A stretch of 59,569 bases of DNA, the filler included, from Dugesia japonica (lineage: Eukaryota), in NCBI GenBank assembly GCA_001938525.1. It is 6 parts of 6 records of this genome, joined end to end, with 100 filler letters (N's around TTAATTAATTAA, not from the genome) between each part and the next. Parts side by side here need not be neighbours in the genome. Positions count along the whole stretch, not along the records: positions 11,785 to 21,819 come from MQRL01512290.1; 5 more parts are not named here. The stretch is one strand, 5' to 3'. Shown here piece after piece: positions 1-59,569 of the stretch (positions are counted from its first letter, which is position 1; each line of letters opens with the position of its first letter). The translations under genes were made by a program, and so were the position numbers. The notes below the pieces were generated by a model. It made no database searches. It was not told the DNA's origin and saw only the letters and a list, made by a program, of their open reading frames with translations.

Positions 1-2911
1 CCATGGACATGTTCTCATTAAAAATTTCTTGTGAACTTTTTTTAATTTCATTCCTAGTTTTAAATATAAATCTAGTGTTGAACCTAGACATACATAATTT
101 TTCTTGTCAAATTGATTTAGTGTTAATTTAATATTATCTTTTGATAATTTCTTTCCAAATGACTTTTGATAATTACTTAACATATCTTCTGTAATATTTA
201 TTCTTTCTGGACATAATGAGAAATATTTAGTTTTATCATGAATCTCCGGTGGATAATCAAGATCAACTTCATAAATATAATTAATTTCATCTGTAGCTGT
301 TTCATATTCCAAATTGTCACACTCGTCGATTTCTCCTGTGGGTAGAGGTCTCGTCATCTAACTTGCATATAAAGAATTTTCATCAATATATTTTATAAAT
401 CTATCTTCAAAATAATCTTCTGGAATATTTTTTCCTTCACTTAATAATTTTAAGAGCTTTTCTTTTTCTGCTTCATTTATTTTTCTATATGGTTCAGAAG
501 ATTTGTGACTAAATACTTGTCTTTCTCCTAAAACTCCAGAATATCCACCTCTAATTCCTTTTTCAATTAATAAGAATGTATCATAAGTTTCTGGCTTCGC
601 AAATTTCAAATTTACATTCACATTTAACATTCCAGTTTCCCATGAATAACCTGGTGCTGTATATGAATAACATGGATCTAATCTAAGAATATTATTTAAA
701 CATGAATTCCTAAAATTTTCTAAAAAATCTGCAAGGATTAAAACATCAAGTTTCATGTAATGTAACATGTACTCCCACATATTTTCAAAATCTAAATAAT
801 CTATTAAAAATTTATCATGTTCTTCATCAGATATTCCTTTTTGTGTTAATGTATTGAAGAAATCATTTTTGGTTGGTGTTCTGTTGGATTTTAATAGTTG
901 TTCTACTTCTTGTATATTTTTCCCTTTTACATATTCATAGGGAAATAATGCCTTTTTAGGTTTTAAATTGTGAGATCTTAATATTGGATAATTATTAGAT
1001 TGTGTTAGTAATATACCCATTGTTTCTACTGGTGTGAAAGGTAATAGTCTGGCTGAATCTAGAAATCTAATATTTTCATATTGAAATGTAATATAATTAT
1101 CGCTTGAATGTGGTATTATTCTTTTTACTTTTCCTGGAAATTTTGTTAATAATTCCCTAAAAAATAAATGATTGTCATAACCTGATGCGTTATGAAAATA
1201 GAATGGGATGAATAATTTTTTAACTGAAAGATCGTTTATGTTACATCGATTACATGAAAACCCTCGAAATTCTCCATTGAAATGATTGTGATCTCTAGCA
1301 TATTTTTTTTTATTTGCTTGGAGCAATATCTACATTTTTTGTTGGGTATAAATGCGCTACGCTGACTTTGGGATAAATCTAAGTGATTACCTCTGGCAAT
1401 CTCTTTTATATCTTCTAATTTTTTATTAATCTCTTCTAAAAAGTTAAAATAATCTTCATAAATATTTTCACCTGAGAATTGATAATATTTGCTTTCTAAT
1501 AAATGTGGATATTCACTGTGAAGATAAACACCTAATGACAAAGCTTTTTGTTTTTTAGTTTTTATATTTGTGTAGGCTTCAAAATCTCCTACAAGCATAA
1601 ATGGAATTTTATTTATCTGATAATGCTTATTAAAATAATAATAATAATTATGTTCAAATATAATATTATTTGGTTTATGATGAATGCACAATTCTTGATG
1701 TTTAATTAATATCGCTTCGCTCGAGTAACAATTCATGCATCTGATACAGGGATAATTTCTATTTCAATTCTTTGCGAAAAATACACATAGGTCTCTACAC
1801 AAAATATAATGTTCTTTATAAACTAAAAGATTACATTTAATTTCTTCTGGTGATGGTTTTGTTGAGTAATGAGAAATGTATAATGGTTCAAGTTGTTCAG
1901 AAGCATTTACTGAAAATACATTTATTTATAAATTATTTAATTTCTCGAATTTGCTTATGTCATCAATGTTCATGGGAAATGTAAAATCTGAATATTTTAA
2001 TTCTGATAAATATGGAATATAATTACTTACACGTGTTGGATGATCAACTACATGTTTATGTGCTAATATTGAATAAAGAAAATATTTATCGTCTTCATTT
2101 TCTATGTTGATTACACCCCGTTTTTTAAATGGTAATTTGCAATATGAACCATTAGCTAATGCATCGTATAAAGAAAGATCCATTTTATAATCAACAATAT
2201 ACATCATTGACCATCCTGAACCTTCACGATCTTTATCTTCAATATATCTTTGTAACTCATCAAATATTTCATGAACACTATTTGATATTTCACTTTCCAT
2301 TGTAAATCTTTTTTCTTTTGTATATGAATATAAAATTTTCTCAACATCCATATTATTTATTTGTTTTGTATATTTACAATTTACTAACATGCTTATAACA
2401 ATCTTTTTTCCATAATTAAAATACTTTGTAACAATATCTCTAACTTCATTTTCAAATGAATAAATGTTTCTAATTGGCATGTCATATGTTTCCTCAACAT
2501 TTTTCTTCATTACCACAGCGCTATCTAAGTAATATTAAATATCATAATCTTTATACATTCTTAATAAATCTCTAATTTCTGTATTATAATTAATTGCTTC
2601 TTCCTCTGGTAATTCTTCAAATAAAACTTTTTTTCTTTTTTTTTATGAATGTCGGAATTGAAATGTGCTTTTGCTAAATTTTGTTTTTTAAATGTTTTAT
2701 TACAAATTTCACATTTCAATGGAACGATTTCTGAATTTCCACAAAGTGTTGAATTTAAATGTTCACGTAAACCATTTTAACTTCTAAATTTTTCATTACA
2801 TTTTTGACATTGAAATGATATTGCTTCATTTCTAAAACAAGTTCTAGATGCAAGATGTCCTTTTAAACCAGCTAAGTTTTTAAATACTTTATTACAATTA
2901 TTACACTGCAT
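1..2911 (-). pseudogene. Protein-primed family B DNA polymerase (Polinton type) with N-terminal zinc fingers and an endonuclease VII-like domain; frameshifted
   Basis: ORFs 1926-2516 (EGSGW, VINIENEDDKYFLYSILA), 1236-1736 (GDFEAY, Exo I) and 358-1326 (RDHNHFNGEFRGFSCNRCN; FHNASGYDNH, Exo II; YMKLDVLIL, Exo III; GIRGG; YIDENSLY, Pol A). ATG at 2911 opens MQCNNCNKVF..H, CQKCNEKF..H, CEICNKTF..H with one in-frame stop. Confidence 0.9.
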
Positions 2912-3019
2912 TTTCCGTAGGCAAGCGAAGCGATTTTCTATAGAATTAATTTAATCATACCTACTAAAAAGGGGGTAAGTCTCCTCTTAAATATTTCTCT
3001 CCTCTTTTTTTTATTTTAT

Positions 3020-3505
3020 AATATTTTTTATCCAATATTTTTTATCCAATATTTTTATCCAATACTTTTTATCCAACATTTTTTATTTAACATTTTTATT
3101 TAACATTTTTTATTTAACATTTTTTATCCAATATTTTTCATCTGATATTTTTTTTATCCAATACTTTTTATTTAACATTTTTTATTTAACATTTTTATCC
3201 AACATTTTTATCCAACATTTTTTATCCAATATTTTTTATTTAATATTTTTCATCGGATATTTTTTTTATCCAACATTTTTGTTTAACATTTTTTATTTAA
3301 CATTTTTTATTTAATATTTTTTATTTAACATTTTTATCTAACATTTTTATTTAACATTTTTATTTAACATTTTTATTTAACATTTTTATTTAACATTTTT
3401 TATTTAACATTTTTTATTTAACATTTTTATTTAACATTTTCATTTAACATTTTTTATTAAACATTTTTATCCAATATTTTTATTTAACATTTTTTTATTT
3501 TAATA
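3020..3505. repeat. Tandem array of a 14-15 bp unit (TTTTTATTTAACAT / TTTTTATCCAATAT)
   Basis: Directly visible, roughly 30 copies, upstream of polB; consistent with a Polinton subterminal repeat. Confidence 0.9.
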
Positions 3506-4639
3506 TACCCCCTTGGTTTTAAAAAGTACTTTACCGTACTGTGGAGGGGTAGGGGTTGACCTGCATGGCTTTTAAACGTACTTATACCCTTACTTATATC
3601 ATTCATTCACAAGGTTCATACGTGCCAAATCAATATATAATTTTGAGAAATAATAGATAGATACTAGCACACTGAAACACTTCTCCCAAACTGTTTTCTA
3701 ATTTTGGTGTTTTGACTGTTTTAGAAATGTAGAATTTTGATTTCAAGTTACGAATACGTAAAACACATTTTCGAATTTGGATTGGAATGGTCAATTTTTT
3801 GCTCAGGAAGTTTAAATGTCAACATGTTTATAGTATTTTTGTCAATTTTTATTCTAGTTTCAAATTTGGTATCAATTGTATTAGAATTAGGGTACTAGCA
3901 TACTGGAACACTTTGAATTGTTTTATAAATTGCTCGGTCAAAACTTATCTTATGGCTCTGACAATGATAGCATTCTATTTAAAATAGCATTCAGTACATA
4001 TATTGTATAGGGTTTGGTCTATGAAAATGCTTGTTTCGCAAGATAGAAAATAACAGGAATTTCCCATTTCGGATAACATAAGTTATTTACTCTGGAGATG
4101 CTTATAATAGTCAAACAAATTGGGTTATGTTGAACTCAAAATAAATAACTGAATAGGGTTTGCTGTATAAAAATGCTTCATTCATGAAATAATGTATAAT
4201 TATATAATTAATTATAAATTATAATTATATAATTTTTAAATTTTTGAGACTATATGGTTTGTTGAACAAATATGCATGGTTCTCGAAATAATAAATAATT
4301 ATTTATTATATTTATAATAATAATTAAGTCTAAATATTATTCTTACACCATTAAAATCAGAATAAAATATTATCTATACATTACTTATACATATAGTGAA
4401 AATTAAAGACTTTATTGATAGTAAAGACCATCAAATACATAGTTCTAATGGACTTAAAATTGCATTTACCAACACAGACGAGTATAGGTAGATAAAAGTA
4501 TGAGTTTACCATACTGACATTGTAAAATACAACCATGTAATAAAAAAGACTCAGATTCAATCTCCACAGTGTAAAAGTAATAACTTGTTATTTGTTAATT
4601 AATTTAAATTAATTTTATTGTTCAATTTTATCAAACAAT

Positions 4640-5660
4640 CTCCAGAGTTCGTCAGATTTTTATTGAATAAATTTAGTTTTAAAATCATCTTTTTATTGTG
4701 TTATATACTCGTGTTTTTATTATTTTTTAATGTTCCTCGTAATATTTAAAGTTTGATTTTTCTAAATACTTTTTTGTATATATGGTATTTAGGTTTGTTG
4801 ATTTTTATCCATGTTATTCGTAATGAGCGAAATAGTATCCATCAAATTATATTAATATTTCGATACTTACTTTTTGAATTACTTTTGATATTTTCTAAAA
4901 TAATTACCAAATCAGGGAAGACAGCTGTATATCTTTGGTAGGAAGCATTTCTACCGAGATGATATTTTAACTTTGTATAGTCACTTTTTTTATGCGAGTT
5001 AAATGATACCATGGTTAAAACCATACGAGTTATCTGATCGCAGAGATTTAAACGCTAAATTTTGAAATTTGAGAATTTCTCAAGACAAAAACTCATTTAT
5101 TTCATAGAGGATTAACTATGGCGATTTAAATTTAACATATTTTGAATTAGCGAAAATATCGAAAAAAACACTCTTTGTTGACCAATTTTGAAAAGGAAGA
5201 ATTTTTTAGTAAAATTCTTTGTAAAATACTGGCAAAACCGAAAATGATCGCCGTAAAAGTTTGAATCGATTGATTATTATTATCTATATGTTGAAAAATT
5301 GAAAAAGATTTTTTCAAAAATGTGTGATGTTCACCTGGATTCCCGTAAAAATTTATTTAAAAATTTTTAAATTTTCATATTTTTAAAACCTGGGTTGTTA
5401 ACTTAAAATCATTCCCAACTAAAAAGCCTCCAAAATATTACCGCTTAAAAAGATTAAAAAAATTTTCCCAACTTAAAAGCTTGAAAAATTTAAATATCAG
5501 TTAATACTTTGAAAATCAAATTTCAGCGATTAAATTTAATCTAATGGTGTAATTTGTGTGCAAAATCTTTTCGCAACTAAATACGCATTGAAAATTTAAA
5601 ATTAGTTAAGTAATATTACCTAATATGATGTCATTTTTAAATTCCAACTAAAAACGTTAT
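4640..5660 (+). repeat. Dispersed non-coding repeat, inverted homolog of about 33040-34090
   Basis: For example, 4915-4990 gggaagacagctgtatatctttggtaggaagcatttctaccgagatgatattttaactttgtatagtcac matches the reverse complement of 33747-33820. Confidence 0.75.
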
Positions 5661-6157
5661 GATTAAGTTTTATGACATCCATAATCTTGGGTGGTACTGA
5701 ACGTGTGGTGTTCCAATTTGCAGTAACCATCTACTAAGCTGCATGTAAATTATAGTTATCTGTGTAAATTGTAACCATGTGTGTAGGAGATATGGTAAGT
5801 TATGTGTTGTCAGCTATGAGTTAATTATTAAATTTCCATTTATTTCAGTAAAGCTAATTAAAGTTAATTAATTTCACTAAAGTTCATTGAGTATAATAAG
5901 TTTAATAGATTTATAGTATTGTTGGGATCACCTGAGTTGATGGTGAAAAGAAATGATCGCCTGACAAAGACGCCCCTCAGGGGTATCCCTTCAAGAAGTT
6001 AAATCTAACGTCCCTTTATTAGATATTCAGTGCAAAGCGGTTGACCTCCAACGCTTATATGAGGTACACACTCGTAAACCTTTAATTCGGGCTCCTTATT
6101 TTCTTTTATGACATTATAATCAAAATTAATTAACAAGTAGTTATATTTTATATTATA

Positions 6158-6519
6158 TTACAGGGGATCCATAGCACCCGGGTCTAACCACTAGGTTGGA
6201 TCGTCATCTAAAAAGTTGCAAACAGCTTCATCGTCATTGTCATCCCACAGTTACCATGCAGCATTGCCTAGCTGGCAAGATAGGTCAGCGATGCATCTTT
6301 TCAAAAATTTGATTTTGTTTTGTAGGAGCTGTTTTGTTTGTTCCGCAAGGTCCCCCTGCTTCTTTACAATGACATCTAACTTCTTAATCAACCTATTTCG
6401 TTGAGAAAAGTGTTTCAGCAAGGTGAGTTTGGTCTGTTGTTTGTAGTGCCGTTCTAAAAGGAGTCTCCGGATTATTCTATGGCAACGCCTTAGACTGTTG
6501 GGAAATATAATTCGTGACA
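6158..6519 (-). pseudogene. LTR cassette ORF4, copy 1: predicted coiled-coil protein with Trp/acidic tail; starts at acceptor AG|TG
   Basis: SRIIFPNSLRRCHRIIRRLLLERH...QLGNAAW*LWDDNDDEAVCNFLDDDPT*WLDPGAMDPL*; aligns with 15635-16017; two in-frame stops. Confidence 0.8.
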
Positions 6520-6641
6520 CTAAATGAAATAAGTTATAGTTAATTATGTATGTTACCACTATGAATTGTTAATTAAATAATTAAAGAGGAAATCAGTAGA
6601 GAGAAAAAACATTTATTGGTAATTTACAAGATTAGTAAGCA

Positions 6642-6985
6642 TTAAGATCGCACCGTTTGGGTACCCTTGTCTACCATCAATGGTTTGAGTGGCATCGCCG
6701 TTTTTAACTTTAAAATGTTAATGGCCAGTTTATTCTCTCGGTCTTGGTAGGACCGGGTGATTTCGACGAAAGACTCTACTTGAGCCTTCCATATTCTTTC
6801 CTGGTCATGTGAAGCCTCAGCCTTCTTTCTAAACGCAACACATTTTGACTTCTACCGTTTTACTTTGGCTTCCGCTGAAGCAGTATCAGCCTCTCAACGT
6901 CGCTTTGCTAGCCAAAAAGGTACTATGTTATTTCTGTATCATCGCTTGACTCTCTAAATTTTTTAGTGGAGCTACGAAGAATGCA
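6642..6985 (-). pseudogene. LTR cassette ORF3, copy 1: predicted coiled-coil protein ending in VDKGTQT; starts at acceptor AG|TG
   Basis: LAKRR*EADTASAEAKVKR*KSKCVAFRKKAEASHDQERIWKAQVESFVEITRSYQDRENKL...LMVDKGTQTVRS*; aligns with 15169-15527; AATAAA at 6617-6612. Confidence 0.8.
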
Positions 6986-7252
6986 CTAAAAAAATGTAAA
7001 TTTTACGTTCAACAACAATAAAATAGTTTTAAGACTGATTAATTATTAATTATTACGAGGCCACGTAATATACTTTGTTAATTTTACGGCAAATAAAACA
7101 CTATGATATACAGGAATTCATTTGCTATATTTTACTTTTTTATACATAAATTCACATAAATAGAAGTCTATACTGGAGTTTCGTTGATAGGACAGTGGTC
7201 GACATTCTTATCGTTGCCACTACTGGAGGCATTGCGAACACTCCATAAGGTA

Positions 7253-7588
7253 TCATTTATCAACCAACCTATCCCTACTGAAGTCATGACTGGCATTAAG
7301 GTGGCGGGTGTTCTCTATCCACATTCGTTCGTAAACGGGCAATCTGTTTATGTAATAGGTAGACACCATTCTTGCTGAAAGAGTGATACGACTGCGATTG
7401 GGGCCAGTCCACTGGTAATACGTCTGACGATCAGTGGCGTCCATCATTCCTTCTTCATAGGCAGCACTGTCGGGTAGATTTGACCTCGATATCATTACTC
7501 CGACATTCCGGTTATAAGGATTCTAATATTTCTTAAATATCATACTACCGGTAATACGATCTTGTATCAGCTCCCATTTATAATCCAT
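7253..7588 (-). pseudogene. LTR cassette ORF2, copy 1
   Basis: Acceptor atag|aaATG; MDYKWELIQDRITGSMIFKKY*NPYNRNVGVMISRSNLP...RQTYYQWTGP; aligns with 14575-14922. Confidence 0.75.
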
Positions 7589-7703
7589 TTCTATTATGGA
7601 AAATTAATTTATGATGCAAATTATACTAATGGGTGTGAATTTGTTACATAAAACAAATAAGAATAGATAACTTCTGAAAAGAAAAATAAGTTTTATTTTT
7701 AAC

Positions 7704-7904
7704 TCAATTACGACTAATATATCCAATATCGTCAATATCCACCTTTAAAAGAAGGGGGAACATCTCGAGGAAACACTGGAAATCAGTTTCGCCGGGATGC
7801 TCGATCTCACCGTGTGACAAAATGTGGGTCAGTAATTGCCTTAATCGAGCAGTCTTACGTTGCTTTCGGATTAGTCGAAGTGTGTTTCGCAATACTGCTG
7901 GCAT
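7704..7904 (-). CDS. LTR cassette ORF1, copy 1 (basic N-terminus, unknown function)
   Basis: Acceptor tgtag|ataATG; MPAVLRNTLRLIRKQRKTARLRQLLTHILSHGEIEHPGETDFQCF aligns with 14223-14465. Confidence 0.7.
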   Translation of the reverse strand: MPAVLRNTLRLIRKQRKTARLRQLLTHILSHGEIEHPGETDFQCFLEMFPLLLKVDIDDIGYISRN

Positions 7905-8714
7905 TATCTACAATCATATATTGGACAATAAAATCGTGTTATTCACATGGTTATTAAAATTTAAATTGAGTTCGAGTTACGATGGGTCCTTAATATAAGT
8001 ATGTTTCAAAAATATTAAATGTCTTTGTAATTAATAAACAACCGATCTGGTGTTCATCAGCGTAATAATAAAGATGATATAGATGATTTATTATATGGGA
8101 AATCGCAGTGGTAGTGACATTTCTCTACACCAGGATAATAATAATTAGAATAATATTAATAACAATTATACTAACAATAAGGGCCATAATTCTTAAAATT
8201 ATAATAATATTACTATTAACAATGAAACAGTAATCATATTAATCAATAACGACAAAATTGTCAGGTTTAATAACAATAGGTATAATAATAATTTCGTATG
8301 CAAGCATCTGCAAGTAATAATAAAATTAACATCGTCTTGAGACAGAAATTAACAGAATAAAGTTTTAATATATTAATTTTATTTTTTATTGTATTAAACT
8401 TGTGAATTATACAATGACAACACAGTAACATACTCTTACTTATAATGTATGATTAACTGCAACGGGGAATATAACAGCACGGAATTAATTTGAATTATTT
8501 CTCCTGGTAGTTTAACAATGGATAATCGATTCGTTTAAAGTTTCAACTGTCAATTGAACCAATTATGCACTAATAATTCAACCACTTAAAGTTTTCTGAT
8601 TATTTCTCCACTAGTTGTCTTGATAAAATCACTCTGCTGATCTACCAATTAATAACTGAGTTAACCAGATTAAAATTTTGTTTTTTGAAGTTATTTTGTC
8701 TAAAAATTTAGGGG

Positions 8715-8911
8715 TTTAAATAGCATTTCTGCTTGCACCTCCATTTGTTCGGCATTGGCCGGCTATTTTTAATTCAACTTTCTAGTTTTGTATTGGTTCT
8801 CGTGCCAAGTTTTAGATTTTTTTGTAGAGTTTTGGAACTTCTATTGGTGGTTATTTTTAAGTTATCATGTGATGTTCTGTTTTTTGTTTTATTTTTTCGG
8901 CCCCTTATTGG
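8715..8911 (-). promoter_or_regulatory. LTR U3-like promoter, copy 1: four CCAAT boxes and TATA
   Basis: ATTGG at 8907, 8843, 8792 and 8754; TATTTAAA at 8722-8715; spacing 64/51/38/36. Confidence 0.7.
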
Positions 8912-9739
8912 CCAGTTTTTCAGTTGCTTATAGGGGTCTTTCTGATGGTGATATGATTTTCTCAGTACATAATCTTGTTGCCTCAGGTCTTTCTCCTTAC
9001 AGATTTTTTTTCTACGAGTCTCTGTGATTATTATAGGTGGAGATATTCGCCCAAAACTGATTTTTTCTTACTTTTCCAACTTTTATTTTTAAAATTAATT
9101 AATATTTTTCCACTAATTAAGTATTTTCGGTAATACTTTTCTTGTATTTTTATTAATTATTTCATAATTTTTTTTAATTATTGTAATTATTGTGGGTCAG
9201 ATTTGTTCACCCAAGATCTTCATATTTATCCTCTTGGTATTTTGATATTTTGTTAATGGTATTTCTTATAATTTAACCATAGTGGTTATTTTTATTATCT
9301 TTCTTGTAGCTTTTATATATATGTAATAACTTTTCCATCGTAACTATTTTGTTTTGGCCCCCTTTCCTCATTTATTCTTCGATTCTTGCCCCTAGCTTTG
9401 CTTTTCTTTTTAGACTGAGTTGTACTTATACGGTAGACCAATGGTTATAGTAAAAACTTTGGCAACCAATGAATTAATGGGAACTATAAGTCAATAAATA
9501 CACGAATCTAATGGATATAGTATTAGTATACTATACTAATTATATATACTATACTAATATATATAATATATACTATTCATTTAATATAAAAGCTTTGATC
9601 AAATTTAGGTTTTAATTGTTGACATTGGATAACAAATCGATATTTAGACCTTGTCTTCGTCAGGAATTTACTTGAAAAGTAATAAAATAAATAATAATAA
9701 ATAATAAATAATAAAGTAAAAACTAAATAAATAAATGTA

Positions 9740-10525
9740 ATTCGTAAATACAGAGATACAGTTTGCAGAAGTCCAGAACAAAGAAACTTCAACATGAATG
9801 GTATTGAAGGAATGCAACAGAACAGAAACAATAAAAGACTAGAAATAACATGCTGAAATTGTAACAAAATAGGTCATGTAATCAGAAGTTGCCAAGTAAG
9901 GAAAAAAGTGCTATGCTTGTGGATCTGAACACATTTCAGAATAGACTTATCAAAGTAAGTCTAGTTAAGATGCAACAAGAAAGCCTATTACGCAAAGGAC
10001 TGCTAAAAAATATGAAGAGGCAGTGAAGTTATCAGAATAAAAGTGAACATGCCTAGTTTACGCCTTGTTTTCAACCGTTATACTTGGTCTACTTTGCATC
10101 TTGTCATAGCTTATCTCTTGTCGCTTAACCTCTTCTATCGTCAGACTTTCACAGTCATCTTCTTCGTTTATATCTTTGATAATCTCCGATTGGCCTATAA
10201 TCAATTCTTTCTTTAGGAATTTGTAAACGTTTTCCTTTACATCATTGTACTCCTCTAATTGTTTATCTTCGTTTCTTTTTTTTCTATAATTATTTATACT
10301 ACTTTTACTATAATTAACAAAACTGCAATGTTTTGAGATACATAATTCAACGATCCGACAATCTAGACTTCAGTCGGAACTTGGCGATTTTGGTATTCAT
10401 CTTGATAATGATTTAATCCGTCATTTCAATAGTGACTTTTGTCTTCTCTACATCCACAATTGTTCTCATTTTTCTCAATTGAATTAATGTGACTTCCATT
10501 TCTCTTTGTGTAATTATTCATATTA
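9740..10525. mobile_element. Gypsy gag-pro fragment with internal inversion (same family as 44130-45960)
   Basis: 9740-10055 on plus encodes degraded CCHC knuckles (ITC*NCNKIGHVIRSC). 10056-10525 is the downstream gag-end/pre-protease region on minus, matching 44690-45145. Confidence 0.75.
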
Positions 10526-10670
10526 TTTGTCTGAAATTGTACATTAGTCGATAAAAAGTATCTGAAATTTCATAGTAGTCAATAAATATTTTATGAAATT
10601 GCACAGAAGTCACAAAATATTTTCTGAAATTTTATAGAAGTATTAAAACATTTTATGAAATTTACATGAA
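10525..10670. repeat. Short tandem repeat, about 31 bp unit (ctgaaatttcatagtagtcaataaatattt-like)
   Basis: About five degenerate copies visible. Confidence 0.6.
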
Positions 10671-11728
10671 GTATGCAAGATGAATGAATATTTTGTTGTA
10701 ATACATACACAGTTTGTGTTCAGTATGAGTGTGAGAATAGTGTAATATGAATGCCACTCACTCGACATTCTAATATTACTCAAGGAAATGAAAATTATTG
10801 ATTCTAACCCTGACAAGTTTCACGACCAATTAATAATTTGATGTTTTTACTTGGTAATAATTGGTTTCAATTGTTAAAATTATAGGGGAACATATCTAAA
10901 CATACACAATACTCATTACCATAAAGTCTTAACATGTACAATGCTCACTAACAACAGCTCTTAATATACAGAATACTCGTTATCATCAATTACCTATTGA
11001 TTATTCAGTTGATGGTTTAATCTGTTCATCGCTTATTTCAAATAGTCAACCCTATATTTCATACTAAATATATACTTTGCAACCAATAACCGGTTTTTTT
11101 CACATATTTCCAACTTAATAAAGACATTTTCTTTGCCAATAGATCTTCTTATGTGGTTTATTAACCAATTAATCATCAACTTGTAATATAAATTTATTCT
11201 TTCATTCATTAAAATTCTAACTAATTTTTTATGAACCTGATATTTACCTTTGAAAATAATTAATTAATTAAATTTTCAAAGAAATTCTTATTCAATCAAT
11301 TAAAATTTGGAATCAATATTTACAAAATATACAATATTATATACAAATAATATATACAAAAAATAAAAATATCATAAATTATTGCAGGTATTTTTCTGAT
11401 AATTATTTGAAAATTATTAAATCCATCATACTTATTTTAATCAATCAATCAATATTATTTGCAATATTTTCAATAAATAGTTACAAATTATTTCAAAGTT
11501 TTCAAAACCTAATAAATTTGCTATTATAATTTTAATTTAAGCATATATATATACATGGAATCCAATTTATTTTCCAAATTACATTTTAAAATTTATTCAA
11601 AACAATTCATTTTACCAACAAAAGTATAGTTTTAATTAAATTTCACATTGAAAATTAATCAATTCATCATACTTAATTTATTCANNNNNNNNNNNNNNNN
11701 NNNNNNNNNNNNNNNNNNNNNNNNNNNN

Positions 11729-11740
11729 TTAATTAATTAA
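11729..11740. other. Artificial six-frame-stop contig linker TTAATTAATTAA inside N runs (also 21864, 32335, 41497, 50884; partial at 28797)
   Basis: An identical 12-mer flanked by N runs on both sides at five sites. Confidence 0.9.
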
Positions 11741-11784
11741 NNNNNNNNNNNNNNNNNNNNNNNNNNNNNNNNNNNNNNNNNNNN

Positions 11785-11850
<66 letters not shown>
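11785..11850. repeat. (AAT)n microsatellite (others at 16291-16358, 21758-21819, 41398-41452)
   Basis: Directly visible. Confidence 0.95.
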
Positions 11851-12271
11851 TTTATGAATAATAATACTGTTGGGGTGAAACACCCAATGTTGGAAGAGAA
11901 TTGAGACCAAAGGCTCAAAATATAAACTAATAAAGATGGGTGGATCAAAAAGGAAGTTCATTATGAACAAATGGTGGTAGAAAAAGTACAATAATTTTTC
12001 GGGGCAACAAGTGATCGAAATAACGAGTAACATATACCGAAAACGAAGAAAAATGAGCAGGAAGATCCTCAATAAACAAATGCAATTCCCATCGAAATAT
12101 TAATTAGGAATTTCATTAAAATAAGATAAGGCTTCGATCAAAACAAAATTTATTTGTAAAAAAGTTCAAATTTTCGACAANNNNNNNNNNNNNNNNNNNN
12201 NNNNNNNNNNNNNNNNNNNNNNNNNNNNNNTAAGATAAGGCTTCGATCAAAACAAAATTTATTTGTAAAAA

Positions 12272-12306
12272 AGTTCAAATTTTCGACAATAGTCTTCTTC
12301 AGATAA
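12272..12306 (-). ncRNA. Degenerate minimal hammerhead ribozyme-like motif (Penelope type) in a small insertion
   Basis: Minus strand CTGAAGA-A-GAC-TATT-GTC-GAAA-ATTT; stem I is poor. The insert is flanked by an imperfect duplication taattaggaa...attaaa (about 12101-12120 and 12307-12326). Confidence 0.4.
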
Positions 12307-12576
12307 TAATTAGGAAAGTTATTAAATTAATATTAATTTACAGGAAAATTTTTATTGGAAAAGAATTAATTATTGAAGAAATATTAATTAATTTGTAACT
12401 AGAAAATAAATTTAAATTAGTCAAAAATCGGTTTTTCCTAAATATCTCGGGATCAGTTAACCATAGAACCAAGGGTTAAGAAAATTTAAAAAGAAAATGA
12501 TCAGACAGAATGAAATTCTGTATGAAGAAAATTGTATCACCATCGAGAAGGTTTTTACAAAGGTTCAAAGATTAGG

Positions 12577-12776
12577 CCAATGAGGACCCCGGAAATAAAA
12601 ATAAAACAAAGAAGCAAATCTCACCTGATGATCTAAAAATAACGGCCAATGCGAGTAATAAAACTCTGAAAAGAATCTAAAAATTGTGGCCACTGCCAAT
12701 AAAAGTTATGCATTTCAAACTAAAAATAACCGGCTAATAACAACAATGTCGAGTTGTGTCTGAAAATCATTTAAAA
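12577..12776 (+). promoter_or_regulatory. LTR U3-like promoter, copy 2: CCAAT boxes and TATA-like element
   Basis: CCAAT at 12577, 12646 and 12696; CTAAT at 12734; TTTAAAA at 12770; spacing 69/50/38/36. Confidence 0.7.
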
Positions 12777-13039
12777 GCTCATGAAAAATTAGTATAAAAT
12801 TTATTAATTTTTCGAGTTAATTGCAAGTGTGAAGAATCTATTAGTCTATCTATTAGTTTGAAGAAAAAGTGAAAACTTATTATCATCGGAAGCTAAACGA
12901 GAAGTTAAAGTAAAATTGAAAAGGTTTTATCTTTGAATTAATTGCCATATTTACCAAGGAAAACCAAATCGAAAACCCAACTAATATTCACCAATTTGTC
13001 AGCATCCAACTCGTTGCAGAATTCATATACCACTCTATC

Positions 13040-13046
13040 AGTAAGT
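13040..13046 (+). promoter_or_regulatory. Predicted leader-exon splice donor A|GTAAGT
   Basis: Consensus GTAAGT at 13041 after a cgttgcag..tcat block conserved in all three copies. Counterparts are A|GTAAGA (8439, minus) and A|GTAAAA (31649). Confidence 0.6.
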
Positions 13047-14222
13047 AATGTGTCTATGATTTATTTATTATAATTATTGGTTGAAATGATATAAATGATG
13101 CTAACTCAATAAACATTTAATTTTAGATTTTCATTATTATTATTACATACAACATTCATCAATAAGGGCATACTATTTCAATAGACAGCAAAAGTGCTGA
13201 CCTCGTAAATGGATACATTAGTTCCACCCAACGTATTGTCGATTCTCATTTTGATGAAACGACAAAATTGTGATCTCATGACATACCTGTTTTCTTATCG
13301 ACGAGTAATTTATCCCAGCACTTTGACGCAAATTACACAACATGTAACCTTCTGTGGTGTCATCATAGACATACATCACTACTTATCCGATCAGTAATTA
13401 ATTTATTGCAGTCGTGGTTAAAATATACCCATGAAAGTAGATTGGGATTTGAAGTTGCGCAGCCCCCATGCAGACAATAATCGATCAATTAACACCACTA
13501 CACACAGATTTACTCTCTCGCCAAAATTATACTATTACACAATCATGTTGTTAATGTTTGTGTGTACTTAGTCAGTAAGATAATTGATAACAGAAATTTG
13601 TTGGCGTAACCAAGCAACCACATTGCGCAGTAACCCAAAAACAAAAATTAATCGTTTAACGATAATTATTTAAACTGTATTGTTCGCCCTTTTATGATCT
13701 TTGTCGGATATATATTTCAACAGGATGACTCTTGATAATAGATGTTATCATATTACAGCAACCTGATTGTCAATTATTATAATACCTGTTGCGCTTTAAA
13801 TATTATAAGGCCATTAAGATAAAATTCAATTACGAGTTGTCCGATAAAATTCATCATTACGATTATTATTACTTATTATTATCGGTATTATTATTATTAA
13901 GTATTTTATTATTATTACTGGTATTAACGATACTGTAATTATTAATATCTTAGGTTGACTTTATTAATACCACTGANNNNNNNNNNNNNNNNNNNNNNNN
14001 NNNNNNNNNNNNNNNNNNNNAGGTTAATATTATTACCATCATTCTCATTGAGTCTGCTATTATTATCACAGTTGTTAACCAGATTTAAGATCATTTCCTG
14101 TTACAAACCTAGAGAAGTGCAAGAGTTAGTCGTTATTTAGATCAAACATCATTGACTTCTAATGGCTGATTTTATAAGAGTGTGAAATTAATGATGCTTT
14201 AAAATTTATAATTATTCAGAAT

Positions 14223-14465
14223 ATGTCAACAGTGTTAAGAGTTACGTTACAATTAATTCGTAAACAACGTAGGTCCTCTCGATTGATGCAGTTACCGGCA
14301 CACCTCCTCTCTCGAGGCAAAATATAACACCCCGACGAAACAGATCTAACTTGTTTCGCGGTGATTTTCTACTCGGTGGGTTCAACCGATAAAACGTTGA
14401 AGAAGCACCTTCGTGTATATGAACAAGCATGCTCCTCGTTTTGGTTTTTTCTAACAATTATTTAA
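14223..14465 (+). pseudogene. LTR cassette ORF1, copy 2 (one in-frame stop)
   Basis: Acceptor ttcag|aatATG; MSTVLRVTLQLIRKQRRSSRLMQLPAHLLSRGKI*HPDETDLTCF...; AATAAA at 14466. Confidence 0.75.
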
Positions 14466-14574
14466 AATAAAATTATATAGAAGATCAAGGGGTTATATTG
14501 TGGCTTGTAATAATTGTAATTTTCGCAAAATAAGTTGTAACTTAAATAAAACTTTGCTTTCTTATTTATTTAGA

Positions 14575-14922
14575 ATGGAATTTATATGGGAAAGAGTCAT
14601 CGACAGACGAACGCGTCGTATAATTTTTCGACGACATATAAACCCGCACAACCAAGACGCGGAGATTCTTTCAGATCAGTCTAATCTACTCCCAGTAGAG
14701 GCTATGGTAGCACGGATCCAGAATTTTGGGGAACGACAAAATTACCAGCATTGGAATGGACCGGCGCTTGATCACGTAACTCCATTCTGCTATCAGCCTT
14801 CAGCCCCGTCGCCAGCAGTACAAGCTTTTATCACGAATTTGCTCTGGGGTATTAGAGAACCAACGGGTACTGAGAATTCTGAAAATACAGACCCAATAGT
14901 CAACACGGTGACCGACCAGTAA
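14575..14922 (+). CDS. LTR cassette ORF2, copy 2 (intact, 115 aa, unknown function)
   Basis: Acceptor tttag|aATG; MEFIWERVIDRRTRRIIFRRHINPHNQD...RQNYQHWNGP; homolog at 7253-7588; AATAAA at 14986. Confidence 0.75.
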   Translation: MEFIWERVIDRRTRRIIFRRHINPHNQDAEILSDQSNLLPVEAMVARIQNFGERQNYQHWNGPALDHVTPFCYQPSAPSPAVQAFITNLLWGIREPTGTENSENTDPIVNTVTDQ

Positions 14923-15168
14923 TGGTCAGTGTTGTTTATGGTTTCGCTGTAATCTGAAAAAATAGTTTTTTTTCAAAGGCTTAATAATAAATCCGTTTAA
15001 TTTAATTTTTTTTTCTGTTAGTTAAATTGATTTTTGTTAAAAGAATAAGTATATTTGATGATTCGTGAGTTCCTAATGAATATCACCAGGTGTGAGTAGG
15101 TGTTTCGTGCACTTCGCCAGTTTTTTATTTAGTTTTTCGTTGATTTCGTTTAATGATCTATATTCTAG

Positions 15169-15527
15169 TGCATTTCTATTTGAATCGTGCAGCTGCCCCG
15201 ACCAAGAAAATCCGCGAGTCCTGTGATAATACCGAACCTACATGGGATCTTTATAAACTCGCGAAACGGCGGTGGGAAGCAGACTCTGCATCCGCCGAAG
15301 CCAAAGTCCGTCGTTACAATAAGAAATGCCTAGTTTTTAAGACAGAGGCCGAGGCATCACATAGCCAGGAAAGAGTTTGGAAAACTCAATTAGAATCGTT
15401 TACTGAGATCATCCGGTCCTACCAANACCGAGAACATAAACTGGTTGACGATATCTTGAAGTTAAGGAGGATCATGCCGCTAGCGCNTCTTATTGTAGAT
15501 AAAGGAACCCAAACGACTCGCCCATGA
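15169..15527 (+). CDS. LTR cassette ORF3, copy 2 (open; predicted coiled coil; C-terminal LC8-type KGTQT motif); start codon predicted to form by splicing
   Basis: Acceptor tctag|TG CAT; ...AKRRWEADSASAEAKVRR...LIVDKGTQTTRP*; AATAAA at 15546; homolog at 6642-6985. Confidence 0.78.
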
Positions 15528-15634
15528 ACTCTATCAATTTTATTTAATAAAACCGTCTTTTTGAATTAATTGTTATTACGTTTTGCACCTATATATTTTG
15601 AACTAAATACCGAAATTAATGCATTATAATTTAG

Positions 15635-16017
15635 TGCCACGAATTACATTTCCCGACAATTTAAGGCGTTGTCACAGGATAATGCATCGATTACTGGTAG
15701 AGAGACACCTTAAGCGCCAGGCCGAACGTGAACTTTTGAGATATCTCGTACAGCGCAACTAGTTTATAAAAAAGCTAGATCTAATCATCAAGAAATAGAG
15801 CGATCTAGTAGTCCAAACAAAAAACCTAGAAGACCAGTCTGAACCACTACTTCAGCGAAAGGTAGATTTCCTCAAACAATATATCTCTGACCTATCACGT
15901 CAACTGGGGAATCCGACGTGGGTCCAATGGGACGATAGTTATGACCAAGCGTCTTTTGATTTTTTGGTTACCCATCCGGCCCAGTGGTTAGACCCTGGCG
16001 CTCTGGATGAATTGTAA
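15635..16017 (+). pseudogene. LTR cassette ORF4, copy 2 (two in-frame stops); start codon predicted to form by splicing
   Basis: Acceptor tttag|TG CCA; PRITFPDNLRRCHRIMHRLLVERH...QLGNPTWVQWDDSYDQASFDFLVTHPAQWLDPGALDEL*. Confidence 0.8.
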
Positions 16018-16290
16018 TTCTTGAAATATAATGTAGTTATTATTGATGTGTTGATCGGTTTATTTAGTACAATAATAAGGGAAAATAAGGAACCCGAAAC
16101 AAAGATGTACGAGTCACATCCTCCCGTAAAGTTCGAAGGTCAACCGCTCTGCATCGAAGATCTAACCTAAGGGCGTTAGATTAAATTTTTGAAAGGGATC
16201 CCCTGAGGGCCGTTTTCGCCGGCCAGCTTTTTCGTTTCATCGACGACTCAGGTGGAACCCCAACAATACTAATAATACTAATACTAAGAC

Positions 16291-16358
<68 letters not shown>

Positions 16359-17589
16359 NNNNNNNNNNNNNNNNNNNNNNNNNNNNNNNNNNNNNNNNNN
16401 NNNNNNNNNNNNNTAATAATAATAACTTAAAAATATAAACAGAAAAAATAAAATAAATAATAAAATTTGGATATTATTTGAAGTTTTTATTTTATAATAA
16501 AAAAAGAAATTCTCTATTTTAGGTTTATCAATTGAAATGTTGAATATCATTAAAAATCAGTATAAATAAGTCATATGAATTATATATTAACGCATCAATA
16601 AATTATTCCATACAAAGTGCAATTTGTTGGAAAAAGGCTAGCAGCATTAAATATTGGAATAATTATGCGCAAGAATTCGATGTGTTGATAGAAATGTTTT
16701 ATTCACTGATAATTTTCATATTTATTCATTTTGATCTAGATATAAATATTAGTTTTAATGATAATGTTAAAGCAAATCACTTTCATTAATCAGTACGTAA
16801 AGTCATAGGTAGCAGGTAGTCACAAAGTCGATTATCACGGAAATAAGAATTTCAACCGATCATCAAAAAGATTAAACTGAAAATTGAATTCGGTATTTTA
16901 GAGAATCGATTAAATCAGTGGTGTGATACTCGTGGTCCTAGACAAACATTTTTTGCGTCTCGCCTAGTATATCGGGACACAATAATATATAATAAAATAA
17001 AAAAGCNNNNNNNNNNNNNNNNNNNNNNNNNNNNNNNNNNNNNNNNNNNNNNNNNNNNNNNNNNNNNNNNNNNNNNNNNNNNNNNNNNNNNNNNNNNNNN
17101 NNNNNNNNNNNNNNNNNNNNNNNNNNNNNNNNNNNNNNNNNNNNNNNNNNNNNNNNAATATTTAAAATTTAGATTACTGATTTTTTGACAGTATTAGTGA
17201 GATCCACTGACTAACGAATTTAATCAAATGCGGCCCGAAAGATTATTTAAGTTTAAAACCCCTGATTTAGATCAAAAGATGCAAAGACTATTCTCTATGC
17301 GGGCCAAAATTTTCAATGTTACATCTATCTGGGATACATTCCAAGTACACACTTGATCTTTAAAATTTATAATATTGTAACCAGGTTTCAAATAAATAGA
17401 TATTTTAATAATTAAAATATTTCATTTTAATTTTTTTAGCAATATGAGATATATGTTTGTTGTTAACAAATTGGGAAATAATTAGTGTCCTTTTTGTGGT
17501 TGTCAAACGTAAAATTGAATGTAAGTTATCATTCGTGAGTCGATTACGTTGCTTGGATTGGTTCATATTTATGATAAAGGAAGTTTGTT

Positions 17590-18550
17590 TTGGTGTCAGT
17601 CATCGCTGATAATATAATGACTGTGTCAGATGGTGTAAGGATATGTTTACCGAAGAAAAGTTCCTTAACAAAGCGGTTAAATACATCTAAAGCTAAGACA
17701 CTCGAAAAAGCTCCTGCAAATCCTACTAACAAAAATTTTGAAATACCAGAGTTGTATGCAGATTGGATTATTCATGGTTCTAGTGTAGATGACCCAGAAC
17801 GCATAATACTCCGTGGTCATAACACACTTCTAGATCTTCTAGTAGTTAATGATTTTTGGCTAGCAGATGGTACATTTAAAGTTGTTCCAGAAATATATTA
17901 CCAATTGTATAATATTCATGTTCAATACGAATCAGGCGTCGCTTTTCCTTGTTTACTGGCTCTTTTACCAGGNNNNNNNNNNNNNNNNNNNNNNNNNNNN
18001 NNNNNNNNNNNNNNNNNNNNNNNNNNNNNNGCACGCCACAAAAAATCTTGATAGATTTTGAAACTGCAGCAATGAAAGCCTTTCGTACTGTATTTGAAAA
18101 TATCGAAGTTGGCGGATGCTTTTTCCATCTATCCCAACCCATTCTGCGTAAAGTGCATGAGTGTGGATTGAAAACTTTGTATGAATCTAATCAGTCTTTT
18201 GCTATACATATAAAAATGTTGTCATTCATTGCTTTGTTATCATAGGAAGAAGTGGTGGAGGCATTTTTAGAAGTTTCTGAACTATTTTCTGATGTAAATG
18301 AGTATTATGAACAAATTGACCAAATACTCTCCTATTTTGAGTTTACATATATTAGAGGTAGGCAACTTAGAAAAGGAACTTACAAACAACCATTGTTTAA
18401 TATTTCAATTTGATACCATAAGAAATCAGCAGCAAACTGCATAGCAAGAACTACAAATTGTATTGAAGGATGGGACTACGTACTTCAGTCACTTTTTCAG
18501 TGTTCCCATCCAGCAATTTGGAAATTTCTGAATAACATCATCAAGTAATT
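17590..18550 (+). pseudogene. MULE/Mutator transposase remnant
   Basis: WLADGTFKVVPEIYYQLYNIH; ILIDFETAAMKAFRTVF..GCFFHLSQ; RTTNCIEGW (MULE D, D, CxxH, E motifs); stops and a gap. Confidence 0.88.
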
Positions 18551-18799
18551 GTCATTGTAACATAAAAACTATTTACAGCATTTAACTGATTAAAAAAAAC
18601 CATGGGCGTATTCGTTAAACAAACTTAAAAAACTTAAATCTTTTTTTAAAAATATCGAAAGTAACAAATGTATTAATAAATTAAAGTAAATTAAATTAAA
18701 TTTTTTGTAAAAAAATTATAAATAGTTTAAAGATTAATTTAAATATTTTAATACACAATTTATTGTAGATTTTTAGAAATTACAATTTTGTTTTAAAAT

Positions 18800-21290
18800 A
18801 TTAGAAGATTTTTAAATGATACTTTTAAAGCAAATGACTATTTTGCTTTAGAAATTTTGTGAAAATTTTCAATGATATGTTAATAACAAATGATTATTTG
18901 TTTTAAAATTTTGGCGAAATTTTAAATGAGATTTTGATAACAAATAATTATCTTTAAATTTTCGAATTATTTTTAATGAAAGTTTAATCTAAATTTTTAA
19001 ATTTATTAAAAATAGTTTCCAATTAGAGCATGGAGTTTTAATTTGTTTGAAAAAACAAATAATGATGGATATAGTTTCGTTTTGTGAATAAATCTTTTAT
19101 AGAATCGAGTTTTGATATTAATTATTCGATGAGTACATCAACCTCATCTAACATGGTGGCAGCGGTTAATTTTGCATGCGATCACAGAGAAATTGTTATC
19201 AAAAATATTTTGCAGAGGCGATTATCTAGATAAGTATAATACTTCACATTGCTATTAAGAAAGACCAAGAGCGCTTAATAACATGTATGCTTGATGGAGA
19301 TTTAATGACAACATATGTAAAAACATTGAAGGATGATGACGGATATCAAGAGAGATTGCGATTAGCTTTTGAGAGCAATAGAGATGTAATAAAAGATTTG
19401 CAGAATCTTGTAAGTTTTCAACGTGGAGATGAAGCCCTTGAGTTGTTCTTTAAAAAAGTGAAAGATTTGGTCGATAAAGCTTTAGCAAATGGAGAGCTGA
19501 CGAAAGAAACGCTTTTGTCAAAAATGCTAATAAAATGTGCAAATAGTAAAAAAGAAGAAGAAATTATTATGCAAATATTGAAGAAAGTAGAAGATAAAAA
19601 ACAATATCATTTGTTAAAAGAATAGAAAGAAGAAAACCTATTAACACAGTAAAGAGTTAAGCGGGTGTAACACCTAGAAAACGTACGTGAGATATGATAC
19701 AAAATATCAAGCGAGTTATGAAAAGAACAGAATCACAGTGTTGGACATGTCAGAGTTATGGGCATACCAAAAGATAGTGTCTAAAAAATGCTCATGTGGA
19801 ATAATGGACTTGTCACAAAAAATGGCATTTAAGCAGAAACTGTCCAGACAAAGAAATCAACAAAATGTTTTGGGTGTGATAAGATTGGTCATATCAAAAG
19901 GATGTGCACAGAAATGGTATGTTGTGAATGTAAAATACCAGGTCACAGAGCAGAAGAATGTTATTCGAACATTAGTAAACCTAGACTAGAAGCGAGACGA
20001 CACAATTCTAAACGCGGACAACAAACAAAAGATTAAAGTCGGACCAAACCAATTTATGTCATTTGAGAAGAGGATGGTGAAGAGAATAAATAGATATTTT
20101 CTAGGAGCATAATAGAAAATGAAGACCAGAGAAGAGAATACCTAAAAGGCAGGTCTCCATCAGTAGAGGAGTATGTCGGAGCCATTAACAAAACGAGTTA
20201 CCGTTTGAATATCCTCAAAAGGCCGAGAAATGAAATGAGACGAGTAAAGGGAAAGAAAAGGCTTACAGATTCCTAAAAACAGAAACTTTCAATGATGCGG
20301 AAAAATTTGTTTGCAACATTTCGAAGGCAGATACAGACAGGCGAACGATTGAGACATGCAATGAAGTTTCTAGAAATTAACAAAGATCATAGATTGACCG
20401 CAATTATTCAGAATAATGAAGATGTCTTCATGGTGGATAAATGAGGTATTGAATGCACACACTTAACAAAGCATCGAATAATCATCAAAGGAGGTCCAAT
20501 CAACATAAAACCGTATTGCCAACCAATGAATTCAGAAGAGAAGATTGAAGAGGCCATTAAAAATTTGTTCGATAACGGTATCATCCGTAGGTGTAATTCT
20601 CAATGGAATACGCCATTAATCTGAGTTTGAATTCAGCAAAAAAGGATACAGGATTATGCTTAGACTTTAGACAGGTCAATGCAATAGCAGAAAGACAAGC
20701 TTTTTCTATGCCAAATGTGTAAAATATGCTAGATACTTTGGAAGGTACACATTATTTTAGCTCAATTGACTTGGGAAATGCATTTTATCAAGTGAAACTC
20801 AGTGAAGATTCTCAAGAGAAGAGAGATTTTTCAACTAAACAAGAGCAATTTTGTTTCAATAGAAATACTTTTGGAATTGCAGCAGCACCAGGTACGTTCC
20901 AGGAAATGATGAATAAAGTGATCGGGAAAATAAAAGGAGTAATGGTTTATCTAGATGATATTCTCATATTTACCGCAACAAAGGAGCAACACTTTGAACT
21001 AGTCAATAAAGTATTGACAGAAACTAAGAATGCTTGTCTAAGAGTTTACCTAACAAAATGCCAATTTATCCAAAAGGAGATCAAATTTCTGCGACGCGTT
21101 ATCAGTAAATGACTATTTTTTAAATGAAAGTTTAATCTAAATTTTAAATTTATTAAAAAATAGTTTCCGATTAATGCATGTAGTTTTAATTTGTTTGAAT
21201 AAACAAATAATTATGGATATAGTTTTGTTTTGTGAATAAATCTTTTATGGAAACGAGTTTTGATATTAATTACCCGATGAGCGCTTCAAA
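18800..21290 (+). mobile_element. Internally deleted Gypsy LTR retrotransposon (LTR-PBS-gag-RT-partial LTR)
   Basis: Direct repeats 18967-19142 and 21113-21290; PBS at 19154; gag with CCHC knuckles 19287-20190; RT 20726-21112 (SIDLGNAFYQ, VYLDDILI); no RNase H or integrase. The LTR start is approximate. Confidence 0.88.
19154..19166 (+). other. Primer-binding site complementary to the tRNA-Leu 3' end
   Basis: ...CTAACA|TGGTGGCAGCGGT directly after the LTR end. Confidence 0.8.
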
Positions 21291-21752
21291 CACAAATAAA
21301 GAAGCAATATATGCTATTTTTTCAGAAAAATGGATACGAAACTTTTGTTAAACATTTATAATAATTCAGAAGATTACCTTCTTTAACCTTACTACTCATT
21401 TTTGATTTTCTTAAAATCAGGTAATCTTGAATTAAATACATCTTTCTGTAAAATACTTCTGTAAAAATTATGGTCTTAATTTAATATATTTAAATTTTAC
21501 TAATGGAAATTATAAACTAGTTATAAGCTATCAATTCCAAATTTTAAAATTTACTACAAATTATAAATTTAAAATTTAGTTTTTTTTAAACATATAATTA
21601 CCTAAAATTTAATGTTTATTTCACAAATTTCTTTTATGATTTAATTTAAAATATTTAACAAAATAATTTTAATAAATTCCGTCTCAATATACAAAAAATG
21701 TAACATCGCTTTTAAAAGCAATCATGCAATAATAATAATGATAATAATACTA

Positions 21753-21819
<67 letters not shown>

Positions 21820-21919
21820 NNNNNNNNNNNNNNNNNNNNNNNNNNNNNNNNNNNNNNNNNNNNTTAATTAATTAANNNNNNNNNNNNNNNNNNNNNNNNN
21901 NNNNNNNNNNNNNNNNNNN

Positions 21920-23137
21920 ACAACTTTAATATTTTTTTAGTTTGTCGTTTCAACCATTTAACAATTGAAGACGAATTTCAACGATAGTGGATAGATTTTG
22001 TTTTTATTATAAATAAAGATTTAAAATTGTTTTTATTGTCTTTTAAACATTATAATAGAATAGTTTATAAATTTTATGTAATAGTTTTTATAATAAAAGT
22101 AAAATTAATAGTAAATTCAAATTATTTGTGTTCTATTTTTTGGACATATAAAATAATCAAAAAAATTTTCAAAAATAAAATTTCAAATTTTTCAAATTTT
22201 CTTTTAAGATTTCTATCTACAAAAAATTATAGTCTCTAGTAAAAAATAAAGTTTTCAAAAAACTATATCGCAAGTCACTCAAAAACATGGGAGGAGTCGA
22301 GGACAGAAACTTTGTAACGTTATATCGTCACTAGCTTTCAAAATAAAAATTTCAAAAAAATATCATTAGACTCTACATATTTTTCTCTATTTTATCACGT
22401 TACAAAATATTCTAAAACAAAATATCTTTTTTTAATTTTTCAGAAAAAAAATTTTCAAAAATATTAAAAAAATTTTTCTTTTCAAAACATCTATTTTTCC
22501 ATGCGCGCGCACAACACATACACTTTCCTCAACAATCATCTCCACTTTCGTCCTCTTAGTTGCTGAGAAAAATCAAAACAAAAATATCTTTTCCCGTTAC
22601 CATAGTAACCGCACCATTCTTTGTCACCAAGCTCAGAAAAAAATCCACATCCCATTACAAAAATAATTNNNNNNNNNNNNNNNNNNNNNNNNNNNNNNNN
22701 NNNNNNNNNNNNNNNNNNNNNNNNNNNNNNNNNNNNNNNNNNNNNNNNNNNNNNNNNNNNNNNNNNNNNNNNNNNNNNNNNNNNNNNNNNNNNNNNNNNN
22801 NNNNNNNNNNNNNNNNNNNNNNNNNNNNNNNNNATATCAAAAATAATGTTTTTATTTTTTCAGAAAAAATTCCCAAAAAAATATATAAAATTTTTTGGTT
22901 GCCATGAAAACAGTTGCCATAGATACGGGCACTAGCGACACACACAACGCACCCATTGTTGCCATGGTTACGTCATTGGTTACCGCACAAAATCAATTTT
23001 TCTCTCATCGCGACGGTTGCCATGGCAACGACATTGACCTACTTTCCGTGACCTTGACCTACTTTATTGGTTGTCATGGCAACCGTTGCCATGGCAATGG
23101 GGGCCCCTCTGTCCTCGACTCCTCCCTTCCCACTACT
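21920..23137. mobile_element. Probable Polinton terminal inverted repeat ending in ACTACT
   Basis: Ends ...cccttcccACTACT at 23137 (Polinton AGTAGT terminus on minus); GC-rich subterminal region; perfect 19-bp inverted repeat 22289-22307 / 23108-23126. Confidence 0.55.
22596..23098. promoter_or_regulatory. Cluster of seven RFX X-box motifs (GTTGCCATGGCAAC-like)
   Basis: 14-mers at 22596, 22898, 22913, 22958, 23016 (perfect palindrome), 23070 and 23085. Confidence 0.7.
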
Positions 23138-23699
23138 CATAATGGTTGATCTTGGTAATCTTTTGGTTGGTTTTAGTCAAGTTTGGTAAAATATTCTCTC
23201 GGTAAAATCGAATGGGTTCTATTTTGTTCAAAGATTTCCTCAAGTTGATTGAAATTTGTTGATCATTGCGGATTTTTGGCATTTCCTATTAAAACGTTCC
23301 TCAGTAAAGTTGATTCTTGTTAATTTTGGTCAAAACGTCAAATGGTCGATTTTGATCAAATTTTAGTGATTTCGATTAAAGGTTTTACAGAGATTTGTGG
23401 GGAAAGACGATTTTGTTTAGATATTTAAATTATTAAAAACTGATTAAAATTTTCATATGAATCCCAGTGAATTATTTGTTTTTAAATAACCTACACCAAA
23501 AAATGTAAATTTTGTTGATAAATATTCAATAACACACAATGTTTTACCACTCATAAAAAATTTTTTTAAAAATCCCAGGATTGAAAGTTTTCGCGATTTT
23601 TGCAAACCATAGTTTGGGATCTATTAACAATCTAACATTGAATACAATAATTTACTTAAAATTGACAAATTTGATTATATACTTGACAAAATAATACAT

Positions 23700-26400
23700 G
23701 TTGTGTAATGTGTGGTGTTCATTTACTTAATCTATCCTTTTGCTGTTGTGTTGTGGTGATCAATTCAGTATCTCTTGCACGTTTCTTTGAATTGATTTGA
23801 AATAAATTGTCCTCCTTGATTAGTAATTATGATTTCTAGTGGGCCAAATCTACTGATCCACACTTTTTCGACCGCATCTACAATCGCTTTTGTTGTTATC
23901 TCATTTAATGGTATGGTTTCAGGCCAAGATGTCTCACGATCGATGATTTTAAGAATGAATCGCTTTCCTTCACATATAGGTAGAGGTCCGAAAATATTTA
24001 TGTGCATCACTTAAAACAGTCCTAATTCTGGAATTCAGTGGGGATTGCGTATGACGTGTTATTTTTTGTGATTAACATCTGAAGCATTGTCTAATTCATT
24101 CTCGAATGTCTCGATTTCATCTTTGGCCATATGTAACGAGCTCAAATGAGATATGTTGTTTTCTTGCAATGTTGTGCAATCTGTCTTTGTTTATCGTGTT
24201 GATAGCAAAAGTCTGGGTGTGTGGAACTATCTTTAAAGAATCCGTCAATCTCTTTTATTTTTAGTGAGTGATATTGTCTAAGTGAAGCGTCTGATTGTTG
24301 TTCTTTGATCAATTCATCCTTCGTTATTGAACATATTTTGCCTTAAGATAATTCTTCTGGAATTCTGTATAAGAAGTCAGCTACAAAGTTTTCTGACTGA
24401 TAAATTCAATATTACGCGATTGTCTGTTTTTTGGGTTTTCATCAATCAAATATATAGCAGTGGCTTGTTATCTGTTAAAATTGTGAATTTGCTGCTTTTT
24501 AAGTAATGCTTTAAATTCTTGATGGATAGATAGATGACTAAGATTTCATGGACAAACGTTAAATATTTTTGATCTGTTTTATTTAATTTTCATGAGAAAA
24601 ATGCGATAGGTGCAAGTTTGTAGTTGATTTCGTGATTCAAGCCGGCTCTAACTGCGATATTTGATGCTTCTGTTTGAAGTATTAACTTTTTATTTGAATC
24701 AGGTGGAGTCATATTTGTAATTCGATTCAGCGCTGCTTTGATATCCGAGAAAGCCTTTTCATGCTCGAATATCCATTGTAGCTTCCTGTGAGTATATCTT
24801 CTGGATTGAAAGGTATTTGATGGTAAGCTTTCTTCAGGTCAATTGTCAAAAATAAGGAGCTGTTTCTCAAACAATCTAGAATATATGAAATACCAGGCAA
24901 AGGAATGGTAACTGCATTTAGTAGTCTGTAGTCACCGCATGGGCGATAGGTATTATCTTTCTTTTGGACAACAACTAAGGGAGATGCCCAGGCACTTGTG
25001 CTTCTTCTTTCAACTACATTTTCTAGAATTTTGTTGAATTCATGGCGAACTGCTTCAAGCATTGTTCCAGCTAGTCGTCAAGATTTTTGAGATATAGGTG
25101 GTCCAGTTATCATCATTCGAAGTTCTGGTTTGTGTTTTAGATTATAATTATGCGCTGTTCTATTGGAATGATGATTTGTTTTGCAATCCTTGCACTGTGT
25201 TGTTGTCGAGAATAATTTGATTCCCTCGACAGTCTATTTTAATGAAATTAAGTCTAAAGAAGTCTGATCCTAATATCAGTTGACAAACGTCTGCAAAATT
25301 CCACCTGAATTTTTATGGAAGTTCAACGATGTTAAAGCACAAAGTGCGTTATCCTCGAGTTGAAATTAAGCTACTACAAGTTGAAATTAGTTGTTTGGTC
25401 GTTTCACAATGATCGGTATGAAATTGTTTGGCTGGTAGAATACTAATATCTGTTCCTATGTCAATTTAAAATTTATTACCTGGCTTTGATAATTTGATGG
25501 AACAGTGAATATTGTAGAGACATGTTCCGGTTTACGAGTGAAAGGGTTCTCAATCACCGGAAATATTGAGAATCTTTGTCTTTTCCTTGTGTTTGTTTAG
25601 AATTTCAATCGCATGGTTCACGGCATTTGCTCGCTAATTTTCCATATTTGCGTGTCAATAGCAACTTCCATCTGTTGATATTGACTTTTGTGCATGAACC
25701 ATTTTAAGTTGATTTATCTCATCTTGAAGTTGCTGTATTTCGCTTAAATTGGTTTGACTTGAGATGCTGTGTGCAACTTGTGAAGATTCAATTTAGGCAA
25801 GTCTGTCAATGACCAGCTTTCCTTGGAGACGAGATGAGGCTTGATTTTTTGAATCATTGGTCTTATGAAAGCATTTCTTAACATTATGCTATTGTCTGCA
25901 TCTTTAAAATGTGGTTCTATCTCTTGGAAGTGTCTGCGTAATAGTCGAAGACGATCTGACGGTCTTTGATCTCCCAGAGGTTCGAGGATAAACATTTTAT
26001 CCACATGATATGAGGTCGGCAATTTGATACAGTTGATTATAGCTTCTCAAAGATCTGTATATGGTGTTTCGGATTCTGTATCTAACAATTCCTAAAAAGA
26101 AGCCAGAACTGCTGACGGTAAGATAAGATGGAGGTACTTATAATCTTCTCTTAATATTCTTAAAATCCTTAAGATTGCTTCATTTTGTTTAAACCAGATT
26201 GATGGACATTCGAAGTATTGTGGGAATTTTGTAGTTATTTGGTTACTCCCATGTCACCCTCTTCTGACACCAATGTTGAGTTCGTACAATTTTGATTCCA
26301 TAAATACAAGATAAAGATGGCAATATTTATTAAATTCAAATTTCTGCTTTTCTATTAAAATATATTATTTAAACAAAATGAATTTGTATAAAGTATATTT
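23700..26400 (-). mobile_element. Degraded Gypsy LTR retrotransposon (gag-pro-RT-RH-INT)
   Basis: PBS TGGTGTCAGAAG (tRNA-Leu) at 26272-26261 after an LTR end; gag 25744-26250; RT 24727-25062 (WASPLVVVQKKDNTYRPCGDYRLLN); integrase 23765-24010 (HINIFGPLP, IDRETSWPE, TNQGGQF). Confidence 0.9.
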
Positions 26401-26449
26401 TTAATTAAAAATGAAATATTATTAAAAGTCATATTACAGATAGCTATTA

Positions 26450-26870
26450 CAAATTTCTTATAGTGTACGTAATTTACACAGAGGTGGTTGTTATTTGTAC
26501 ATAACGTATTATAATTTGTACATATGTGGCTACAATTTACAAATATGTTGTTATAATTTACTCATAACTTGCAACAAATTGTGCATAGTTTACAATATTT
26601 TACACATAGGTGGTGGAAATTTACTTATTGATACCTGCAATTTATTTATAGGTGTCAGCAAATTACACATCGGTGGTTGAAATCGGTAAAAGAGTAGTTA
26701 CAATTTACATAAAGGTGGCGACAATTGTTTTATAGGTATCTACTATTTATGCGTTTGTGTGAACAATTTACGCATATATGATTATAATTTACACATGGCA
26801 TACTACAATTGGTTACGATTGCTTATAGGTGTCAACAATTTATTCGTGGCTTAATGAAATTAGTGTATAG
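26450..26870. repeat. Degenerate tandem repeats (about 20-30 bp, acaatttacacataggtgg-like), possibly inside the Gypsy LTR
   Basis: Repeated ACAATTTAC/ATAGGTG units; a second short array at about 27030-27210. Confidence 0.6.
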
Positions 26871-29194
26871 ATGATTTGACGTGATGCATGTTTTATCGAT
26901 AAATTAGTAATAAATCAAATAATTTACTTAAAGAATTTGATTTGATCGCGTACCATGTATGTGATGTTCATTAACCTTCCCATATTACACTGTTTTATTG
27001 TGTCTATTTGTTTATTGTAACACATTAATTTTATTGAAATACATGAATTTTACCGTGTCACATTGATTTACTGTACTAATCTGCTTACTCTATCCATTGG
27101 TTTCACTGTATATCATTCAGTTTCTGTACTCATATATGCTTACTTTATCCATTAACTTTGCAGTGTCCACCTGTTTACTAAGTAACCCTGATTTACTATG
27201 TCTATTTATTAATGAATTAACTTAGTATATTTGTCTAGACAAAATATTTGTATAACTTAATAAATAACTATGTAAATTAATTGTATTGGATTAACTATAC
27301 TATTAGTTGTAAGATGAAATGGATTATGAATATAAAATCATGTTAACCATCAGTTAACATTAAAATCCGTTTAGTATTTATTTCAATGAAAATAGTGAGT
27401 ATTATCTATAGAATTGTGGCTATTGGATCAAATTAAGCATATTCAATAGGTTAAGTGTCTGTATTGATTTATTTGAACAATAAGATTAAGATAAAATGAA
27501 AACAATGAATACAAAATTTAAGTAAAATACGTAAATATATTGAATATATGTGTTTAATGAATGTAATGGGGTTGTTGAATAGACTAGGTTTATTTATTGA
27601 ATTGGATTCATCGGGTTAATGAATGTATCTGGATTATTGATGTGTATTGGTTTAGATAGAAGATATACAAGTGTTGTCACATTTTCATTTGTAATATTGA
27701 AGAATTTATAAAGCACTTGTATATATGAATAACAAATTTTAGAAATTTAAAAATGTTTCATTTATTGCTAACAATGAATTAAAACAAGACAAATTCAAGA
27801 TGTTAATTAAAATTAATTAAGGACATCGAAATATGACTAAATTGTATTCAGGTTTTCAAGAATCAGTGGCTTATAGACATCAAACAAATATGCGTAATAA
27901 GGTTTATTAATCTAAAGGAAGACAAATTGATGATTACAATGAAAATCCTTTGATATAGTTAAATAGAGCATGGAATATTTTATCAACGTATAATAATTTA
28001 TAACTTCTATGAAAATTTGATTACTTTTTACATACTACTTGGAAAATTTGGATAGATTTCCAATATTTCTCGGAATTTGACAAATTTTTACAAAGTATAT
28101 AACAAATTAATAGTTGATAAGTAATCATTTGTATTTAGACGGATAAAATCTACGTATTTAGTAACTAAATTTGCTAAATAATTATCACTTCTAAAGGATT
28201 CAATACATGAAATAGAGGATTACTTTAATGATTAACAAGATTTCAATTGCTAATGGTGTCCATATCTTTTTCACTCAAACAATATAGATTTCAAAACGTT
28301 ATTGTAAATAATATAAAAAACAAGTAATATAAAAAAATATTGCTCTGATTTTCCCTTCTTCATTCTGTCTGATCCTTTATTTGAAACATGTTTGAAATTT
28401 TAGCATACGAATCAATATACTTATAAATAGTATGTACTAATTTTCATCTGTTGAGGGAGAAGTTATTATAAAAATAGATAGAAATGATATTTTTTATATT
28501 CTCCAGGAGTATTTGTTATGTAAAATAGTGACAAGTAGCAACTATTTACTCAAATGTCATGACAAATAATTACTTAATTAACTTATTCAGCTTATGTGTT
28601 GTATAATTTGACATTAAGAGTTGCAATGTATCCTTTTCTGCAAAATATAAAGCCTTTATCATCATCTGCCTGCATCTGAAGAGACCAAAGATTTACATAC
28701 AGCTCTGGAACAACGGATAATATTAACCAATAAATTTCTTAACTAATAAAGATTAAACCTCCAAATAGTTAGGATAACTGTTATTAAATATNNNNNTTAA
28801 TTAATTTTCTTCTATGAATTGTTTATTTAAAAGCATAATTTTCAGTTAATGAATAACAAATATTTTAATCACTGCTTCAATTAATTGATTTTAATTGTTA
28901 TTTAAAAATGAATATACTGTTAAAAGATTAATAAGTGAAAAATTGCATTAAAATACTAACCGTATAATGATGTATTGTATTCTGATTGGCTGCCTATAAT
29001 ATACGTAAAATAGATTTCTATGCAGAAAAAACTTACTAAAAGTATAATAAGTAATTATATTATAGAAAATGATTAGAAAGGATAATGCACACCAATCACA
29101 CACAAAGATACACTCATTATTATTATAGATAAGGTTAAAAAATTACTAAACTTTTAACAGTATATTTAAAATGATATAAAAACAATTTTTTAAA

Positions 29195-29526
29195 CCTTTT
29201 TCTTGTAGATAATCAGAAACTCGATAGTTGATTCCTTTTGCTATTACGTAACAAGTAATAGTCATAATTTGAGGAGAAAACTCAAATTCTATATTTAAAT
29301 ACTTTCCATCATTTTTCAGCTTAGGCAAAATATATTTGTTCGCATATTCCGGTAATTCATTTCTTTCCTTACTCGGTAACTTTGTCTCGATATTACCAAT
29401 AGTGAAAGAAAATGTATATTCCATACCAGGTATATCTTTGTCTGATTCACATGATGCTGTACTCTTGTACTGAACATTTCTCAGAAATAATTTCAATGAG
29501 TCTAGATTTTTTTTTGTTTTCAACAA
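29195..29526 (-). CDS. Probable exon of an unknown host gene or pseudogene
   Basis: 126-aa ORF of normal composition in very AT-rich DNA; candidate donor AG|GTTTAA near 29195; possible further exons at 28000-28720; no family recognised. Confidence 0.35.
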
Positions 29527-30706
29527 ATTTTATTACAATCAAGAAATCTTACCGGCTTTGAAAATTTGATTCGATAGTAAAATAGTATAAATAAAAATAT
29601 TATGCAATTCATTATCCACTAACATAATAATAGAGAGATATTGAATTGGTTATTTTAATTCCCTTTTATTTTAAATTTCTGATTAAAAACGAATTTTCTT
29701 TACGAGAAATATTAAGAAAATATTAAGTATTTATAAAAAAGACTATAAATACATTGAAATAATTATTCAATAATAAAAATTGATATATTATAAATTGTAT
29801 AAAATGTATTTTACATTTAACTAAATAAAATTCTTTTTATTATTTTGTAGTAAATAAAGAATAGATGGAAAAGAAAGTAAATCGACAGTTTGTTAAAACA
29901 CCATCTAATATTCAATATTTGGAATATTCCAATAAATAATATAAATTTAGATTTAAAAATATTTAAATTACTATTTAAAACCGTCATGTATTTTATCCGG
30001 TTGTCAGCTGTGGTATCCATGACAAGGGAAACAGAGTAAATTTTTTCACATTATTTTTTTAATTATTATTAAAATATTTATTATTGGCATAAACTTTCAC
30101 ACCTTATTCTAAACAATTAATATTATTCTATTACTATTATAGACGTTGGCAAATTAAAAAAACATATCACTGTTATTATTGTTATATAAATGTACTTTTT
30201 TTGTTTTTTATAGGTGTGAATTAATGCAAACAATGAATTATTTTATTTTTATTTAACTATCAAAATTCACATTTAACAAAAACATTATTACCAAGATTAT
30301 TAATATGTTTTTTTAGAAAGCCTGACCTTTCATGCTTTAATATAAACTGCGGATTTTCGCACCATTTGAGTAAATTTTCTGTGTAAATATTTTTTTATTG
30401 ACATGAAAAATTTCACACATTATTTATTATTTTTATTATTACTAAAATATGTTTTATAAATATGAATTTCACATCTTAATACAAACAATGAAATTTTATA
30501 AGCGTTCGAATTTTATTAGCTTGATTTTGTTATTGTTATTAAAATGTTTTATATACGGTGTGAATATTTACCCCTTAAACTTTACAAAAATTTTTCAATA
30601 AATTTCATGAAATGGTGAGCCTCAAAATATTGCTGATTTTAACTGTGAGAATTTACACTTTAAACATAAATTTTCACACATACGTCGTCATGATTAATAA
30701 TAATAT

Positions 30707-32290
30707 TGTTGGGGTGAAACACACGTAAAGAAAGGTAATAAAGCCAAAACTCAAAATCAACAAAGAAGAACAATAAAACCAGTAAATTTACTATTAAGGG
30801 AATTCAAATGAAGAAAGCAATTATGATTAAGGAGGGTTATAATGAAAATAATCAGGAAGGAGGAACAAAATACAAGCAAAGGTGGATACAACGAACAAGG
30901 TGACATAAAAAACAACTTACATCCGTATCAGAATTAAAATGAATTAATAAAATCATAATAAAACTCAAGAAAATCAGTACAAGGAAATGCCTAATTAACA
31001 AAAAAAATATTAATTAATTTGGAAAAAAAAGGAATCAGAATTAACCTAAAATCTGTGTTTCATGATTAACTCCGTTTACGAAAGTCGGAGAGAATCCGGT
31101 TAAGAAAATTCAAGAAGAGAATAACAAGAGTCATTAAGATTTATCAAGAAGGAAATCTTACCACTATCTTGAGGATTGCTACAAGGTTTTCTAGGTCAAA
31201 CCAATCAGATACCTAAAAATAAAAAGAAAACAAAGAGAGAACCATCACGTGGTCCTCCAAAAATAACCACCAATAAGAGCCCTCAAACTCTATNAAAATT
31301 CTGGAATTATGGCACCAACACCAATAAAATGCTAAGATTTGGAAACAAAAATAACATCCAATGATAATGAGGCCGGGTTGCATCGGAAAACCCTATAAAA
31401 AGAACTCTGATTTCAGTCATTTTAGCTTATAACCTTCTAAAGCAAAAAAGAACACTAATATATTATACGGATTTTTTCACTTGCGAATTGAATACTACAA
31501 AATATTCAATTTCCACTAATACCGAATTACGAGTCAGCTATCTGAATTCTCTACTCATCAAAAGTCAAGAAACCCTAACGATCTTATTTTCGAATCAAGA
31601 ATTCCATCCGAGCCGTTACAGAAAATCATCCCTAGTTATATACGAAAAGTAAAATGTTTTTCCTATTTTATATTCATATGTATCAATAATAATTTTAACA
31701 AATGAAATTTCGTTGATTTATTTATTTTACAATAAAATTAAAACATTTTTTTTGACTCACTACGATAAACCTGAAAAGTTTAACTTTAATTCTACACACA
31801 AGATTGTAGGTGTGGCCAGTATTGCGATTTACTCCGGAAATATTAGCATTACAAAATCTCTCTGTGCACACCGATTAGTGATCAAGTTAGGGAGTGAAAG
31901 TCCACCCTGTGATAATAGGGGAATGAAAGGGATTATTTCTCGAAACAGGTTTTCATGCACGAGTAGAAGGCATAAATCCAACGAGATGAAAGCGATGGGT
32001 AACGTTTGTTGGCCAGAATAATCCTGGGAAAACACATTGAATTGATTTAATAATCATTATAAAATAAATTCCCATAATTCAGCTAAATCTCTTAGATTCC
32101 GTTGTTGTTAGAATGTAATACGAGTAATTGGTGAGATGGATCATCAACGAATTACTGAATAATTGCTAGTATGCATAACTAGATCTGTACACACATGCCA
32201 GGCAGTATACCAAGGATTGACTACACTAAAAAAAGTTTAAGAAGTGAATAGTTACAATCAAATTCTTACCTGATAATAAATTGCTTAATT
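30707..32290 (+). mobile_element. Giant solo-LTR-like element, copy 3 (5' part, cut by a contig gap)
   Basis: Starts TGTTGGGGTGAAACAC after taatatat-like target (ATAT); CCAAT at 31201, 31270, 31321 and 31358; TATAAAA at 31394; leader block ccgttacag..atcat; candidate donor at 31649. Confidence 0.8.
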
Positions 32291-32559
32291 NNNNNNNNNN
32301 NNNNNNNNNNNNNNNNNNNNNNNNNNNNNNNNNNTTAATTAATTAANNNNNNNNNNNNNNNNNNNNNNNNNNNNNNNNNNNNNNNNNNNNTAGAGTTTTT
32401 CTTCGGGAATAGTCAGTTTGGGTAATTTTTGGACAATTTTAGCCATTTATTTACTCACATTAGTTGATTTGGGTTAAAATTTAAGGAAATTCATGTGAAA
32501 AGTTGAATGTTTTTAAATTTTAAAGTTTTTAACAAATTTTTTATGGAAATATTTTTTAG

Positions 32560-34090
32560 GAATCCTGAAAAACCGTTCATGTTGTTTATCGAAATTAATA
32601 CTATTCGATGGAAAATGTTACATTAAGTACGAATAACACAGTTAAAAATCACCAAACCTTATAGATAAAATGTTATATTGAAGAAAACAACTACTTAATT
32701 TGGGAGTTCTTGAGGAATATAAAATTATGATAATTTATTCAGTACGATCAATTTTGGGTAGTTTTTTATAACAATTTGTATGGAATTTTCATCTTCAACA
32801 GTCTTCAGTTATCAAAGCTCTATGCCCTAACCACTAGATTTCAGGCATCAAAACCCTGCTAGCAGTGCACTGATCATTAATTATCAACGGTGAACAAATT
32901 AAACCATTAACTGTAAAATTAATAGGTAAATGATGATAAAGAGTATTGTGTATGTTAATAATTGATTAGTAGATAGATACTGGCGGGGAACCTCAGTACA
33001 CATTCAGTAGCCCCTATCGTGATGTAATGAAACTATATCCTAATGCATTTAGTTGGAAATTTAAAAATTGCATCATAAATTGCATCATTAGGTAATATTA
33101 TGTCAGAGAGGTTATTTTTTCCCAGTGTATTTAGTTGGGAAAATTATTTGCACACAAATTGTCTTATGAGATTAATTCCATCAGTGAAAATTTACGTAAT
33201 AGGGTTAAGAGAGGCTACTTTTTCCTGTGATTTTTGTTGGTAAAATTGTTTAGGCTTTTTAAGTGGTAATATTATTTTTAGGCTTTTTAAGCGGTTATAT
33301 TTTTTAGGTTTTTTAGGTGACAAAAGTTATTTATTGGAATTTTTTTTTGAGAATTCGGGTAAACCATTTATGTTGTTTAAATAATATGAAAATTAAAAAT
33401 TTTTAAATAAACGTTTTATAAGAATTTGGTTAAGCAGTTAAAATGTTTGTTATATATCTCCAATTTCAAAGATTTTTATAAAAAACTGCTAAGAAATTTA
33501 AGGCGATCATTTCTCACTTAAAATTTTTTTTCGAAAAAAAAGAATTTTCATTCTCAAATAGGTCGATAGAGAAATTTTTGCTGATTCCAAATATGTTAAC
33601 CTAAAATCGCCAAAATTAATATCCGATGAAATAAATGAGGTTTTTTTGTAAAAGAAAATCAAAACTCGGAAATCAAACCTCTGATCTCTGTGCGCAGGGG
33701 TCAGCTATCGACTTAACTTTGGTATTATTTTAATAAAAGGGGAAAAGTGACTGTACAAAATTAAAATATCGTCTCGGGGAAAAATGCTTCCTAACGAATA
33801 TGTACAGCCGTCCTCCAGGATTTAGTGAGATTTTTTGAAAACATCAAAAGTAACTCAAAGTTTATCGAAGTTGATACTATTCGATAGGGAATTTTACGGT
33901 GAGTACAAATAACAGAGTTAAAATCAAGAAACCTTATACATAAAAAGGTATCTAGAAAAAACAAGTAATTTATATGGCAGTCCCCGAGAAATATTAAAAA
34001 TAATAAAAATTTACTTTAAAATTAAATAAGAAGATGAAGTTATTTTTTTAAAGTAAATGATTTATTTAATAAAATCTCATCAATAGGTTT
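32560..34090 (-). repeat. Dispersed repeat homologous to 4640-5660, with an internal partial duplicate (32580-32730 vs 33860-34010)
   Basis: Direct sequence comparison. Confidence 0.7.
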
Positions 34091-34259
34091 GTTGTTTGAT
34101 TATTGACCTGTTTGAAAATACTGAAACAATTATTTAGACTTCATAGAAGTTTTTTCGCTAAGAAGACTATAACATTTTTGTTCTCAGAAAAATCCATTCC
34201 TTATACCTTATGCCTTTGGACTAGTCTTTAAATTTCTCTACAACAGAATTCAAGTCANN

Positions 34260-37020
34260 NNNNNNNNNGGGATGATTTTTAGCATAATTTGATGTATCAA
34301 GAAGATTATCTCTCACCATCAAACCCAACAATTTGTCTAGAAAGAAGCTATCTGTGTCGTCTGCAACAATATCTATACAATATTTCTCTTCCTTACTGAA
34401 ATTTTCTAAATCTATATACTAAAGCTGATGCATCCTAAGCTTAGATAAGTCAAGTACAGATTGTCCAATATAACTCGGACTATCCAAACAAGTAGCATTC
34501 TTATTAAGTTGAACAGCGAACAGATCCTTATCAATTTTAAATGTTTTCCTAAAACTCGGTTTAGAAGTATAGGTCACCAACTTTTAGAGTTAGAGAGACA
34601 GAAATTCATCCTCTTCTTAAGATTTTCAACATTCTTACTGTAAAGACTTATTGAGTAATTTATAATAATTTTTATCTAACTCATTTTTACTTTCAGATCT
34701 TAATGCAGTGTTTTCATCTACATATGCCTTTAAGATATAGTCTTGGTCAAATTTAACGGTCCTATTGATTTTAGTCACTTCAACCCCTATTTGTAAATAC
34801 AACTGAAGTAATCTCCAATGTATTACATAGTTTTTCTTTGGATGATGTATAAGTAGTAATTTTTAAAATTTTGTACCTGGTATAAATTGTTGTTCAGCAG
34901 CAACTTGCAAATCACTTAAATAGTTATGTAAATTGTTAGGAATCAATAGATCACCTTAAACACTTTAATCATAAGACAGTAAATCTAAGTCTTAAGTCCT
35001 ATAATCAATAAGAATTTTTTCCAAGTCAGAATGAATCCATTCAAAGTTCTTATAAGAAAGCCACATANNNNNNNNNNNNNNNNNNNNNNNNNNNNNNNNN
35101 NNNNNNNNNNNNNNNNNTTTGCAAATACAACTGAAGTAATCTCCAATGTATTACATAGTTTTTCTTTGGATGATGTATAAGTAGTAATTTTGAAAATTTT
35201 GTACCTGGTATTAATTGTTGTTCAGCAGCAACTTGCAAATCACTTAAATAGTTATATAAATTGTTAGGAATCAATAGATCACCTTAAACACTTTAATCAT
35301 AAGACAGCAAATCTAAGTCTGAAGTCCTATAATCAATAAGAATTTTTTCCAAGTCAGAATGAATCCATTCAAAGTTCTTATAAGAAAGCCACATAATGCT
35401 TATTCACAAAAGTAAGGCCTGCTCTTATTCCATTTTTAAAAAAAGTATAAATATCATTGTCAGTCAAAAGCTCAATGGATTCATTTAAAGTCATCAAGGC
35501 TGAAGCCTAACTCATTCCGGGAATATCAAAGAAATTAAGTGGTTCTAACCTATTATGTTCTAAAGATTTAGCCCAAAATTGCTAAAAGAAATCAGCCAAA
35601 AAAAAACGTCAAGTTTCAAATAGATCATCATATAGTCTAAAAGATTCTTACAATCGTAAAATTCCCAGACATCAACAGCTTTCAGATAATTTTCCTCTGT
35701 AACTCCATCCAAAGCTAGTGGTAATGATAATGTTTCCTCTAAAACTTCTAAACTAGTCGCAAAATTATACGGAAAATTCCACTTAATAAGTCTACTATCA
35801 TTAAACCCCTTTGATGTTAATGGAGTTGAATTTATTGTCTTAACAGCAACATCAAGAGAAGAGTTTATAAATTGGTATTTATCTATGAACTTTACTTATA
35901 CTTTTGATATTTGCAGTCAAATTCAAGAATTTTTCTCTAGTAAGTGGAATACAAGTATTCTCCAATTTGAACAGTTACTAAGTCCCTAATTTAAAATGTG
36001 ATGAAGATCGTATCCCTTTAAATTATGAGATACTACTGGAGGTTCAAACCTTATTTTTGTACTTTTATTGCATTTGAAACACGCAACTCTTATATATTTA
36101 CCAGTGTAGTAATCATGGTCTTTAACAGGGTCTTAAATTGATTTTCTACATAAATAACAGATTGTAGAGTTTTTAAAACCTATTTCCTCATCAGGTGTAA
36201 TTATAATTGTCTTTTTACTGTTATTTAAATAATATGGGTAAACAATATTTGGAGTTATATCCTCTATCATTTGCAAGTATTCAAAATTACAATCATACCC
36301 AATGAACTGGTGATACTTAGTTTCATTAGTAAAATTATTTACTAATAAAAGTCCAGCAGAAATCGGTTCACGACGTTAAAAATATTTAGGATCTTTAGGT
36401 AAAACTGATTCAAAATCAGCGTAAATTACGAAAGGAGGAGTGATCTTCTTAGAGTAATCCTTAAATAATAATTCTTTCTCATCAGGCATTCCAGTTTGTA
36501 TCCTTTTACAAAGTGATTCATGTTTCTTAAATGCAGTCTTATTCCAAAAACCATTCAAACAATTTGAACACCCTATTGATCAGATTTGCGTCTCATTAAT
36601 TCTTACAACACGGTTCATCAACCTATTTAAATTTATAACAGCTGTGTAATGAAACGTATTCTTTTTTTCTAACAATAAAAGATTTATTTTTTGTCCCCCT
36701 TTAACCTTACCCTTATGTATAATGTCTAAATAAGGGTGTTTCATTACAATCTCATCATCCTCACAATCGTCAAATGAAACAGAATTACAAGAAAAGACAT
36801 TTTAGAAAGACCTGGGTTTTCTTTTTCAAACTTTGGAATATATAAATATGTCGACATGGTCAAATATAAGTTCTCCTAGATATTTCTTATATTGTTCCTC
36901 GAAATTTCTGTTTTTTGTTAAAAATATTTCGCTTAAGTATAGCAAAAATACTATAGATGAAACATAAATCATTTTTTTAAGGTTTTAAATATAAACCATC
37001 AACTTTCACTTTAACTTGTA
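34260..37020 (-). pseudogene. Protein-primed DNA polymerase B (degraded)
   Basis: PFVIYADFESVL (Exo I), DHDYYTGKYIRVACFKCN (EndoVII-like), HPKKNYVIHWRLLQLYLQ, ADDTDSF-like Pol C remnant; many stops and frameshifts. Confidence 0.88.
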
Positions 37021-37188
37021 CTCCTTTTAGTAATCATCTTCAACTATGATTNNNNNNNNNNNNNNNNNNNNNNNNNNNNNNNNNNNNNNNNNNNNNNNNN
37101 NNNNNNNNNNNNNNNNNNNNNNNNNNNNNNNNNNNNNNNNNNNNNNNNNNNNNNNNNNNNNNNNNNNNNNNNNNNNNNNNNNNNNNNA

Positions 37189-37458
37189 TTCAGTTTCTTT
37201 TTGTTTTTTGATTGCATTTCTAGAATTACTTACAGTTGAAGCTATGCAAGAAGCTTCTCCCGCAGCTCCTGTTAAACCAGCAATTATAGCTGGTATTGCA
37301 GCAAGAAAAATAAATCCTCCTTCATGTTCTTTACCTAATTTCTTTTTTATTTCTATAACTTTATTTCGAGTCCAATAGTTTTTACCATTAATTTTTACAG
37401 ATTTACATTTATTTGAATTTACCAAATCATTTAATTCTTGTTCTGATATTGAAGACAT
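37189..37458 (-). CDS. Polinton virion/core protein with an adenovirus pX-like GGF-hydrophobic motif (3' part in gap)
   Basis: HEGGFIFLAAIPAIIAGLTGAAG resembles the adenoviral pX GGFLPALIPIIAAAIG segment. Confidence 0.6.
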
Positions 37459-37601
37459 TTTCTTTTAAAAAATAATAAAATATATTTAGTTTTTCAATGG
37501 NAAATTATCACCTCTTTCATCTCTTTCAATTCCTCTTTACATCTTTCTCCTCTTTTTACCTCTCAATTAAAGAGGTAGGATGATTTTAAAAAGATGTGTA
37601 A

Positions 37602-38234
37602 TTATTTCTCTTCTTCAAATAAATATTTCATTAAAATTTCGGCTTCCCTATCTAAATAGTAATAATTATACTTTATTTTCCAATGTAAATTTACATTATA
37701 ATCATATTCCATTTTACTTGAAAACATATTACTAAATAAATCATAATAAACATTATCTTTATGAGTTTTATTTGATTTGAAAAATATAAAACAGTTAGAA
37801 TTATTTTTAATAGAGTTTTTATCCAAATGAAAATAAGTTTGTGAAATATAAATTACATTTTTACATTACAATTTACATGTCTTCCTCTAGTAAAATAACT
37901 ATTCTGGATTTCTTGATCTTTGACATTTACTACATCATCAAAAATTATTAAATTCTTTTTCTGTTTAGATAATTTTTCACAAGGAATTATTTCATTTGGT
38001 TTATTACTTAAAACCACATTTATCAATCTTGGTTTATTTGTAAAATACTTTTTTGTTTAAAACTACTAAATAACTTTTAATGGTGTTATTAAAGAATCAG
38101 GATCTATGTTTTGATGTTCAAAAATAAACATAATATTTGTTAATCCATTTTCAAAACCATGATAGATAAATTGTAATTCAAATTGATTTATAGTTGTAGA
38201 ATAAATTATTAAAGTATCATAATCTAAAAACTCT
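37602..38234 (-). pseudogene. A32/FtsK-like DNA packaging ATPase fragment
   Basis: NLIIFDDV (Walker B), YFTRGRH, IYISQTYFHLDKNSIKNNSNCFIFFK. Confidence 0.85.
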
Positions 38235-38423
38235 NNNNNNNNNNNNNNNNNNNNNNNNNNNNNNNNNNNNNNNNNNNNNNNNNNNNNNNNNNNNNNNNNN
38301 NNNNNNNNNNNNNNNNNNNNNNNNNNNNNNNNNNNNNNNNNNNNNNNNNNNNNNNNNNNNNNNNNNNNNNNNNNNNNNNNNNNNNNNNNNNNNNNNNNNN
38401 NNNNNNNNNNNNNNNNNNNNNNN

Positions 38424-39660
38424 TTCCATAAGTAAAAGGTTTTGTTTTGTATACTTTTGTTACAACAAATATTTTATTTATCCATTTAGCTGAAAAACTC
38501 GATCACCAATTTTAAACTTTTGTTTCTCTTGCAAATAATCGTTTTCATGATTATGATCTTCGATTATTTCTTTTATTGTTTCAGGATTTTTACTAGCTTC
38601 TTTTGGAGTAACTTTAATAGAACAATGAATTATATTATTATAATCATTTGCAATCTTTTGTAATAAATTATTATTCCATTTCTGATTTCCAACATTCTAT
38701 TTTTTCCAATTTTTATTTTTTAGAGTTCTAATAAATGTTTCAGCAAAAACTGATTTACCTTCATTTTTTGTATGATATAATTTAATATATTAATTAAGAA
38801 ATTTATCAAAATATTTTGATCTAATAGCTGATTATTATTTAATTATCAAACAAAATATAATTCGGAATTCGATTATTTTTTTCAAATATATTTTCATAAG
38901 CTTCTCGTAAAGATTCTTGATTTTTATTAATCATTGGAACACAAAACCTAAATCTAGAATATAAATCAATACAAACTAAAATGTAACGAAAACAATCAAC
39001 AGAGTTTTTAACCATATCAATAATATCAAAACTTCAAGTATTATCCTTTTCTTTTATTATTATGTTTAGGAAATGTTTTGATTTTCTTTAATTTTTATGA
39101 AGCTCATTTGATAATATTTCATTATTTGCACTTGCACCACCACCTAAAATAATTTTACCTTTTATTGCTAATTTATCTAAACCTCTTTGTATCTTTTCAG
39201 AAGTAGTTGGATTTTCAATTTGTTTCAAATCATGAATTAAATTAACATCTGTAATATGTCTATCTCTAATGTTTTCAAATTAATAAGATAAACCATGCTT
39301 TAAAGCTGCTTCATCAACTCTATTAATTAGTTCTTCTCCAGGTTTTGGCTCAAGAAATCCTTCGTCATTCTCTCGTAATTTTAAATCTGATCTTGTTCCT
39401 TGACCAGTATAGTTATGTTTAAACACATGTCTTTCACCTGGATATTTTTTCCAAGTTAATTTAGAAGATTCAAGATCACTACCACTATTAGTTTGAATAT
39501 TCTTTAAACAAATTCGTAAATGTCTAGCTTTATTTTTTCTAATTAAGATTTTGTTACAATTTTCACAAATAAATTTATTATCCATTTTATTTAAAATCAA
39601 ATTGAAATCCACACCATGTTTATTTTGAATCATAACAATTTTAGAATAAGATAATTTCAT
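38424..39660 (-). pseudogene. Parvovirus-type phospholipase A2 domain in frame with a retroviral-like (Polinton) integrase
   Basis: HNYTGQGT...NRVDEAALKHGLSY*, then same frame ...KIILGGGASANNEILSNELHKK...DIIDMV...YILVCIDLYSRF; AETFIRTLK further downstream. Confidence 0.85.
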
Positions 39661-41396
39661 TTCAATGTTTTTCTTCTAAAATACACCAATATAAAGTTCC
39701 TTTAAAATCATTATCTTTATTTATATGTAAAGTTACATCTACATTATCAATATTTAATTTATTATCTTGGGAACTACATCAAAACAAAAGATTGGATACA
39801 AAATCATATCATTATTATCAATATTAAATTTACATTCATTGATGGGATAATATTATTATTTAATTGTATTTGAATACTTTTTAAAAATATATTCCATTTT
39901 TCTAATAGAAATATTAATATAAAAAGGTTGAAACGTGAAGGTTCCGAAAATTAAAAATAGCAAAACTGATTTATTTATTATTTATTAAAGAACCGTTTCT
40001 TCACCATCTCATCTAATTTACACGCAAGTCATTTGTGTGACAATAAACACGCAAATCAGAATGATAAACTCCTGTACAAATTTTACTTGCCGAAAGTCGA
40101 AAGTAAAATTCAAATAAATTTCTAATGTGTTTTGCAAGTTATACAGAAGCGAGTTTTGAGAAAGTATATATCCATAAGGTACCTCAATATACTTTCCTAA
40201 TAACTATAAACATTCTTTCTATAAAGGCAACATTTTCATGATAAATAATAAGACAGTTACTAACATCAAAACTTTTAAATTCATATTTTTTAGAATTTCT
40301 TTGCATGATTATATAGATAAACATTTTTTTCATTTATAAATTTACAAAAATTAAATTAATAAACATTTTATCTTTTTAATAATTTAAGTAAAAACATATT
40401 TACAAATATAAAACGAAAAATAAAATATTCTATACGCCACGTATTTTTAAAAATAAAAAATTCAACTTTTAGCTACTTACTATTATAAATAGAATATTTT
40501 CAAACTTTTTCAATAAATCAGGAAACCAAAGTGATTTCTACGAATTCGAATCGACACTTTTGGCTATATAAAATGTGCGCTGAATAATTTTGTCATTCGG
40601 ATGAAACTTTTGAAAATGTTAGATTTTATATGGTAAAAATGAAGATGTTTATTGCACTGTGGAACGTGTTACTTGTACTTCCCCGCTTACACATCGGTTT
40701 GATTGTTTGGGACTATTGGAAAAAGTTTGATGAATACGATCGAACTTTTCCTTAATTGTTTTCAGTTTTTCATTACATATTTCTTTCTCTAAACTTCAAT
40801 TTTCCAATTGATTCACAACCTGGAGGTTGCCTTCCATAAGTACTTAAAAATGTTCTATGGATTTTAGTGACGTATATCTAGTTTGCTACTCTAGAAATTG
40901 TTATCTTTGTACACGATGTACAACTATACGTATGATTTATATATTTTAATATTAACATAACGGGGTTATGTGAAACAAAAATGTTAAAAAAGTATTATAA
41001 CAATTATATGTTATAAATAAGCAAATTTTAAATAAAATATATATGAAATAAAATATAAAATATTTCCCATAAGAATACAAAATATAATTTTTTTTAATAC
41101 ATGCATTTCGTTATTTTGTTATACTTATTAAGTAAATAGCCATTAATTGACAGATTTTATTTTATTTTAATTGCTGATTTTCGTCTATATGCCATTCATA
41201 TTTATTTATTTATCTCAAATTAAGTGAAATGAATTTTATTTCTATATGATAATAATTTATGTATAACTTTTATAAAATTTCCATCAAGAAATCTGTGGCT
41301 GTACTGTTAAATGAAATTTATATATAAATATATATATTTACTATTATTATTATTATTATTAATATAATTATTAAGATTATTATTAAGATTATTATT

Positions 41397-41452
<56 letters not shown>

Positions 41453-41968
41453 NNNNNNNNNNNNNNNNNNNNNNNNNNNNNNNNNNNNNNNNNNNNTTAA
41501 TTAATTAANNNNNNNNNNNNNNNNNNNNNNNNNNNNNNNNNNNNNNNNNNNNGACTGATATTATGTTACTATGTTTTTTCGGTGGGGATTATGGCGACAA
41601 AATGTATTGTACCCCAGCAACCGTTGTAAAAAAAATTTGCAATGCAGCCATAAATAGCTAAAAGGTTCCGCTACCCTGCTTTAATATTTTTTCGAAATAA
41701 AAGTACCATTATAAATCTTTCAATATATTGAAAATTCAGTAAAAATCTAAATAAATATCTGTATAATATAACTTCAAACCAAATATTTCAATTTATTTTT
41801 TGAAAAATCTATAAAACCCTACCAAAATTAATGTGTAAAATCAATTATAGAAAATCAAAATTGAATTTTTTTCATTGAATAATTATTATTTTATCTGTTA
41901 AAGTATAAATGATTACAAATTTTATAAATTGAAAATGAAAATGGTTATTTAATATAAAAATTTTGAAC

Positions 41969-42526
41969 CTGATACACTTCTGATTTCAGCAATGTTTGGT
42001 CTTTCATTTTGTAAACTAGTAAATGTAATTTCTACATTTTGAGAATTAGATACGTTATTATCCTTATTTACGATATCTGAACAATTTAGTTAAATTTGTC
42101 AAAATCAATATTTATTTTACCTGGTTCATTTTCTTCAGCACTGTTATCACATGAAACATTTTGTGAGGTACCATTTGCGTGTTTATTAACAGTTGTTTTA
42201 TTTTCTTTCGATTTCGTATTACTTTTTGATTTAGATTTAATAGTAAAAAATTTTGATAAATGAGAACCGAATAACTTAAGTTTACTCGACTTTTTTGAAA
42301 TTTTGCTAACATTCTTATTTTTTGACTTATTATCATCCAATAAGTCATTTAAAGAATGGCCAGAAGTTATATTTGTGGTATCAGAGTCTTCATTCTCTAA
42401 CAATAGCAAAATAAAAACATGAAATATTTATTTAGCATAATCTAAACCTGTTAAAGTACTAGGGTCTTGGGGAAATTCTTGAAGACTTTTTATTGGTTTA
42501 TGAGGAACACTTTCACTCCTTTGCAT
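41969..42526 (-). CDS. Unknown host gene, first three coding exons (42526-42448, 42396-42121, 42076-41969); Ser/Lys/Asn-rich
   Basis: ATG at 42526; GT-AG introns of 51 and 44 bp keep an open frame: MQRSESVPHKPIKSLQEFPQDPSTLT-ENEDSD...EENEP-DIVNKDNN...RSVS. Confidence 0.7.
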
Positions 42527-44129
42527 AATTTATTTAAAATAAATAAAGAAAATTTGTTAATTATAAAAACAATAATAAATAAGATTCAGATTTTCATCGT
42601 GTATAGTAAACATAATTGATATTTTTAAACAAACAACTAGCAATTGGAAAATTTCAAACATATAAAGAATAATATTAAAAATGCAATTTATTTGGAAACA
42701 TAAGCGAAGTTATTGATGGCGTAAAAAGTTTTTGTTAACAATTGATAAATTTAATAATAAATTACCCTTTCAATTTTTTTTAAAATTAAGTGTAGTTTTT
42801 CTATGAACGTCTTTATTCTGAATTAATTATCAATAAATATTATTAATAACAAATCTTCGAAATTCGCTTAATTTTTAAAAATTTAATAATTTCTGAAAAA
42901 AAAGTCATTTTGTTTTGATGATATTTCTTTCGTATATAAAACATATATAGCTCAATGATTCTGAATAAATTCAGTTTAAAACATAAATGAATCAACAAAT
43001 ATCGAATGGACCAAACTATCGTTATGTAAAGAAATAATTTGAAAACCATTTTTAATTTTCGAAAGTTATTTTTTACAAATTTTATTGTAAATATATATCT
43101 TTTTCAAATTTATGAAACTAAATTTATGTTAAAGATAAAAATTTAGAATTCTGAAAATTGAATTCATGACCTTTTAAAAATTTTAACTCTGGACTCATTA
43201 CCTTCTCACAATCGGATCGTAATATCTGGAATAAAAATGAGGTTGTAAGCTAAGCTTAAATTTATTTAATTTTTTTTGCTAGGATTAGCAATGTGAAATG
43301 GAAATAATTGTAATCCATAGTTGTGCAGTTGTCTTGAGATTATATTCAATCAGTATAAATACTGATTTCAAAATCATAAAAAAAAACAACGACCAACAGA
43401 AAAAATTGATTTAAACTAGGGGTAAATTGCTAAAATTAAATTTTAAAAATCTTTTGCAAATTTAGCAGTTCTGATAACATGCATTTATATTAATTTTAGT
43501 TTTCATAATATTTTTGTGGTAACGAGAATCATTTCTGATTACTCTTATCATTTAATATTAATTTTATGATTAAAAGGCTTAGATAATAAACATTTGTTAT
43601 AAACTAATTTATTATCTGTTTAAATTGTTCTAAATTCTTGAGCCTAAATCTTATTCTTGTTTATTAAGAAACATTTTGTCCCACTATTCATTCCTTGTTA
43701 CGACGGTATTGTAATACCGATTTTCTCACTTTCAAATAAAATTTATATAAATCGTTTTACGCTATTACCTAAAATATATCGGCCCTTGTTTTATTCATTA
43801 TTTTGCTCAACTGTAAATTTATTGATTTATTATAATGAAATTTTATAAATACCAAAATCGTTCTCTTAATTATTTATTACAATTATCATATTGAATCATT
43901 TATTTAACAAATCACCTTTACGCTTTATATCAGTAAATTTAAGTCAGCATTTAATATTGTCATTTCTTTCCCACGAGATCAAACAATAACCATGAAGAAA
44001 TTAAGCACATATTATTCAAGTAATTATGAAACACATAGTATATGTTTATATACTATATAATGATATGTAGTTTATAAATATAGGAACAACATCTTTGACT
44101 TTAAAACCAAAAGATATCTAGGAAAAATA

Positions 44130-45960
44130 ATAACTTATTTCTTCAGTATGTTGGCAATGATTATCTCAAAAATATACAGGCAATACCTATTTTCCATTTG
44201 TGATTATTCAATGGTTATCCATTGTGGTTCTGTCAATATTCCAGTTGTCTACCATAAATATTCGTTTATGAATCATTATAACTATCTCTAAATTGGCATT
44301 TGGCTTGTTGATCAATATTTTTATTGCTCTCTGTACTCTATTATCATCCGTTATATTGCGCCTATACTTTGCTTCTATATCACAAAGATTAATTTCATTA
44401 TCCTCAAATTAAATCTATATCAGTAGTTGGAATCCAAGCTGTTTCTGTAATTCTATTCATTCTATTAGAAATGAATGTATCTGTTTCAACACAATGAATT
44501 TAACTGTCTCGCTTTTATTTTTGAATTCCACTTATACCTTTATCGTACCTACTTTTCCGAGCTTACTATTATTGGCACATCTCAAATTGTCTTCACTTTT
44601 TAATATATTGAATTTTCTCAATCTTTCCAAAATTCTCAAACTCAGCACATTAACTATTGTTCCAGTGTCTAACAGGCAATCAACCTCTGAGCCTTGTATT
44701 TGAACCGTTATTCTTGGTTTACTTTGCATCTTGTCATAACTTATCTCTTGTCGCTTTATCTCTTCTATCTTCAGAATTTCATTGTCGTCTTCTCTATTTA
44801 TATCAGTGATCATCTCTGGTAGGTCTCTAATCAATTTTTTCTTTACAAACTTGTAAACATTTTTTTACATCATCGTACTTATCTACTCGTTTATCTTTCT
44901 TTCTTTCATTTAAATTATTATATATATTATTTTTGATATAATTAACAATATTGCAATTTTAATGAATACTTAATTCAACGCTCCGACAATCTCGACTTCG
45001 GTCGGAGCTCCTCCATTTTAGTATTAATCTTGATAAATATTTGATCTTTTATTACATTAATGGCTTTTGTTTTCTCTACATGTACAGTCTCTTTTATTTT
45101 CCTCAGCTGAATTAACGTGACTCCCATTCTTGTGTAATTATTCGTATAGTTCGAAAAATATCTTTGTTTACCATTTCCAAATTCCTTTCTGGCTAGTTTA
45201 CTTTTATTCTGATAATTAAACTGCCTGTTTATATTTGTGTAACAGTTTTCTCTGTGCTGTGCTTTCTTGTTCACCTTAAGCAACTAAATTTGACACAGTC
45301 TCTTCTTAAGTGTTGTTCAGATCTACAAGCATAAAACCTTTTTTCTTCCCTGACAATTTCTGCTTACATGATCTATTTTGTTACAGGTCCAACACGTGAT
45401 TTCTCGTCTTTCGTTGTTTCTGTTCTGTTATATTCCTTCATTATGACTCTTGTTGAAATTGCGAGACTCTAACTTGCTAAATAGTGTATTTATTTTAACT
45501 CGTAAATAATCACTTCTTAGAAGAATAAATAGCGTCTAGCTAAATGAAAAAGAGCAATAACAGGTCTGTGATACCCATAGAGGCCCGGGGTCACATGCGC
45601 GCTACAATGGCAGTTCCAACAAGTATACCTTACCAGAAATAGGTGGGAAATTTTGTGAAACACTGTATTAACAGGGATTGTGAATTGTAATTTTTTCACA
45701 TGAACTAAGAATTCCTAGTAAGCACAAGTCACTAGCTTGCACTTATTACGCCCCTGCTCTTTGCGAATTGCATCTCTGTAGTTACGAATTACATTTATTT
45801 CTTCTTTTTTTCTTTTTCTTTTCCCACTCTTTTATTGCTTTAAATACATCTTCTACTTTTCTAGTTTTCCTGATTTGATCTTATGTGTAATCTTTTTGTC
45901 ATTGCAACTATTCATTATTAGCTCTTTTGTTGAGTCATCTTTGTTTTATTTATGAGCCAT
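44130..45960 (-). mobile_element. Gypsy gag-protease remnant
   Basis: CCHC knuckles at 45250-45420 (TCWTCNKIDHVSRNC); aspartic protease CLLDTGT at 44532-44834; RT-proximal region at about 44130-44300. Confidence 0.85.
45462..45763 (+). pseudogene. 18S rRNA fragment (V7-V8 region), decayed, inserted in Gypsy gag
   Basis: CGAGACTCTAAC.TGCTAAATAG, ACTTCTTAGA, GCAATAACAGGTCTGTGAT, GCGCGCTACA, GAATTCCTAGTAAGC, ATTACG.CCCTGC.CTTTG are conserved eukaryotic SSU rRNA blocks in the correct order. Confidence 0.92.
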
Positions 45961-47062
45961 AAACGTTTCTACCAATCCTTTTATTTATATGATGAGATAC
46001 TTTGGTGGATTATTATTAAAATAAATCAACAATGCGTGAGTTTAACGGTTAAGTTTAATAACTAAAATAATCCCAATATATTACAGTTAAAGTTTTTACC
46101 TTATGCACCTAAATTTGTTTATTATAAATAGAGTAATATTTATAGATAAACTATAAAGTATTCCTTATATAATAAATTCGAAATTTACTTTGAAAATAAA
46201 CGTTTATTATTCTGATTACAATAGTTATAACAATATGTGTTAGTAAATTTTGCCTCAGTTGTAAATCCCAAAAGATTTAAACTATTGTACACTTTTAAAT
46301 GGTGAAAACAATGAGTTTCGACTCTCTGTTTATATTAAATTGTCGCTCATTGTTTGTACATGATATTTACATTTACTTTACATTTTTTACAAAAATAACT
46401 AGACACATTTTACAAAATAAATAAAAATTTCCCAAAAATTAAATTTGTTTATGAAATAATTAAATAAAAATTTTCCATTATAGTTAGAAATTTTCTAATT
46501 AGTTTTTTTATAATCGATTAAATAAATAAAAATAATTTTTTCATTAAATTTATTTAAGAAATTCGTTTTTTCAATCGATCGAATTATTGAACAAGACAAA
46601 CAGATTTCTAAAACTAAATCTATTTTACAAAATAAATAGAAAATTTAGATTTCTAAAATTGAATTCATTTATAAAATAAATGAAAATAAAACAATATAAT
46701 AAAATAAAATAATAAGATTAATTCACCAATTTGATAGCTACGACCATACTTTTAGAGTTTCGTATAATAAAATAAAATTAATAAAAAGAAATGGTAAGAT
46801 ACATTCAGATATTTATAAAGGCTCAACAAATTATAATGTCTAATGATCAAATAATGTAATGTAGATCAAAAAAGTCACGTATTCATTGAATAATATAATG
46901 CTAATCATTGATTTGGTTGATTTGGTTAGGATCGTTTATTGAGTACGTTTGGAACTATTTGATGGGTTTGTTTTGAGTTTTATTTGTGTTTGTTTTATAT
47001 GTTACAGGTATGTGTGTGCATGTGTATTTTAAGGTTGGTTTTCAAGGTTGGTTTCCCCCAAA

Positions 47063-49900
47063 AAAGTTCCTCCTTCGGAAGAAAATGCATCCGCATCTTA
47101 TGTAAGAAACAAGGTAAAGTATGGGCATCTCATGTCATGTAATCCGGAGGGTATTGCATTAGATCAAGGTTCGCTGAAATGCAAGGGTTGAATTCCTCCT
47201 CGATATTTCGTAGGGTGGGGTATGGAGACGTAGGTCTTGAGAATATTTCTAGTAGTTGTCGTTGTTTTGTGAAATCGTATTTTTTGATGCTTTGCTCTTT
47301 GATTTTTTGCAGTGGTCAGCTATTTTTCTCAACTCTTGTTGTTTTCTATTTTTTTTTCTTAGGGTTTCCTCGTAATGTTTTAATAAGGATGCGTATTTGG
47401 ATAAATCACCTAATAGTTTTGGATTGAAAATTTTGATAGTATTGTCTTTTGGCTAACACATAGGATTATATGTCCTGCTTCCACAATTTCGGTTGTTATA
47501 GATTGAATTTCTACGATGAATTTTAATGAAAGAAACTCTCTTAGGATGAAAGGTATCTATTTGGCATGAGCTACAGACTGGGTACAGGACAAGATTTAGG
47601 TTAGAAAGGAGGAAGGTCTTAAGTATACAGTTGAAGCAAAAGAAATGTTTGCATTCTATGATTTGAGGAATTTCGGGGTATTTTAAACTGAGAGGGCATT
47701 CAATGTCATCTTATGTATAATATATAATTTTCGCAATGTCATCCTAACCATAATTTGGTGGATATTTTAGTGCGCGGTGTTTTTCGTATAAGATTATTTT
47801 ACAATTGTTATGCAGATAAATATTCTTTGCGGCTAATTCTGGATCCATTTCTAAAAATAAATAATACAATTATCTGTGCATAGTAGATGTAATATACATA
47901 TTTATACGTATATATAAGAATATTTATTTTGTGATAAATAAGGAAAGTTCCTTCACATCTTCTTCAAGGGCTATGCTTTCGTACATGACATTCTCAACTA
48001 TAAATTTGCACTGGGTTTCGATTTGTTTTATTTTTATCTTTAATGTGCTAAAAGTTACGTATGCGTCGTCATTGGCTATGTCTCTCATGATTATGGTAGT
48101 ATCAATACACTTTTTACTCATAATTCCCGACATTTCTATCTATTTCTATATCTGGGTCGGGTCCAAGTTCATCATCGCTGTTCGTCATCGATGTAATACT
48201 GTATGGTCTGTTCCAATTTAAAATATAGCAAACCATAATGCTTTTCTTAATTTGTTAAACTGTTCCTGTATTTTTGGGAAAGTGTTCGTGTCTTTTTTAG
48301 TAACTTCGTTTAATTTTCGATAATCCACGCATATTCTGATTTCTCTATCCTTTTCCTTTACCGGTACTACTGGTGATGCCCATGGAGAAAATCTTTGTAC
48401 TATTATTCCATTATCCTTCAACTCTTTTAACTGTCATTTGACTTCTTCTCTCAATTTATATGCTGCAACATTTGGTCTTTGTTTAATAGGTTTAGCGTTG
48501 CCGGTGTCAATAGCGTGTTGTATGATATCTACTTCACCAATATCGTATTCGTGTTTTGTCAGAACGTCTTCAATCTTGTCTATCACCGCTTGTAATTGTT
48601 GTCTTTGGCGCGCTGTTAAGTTACTATTAGTTATTTTAGTTTTTTCAAAGAACTTTGTTTGTTTAGGTTTAATTTGGTCGTATATTAATATTTCCTTTAC
48701 TACTTGTTTCTGTTTTATTGGGTTATAATCATTAATTGTAATTTCGTTTTTCTCATAGTCCTCATTTTTTACGTACAATTTACCTAGTTTCATACCTGGG
48801 AGATGATTAGTCTCTTTATTATTATAGTTAGCAATTCTTATTGGCATGGTTTCATATTTTAAGACGAAACACCCGGGTACTATTGATATATTGGATTATT
48901 TTCTCTAACTGATTATGTGGTTTGAAAAAATAAGTTTTTTCGCTACGGAACCCTTATTTTACAGGCATCATGCATTCGCATGAATATTCTATCTTTATAT
49001 TTGATTTTAAGTATAAACCATGACTTGTTTTCTCGTTATTCATGGAGGTTGATTTTGATAGTTTATTATTTAGTAAATCTATAACATACCTTGTTAATTT
49101 TGATAGTAAGTGTATCCCCAGAATACAATCTTGTACCCCTTGATCTACGACTCGGAATTAGTGCTGTATATTTTCGTTTTCTAAGGTAATATTACAATCT
49201 ATTATCCCATTTATAGGTAATTTATGACCCGTGAATGATTTAAATTCCTCTGACAGTCTAGTATCAAGATTATCTTTTTGTTTTTTATTAAGAAATGTCT
49301 CTTTAATTATAGATCATTCTGCTCCGGTATCTATTAATGAAGGTATGTTATATCGATTTATTGATATTATGATTGTGCGTATGGGAGTATTTCCATTTAT
49401 TACATATACCTCTTGTGATTTTGGAGGTGCGATATATCTTATGAATTTTCCGTCTTCGAGATTTGATTTTAATTCATTGAAATTATCTGTTTCTGATTAG
49501 TAAAGTTTATTGTCATTATTGTTTAATGCTATCTTCTCGTCTCTGTTTGATAAATCAGTTGTGTATACGTTATTTTGTCTTTCTAATTTTCTGATTTTAT
49601 AGTGATATTTTTGCATGATTAGATATTTTGCAATAAATGGACATATGCATGCTGCGAGTTTATATGTAGTGCCAAATACTGAGTGTAATTTTTTAATGAT
49701 ATTAGTTGATAGCATGCTAATTTTAATAAAATAGGCACATAATATATTAATAGAAAAATGAAAATATACCACCGATTGCTGGTGCTTTGCCTAGAAACTT
49801 GTCTATAAATCCTGATCCACGTGTAACAATGACTCAAAGTTAAAATCATCTACTTGGCTTCCCTTGTGAATTCTATCAATTATTATTGATATTATCTTTT
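47063..49900 (-). mobile_element. Large Gypsy element internal remnant (protease, RT start, 3' region, possible PPT/LTR start)
   Basis: SLIDTGAE at about 49320-49340; HAIDTGNAKPIKQRP in 48434-48847; SPWASPVVPVKEKDREIRICVDYRKLN in 48218-48421; purine tract GAAGGAGGAA at 47076-47067 followed by TTTTGGGGGAAAC. Confidence 0.8.
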
Positions 49901-49957
49901 CTATTACTATAGGGAAAAGGACATGTTTTCTGGCCTTCTCTATATCCTTTTGAGTAT

Positions 49958-50215
49958 ACAGAGTGCGCGAGTAGAATTGACGCCATTTTCTAAATGTAAA
50001 ATCTGATAAATGAAATGCATTTATATCATTATTTTTATTAATAAATATAATGTGATCAATGCTTTATTCAAAAATGGAAATATTGCAAAATTTCAACAAA
50101 TTTCAGGGGCCCGAAGAATGGAAAAGAAAGTTCATAGTGCATGCCGAATGACCAACAATGATATTTGTGAGAAATTGAAGTTGCCTATGAGAACAATTCA
50201 AAGAATCAGAATCCT
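49958..50215 (+). mobile_element. Possible 5' fragment of a Tc1/mariner-superfamily transposon
   Basis: TA-CAGAGTG terminus-like sequence and HTH-like peptide NNDICEKLKLPMRTIQRIR. Confidence 0.4.
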
Positions 50216-50546
50216 GGTGTTGTTAAAATGGCTCGTTCTAGTTTCAGGGGTCGTGTAAAGGCTGTAATTGTTTCTGATGGTGATTTTATTGAGTAATTAC
50301 AACTTCTAATTTTTAATATTACTGATATTTGTAAACTTTCAAACAAATGCTCAAATTTGTAGTTTTTAGATATATTTTCTTTACTGTATTTTACACGCCA
50401 ATTCTTCTCGCGCACGCTGTATATGCCAGTGTTTTTAATATTATATTGCCTGTTGAATACCATTCTTTTCTGGCGTTCCATCATTTCTAACACTGCAGGT
50501 TTTTGTTCTGCTTTCCGATCTAAAGCAGTGATTCAAACGTCATCGT

Positions 50547-50839
50547 TTATTTTGTAAATTTGGTCAAGTAGGCTACTACATTTGTTAATTTCTTTGGGTT
50601 TATAATTTTGTCTGTTAGAATTCGTGTTACTAGCAGCAAAAAGACCTTTTTGTTGTTATGTATTTTAGGCAATTCATTTGTACATTTTGGATGATCTGTT
50701 AACTTGACTTTTGCTATTTTACAATTAAAAGTTAATAATGCTTCACCTATAATTCTACAAAATGTTCCTGCTTCCTCAGACAATAATGGTGACATCAGAT
50801 CTGGATTGGTAGAAGTTAGTGCCATTTTTGTACGCAACA
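50547..50839 (-). pseudogene. Chuvirus-like (class III fusion) glycoprotein fragment, possible retroelement env
   Basis: LRTKMALTSTNPD...GTFCRIIGEALLTFNCKIAKVKLTDHPKCTNELPKIHNNKKVFLLLVTRIL fits the GE..C..V....C.NELPV......F....TRIL pattern of chuviral glycoproteins (recognised from memory, not searched). Confidence 0.6.
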
Positions 50840-51989
50840 NNNNNNNNNNNNNNNNNNNNNNNNNNNNNNNNNNNNNNNNNNNNTTAATTAATTAANNNNN
50901 NNNNNNNNNNNNNNNNNNNNNNNNNNNNNNNNNNNNNNNTAATAATAAGAAAAATAATAACAGAAAAATTTTGAGGGTGGATTTAAAAGTAGAATTAATT
51001 AGAAATAATTTGAATGTAGGCAAAATTAGGCCTAAAAAAGATTGACTCATTAGTCATAATGATGCAAGAACATAAAGATTCAAGAACATAAAGACATCAG
51101 TTGGTGAGAATAAGAAAAGAAAATATCAAAATCCAATAATAAATCAGAATGCAAGAATATCAACGTCAACGTTAACCAAGAGAAAAAAGAGTAAGAAAAA
51201 ATTGGAGAAGTATATAGGAAACACATAAAAATTAGAATCGGAATTTTGTTTGTGGGGAAAATTTTTATCTGAGAACTTTCGCTAACGTAGACGTTTTACC
51301 AACTAATAGAAGTTTACCAATTTAAGATTTAAACTTTGCCTATTCACATTTCAATTACAAGTTACAATGTTTTATTTTTCCGCCACTGATGAATTACACC
51401 CGATAAGCGAGGTAATTTTGTCATATTTTATAATCACGTTATTTGCTATTTATAATTTTACTGATTTTTTGAAATTTATGTTGTTAACGACTACTTTAGT
51501 TGTTAATAAATTTTTTTATGTTCAATATGGATACTTAAAGAGGAAACTGTATTAATTGGATAACACGTAGCGCGAGACCTCTGGCTCTATATTAAAGAAT
51601 ATATTTCTGGGTCGTATCATTCATTTCTAATTGCTTTCCTTTTAAGTGTTCATTCAATAATTTAACACGTTTAATAACTGCAAGTAATTCATTAAACGTA
51701 TGAATTTGTTTTTAAATCTATTTGCGTAACTGTCTTTGTGACAACATCTGTCCCCGACGATTCAGTTTGTCAGTCTCCTAGTTATATCAAACCCAGACAG
51801 TGTACACAATACAGATACAGTGTATCGTATTAGAATAGTAAAGTGCAAATATATTTCTGTGAACCACAAAAGTTTTGGTTTAAATGTTTTAATATTTCAT
51901 ATCATATTAGATATTATTTTAAAACGTTATTTCCGCTCAATATTCGTTCTACAAATCGAGGAAATATATATAATAAACATCAGAGTAAT

Positions 51990-52406
51990 CGCCTGGCATT
52001 AGTCTTTAGGAAGGGACCAATACTTATCCACGAAAACGTTCGCCCACATGTAACACAATTAATCCTATAAAAATGGAACGAGCTTGGCTACGAAACTTTG
52101 CCCCGTCCACCTTATTTGCCAGGCCTTTCATTAATTGATAACTACTTNTTCAAGCATCTACACAACTCCCTGCGTCAGAAGAGTTTCAAAAACTAAGGTG
52201 ATGCTGAAACTGCCTTCAACGAGATCGTCGACTCCAAAAACCCCTGAATTTTATTTTGCTGGAATTCAAAAACTTGTTTCTCGTTGACAAGACTGTGTAG
52301 ATAGTAATGAATTTTATTTTAATTAATAAACTTTATTATGAAATAAGTTATTTGTTGTTAGAGTTAAATGTTAAAAATCGACATTCCATTTTTTACTAAC
52401 TTAATA
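51990..52406 (+). mobile_element. mariner (cecropia/Hsmar1-like) 3' fragment with right TIR
   Basis: RKGPILIHENVRPH...LGYETLPRPPYLPGLSLIDNY.FKHL...; TIR-like aaatcgacattccatttttactaacttaaTA. Confidence 0.8.
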
Positions 52407-53159
52407 ATATGAGCATAAAATAGAAAATTTACTTTTTTCTGCTTTCAAGCTTAAAGTTTAGTAGATTTATTCATAAAGAATGCATCACGAGTAGTGATCC
52501 AAATAAATATTGCAAAATATTACGCAATACATTAAAATACAAAATTTGATAGGATATTCTTTTCAAAGATTTCAAAAATTACTCTCCTTGCAGTCGCATT
52601 ATTTGTATAGTCCGGTTAATGTATCTATACGGAGCTTTGACTGTATTTTCAACATAAAAACTTTTAAAATGTTTAACAATTCTTGCAGTAAAGAATTTAA
52701 TTAGATAATCAGATTTATTAACAATTTTTATTCTTTTCATATTTGGATGAACTCAATATGAATGATGTAATTAAACATTTAAGTATTAAAAATTCGATCA
52801 GTTTCCAATGATTTCCACTTTAGTCACATTCAAAAAATTATAAATGCAGATAAAAAATAAATAATTTTCTATAAAAAAAATTAATAATTAATATATTAAA
52901 AACAAAGTGATGTATGTTTATTTTTTTGGCGCGGTGATTAATAATATTCATAATATTTAAAAATTTTTAAAAGTTGTGATTTTTTATTACAGGTTTTCAA
53001 ATCTCAATTATTAATATGTATGTTTTTTGTGCGTGATGCTCAGAATTTTAAATTTTTTACCTCAAAACTAGTGATACAGATTTATATTTATTTTATAAAA
53101 TATTTATTAAAAATTAAAGATTTTAAAATTAATTCAAAAAATGACCAAGATGGTAAACT

Positions 53160-53750
53160 TCAATTATGATAATTTTAAAAATTTAAAAATTTCCAATGAA
53201 AGTTTTATTAAAAAAGAAAATGAAGATTTACGAAAGCAGAGAAATTAATTAATGTTTAATTTTAAAAATTAACATAAAAAATCTATTAACTTTAAAAATG
53301 AAAAAAAATGAAGAAAAATCAATGTTTCAGATGACAAAATTTTTAACATAATTTTAAAAATTTTAAAATTTCCAATGAAAGTCTTATTAAAAAAGAAAAT
53401 GAAAATTTACGAAAGCAGATAATTAATTAATGTTTAATTTTAAAAAATAACATAAAAAATCTATTAACTTTAAAAATGAAAAAAAAATGAAGAAAAATCA
53501 ATGTTTCAGATGACAAAATTTATAACATAATTTTAAAAATTTTAAAATTTCCATTGAAAGTTTTATTAAAAAAGAAAATGAAAATTTACGAAAGCAGATA
53601 ATTTTAAAAATTTTAAAATTTCCAATGAAAGTTTTATTAAAAAAGAAAATGAAAATTTACGAAAGCAGATAATTTTAAAAATTAACATAAAAAATCTATT
53701 AACTTTAAAAATGAAAAATCAATGTTTCAGATGACAAAATTTATAACGTT
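53160..53750. repeat. Tandem repeat with about 180 bp units and about 70 bp subunits
   Basis: aaatttccaatgaaagttttattaaaaaagaaaatgaaaatttacgaaagcaga occurs four times. Confidence 0.85.
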
Positions 53751-54599
53751 CAGCATAATCAGATCTACACCAGAAACACCGATCTACATCTATCGACAAT
53801 TTATCTGATTACTATTTACAAAAATAAAATGTAAGTAACTTACTTCAAATTTATACTAAACCAAAAAAAANNNNNNNNNNNNNNNNNNNNNNNNNNNNNN
53901 NNNNNNNNNNNNNNNNNNNNNNNNNNNNNNNNNNNNNNNNNNNNNNNNNNNNNNNNNNNNNNNNNNNNNNNNNNNNNNNNNNNNNNNNNNNNNNNNNNNN
54001 NNNNNNNNNNNNNNNNNNNNNNNNNNNNNNNNNNNNNNNNNNNNNNNNNNNNNNNNNNNNNNNNNNNNNNNNNNNNNNNNNNNNNNNNNNNNNNNNNNNN
54101 NATGGTAAGTATGTATTTTTATCTTTTCTTATATGAAAATATTATTATGATGCATAAATAAAATTAAATTCAAAACAAATTTAACAAATGTTTTTTTTCT
54201 ATGCACATTTTTTTATTACGGGCGATTTGCGACTCATAAACTATCTAGCTTATTATTAATTAATAATTGTTAGCTATTTTATTATTATTTATTAATTTAT
54301 TAATGAATAATTTAATTAATTATTATTAACAATTTTATTATTATTTATGAATTTATTATTAATGAATTATTTTATTATTATTTATTAATGAATTATTAAT
54401 GAATTATTTTATTATTATTTATTAATGAATTATTGTAATTAATTATTTTACTATTATTTATTAATTTATTATTAATGAATTATTTTATTATTATTTATTA
54501 ATTTATTAATGAATAATTTAATTAATTATGATTAACAATTGTATTATTATTTATTAATTAATTATTTTAATTAATTATTATTAACTATTTTATTATTTA

Positions 54600-54782
54600 C
54601 TAGCCATACCCGGTAACGCACTGCTGTGGCTCAGTTTGGTCGAATGATACAGAAAATAAAATAAAAGATAATTAATACGTTATGTGAGTAGCGATCCGTC
54701 AAAGTTTAAAGGCTATCGGTGAACAATTTTTGGAGTTTTTCGATTTTGAACAAACGAACATTTAAATTTTTATTTATATAGA
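54600..54782 (-). mobile_element. Short non-autonomous Helitron (Lep1-like)
   Basis: Minus strand 5'-TCTATATA... ending in GC-rich gccacagcagtgcgttaccgggtatgg-CTAG-3', inserted between A and T in an AT-rich minisatellite (54250-54850). Confidence 0.7.
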
Positions 54783-54957
54783 TTAATGAATTATTTTAAT
54801 GAATTATTTTATTATTATTAATTAATTTATTAACTATCTAGTTAATATATTAAAAAAATAAAAAAATATATATTTATATTTTTATAAACATTTAATGGAG
54901 AATATAACTTTTAATTTCATTAATTCTAATTAATAATGATTTGTGATTAATAAATAC

Positions 54958-55182
54958 CTTGTTTAATACAAGAATGGCCGGTTTATCTTTAAAATAATAA
55001 AGAGCTTTTAACAGTTCGATATTCAATTCTTCTTGAGAAGATTTGTGGCTGACATCAACAATACATATTACTGAAAATATCACTATCATAGAAATGTATT
55101 CAAATATTACGGATTATTACTCAAATCAGATTCAAATATACCAACATGAGGATCTCTGATCAAACTTTTATCCAATTTAAAT
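54958..55182 (-). CDS. ERAL1: Era-like GTPase (mitochondrial ERAL1), two internal exons (55182-55121, 55070-54958)
   Basis: Spliced FKLDKSLIRDPHVGIFESDLIICIVDVSHKSSQEELNIELLKALYYFKDKPAILVLNK matches the ERAL1 region up to the G4 NKxD motif; 50-bp GT-AG intron. Confidence 0.75.
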
Positions 55183-55438
55183 CTAAAGTAATTAAAATTT
55201 AATTCATTATATTTAACTCATCTTATCCAATCTACATCTACAGTAATACTACCATTAAACTGCAGAAAAATTGGTATAATTAAAGATCAAAGAATTAGAA
55301 CTGAGAATCTATCTTTACACGGAGAAATGAAATTAGCGTCTCTTAAGCTGATGAAAAATAAATTCCTAAATACTATTGGCTAATACTATTCCAAAATATT
55401 CTTTAAAGGAGAATTAGTAACAAAAAAAATATCACCAC

Positions 55439-55918
55439 CAGGGGTCGGCAACGCGGTACTCCCAATTTGAAATTTCTCGCATTCAAATATCTAAAAACTA
55501 GTAAATATTCATAGATGTAATAAAAATTTTAGTAAAGTCGTAAAAATTATAATTTCTCTATTGTAATAATTGTACAATTTATGTAAAATCGTTAATCACC
55601 TCTTTAAATTAAATTTTGAATAAGGACTCAATCAAAATTTTCTACTACTTGAGACATCTGTTTAAATATATAATAANNNNNNNNNNNNNNNNNNNNNNNN
55701 NNNNNNNNNNNNNNNNNNNNNNNNNNCTATTTTCTTTACCCACAATTCTCATTTCATATACGAGAATAGTGAGGATGAAAAATAAACTGATCATAAGATG
55801 TAGCATGTGCTCCTGTGTTTTTATCGAGGGGTGTGTGTGTTTGTGTCTTGTTTTGTGCCCGCCAAAATTTTATATTTCAGAAATAAGCCCGACGACTAAA
55901 AAAGGTTGCCAACCTCTG
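55439..55918. mobile_element. hAT-type MITE
   Basis: Imperfect 14-bp TIRs CAGGGGTCGGCAAC / GTTGCCAACCTCTG; 8-bp flanks match only partly; internal gap. Confidence 0.5.
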
Positions 55919-56008
55919 ATCTAAACCATAGGTGAAGTTTATTGTTTGCTTTAATAATTATTAAATTTTCAATGAAGTTCATGAAAATTATCGCCAGAAT
56001 GTGAGATA

Positions 56009-57529
56009 CGTGGTAAGGCTAAAAAGTCCCTATTACATATATCAATGCATTCAAAATCGTCTCCTTCCATTACAAAGCAAGAAAAACAATGAAATTAATG
56101 AAATAATTAATTTATGCCAAATATATCCAAACTTTATCGTAAACGTTGACAATCGATGTCACTAAAAAACGCATTATTATGCCAAGATTTCTAATAAAAA
56201 TTGACGTATTACTATGCCAACGGTGCCTAAATTTTAAACAAAAACGCATTAATACGTCAACAGACAACATAGCTTTTACAAAAATAATTAGACTGTATCA
56301 GAAATATTGAAGATATTTAAATAAAATTTTGCATGTAAAATAATATTCATATTCATAGGTATGAAATGTACGATTTGTTTTAATATGCTAATTTTTGTTT
56401 GCACCAAATTAGAATAATTAAAAAAAAATGTTCGATAATGTTGAATTTCGCAGTGTGATCCGAATTTCGCTTATCAAGGGAGCTGGCAAGAAGGAAATTA
56501 TTAATGAGCTTCAAGAGGTATATGGCGAAGAAGCCCTATCTAAGGCGACCATTTATAACTGGACCTGAGAATTTTTATCTTATCGAATAAGTGTTTTCCA
56601 TGCAACCAAAAGTGGAAGACCTGTCGAAATTAGTTAAGAAATTACTAAAAAATTGAAAGATATTGTGACAAATGAAAGAAAAATTACTCAAATGTAGTTG
56701 TTTGAGAGGTTGAATGTATACAAGAGAACCGTCCAGCTGCTTCTAGAACAAATGGGAATCCGAAAGTTGTGTAGCAGGTTTCTGTCGTGATTATTAACAG
56801 CTGGGATGATGGTCAGACGAAAAATGGCCTGTGAAAAGAATCTTCGTCTTCTGGATGCAGTCGGGCACGTTTTTTGTCTAATATAATAACTTCAGACGAG
56901 ACGCCATGGAGTCTCTACCTTCCTTACTTTAAAAAAGAGTCAACGGAATGGATTTTCGAAAATGAGAAGCTATCAAAGGTCTTGCCTCTAAGAATTTCAC
57001 ATCGTAAATGTGCTATGCTGACCGTCTTTTTCGATAAAAATGGTATCGTGAAGCTAGATTTTAATGAAGAAATCATAAAATCGGATTACTACAGTAATGT
57101 CATACTTGAAACCTGAAACATCCGTCGCAGCCAGGATCTTTATTTACTACATGATAACGCTCCTATTCACACATTCAAGAAAACACAAGAAACATTAAAA
57201 AAAGCTAGATTTGTGCCTCTGGATCATCCTCCATACACTCCAGATCTTGCCCCAAGTGATTTCTGGTTGTTCAATTATCTGAAGAAACATGTGCGAGGAA
57301 ATAGGTTTGTTTCAAAGGACAATGTGACGAAATTCCTCATGCAGAAGGATAAAAAATTCTTTGAAAGAGGCTTCGATGGAATGGTCCACCACTGGAAAAA
57401 GTGTGTCAATGTAAACGGGGTTTATGTCGAAAAATGAAACCTATGAATGTATATTTATTGTTAATTAAATTTTGTTAAGTTGACTTCATCATTTCTAGTA
57501 GAGTCTAAGGACTTTTTAGACTTATCACG
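56009..57529 (+). mobile_element. Full-length mariner (DD34D-type) element with TIRs and TA TSD; transposase pseudogene 56428-57437
   Basis: TA|CGTGGTAAGGCTAAAAAGTCC ... GGACTTTTTAGACTTATCACG|TA; ITSDETPW, LHDNAPIH, HPPYTPDLAPSDFWLF; several stops. Confidence 0.93.
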
Positions 57530-58465
57530 TAAATTGTTACCCATTGCAAGACCACCTTTTTGTTTAGAAAGTTGTTCACCGATGAAAATGCTATCATAGA
57601 AGAAACACAAATTAATCAGATATAATAAAATGAATTCCTAAATAACGAATTTCCAAATATTTACCTTCGAATAAAAAACTTTAATAAAATCAAGCCAAAA
57701 ACAAACACAGTAATTAAATTACTTTTTGTTAATGAGAAATTTAGCCCTATCATGCTAAACATAATGAAAAAAAAATCAAAATTCAAGCACCATCCAAGGA
57801 TAATATTCAAAGAATAAAATATCTAATTTCGAAAACCAAGACAACACTTTTGTGATCCGAAAAGCATTTGTGATAGAATATATTATTTGTTTTAATGTAT
57901 CAATATCAATTTATAATGCACATGTGTTAAAAACATATATAAAAGTTTGGTTTTAGACATTATTCATTATTTTCAAGATCAAAGTTGAAACTTTTACAAA
58001 GAAACATGTTTATTTAATGGTTGTCAAATATGGAAAACCTCAGAAGTTTCTCGAGTATGAAATGGTTTTCTTCAAGAAACCGATAATGTTTGCTTTTCAA
58101 GCACTATTTATTAAAAAATTAAATATTTTCAAAATTACGAAAATAAACTAAGGCGTAGATCAAAAAAGTTTCAAAAAATGTTTCTTTTTAAAANTTTTAT
58201 TAAAGTAACAAAAACTTTTTCAAAAAATATTTTTTATTTTTTCCAATTTTTTGATTTTATCTTCTTCAGGAGTTGTCTATTTATTATCAATAATCTTTAT
58301 TAATAATTTTCTTTAAAACCCTGTAACTTTCAAGAGATGTGCTTGTTTATGATGCTGGTTTATGAAAAAAGTTCAAATGATCTAAAAACTCTAAATGATC
58401 TATTTACAAGAATCAATAATCTAATGGGAATGGAGGAAACAACTTTAATACATTCAATCCATAAA

Positions 58466-58595
58466 AAGTAACAGTTTGGTGTTGTTTATGGTCGGGAGAT
58501 GTAATTGGTCCGCGATTTTTGAAAACAAAAATGGCAATGCAGTTACTGTGAATGGAAAATGCTACAGGAACATAATTACCGATTTTTTGTGGAAT
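58466..58595 (+). mobile_element. rosa/DD41D-like Tc1-mariner transposase fragment
   Basis: KVTVWCCLWSGDVIGP / FENKNGNAVTVNGKCYRNIITDFLW. Confidence 0.65.
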
Positions 58596-59569
58596 TTATT
58601 TTTTATCAACTTGAGAGAAATCAATTTCATTTCTTCATTTGACGATAGTCTCTCAGCTCGAATTTTTCTGTCTTTAATTATAGCAATTTTCTGCAGTCTG
58701 GCGGTAGTATTACTACTCCATGGTAATATATGTACACTGCGCAATGGTTTCATATAAAGCTGGGTAGTTAATATTTCACCTATATATGTATCCTTACATC
58801 CATTTTATAAGTGACATTTTGCTTATTGCATATATTTCTACCATCACAAATGCATTTGGGACCACAAATGTTTTGTCTTGGTTTTTGTTATTGGATACCC
58901 AAAAGTGCTTGCGTTATAAATATAATTCTTGGATTTTGATTGAGTTTAGAATTTTTTATTATATTTTGCATGATTTGGCTACATTTCTCATTAATAAAAG
59001 GTAATTTANTTACTGTATTTGTCTTTTGTTTGATTTCATTAAATTTTATATACGAGGGTAGATATTTAGATACAATTTTATTTGGATAACCATTATTAAG
59101 AAATTTATTTTTTATCAACCTGAGGGAAGTCAGTCTCATTTCTTTGTTTTAAGATAGCCTTTACTCTCTAATTTTTTCACCCTAGATTATTCCAATTTTC
59201 TGTCTGAATGTAGTATTACTACTCCAATGTAATATATGTCCACTGTGAAATGGTTTCATATACAACTCGTTAAGTAATAATTCACCAGGTTTCTTTTGTA
59301 TTAAGGTGTCCAGAAAATAAATCGATTGACTTCTCTGAAGTGAATTTAATGTTATCATTAATACTATTGGCTAGTTCTAAAACATTTTCTAAAGAAGTAT
59401 TAGTAACAAAGAAAATATCGTTTATATATCTGAACCAAAGATGTATCTTCTTCTCAGCTTTGAGAATAATTTTATTTTCAATGAAGTTCATAAAGATTAT
59501 CGTATGAATAGGTGACAAATTGTTACCCATTGCCAGACCACTTTTTTGTTTAAAAAGTTGTTCACCGAT
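58595..59569 (-). mobile_element. Penelope-like element RT fragments (tandem partial copies; others at 55230-55420, 55950-56008 and 57530-57900)
   Basis: KQKSGLAMGNNLSPI..IFMNFIE..WFRYINDIF (PLE RT YxDD), KPFHSGHILHWSS, FLNNGYP, KLPFINE. Confidence 0.85.

Follow-up and report, generated by a model that had tools for sequence, protein, structure and literature searches.

Retrotransposon LTRs are treated as non-coding. In MMTV sag and HIV nef, a coding frame lies inside the terminal repeat and is expressed by splicing, each being a single gene in U3. Among planarian retroelements, the giant Gypsy elements Burro/GYPSM1 have an internal part of up to 25 kb, a total length of over 30 kb and thousands of copies (PMC6431247). 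We analyzed a stretch of 59,569 nucleotides of Dugesia japonica DNA (six joined parts of assembly GCA_001938525.1, hereafter the window), which contains a 4.4-kb element on the plus strand (element A, 11868..16265). Judged by its sequence, element A is probably a solo LTR derived from a giant, Burro-like retrotransposon of the Ty3/Gypsy group; its four selected ORFs would be accessory genes served by one promoter and predicted alternative splicing.

The termini of element A are TG..CA, of TGTNR type, with a short inverted repeat as in solo LTRs; a first-pass annotation had recognized the TG..CA ends, and its 8-bp inverted ends proved to be 9 bp long. A 4-bp target-site duplication (TSD), ATAC, flanks the element on both sides (11864..11867, within an AAT-repeat tract, and, from end comparison, 16266..16269), within the 4-6 bp of a solo LTR without internal region. 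As annotated, this TSD is exact on both sides, the TSD/end joints being AATAATAC/TGTTGGGG on the left and CCCCAACA/ATACTAAT on the right. In agreement with the same annotation, neither gag/pol nor a transposase ORF was found inside element A, and it has no long terminal inverted repeats (TIRs). The element proper measures approximately 4.2 kb once a secondary insertion of approximately 200 bp is removed (12111..12306, minus strand), a very high-copy repeat that is flanked by a TAATTAGGA duplication, carries a degenerate minimal-hammerhead-like motif and has an N gap within its span. The family is dispersed and multi-copy, with three copies in the window; in three DNA-like runs, 1105-1269 contigs per run aligned to a 333-bp stretch, at a summed depth of up to 37,500 versus 5-17 for single long contigs. 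A hint of continuation past the terminal CA came from two X9 contigs, at depths of 93 and 8 and from one of four runs, which extend into a common sequence that does not begin with ATAY. The LTR reading fits the ends, the TSD, the copy number and the lack of long TIRs.

Copy B (5920..9180, minus strand) comprises the promoter, leader, four ORFs, tail and a right end followed by ATAC; its left end is lost and homology begins only near 9180, so that of the inverted copy previously placed at 5920-9420 the ordered ORFs stand and the span does not. Copy C (30707..31760, plus strand) has a left terminus preceded by ATAT, the promoter, an ATG-free leader and a donor-like site. It shares left terminus and promoter with A (30944-31400, 64% identity), as had been claimed; the leader, claimed as well, is alike in layout only, and the body is not homologous, no ORF homologue being found at 31600-34400. 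The sequence CCCAACA at 34330 was unconvincing as its right end.

Four ORFs follow one another on the plus strand of element A, behind the AG acceptors at 14220, 14574, 15169 and 15635 that had been annotated. ORF1 (14223..14465) encodes a basic helical protein with an H..EH.xETD..C motif (predicted model all helix, pLDDT 54), broken in A and open (66 aa) in B; an Ile-rich stretch lies before it. ORF2 (14575..14922, 115 aa) is open in A and the fastest evolving. The product of ORF3 (15169..15527) is helical and coiled-coil-like with an LC8-type motif at 15495-15515, and that of ORF4 (15635..16017) has a basic N-half, a heptad middle and an acidic aromatic tail. Two extra candidate cassettes on the same strand, of 62 aa (13209..13397, without a Pfam match) and 46 aa (13431..13571, behind an acceptor at 13412), are present only in A.

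Identity between A and B is 59%, 27%, 66% and 58% for ORF1-ORF4 in order. For this one pair of copies, on blocks chosen by protein similarity, pS was 0.72-0.87 and pN 0.18-0.41, and the bootstrap upper bounds of pN/pS were 0.34-0.63 for the four ORFs versus 0.58-2.4 in shifted frames. By this pN/pS comparison of the two copies, all four ORFs show purifying selection. The A-B spacers aligned no better than shuffles, and no conserved promoter was found in the spacers between ORFs; the picture of an inverted copy with conserved proteins in the same order and diverged spacers was thus borne out. Both ORF-bearing copies are partly decayed: in A, ORF1 is interrupted by a stop at 14325 and its frame diverges near 14370, and ORF4 is interrupted by stops at 15760 and 15796; in B, ORF2, ORF3 and ORF4 all contain stops, and ORF3 is also frameshifted close to its start. 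The AATAAA reported behind each of ORF1-3 is present in A and, in B, after ORF1 and ORF3 but not ORF2; such hexamers are common in any case, occurring in 182 of 533 AT-rich windows of 110 nt. The conserved non-coding 3' tail with the right terminus (16018..16265, plus strand; 69% identity to B, weak codon bias) was rejected as a fifth ORF (mismatches 7/8/12 by codon position); it folded no better than shuffled sequence (z of -0.79 and -0.35). An Rfam search gave no match.

Upstream of the ORFs, a conserved, U3-like promoter block (12315..12780, plus strand; 64% identity to copies B and C) contains repeated CCAAT boxes and a TATA-like box. Its pattern is non-coding, and a coding role was rejected (mismatches 31/21/26 by codon position, without codon-position bias). 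The CCAAT boxes at 12577, 12646 and 12696 are aligned across all three copies; of four boxes counted initially, the fourth is CTAAT in element A and CCAAT in B and C. The predicted leader exon (12795..13040, plus strand) ends in A and is free of ATG in all three copies (shuffle P 0.010, 0.004 and 0.057), and 15/424 background windows are ATG-free. It is followed by a predicted splice donor, GTAAGT (13041..13046, plus strand), which is present where the first-pass annotation had placed it and has counterparts at 8439 in B and 31649 in C. The base before the donor is A in 3/3 copies, although an A before GTAA-type sites is common in the window (87/247). In each of the three copies, an AATAAA lies 49-82 nt past the donor. 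Conserved across copies are the donor, the ATG-free leader and the acceptors, as in an alternatively spliced multi-gene unit.

In both A and B, ORF3 and ORF4 begin with TG straight after AG, without an ATG behind the AG. TG follows only 15 of the 225 acceptor-like sites, and A-B conservation begins sharply at TAG/TG. It is likely from these sequence features that ORF3 and ORF4 obtain the first letter of their start codons from the leader splice (A/TG). Copy A has in-frame ATGs five codons upstream of both TG starts, so that splicing is not strictly needed for ORF3 and ORF4 there; copy B has no in-frame upstream ATG for either. The coding nature of the four ORFs is supported by selection together with an ATG-free leader whose donor is placed to supply starts.

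Three raw poly(A)/cDNA runs were searched at 85% likeness, 6-25% of each being read; the family was nearly uncovered, so no junction could be seen. The depth of ORF1-ORF3 was 0.5 or less, ORF4 lay outside the stretch, and no leader junction was obtained. Family relatives at at least 85% identity were essentially silent in the RNA runs examined. An X9 joint between 12868 and 14542 was not accepted as splicing (GT..AC ends, 21-letter side).

At its C-terminal end, ORF3 carries VDKGTQT, a conserved LC8/DYNLL-type motif kept in A and B with three synonymous changes. A scan of 119,134 six-frame positions gave two matches, both at ORF3 ends. The LC8/DYNLL-binding consensus is [D/S]-K-X-[T/V/I]-Q-[T/V], with V at -5 raising affinity (PMC3078936); by this part of the published account, the ORF3 motif fits, has V at -5 and lies behind a helical region, and it differs from LC8 clients in having T or V, not D/E, at +2. 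ORF3 is predicted to be an LC8/DYNLL-bound coiled-coil dimer; for ORF4, the prediction is a zipper protein whose acidic tail is activation-like. The ORF2 N-terminus resembles a WW domain and ORF4 a bZIP protein, but Pfam supported neither resemblance. The four proteins, unrecognized in the first reading, matched no known family in the databases searched. Pfam, PHROGs and PDB gave only matches with E of 0.016 or worse, ORF1 and ORF3 had no significant match in a 5.8-billion sequence set, and neither had ORF2 and ORF3 in Atlas (scores 0.86 or less). ORF3 searches at near and longer lengths, ORF3 against viral contigs and ORF4 against metagenome contigs were blank, and a single ORF4 match among 1.84 billion representatives, a 1236-aa Cys/Asp/Thr repeat protein, was rejected as a repeat artefact. 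Such blanks are weak because sequence databases may lack this host.

In the proposed mechanism, transcription would start near 12800 and the leader would be spliced to a single acceptor per transcript, with a separate poly(A) site closing each cassette. The join at ORF3 and ORF4 would build A/UG, so that both would be made only when spliced. Genomic RNA would be the unspliced read-through from the 5' LTR, and the AATAAA behind the donor may mark the R/U5 boundary, in which case the array would lie in a U5 of 3 kb. Selection would have taken place in replicating elements that carried the genes; solo copies would arise by LTR-LTR recombination and then decay. The original spliced-LTR interpretation is partly supported: the selected ORFs, the placed donor and the LTR-like ends hold, and the alternative splicing is predicted from DNA only; its extension to every solo LTR as a self-contained expression cassette was an overreach, as both ORF-bearing copies are decayed and the relatives were essentially silent in the RNA runs.

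The upstream ATGs of copy A and the AG-TG sites, which can also be read as GTG, would suit an LTR whose real genes are expressed from RNAs that are either unspliced or initiated separately, with upstream ATGs or GUG serving as start codons. MDG1 sORF transcripts, as far as their description extends, are unspliced with alternative poly(A) (PMC11952523), and no junction was seen in the three raw RNA runs, which nearly left the family uncovered. We consider such expression unlikely, since the upstream ATGs are missing from B, conservation starts exactly at AG, the spacers hold no conserved promoter and three diverged leaders are all ATG-free. That the ORFs are passively carried pieces of a known protein, whether from a transposon, a virus or the host, is highly improbable: stops in both copies and the weakness of database blanks would allow it, but every ORF comes with a start, a stop and an acceptor of its own, the databases searched gave no significant match, and selection acted later than the A/B split.

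The 4.2-kb unit might also be a whole non-autonomous element with cargo genes, moved by a Gypsy-type integrase or a Ginger-like transposase made elsewhere. High copy number and the lack of gag/pol nearby agree with this, the TGTNR ends and a 4-bp TSD are shared with Ginger1/Ginger2, and TG..CA ends with an AT-rich TSD of 4 bp fit Ginger2 (PMC2836005). From the same source, however, Ginger TIRs are 40-270 bp long versus 9 bp in element A, and Ginger elements encode a Gypsy-like DDE transposase and target CCGG or RTATAY, whereas element A has no such ORF and its target is AATACT. Together with the polar layout from promoter to tail and the hint of a common continuation past CA, this makes a non-autonomous element improbable.

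Within the solo-LTR reading, cassette sets differ, A having extra modules and C a different body. We tentatively consider, as a possibility below even chances, that the LTR is built as a modular array of gene cassettes in which the promoter and the A-ending, ATG-free leader serve variable acceptor-ORF-poly(A) modules gained or lost by subfamilies. If so, AG-TG alone would suffice to switch on a new module, and the LTR would hold an evolvable accessory genome, including a predicted dynein-light-chain binder, scattered as many solo copies. A row of selected genes inside an LTR would, irrespective of modularity, reveal protein families that gene finders overlook because splicing alone creates the ATG. 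It also poses the question of how reverse transcription proceeds through an R/U5 that is kilobases long and contains internal poly(A) sites.

A search by title and abstract found no description of ORF arrays in planarian LTRs; the primary Burro papers lay outside its scope and may bear on novelty. Compared by description only, Burro/GYPSM1 resembles the family of element A in its implied multi-kb LTRs, high copy number and accessory ORFs; its ORFs lie upstream of or inside the polyprotein, with no LTR ORFs mentioned in the part of that account used here (PMC6431247), whereas those of element A lie inside the presumed LTR. The Drosophila MDG1-group sORF1/sORF2 are likewise accessory ORFs of small size under selection; they precede gag and are separated from each other by a poly(A) site. 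As described in the section consulted, they are two, lie after the LTR and are unspliced (PMC11952523). By inspection, none of ORF1-4 has the transmembrane helix with N-myristoylation motif of sORF2/FAST-like proteins. In springer-subclade errantiviruses, according to the portion of the report drawn on, the env start codon is likewise completed by a splice from a non-coding leader, as AU/G and for a single env gene that lies downstream of pol (bioRxiv 10.1101/2023.08.03.551782); in element A, A/UG is predicted for two or more small genes other than env, within the presumed LTR. If true, element A would represent a complex-retrovirus-like accessory set for an invertebrate retrotransposon, in an unreported place. 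Compared with the single frames of MMTV sag and HIV nef, element A has a row of four or more, located downstream of the promoter.

Element A runs from its left end TGTTGGGGT at 11868 to its right end ACCCCAACA at 16265 and is bounded by ATAC on both sides, at an insertion site within AAT repeats. The TG..CA-type element with an ATAC target site duplication proposed in the first-pass annotation was thereby located at both termini, with inverted ends of 9 bp instead of the 8 bp claimed. BLASTN in the window placed the inverted copy B at 5929-6967, 7758-7909 and 8754-9171 (62-64% identity); its right end reads CCCAACA|ATAC at 5920, and its left end is lost. Copy C starts with ATAT|TGTTGGGG at 30707 and has the promoter in common with A (30944-31400, 64% identity); no ORF homologue was found downstream of its start. 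The body of C (31650-32290 in the window) contains a GC-richer stretch and an acceptor-like GATTGTAG that resembles the ORF1 acceptor of B, without protein similarity. Another dispersed repeat (4658-5679 and 33021-34074, inverted, 65% identity) adjoins copies B and C.

Placement of contigs on the last 333 bp of A (1269, 1105 and 1223 in the DNA-like runs X1, X2 and X3) and summed depth, which is not a copy number and peaks at 12,700-37,500 at the terminus versus 5-17 for single long contigs, show that A belongs to a large family. Because high depth persists for approximately 18 letters into the AAT-like flank, a preference of the family for AAT tracts is suggested.

The four small frames of A (ORF1 from 14223, ORF2 from 14575, ORF3 from 15169, ORF4 from 15635) were compared with B in gap-free blocks of protein-level alignments, chosen by similarity within this one copy pair. 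The pS/pN values were 0.72/0.23 for ORF1 (48 codons), 0.87/0.41 for ORF2 (68 codons), 0.78/0.18 for ORF3 (85 codons) and 0.83/0.23 for ORF4 (116 codons), and codon third positions differed most in all four. Shifted frames gave ratios of 0.58-2.4 and many stops. The similarity of the first intron and of each of the three spacers between the ORFs lay within two SD of shuffles, whereas promoter and tail scored far above them. The per-ORF comparison of substitution rates thus bears out the earlier claim of protein conservation amid diverging spacers, and ORF1-ORF4 were genes, as judged from one A-B pair and similarity-chosen blocks. Decay since then has left stops in ORF1 and ORF4 of A and in ORF2, ORF3 and ORF4 of B. 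The 3' tail (16070-16265 in A, 5920-6110 in B) is 69% conserved, the same as the genes, without coding or folding signal, and is probably a cis element.

No known family was found for the ORF1-ORF4 proteins. Both copies of ORF3 terminate in VDKGTQT, preceded by a heptad-like helix; the two coding sites differ by three synonymous changes. This end fits the LC8/DYNLL consensus, V at -5 included, as given in PMC3078936, and the LC8-type pattern occurred twice in 119,134 six-frame window positions, at both ORF3 ends. The N-half of ORF4 is basic (+10, +12), its middle shows heptads and its tail is acidic and aromatic (-7, -10), a layout that would suit a transcription activator. The structure model of ORF1 consists of helices at low confidence.

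Donor-like sites lie at 13041 (A), 8439 (B) and 31649 (C; weaker, GTAAAA), 255-275 nt downstream of a TATA-like box, each preceded by an A. The leaders barely align, and that of the third copy proposed at 30707 resembles the others in layout only, yet all three are ATG-free from 25 nt past the box to the donor (expected 4.2, 4.9 and 2.8 ATGs; 15/424 background windows lack one). A single ATG in A, 11 nt past the box, is upstream of the presumed start. ORF1 and ORF2 have an ATG 1-3 nt after AG. At ORF3 and ORF4, TG follows AG immediately in A and B, as in only 15 of 225 acceptor-like sites, and A-B identity begins at this AG; the predicted join would read A|TG. However, A, but not B, carries in-frame ATGs five codons ahead of these two starts, and such donor motifs often follow an A (87/247). 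Splicing of the leader to the cassettes is a prediction: a U3-like promoter would be followed by leader and donor, and alternative acceptors would yield one mRNA per cassette.

AATAAA occurs downstream of the donor by 67 nt (A), 49/56 nt (B) and 82 nt (C) and may end R, which would place the ORF array in U5. This reading is drawn by analogy with foamy-virus LTRs, in which poly(A) sites are controlled by the donor. The R/U5 placement is nevertheless weak because the background rate of AATAAA is high (182/533).

The donor-to-ORF1 distance is about 600 nt longer in A than in B. The extra stretch holds two further candidate cassettes, short ORFs at 13209-13397 and 13431-13571 behind acceptor-like sites, present in A only and without a Pfam match. 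Contig depth in run X9 was 6-12 over this stretch versus 160-200 over ORF3; therefore, cassette content appears to differ among subfamilies. Just upstream of ORF1 in both copies, an ATT-rich stretch after an acceptor and ATG (13724-14080, plus strand; 8307-8127, minus strand) reads as a hydrophobic peptide rich in Ile/Leu and interrupted by stops, either the decayed cassette of a small membrane protein or the relic of a microsatellite.

A repeat inserted in A at about 12111-12306 is missing from B and C. It lies on the minus strand and is part of a repeat of very high copy number that reaches a depth of about 48,000 in X9 and occurs in poly(A) reads. Its motif CTGAAGA..GAC-loop-GTC-GAAA resembles the Penelope minimal hammerhead of PMC4209133; the whole piece folded no better than shuffles (z +1.2). 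A 59-bp duplicate flanking its N gap may result from overlap in the assembly. For run X8, 0.08 of the words occur in a second organism, which may reflect the inserted repeat only.

RNA runs X11, X12 and X15 (three of seven listed raw-read runs; approximately 6, 25 and 25% of reads) were mapped on 11862-15426 at 85% likeness. Coverage fell mainly on the inserted repeat and the ATT-rich stretch, with depth ≤0.5 over ORF1-ORF3; ORF4 lies outside the mapped stretch. No joints leaving 13040 were seen in these runs, the family being nearly uncovered at this likeness, and these reads neither establish splicing nor amount to a fair refutation of it. The silence would be explained by PIWI repression of planarian LTR elements, described in PMC8532177, if the host is a planarian.

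The ends of A fit TGTNR, a pattern common to the LTRs of Gypsy elements and to Ginger transposons; the latter, however, have 40-270 bp TIRs and a transposase, in contrast to the 9-bp inverted ends of A. Two X9 contigs (depth 93.2 and 8.36) extend 10 and 30 letters beyond the terminal CA; by their lengths, we take them to be those of the X9 loose-end row past CA (2 contigs, agreement 0.9), whose first letters are not ATAY. Such a deep common continuation, found in one of four runs among the rows listed, is expected at a 5' LTR/internal-region junction and hints at one. Element A is real and coding, and is probably a solo LTR. Decayed ordinary LTR-retrotransposon fragments also lie at 18970-21300, 23765-25062, 44532-48847 and 9785-10523, the last in the expected place of B's left end, with RT matches at 20726 and 24727. 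Fragments at 358-2510 (minus strand) match type-B DNA polymerase weakly (E 0.0012) and are probably a decayed Polinton, and 37027-39660 may be more decayed Polinton-like material.

Genes borne in the LTR occur in some retroviruses, small accessory ORFs are known from the MDG1 group, and a split start, AU|G, is known from springer env, here predicted as A|TG. The literature searched, which did not extend to the primary Burro papers, gave no row of at least four genes within a repeat supplied by a single leader. Compared by description and not by sequence, the size of A fits Burro elements (PMC6431247), which exceed 30 kb in total, reach 25 kb in their internal part, are present in thousands of copies and carry accessory ORFs.

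Follow-up and report, generated by a model that had tools for sequence, protein, structure and literature searches.

A leader exon within a terminal-repeat element of Dugesia japonica may complete the start codons of two small genes by splicing

Two small open reading frames of ~120 codons each, ORF3 and ORF4, lie in a dispersed repeat of the planarian Dugesia japonica, and neither has an in-frame methionine common to the two readable copies within its first 100 codons, in agreement with a preliminary description of this DNA. We analyzed a window of 59,569 nt of D. japonica DNA (GCA_001938525.1), consisting of six joined parts with N filler between them. It contains three copies of the repeat, designated A, B and C, and the ORFs could be read in only two of these, A and B, which share ancestry.

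Copy A spans 11868–16265 on the plus strand (4398 bases, including 96 N) and is solo-LTR-like. Its termini, TGTTGGGG...CCCCAACA, are 9-bp inverted ends, and TG...CA ends with a short inverted repeat are found at 11868 and 16265 (TGTTGGGGT and ACCCCAACA). The element is bordered by ATAC on either side, as a target-site duplication would be; this was seen in one copy only, and because the duplication lies within AAT repeats, which as microsatellites surround copy A, a chance match is possible. Copy B (5920–9388, minus strand) has the 3′ end CCCAACA|ATAC at 5920, a 5′ end that is not recognisable, and broken versions of ORF2–4. Copy C (30707–32290, plus strand) begins with TGTTGGGG and stops at an N gap; no homologue of ORF1–4 was found in it, and it consequently says little about ORF3 and ORF4. 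The 5′ end is identical in copies A and C, and the 3′ end is nearly so in copy B. The copies read are decayed members of a 4.4-kb, high-copy element: besides the three dispersed and diverged copies in the window, 2582 contigs of run X2 aligned to a 2.7-kb stretch of copy A, 1334 of these contigs being less than 90% alike. No copy within the window is joined to gag-pol or an internal region. By these features the 4.4-kb repeat classifies as a putative solo-LTR-ended element.

A promoter-like block is kept in all three copies, at 12577–12793 in copy A (plus strand; CCAAT at 12577, 12646 and 12696, a TATA-like motif at 12768 and an initiator-like motif at 12789, all recognized as motifs only), at 8911–8703 in copy B (minus strand) and at 31201–31417 in copy C. 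The predicted leader exon of copy A follows at 12790–13040; it contains no ATG, its last base is A, and it abuts a predicted donor, GTAAGT, at 13041–13046, with an AATAAA 68 nt downstream (13108). Comparable leaders extend to donor 8439 in copy B and to a weak donor at 31649 in copy C, the three contexts being TCA|GTAAGT, TAA|GTAAGA and AAA|GTAAAA. In every copy an ATG-free stretch of ~250 bases ends at A|GT: the ATG-free runs that reach the donors measure 257, 284 and 279 nt, compared with 94 ATG-free stretches among 4128 250-mers of the window, and the first ATG follows 8, 9 and 6 nt past the donor, compared with 17% of 12-mers. The leader of copy C taken by itself was not significant against dinucleotide shuffles (P 0.25). 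An AATAAA lies 50–83 nt downstream of the donor in all three copies, and 25% of 100-mers contain one. The A that precedes GT at all three donors was correctly noted before; as A precedes 35 of the 92 GT[AG]AG sites in the window (38%), it is not significant alone. The assembled AUG would have A at its −3 position in all three leaders. A crude U1-pairing score failed to single out the leader donor, which scored 16 in copy A, where the two donors of a candidate micro-exon discussed below scored 20 and 16, and 17 in copy B, where a donor inside ORF1 scored 16.

Downstream of the leader, the element is laid out as a row of cassettes, each with an acceptor, a small ORF and usually an AATAAA (present in six of the eight spacers). 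The first zone (13127–14219, plus strand) is poorly conserved, with acceptor-like sites at 13127, 13412 and 13724, short ORFs, a second donor-like TCA|GTAAGA at 13575 and, in copy A, a gap of 44 N (13977–14020); tblastx between copies A, B and C found no conserved coding there. The ORF1 cassette (14220–14369, plus strand) has its acceptor +1 at 14220, an ATG at 14223 and a stop at codon 35 in copy A, and tblastx revealed no ORF1 paralogue elsewhere in the window. The ORF2 cassette (14574–14922, plus strand) has its acceptor +1 at 14574, an ATG at 14575, 115 open codons and an AATAAA at 14986. The corresponding minus-strand acceptors of copy B are 8307, 7907 (ORF1), 7590 (ORF2), 6985 (ORF3) and 6519 (ORF4). 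As had been reported, ORF1 and ORF2 carry their own ATG just past the acceptor, at offsets of +3 and +1 in copy A and +3 and +2 in copy B. Indeed, a start codon stands directly at the acceptor in every cassette (offsets 0 to +4), ORF3 and ORF4 representing the −1 case.

At these two ORFs, the acceptor is immediately followed by TG. Acceptor-like TAG|TG was confirmed at 15169 and 15635 (plus strand) and at 6985 and 6519 (minus strand), each of the four sites being accompanied by a T-rich tract and an AG-free zone. In copy A, ORF3 (15169–15527) continues from the TG with 118 open codons, two of them containing N, and is followed by an AATAAA at 15546; ORF4 (15635–16017) has 126 codons with two internal stops. 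In copy B, ORF4 (6158–6519) remains open for 88 codons before two stops, and ORF3 (6641–6985) closes after three codons, contains two stops and differs from copy A by two length differences of 14 nt and 1 nt. The preliminary description had placed all four conserved frames in register with the acceptor; we find three, since copy B is 14 nt shorter than copy A at the beginning of ORF3 and its first conserved block is in another phase. T-rich YAG sites are followed by TG in 30 of 528 cases in the window (5.7%), and the chance of two independent AG|TG sites, both of them in frame, is ~4e-4, a post hoc estimate.

Comparison of copies A and B reveals codon-position selection on all four ORFs. Differences at the first, second and third positions numbered 16/10/25 in ORF1, 17/15/47 in ORF3 (pN/pS 0.24) and 20/11/33 in ORF4 (pN/pS 0.28); for the first 20 codons of ORF4 the value was 0.34, versus 0.78 and 0.96 in the other frames. 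The reading phase under selection in ORF3 and ORF4 is the one that a start at A|TG would set. Moreover, the G at +2 is retained at both acceptors, as expected for Met and not for Leu or Val; fourfold sites agree in 21 of 65 cases, and of 21 sites with G in either copy 3 share it, although with two sites only, the test gives 0.02 to 0.25 depending on conditioning (3/21, 3/18 or 3/6, squared). A conserved 3′ tail (16081 in copy A, 6103 in copy B) was not called as a gene, its codon signal being weak (6/8/11, pN/pS 0.52). Protein searches gave no match for ORF2, ORF3 or an ORF4 alignment compared with longer proteins, nor did an ORF3 profile against 1.84 billion representative proteins; ORF2–4 have no Pfam family, the window contains no Rfam family, and neither viral contigs nor a scan of metagenome contigs gave a match. 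In an atlas comparison, the best values of 0.82 (ORF3) and 0.86 (ORF2), both for phage portal clusters with 69–85 of 256 features shared, were below a meaningful level.

Taken together, the leader and the acceptors suggest that the last A of the leader probably completes the AUG of ORF3 and ORF4 when it is spliced to their TG. The element probably works as a single transcription unit whose ATG-free leader is joined to one or another of the acceptors; its presumed steps are initiation at the start site, use of the donor and an acceptor, cleavage at the AATAAA behind each ORF, and translation. The simplest origin would be neutral, in that a cassette of the AG|ATG type (e.g., that at 8307) may have lost one A harmlessly because the leader already ends in A, after which the A of the leader would be locked in. 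Its likely effect would be leader specificity, as translation would start only via a donor ending in A, and read-through RNAs of ORF2 or ORF3 would give no such start. The earlier proposal that the split codon gates ORF3 and ORF4 in unspliced RNA is not supported: the stretch from the donor to these acceptors holds 31–39 ATGs and 4–6 AATAAA, and in copy A each of the two acceptors is closely preceded by an in-frame ATG that is not split. With more than 30 upstream ATGs, ORF1–4 would all depend on splicing, split codon or not, and silence in unspliced RNA is already ensured.

Reads were placed on positions 12700–15425 of copy A only, from 4 of 24 listed runs and about a quarter of each raw-read run. 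A search by near-identical words listed no RNA data set containing copy A, an outcome that counts neither way. Almost no RNA coverage was obtained from the four runs; two oligo-dT runs barely cover the ORFs, with a depth of at most 1.7 at the start of ORF3. None of the 11 listed joints leaves the donor after 13040, at a coverage too low to count against the junction, and none is a GT..AG joint. Nor was there a pile-up of read starts or ends at the internal promoter or poly(A) site of the repeat, which are recognized from motifs. One X1 contig, whose status as RNA is a guess, fits exactly from the ORF2 acceptor base 14574 onward, its preceding 77 letters being unmatched. The X1/X2 depth ratio was ~1.3 in one leader bin versus 0.02–0.11 in seven first-intron bins (13064–13700), and the X1 excess was absent from other leader bins (0.25 and 0.05). 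The splice-assembled AUG proposed earlier is the best reading, with indirect support from the ATG-free leaders, the A at −3 and the retained +2 G, but no junction was seen and two other explanations fit the same DNA.

The first of these, which we consider unlikely, is that ORF3 and ORF4 serve as second coding exons, attached in phase 1 to the first 15 codons of ORF1 or to a micro-exon of copy A, such that TG would finish a Leu codon and fusion proteins would result. A phase-1 donor-like site indeed occurs inside ORF1 at the same place in both copies, 46 nt from the ATG (14269 in copy A, 7858 in copy B; GTAGGT and GTAAGA), but the GT is also explained by a conserved Arg codon, and a C at −1 is uncommon among donors. 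The candidate micro-exon (15076–15091, plus strand), which carries an ATG, has GTGAGT in phase 1 via donor 15092 and would be in phase 2 via donor 15090; however, no equivalent was found in copy B, and no joint of the coding-exon type was seen. Furthermore, changes at the +2 G of such a Leu codon would be synonymous and unconstrained, but both ORFs keep this G.

The second, somewhat less probable still, is that each of the two ORFs, at least in the lineage of copy A, uses an ATG of its own that lies 16 nt before AG|TG and is made available by read-through, by an internal start site or by an acceptor farther upstream (15133 for ORF3), with the ATGs of copy B lost by decay. In copy A, an in-frame ATG stands precisely at −16 before each acceptor (15153–15168 for ORF3 and 15619–15634 for ORF4, plus strand); before ORF3, copy B reads ATT at −16, a single change from ATG; and one divergent X1 contig, unspliced at the ORF3 acceptor and without AG|TG there, retains TAATG at the −16 place. 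Nevertheless, both ATGs are embedded in TTAAT at −19, a motif whose position and form match a branch point; that of ORF3 also lies within the T-rich tract, and both have T at −3. Copy B has neither ATG, and in-frame ATGs within 60 nt also precede three of six other acceptors. At ORF4, the 128 bases upstream of the copy A acceptor lack AG, a length of 100 being reached by 1.7% of 5064 gaps, and identity between copies A and B climbs at the AG, from 3, 7, 4 and 8 matches per 12 before it to 11, 10, 10 and 9 after it.

There is a small chance that the AG|TG match is incidental, the sites being unused or ORF3 and ORF4 being expressed in a manner that these decayed copies do not reveal, for example from an exon in the first zone or its N gap; the lack of an observed junction, the second TCA|GTAAGA and the 44 N of that zone are compatible with this, but TAG|TG, T-rich tracts and AG-free zones are kept at four sites across saturated synonymous divergence. 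Least probable of all is that a trans-spliced leader is joined to the acceptors and supplies a terminal AUG, as spliced leaders of parasitic flatworms do (PMC12582326), or that the GTG of AG|TG serves as a near-cognate start: phase 0 suits copy B ORF3, whose first conserved block is open for 20 codons from the acceptor, and GTG is in frame wherever A|TG is, but at the other three sites a leader AUG would be out of frame, phase 0 there ending after 4, 9 and 9 codons, a cis donor exists behind an ATG-free leader, and GTG is preceded by more than 30 ATGs in unspliced RNA.

If the leader does complete both start codons, two selected proteins of this very abundant mobile family would escape gene finders and proteome searches, since the DNA contains a start codon for neither, and the element would offer a clean example of a start codon locking a splice-site base. 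We further propose, tentatively, that the LTR may be a self-contained multi-gene unit in which one promoter and leader feed five or more accessory genes via alternative acceptors and poly(A) sites, with the last base of the leader licensing two of them. A terminal repeat normally treated as non-coding would then be a spliced multi-gene unit; each solo LTR could express the gene set without gag-pol, since everything lies inside the terminal repeat, and ~3.5 kb past the start site would be an unusually long R+U5 for the first step of reverse transcription.

No description of the element appeared among the entries listed by literature searches on split or splice-made start codons, planarian LTR ORFs and the planarian splice-site consensus. 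Systems that resemble it by description include Burro (GYPSM1), a giant Gypsy-like planarian element with an internal region of up to 25 kb, a total length above 30 kb, thousands of copies and accessory ORFs (PMC6431247). Implied multi-kilobase LTRs, copy number and accessory ORFs are shared features, and a fusion-glycoprotein fragment lies upstream of a protease fragment in the window, the order described for Burro; the portion of that text seen mentions no ORF array or splicing inside the LTR, and that of PMC8532177 says nothing about LTR genes of BURRO. The sORF1/sORF2 of the Drosophila MDG1 group are likewise small accessory ORFs near a Gypsy-type 5′ end, where use of an alternative poly(A) site yields a short transcript, and they lie upstream of gag, have their own start codons and showed no splicing in long reads (PMC11952523). 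In the foamy virus LTR the major splice donor lies upstream of the poly(A) signal (PMC3694450), an arrangement resembling the donor followed by AATAAA here, with no sequence relation claimed. Start codons interrupted by introns are also known from Yarrowia, where 42 introns have a donor after the A, T or G of the start codon (PMC13309789), and from pflareA, an engineered reporter with a splicing-dependent start codon (PMC3668367); these are single genes or a designed reporter, whereas ours is a mobile multi-cassette unit. The closest parallel is the env of Drosophila gypsy and the springer subclade, whose start codon is made by splicing as AT|G at a junction mapped by RT-PCR (PMC2585583, PMC12992720, 10.1101/2023.08.03.551782): in both LTR retroelements a short upstream piece spliced to the acceptor of a downstream ORF makes, or would make, the start codon. 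They differ in that the codon is split as A|TG here; in that gypsy has one gene, an F-type envelope behind pol, as opposed to two small ORFs without a Pfam family on one leader between LTR-like ends; and in that the gypsy junction was mapped in RNA, compared with none of 11 listed joints at the donor here, where coverage is low. The split start codon itself is of a known kind; what differs from gypsy env is the A|TG phase, the sharing of one leader by two genes and the site inside an LTR. If the leader does act in this way, the gypsy env mechanism would gain a second phase and a case in which a single leader serves two genes; the array of cassettes inside the LTR is the more unusual part.

At about 27% G+C the window is rich in A and T; its DNA is animal-like, with many decayed mobile elements, and its AAT microsatellites and a Burro-like fragment would fit a planarian source. 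Comparing the window with itself revealed one repeat in three copies, A (11868-16265, plus strand), B (5920-9388, minus) and C (30707-32290, plus), whose conserved blocks are about 65% alike. Copy A, flanked on each side by ATAC, begins with TGTTGGGG at 11868 and ends with CCCCAACA at 16265; its 5′ end is common to copy C and its 3′ end to copy B, and its termini are those of a solo LTR. A 2.7-kb stretch of copy A is matched by 2582 contigs of sequencing run X2, and 1334 of these are less than 90% like it, indicating a large and diverged family. No gag-pol region joined to any repeat copy was found within the window, and the nearest described candidate for a parent family is Burro (PMC6431247, in part). 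The last 180 bases (16081-16265 in A; 5920-6103 in B) match the ORFs roughly in conservation but show a weak codon signal, and are more likely a cis-acting end sequence than a gene. A second, non-coding 1-kb repeat, 65% alike between 4658-5679 and 33021-34074, sits downstream of copies B and C in the same relative orientation; no primer-site-like link between it and the LTR end was seen. Elsewhere, fragments at 361-2534 (minus) match type B (protein-primed) DNA polymerase and endonuclease VII, presumably a decayed Polinton/Maverick piece, and there are two reverse transcriptase fragments (20723-21109, plus; 24730-25077, minus) and Tc1/mariner-type transposase fragments (56835-57434, plus). Among aspartic protease fragments at 44535-50891 (minus), a Monjiviricetes-type fusion glycoprotein fragment (50550-50891, minus) is followed downstream by a protease fragment of spumavirus-like type (48437-48895), and Burro has been described with this order of env before protease; these fragments are joined to no LTR copy in the window, and 9785-10523 matches 44691-45460.

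Each of the three copies has an initiator-like motif (12789 in A, 8703 in B, 31413 in C) together with a TATA-like site and three or four CCAAT boxes. Between these and the candidate donors (13041, 8439 and 31649) lie ATG-free stretches of 257, 284 and 279 bases, with the first ATG 8, 9 and 6 bases past the donor; ATG-free 250-base windows number 94 of 4128, and dinucleotide shuffles gave P values of 0.011, 0.002 and 0.25 for A, B and C. This is good indirect evidence, from copies of shared ancestry, for a predicted 5′ untranslated exon (the leader) ending at these donors. No transcription start site was visible in reads matched to 12700-15425 of copy A. An AATAAA lies 50-83 nt past the leader donor in every copy (13108; 8390/8383; 31731); in the foamy virus LTR a donor likewise precedes the poly(A) signal (PMC3694450, in part), and the AATAAA could be the sign of a short R region in which the donor suppresses the poly(A) site.

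Downstream of the donor, copies A and B have cassettes of an acceptor-like site and a small ORF, with AATAAA in six of eight spacers. Differences between A and B at the three codon positions number 16/10/25 in ORF1, 29/29/46 in ORF2, 17/15/47 in ORF3 and 20/11/33 in ORF4; they fall mostly on third positions. These ORFs were real genes, partly broken for ORF1 and ORF4 in copy A and for ORF2, ORF3 and ORF4 in copy B. No relative was found in the protein, Pfam, viral-contig and metagenome-contig collections searched, and an Atlas comparison of ORF2 and ORF3 gave nothing above noise; from their charged, helix-like sequences, our guess is that the ORF3 and ORF4 products would be small regulatory or coiled-coil accessory proteins. 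Further acceptor-like sites in the first zone (8307 and 8124, minus; 13127, 13412 and 13724, plus) have an ATG at 0, +4, +19 or +1, and their short, partly hydrophobic frames are too little conserved between copies to be called genes. Past the donor of copy C is an unrelated 122-codon open frame without a Pfam family (31653-32021, plus), and this lineage may carry other cassettes.

For ORF3 and ORF4, the preliminary description proposed an AUG assembled by splicing from A and TG. The sites were present: TAG/TG at the acceptors (15169 and 15635 in A; 6985 and 6519, minus, in B), A before GT at 13041, 8439 and 31649, and, for ORF1 and ORF2, an ATG of their own 1-3 bases past the acceptor. Of four cases claimed to be in frame, three run on, whereas copy B ORF3 closes after three codons. 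Relative to A, B is short by 14 bases at this place and by one more base further along, and its first conserved ORF3 block reads in phase 0. Of 117 indels tabulated, the 12 with the best support include no length difference in this stretch, though 56 X2 contigs have a listed substitution at 15178; as far as this incomplete table shows, the phase of copy A thus probably prevails among copies with at least 80% likeness to it. At 6558 (minus), 39 nt before the ORF4 acceptor of copy B, stands a second in-frame TAG/TG, which has no counterpart in A.

TG follows 30 of 528 comparable acceptor-like sites in the window, so that chance would seldom give two independent in-frame cases (a post hoc estimate of about 4e-4). 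The A at -1 is weak evidence, since A precedes 35 of the window's 92 GT[AG]AG sites, and copy C has a poor donor and lacks both ORF3 and ORF4. Fourfold sites are identical between A and B at 21 of 65 positions, G being shared at 3 of the 21 with G in either copy (3/18 given A, 3/6 given B); the G of TG is kept at both the ORF3 and ORF4 acceptors (P about 0.02-0.25), which modestly favours Met because in a Leu or Val codon ending in this TG the G would be synonymous. We consider a split AUG in ORF3 and ORF4 fairly likely, across a predicted junction. The accompanying idea that the split codon gates translation in unspliced RNA fared poorly: with 31-39 ATGs and 4-6 AATAAA between the donor and these acceptors, splicing is needed for all four ORFs.

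ORF3 and ORF4 might instead be second coding exons joined in phase 1 to the ORF1 exon, which has a phase-1 donor-like site 46 bases in, common to copies A and B, or to a phase-1 ATG micro-exon present in copy A only; we find this unlikely. It is quite doubtful that each starts at an ATG of its own, although in copy A an in-frame ATG stands exactly 16 bases upstream of the ORF3 acceptor and likewise of the ORF4 acceptor. These ATGs sit in TTAAT at -19, around where a branch point is expected, are absent from copy B, and are matched by in-frame ATGs within 60 bases upstream at three of six other acceptors; moreover, AG is absent for 128 bases upstream of the copy A ORF4 acceptor. A purine is preferred at -3 of a start codon, and both -16 ATGs have T there, whereas the assembled AUG has A in all three leaders. 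That the acceptors take an AUG-ended trans-spliced leader, as spliced leaders of parasitic flatworms end in AUG (PMC12582326, in part), or use a near-cognate GTG is highly improbable; such a leader would read 4, 9 and 9 codons at three acceptors and 20 at copy B ORF3.

No run listed as containing copy A is recorded as RNA, and four of 24 were matched to 12700-15425 of copy A at 80% likeness, a range with ORF4 and copy B outside it. From the oligo-dT runs came 225 reads (X4) and 54 reads (X7), most of which fell on an ATT repeat, and depth where ORF3 starts did not exceed 1.7. The 11 joints listed include none that begins at 13040 and none with GT..AG ends, at a coverage too low to count against a leader junction. 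In X1, a run only guessed to be RNA, the match of one contig (depth 71.5) begins exactly at the ORF2 acceptor base after 77 unmatched letters, and one leader bin has 269 against 210 in X2 where first-intron bins have 4-22 against 137-310; in the two remaining leader bins X1 is not in excess. The contig and the bin excess hint at leader splicing generally. At the ORF3 acceptor, a divergent X1 contig is rearranged and unspliced. The 40 substitutions listed of 919 include one at 13039 (donor -2), a position at which most contigs differ, but neither 13040 nor 15167-15170 is among them. X1 depth is high in the ORF2-ORF3 spacer (14975-15156), where a single place near the micro-exon candidate sets most matched contigs apart from copy A, so the splice layout of this spacer may be different in other copies.

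Under the split-start reading, transcription would start near 12790, and the ATG-free exon would be spliced to one among several acceptors, each product ending at the AATAAA behind its own ORF. Every cassette has its start codon at the acceptor, at offsets 0 (8307), +1, +2, +3 and +4, or -1 for ORF3 and ORF4, whose A would be supplied by the leader. Behind an A-ended leader, an AG/ATG-type cassette could drop one A without penalty, and the leader A would be fixed afterwards; such an origin of the split start needs no regulatory purpose. The split codon would add a dependence of ORF3 and ORF4 on one leader.

Our literature search, which had Repbase and the primary Burro description outside its scope, found no description of the 4.4-kb element. 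Host genes, too, can have introns at their start codons (PMC13309789, in part), and the small ORFs of the MDG1 group are unspliced (PMC11952523, in part), in contrast to the predicted splicing of the Dugesia element. The env start codon of Drosophila gypsy takes AT from the donor side and G from the acceptor side (PMC2585583, in part), and the springer subclade shares a splice-made env start codon (PMC12992720, in part, and its preprint 10.1101/2023.08.03.551782). The planarian element, with its predicted A/TG phase and non-envelope ORFs inside the LTR, differs from the AT/G phase and envelope gene of gypsy and for these reasons is not a gypsy/springer member, yet a start codon made by splicing would work alike in both.

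Follow-up and report, generated by a model that had tools for sequence, protein, structure and literature searches.

We find that ORF3, a small open reading frame carried by a repetitive element of Dugesia japonica, ends close to its stop codon in VDKGTQT, a pattern that exceeds chance expectation and that resembles the anchor by which many proteins bind LC8 (DYNLL1/2, Cut-up). ORF3, a small selected gene without a known family, is probably sited within the LTR of a retrotransposon, and the reading that we favour, at a probability of about 55%, is that its product would be a dimeric accessory protein clamped by LC8. The stretch of DNA analysed, hereafter the window, comprises 59,569 nucleotides, filler included, and holds two copies of the element. 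In copy A, ORF3 (15169-15527, plus strand) is open, with two codons containing N, and begins with a TG directly 3' of a T-rich AG acceptor; in copy B (6642-6985, minus strand) it is broken by in-frame stops and a frame change.

The codons of the motif, GAT AAA GGA ACC CAA ACG in copy A (15498-15515, plus strand) and GAC AAG GGT ACC CAA ACG in copy B (6671-6654, minus strand), are exactly those given in the earlier note on this DNA, and VDKGTQT is present in both copies of ORF3, with three residues remaining between it and the stop. The C-terminal end reads ...LIVDKGTQTTRP-stop in copy A (plus strand) and ...LMVDKGTQTVRS-stop in copy B (minus strand). Numbered from -5 to +2, the LC8-type 8-mer is VDKGTQTT in copy A (15495-15518, plus strand), where it falls within a predicted non-helical tail, and VDKGTQTV in copy B (6651-6674, minus strand), where the +2 residue is a disfavoured valine. 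Over the whole window in six frames, [DE][KR]xTQT is matched twice against 0.05 matches expected from 60 local dinucleotide shuffles; both matches are the homologous ORF3 copies and hence represent one event. For [KR]xTQT, four matches were found in the window in six frames against 0.9 expected, two of them unrelated antisense chance matches (13569 and 32429). The same pattern appears in 0.4% of 200,000 shuffles of ORF3, and the number of matches expected across copy A's four small ORFs is 0.016, falling to 0.002 if an acidic residue is required at -4, all of these chance figures being for a single motif class where a reader could have noticed many others.

Conservation between the two copies is a weaker guide to the motif than it had seemed. 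The earlier count of three silent changes and no replacement in six codons is correct, but it does not indicate special constraint, as the ORF-wide rate gives P values of 0.11-0.21: the two copies of ORF3 agree at 69% of residues across the 85 codons compared, which gives a P of 0.11 for six identical residues at a given site, and three silent changes out of three have a P of 0.21. A run of seven identical residues anywhere in ORF3 has a P of 0.95, and a second such run is present. Identity in the motif (7/7) compared with the remainder of ORF3 (52/78) gives a P of 0.07, and compared with the remainder of the tail (5/12) a P of 0.016, the latter being a post hoc contrast chosen after the data had been viewed. 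Copies A and B provide one comparison only, in which conservation of the motif is not clearly above that of the whole of ORF3; because the entire frame is similarly constrained, conservation gives no reason to set the motif apart.

Sequencing reads from relatives of the element bear on the same question. Nine contigs from one DNA run cover the motif in copy A (15488-15575), and the eight that are shown carry 0-5 differences over 37-56 nt; one covering contig, at a depth of 44, has zero differences over 15499-15540. In a matching of contigs to copies A and B that counts sequences at least 80% alike and carries no information on per-position differences inside the motif, coverage on copy A stops ~20 nt past the ORF3 stop codon (one DNA run), and summed depth on copy B falls from ~740 in the bin holding the motif to ~15 in the one that follows it, 3' of the stop (two DNA runs); several relatives therefore have the coding end in common but not the non-coding sequence. 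A further 52-56 contigs cease to match copy B ~50 nt before the motif, so that most of the family is unseen there. Partial RNA reads from relatives match copy B in two runs (47 and 7 reads), and some relatives' RNA reads map to mid-ORF3 of that copy in both directions. None lies over the copy B motif, although partial reads from relatives are present elsewhere on the element, and none lies over the copy A motif in the 25% of one run that was examined. Two further runs, one of them from a second organism, also matched nothing at the motif, which carries no weight as evidence.

ORF3 was under purifying selection, with a pS of 0.78 (saturated) and a pN of 0.18 between the copies. In copy A the open frame extends from 15153 to 15527; in copy B, two in-frame stops interrupt the block that is colinear with copy A, and another stop and a frame change lie upstream, so that copy B cannot make the protein. 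The ATG at 15153 was considered as the true start and rejected, as it is missing in copy B and sits within the acceptor tract. Both ORF3 and ORF4 start with TG right behind a T-rich AG in both copies, and a candidate leader donor, A/GTAAGT (13040-13046, plus strand), would supply the A of an A/TG start; a further candidate donor lies at 13575, and a candidate in copy B at 8439. Alignment of the donor regions of the two copies is not significant, with 32 of 500 shuffles reaching an equal score, and no RNA junction from the leader donor to ORF3 was seen. A candidate poly(A) signal, AATAAA, is located 19 nt past the ORF3 stop in copy A (15546-15551, plus strand) and 25 nt past it in copy B (6617), with a chance of ~0.06 per copy. 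The same hexamer follows the stops of ORF1 and ORF2 in copy A (14466 and 14986) and of ORF1 in copy B (7697), which suggests that each small ORF has its own poly(A) site. The TG starts, candidate donors and AATAAA signals fit a putative spliced leader that would complete the start codon. No homologue of ORF3 was found in a set of 5.8 billion proteins (near and longer lengths) or in 1.84 billion representatives, among viral contigs, metagenome contigs or phages, or in PDB sequences or Pfam, and a homologue search with ORF4 also found none.

An AlphaFold2 model of ORF3, computed from the two-sequence alignment, places helices at residues 31-68, 72-90 and 94-107, at a low confidence (mean pLDDT 53.5). 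The second and third helices reach a pLDDT of ~60, and residues 108-124 are modelled, again at low confidence, as non-helical, with a pLDDT below 50 from residue 111. Residues 72-107 (15366-15473, plus strand) form a predicted amphipathic helix and a candidate self-association segment: residues 77-110 present an a/d stripe, L-F-I-Y-E-L-I-L-M, that includes a glutamate in the helix core, and have a helical periodicity with uncorrected P values of 0.03 at 3.6 residues and 0.07 at 3.5 residues. The N-terminal helix (31-68) showed no hydrophobic periodicity. Residues 1-91 gave low recognition (1283) in the ESM Atlas, with unnamed clusters at 0.89-0.91 and the coiled-coil families TACC_C, DUF3496 and HOOK at 0.88, which are leads only. 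The label of coiled-coil protein, given to ORF3 previously, is weakly supported: it agrees with one amphipathic helix before the motif and disagrees with the lack of periodicity in the N-terminal helix and with the overall pLDDT. The evidence extends to an amphipathic helix that may be a short coiled coil.

The element that carries ORF3 has, in copy A (11868-16265, plus strand; 4.4 kb, N gaps included), a solo-LTR-like form with four small ORFs. It starts with TGTTGGGG and ends with CCCCAACA, termini of the TG...CA type with an 8-bp perfect inversion, and it is bounded by a 4-bp target duplication, ATAC, at 11864-11867 and 16266-16269, in AT-rich, low-complexity flanks. No pol-type ORF was found inside copy A, and no paired repeats around a gag-pol were found in the window. 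From these sequence features, copy A has the anatomy of a solo LTR and is likely the LTR of a retrotransposon; a reading of the element as the cargo of a DNA transposon was rejected, as the termini and the 4-bp duplication fit an LTR better. Copy B (5920-9360, minus strand), ~64% identical to copy A, has a 3' end of CCCAACA followed by ATAC; its 5' end was not found, nor was the remaining half of the repeat hosting it. That repeat (4658-5915), into which copy B was apparently inserted, is very abundant and occurs again at 33021-34074. A 2.3-kb portion of copy B matched ~1,890 and ~1,850 contigs in two DNA runs, with more than half of these under 90% alike, and the repeat family is therefore large and diverged. 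A third element (30707-34330, plus strand) shares its first 16 bases and ~400 nt of 5' homology with copy A, and it ends in CCCAACA; it is without ORFs 1-4 and contains the other repeat at 33021-34074. There were no Rfam matches in 5000-17000, and the element is not described in the accessible portions of PMC13524379 or bioRxiv 2023.12.22.572568.

The four small ORFs occur in the same order in both copies, and ORFs 1, 3 and 4 have pS values of 0.7-0.9 against pN values of 0.18-0.23, with ORF2 far more diverged. ORF1 (copy A, 14223-14465, plus strand, with one internal stop; copy B, 7904-7704) has a pS of 0.73 and a pN of 0.23 over 48 codons, and ORF2 (copy A, 14575-14922, plus strand, open; copy B, from 7588, broken) is 32% identical. 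ORF4 (copy A, 15635-16017, plus strand, with two internal stops; copy B, 6519-6158, minus strand) has a TG start after an acceptor. Its helical periodicity is stronger than that of ORF3 (P 0.001-0.014), making it the more clearly amphipathic of the two, and its tail is conserved, acidic and Trp-rich (WDD...WLDPGA). The block following ORF4 (16075-16265, plus strand; 6109-5920, minus strand) is well conserved DNA, with a pS of 0.47 and a pN of 0.23, and attracts a few RNA reads from relatives; it may represent R/U5 sequence or else another small ORF, the fifth.

The window as a whole consists of AT-rich eukaryotic DNA full of repeats, among them remnants of gypsy, Polinton-like and mariner elements. 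A broken, Polinton-like, protein-primed DNA polymerase B (1-2534, minus strand; Pfam DNA_pol_B_2, E 1.4e-6) has an Endonuclease VII-like start, and a segment at ~35563-35895 (minus strand) resembles a piece of DNA polymerase B by eye, without a DNA_pol_B_2 Pfam match. Decayed Ty3/gypsy pieces (RT, protease) at 19230-21112, 24727-26046, 44532-45460, 48434-48895 and 9785-10523 are not linked to the LTR-like element. A Mariner/Tc1-type DDE_3 transposase fragment (57117-57434, plus strand; E 2.1e-6) lies amid inverted repeats at 55242-59569, and a 179-bp tandem repeat of ~3 copies occupies 53164-53747. Identical or 98% duplicates flanking 50-N gaps at 12122-12289 and 34790-35395 are likely scaffolding artefacts.

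The rules for LC8 clients, as set out in the accessible text of PMC6607443, call for a TQT anchor at -1, 0 and +1, a large or positive residue at -3, a hydrogen-bonding residue at -4, no bulky residue at -2, no internal proline, and a non-hydrophobic residue at +2, with P, D or E favoured. VDKGTQT agrees with them in its anchor and in its D at -4, K at -3 and G at -2, and it lacks an internal proline, the nearest being at -9 in copy A and -8 in copy B. It has V, G and TQT in common with the phage-display optimum VSRGTQTE. By our by-eye count, which covers Tables 1 and 2 of that paper (the supplements of PMC6607443 and PMC12057147 list further binders and non-binders and might alter the figure), 7/7 [KR]xTQT peptides bound LC8 by ITC, and 0/18 non-binding TQT peptides had K or R at -3. 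Among the peptides given there, the closest to ORF3 are those of the clients SLC9A2 (EKGTQT), which bound LC8, Bim (DKSTQT) and ZFPM1 (DKGVQT). With T at +2, as in copy A, MUC4 (TQTT) bound and EMSY (also TQTT) did not, and the DAZL peptide VDRSIQTV, which is similar to copy B, failed to bind (PMC6607443). ORF3 is like these clients, so far as the accessible text describes them, in having an 8-mer in which D (-4), K (-3) and G (-2) precede a TQT anchor, set in a predicted non-helical stretch, here a tail adjoining the predicted amphipathic helix; it differs in having T or V at +2, where P, D or E is favoured, in its single site, and in being known here from sequence alone. ORF3 thus resembles a TQT-type LC8 client in its sequence features. 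The proposal that the element recruits host LC8 is, given the very good match to the rules and the expected setting, plausible, with dimerisation the better supported purpose, although conservation of the motif lends it no special weight.

If ORF3 does encode an LC8-clamped dimer, its production and action might proceed as follows. The LTR would give rise to a short, spliced and separately polyadenylated message for ORF3, from which a helical product of ~119 residues would be made. One LC8 dimer would then grip two ORF3 tails as β-strands, stabilising a weak pairing of the adjacent ORF3 helix in the way that it does for its cellular clients, and the resulting dimer would serve the element as an accessory adaptor. 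This scheme draws its support from the motif, the predicted adjacency of the helix, the selection on ORF3, and the element's termini and target duplication.

Several other readings have to be weighed against it. The motif may be incidental, a possibility that we take seriously without favouring it: VDKGTQT could have arisen by chance or serve another partner, and be kept by constraint on ORF3 as a whole, in which case LC8 binding in vitro may not matter. Conservation that does not exceed the background and the other identical run of seven residues fit such an origin, as does the +2 valine in copy B, and a scan of many motif classes will sometimes yield an event of 0.2-1.6%. The secreted chemokines CCL2 and CCL7 set a precedent, for they bind LC8 although they are secreted, and a perfect motif can therefore be incidental. 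Both have a C-terminal DKxTQT and bind LC8 in vitro, according to the accessible part of PMC6607443. An incidental origin accounts less readily for the favoured D at -4 and K at -3, for the position in a non-helical C-terminal tail, and for VDKGTQT being an island of identity within a less conserved tail. A different origin of the frame itself, as part of a longer captured gene, of which it would be an exon or a remnant, so that the motif would either lie away from the C-terminus or go untranslated, is hardly credible. It would explain why there is no conserved ATG in the exon, why an acceptor-like AG precedes ORF3 in both copies, and why no ORF3 transcript was seen, but the stop is at the same position in both copies and is followed by AATAAA, copy A has no donor at the ORF3 stop, conservation ends at the stop, and no longer homologue was found in the protein search, the last of these being weak evidence.

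Two further readings accept the binding of LC8 and differ in its use. By analogy with transposon silencing in flies, ORF3 might be a decoy or competitor that takes LC8 from, or joins, an LC8-dependent host silencing complex, thereby protecting the element; we regard this as quite unlikely. Panoramix, the protein on which the analogy turns, is a fly protein, and an LC8-dependent silencer is known from the fly, not from this host; LC8 is also abundant, which would make a single site a poor sponge, and the RNA signal is low. What recommends the idea is that transposon silencing in Drosophila requires LC8/Cut-up, which acts through TQT motifs to dimerise the Panoramix complex (PMC7861614, accessible part), that nuclear PIWI represses planarian LTR elements (PMC8532177), and that an LTR-borne gene would presumably have many expressed copies. 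Even less probable, in our estimation, is a dynein cargo adaptor that would move particles or RNA of the element along microtubules, by analogy with foamy virus, in which the LC8 region of Gag is needed for transport of incoming capsids (PMC3705263, accessible part). The dynein intermediate chain and the clients use the same two LC8 grooves, the LC8 literature, in the parts accessible here, describes a dimerisation hub rather than a cargo adaptor, and ORF3 has no capsid- or RNA-binding domain recognised by Pfam. The role in trafficking suggested in the earlier note finds no support here, and that literature disfavours it.

An LC8-clamped ORF3 dimer would have parallels among viruses. As described in the accessible part of PMC8615749, LC8 orders rabies P and binds Ebola VP35 beside their multimerisation segments, and these proteins, together with HPIV3 P, are parasite-encoded, each with a single LC8 anchor next to a helical segment for multimerisation, as is predicted for ORF3. 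They serve RNA viruses as polymerase cofactors, and their binding to LC8 has been measured (PMC8615749); ORF3, by contrast, is an orphan of 119 residues carried by an LTR-like element, and no sequence relation to the viral LC8 clients was found. Foamy virus is a reverse-transcribing element that engages LC8, as is predicted for the element carrying ORF3; its structural Gag binds LC8 through the coiled coil CC3, while ORF3 is a separate small LTR-borne ORF with a TQT motif (PMC3705263, accessible part). Among planarian elements, the giant Gypsy-like LTR elements Burro/GYPSM1 are also large and also have accessory ORFs (PMC6431247, accessible part); gag-pol is not linked to the LTR-like element in the window, and its family is therefore not established. 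Neither LTR-borne small ORFs nor LC8 motifs figure in the accessible accounts of Burro/GYPSM1 and springer (PMC6431247; bioRxiv 10.1101/2023.08.03.551782). The springer env start codon is completed by splicing, as proposed for ORF3, with springer supplying AU and the proposed ORF3 leader A (bioRxiv 10.1101/2023.08.03.551782, accessible part). Panoramix-Cut-up (PICTS/SFiNX) of Drosophila offers TQT-LC8 dimerisation in a transposon setting, as would ORF3, but Panoramix is a host silencing factor with two motifs and ORF3 is on the transposon's side (PMC7861614, accessible part).

Hijacking of LC8 is already well known for RNA viruses and foamy virus Gag, and a survey of titles and abstract openings, outside subscription papers and repeat-library notes, turned up no transposon-encoded accessory protein with a TQT motif. 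It is conceivable, though unlikely, that the LTR would hold several accessory genes as a cassette, each spliced separately, and that one of them would encode an LC8-clamped dimer hindering a host complex that depends on LC8 for silencing or cell control; a counter-defence protein of a transposon would then use the same TQT-LC8 logic as transposon silencing in the fly. If the motif is incidental, VDKGTQT is an ordinary short-motif match within a decayed repeat. If it is real, it would offer a first clue to the function of an orphan gene cassette that is borne by the LTR of a very abundant family of repeats.
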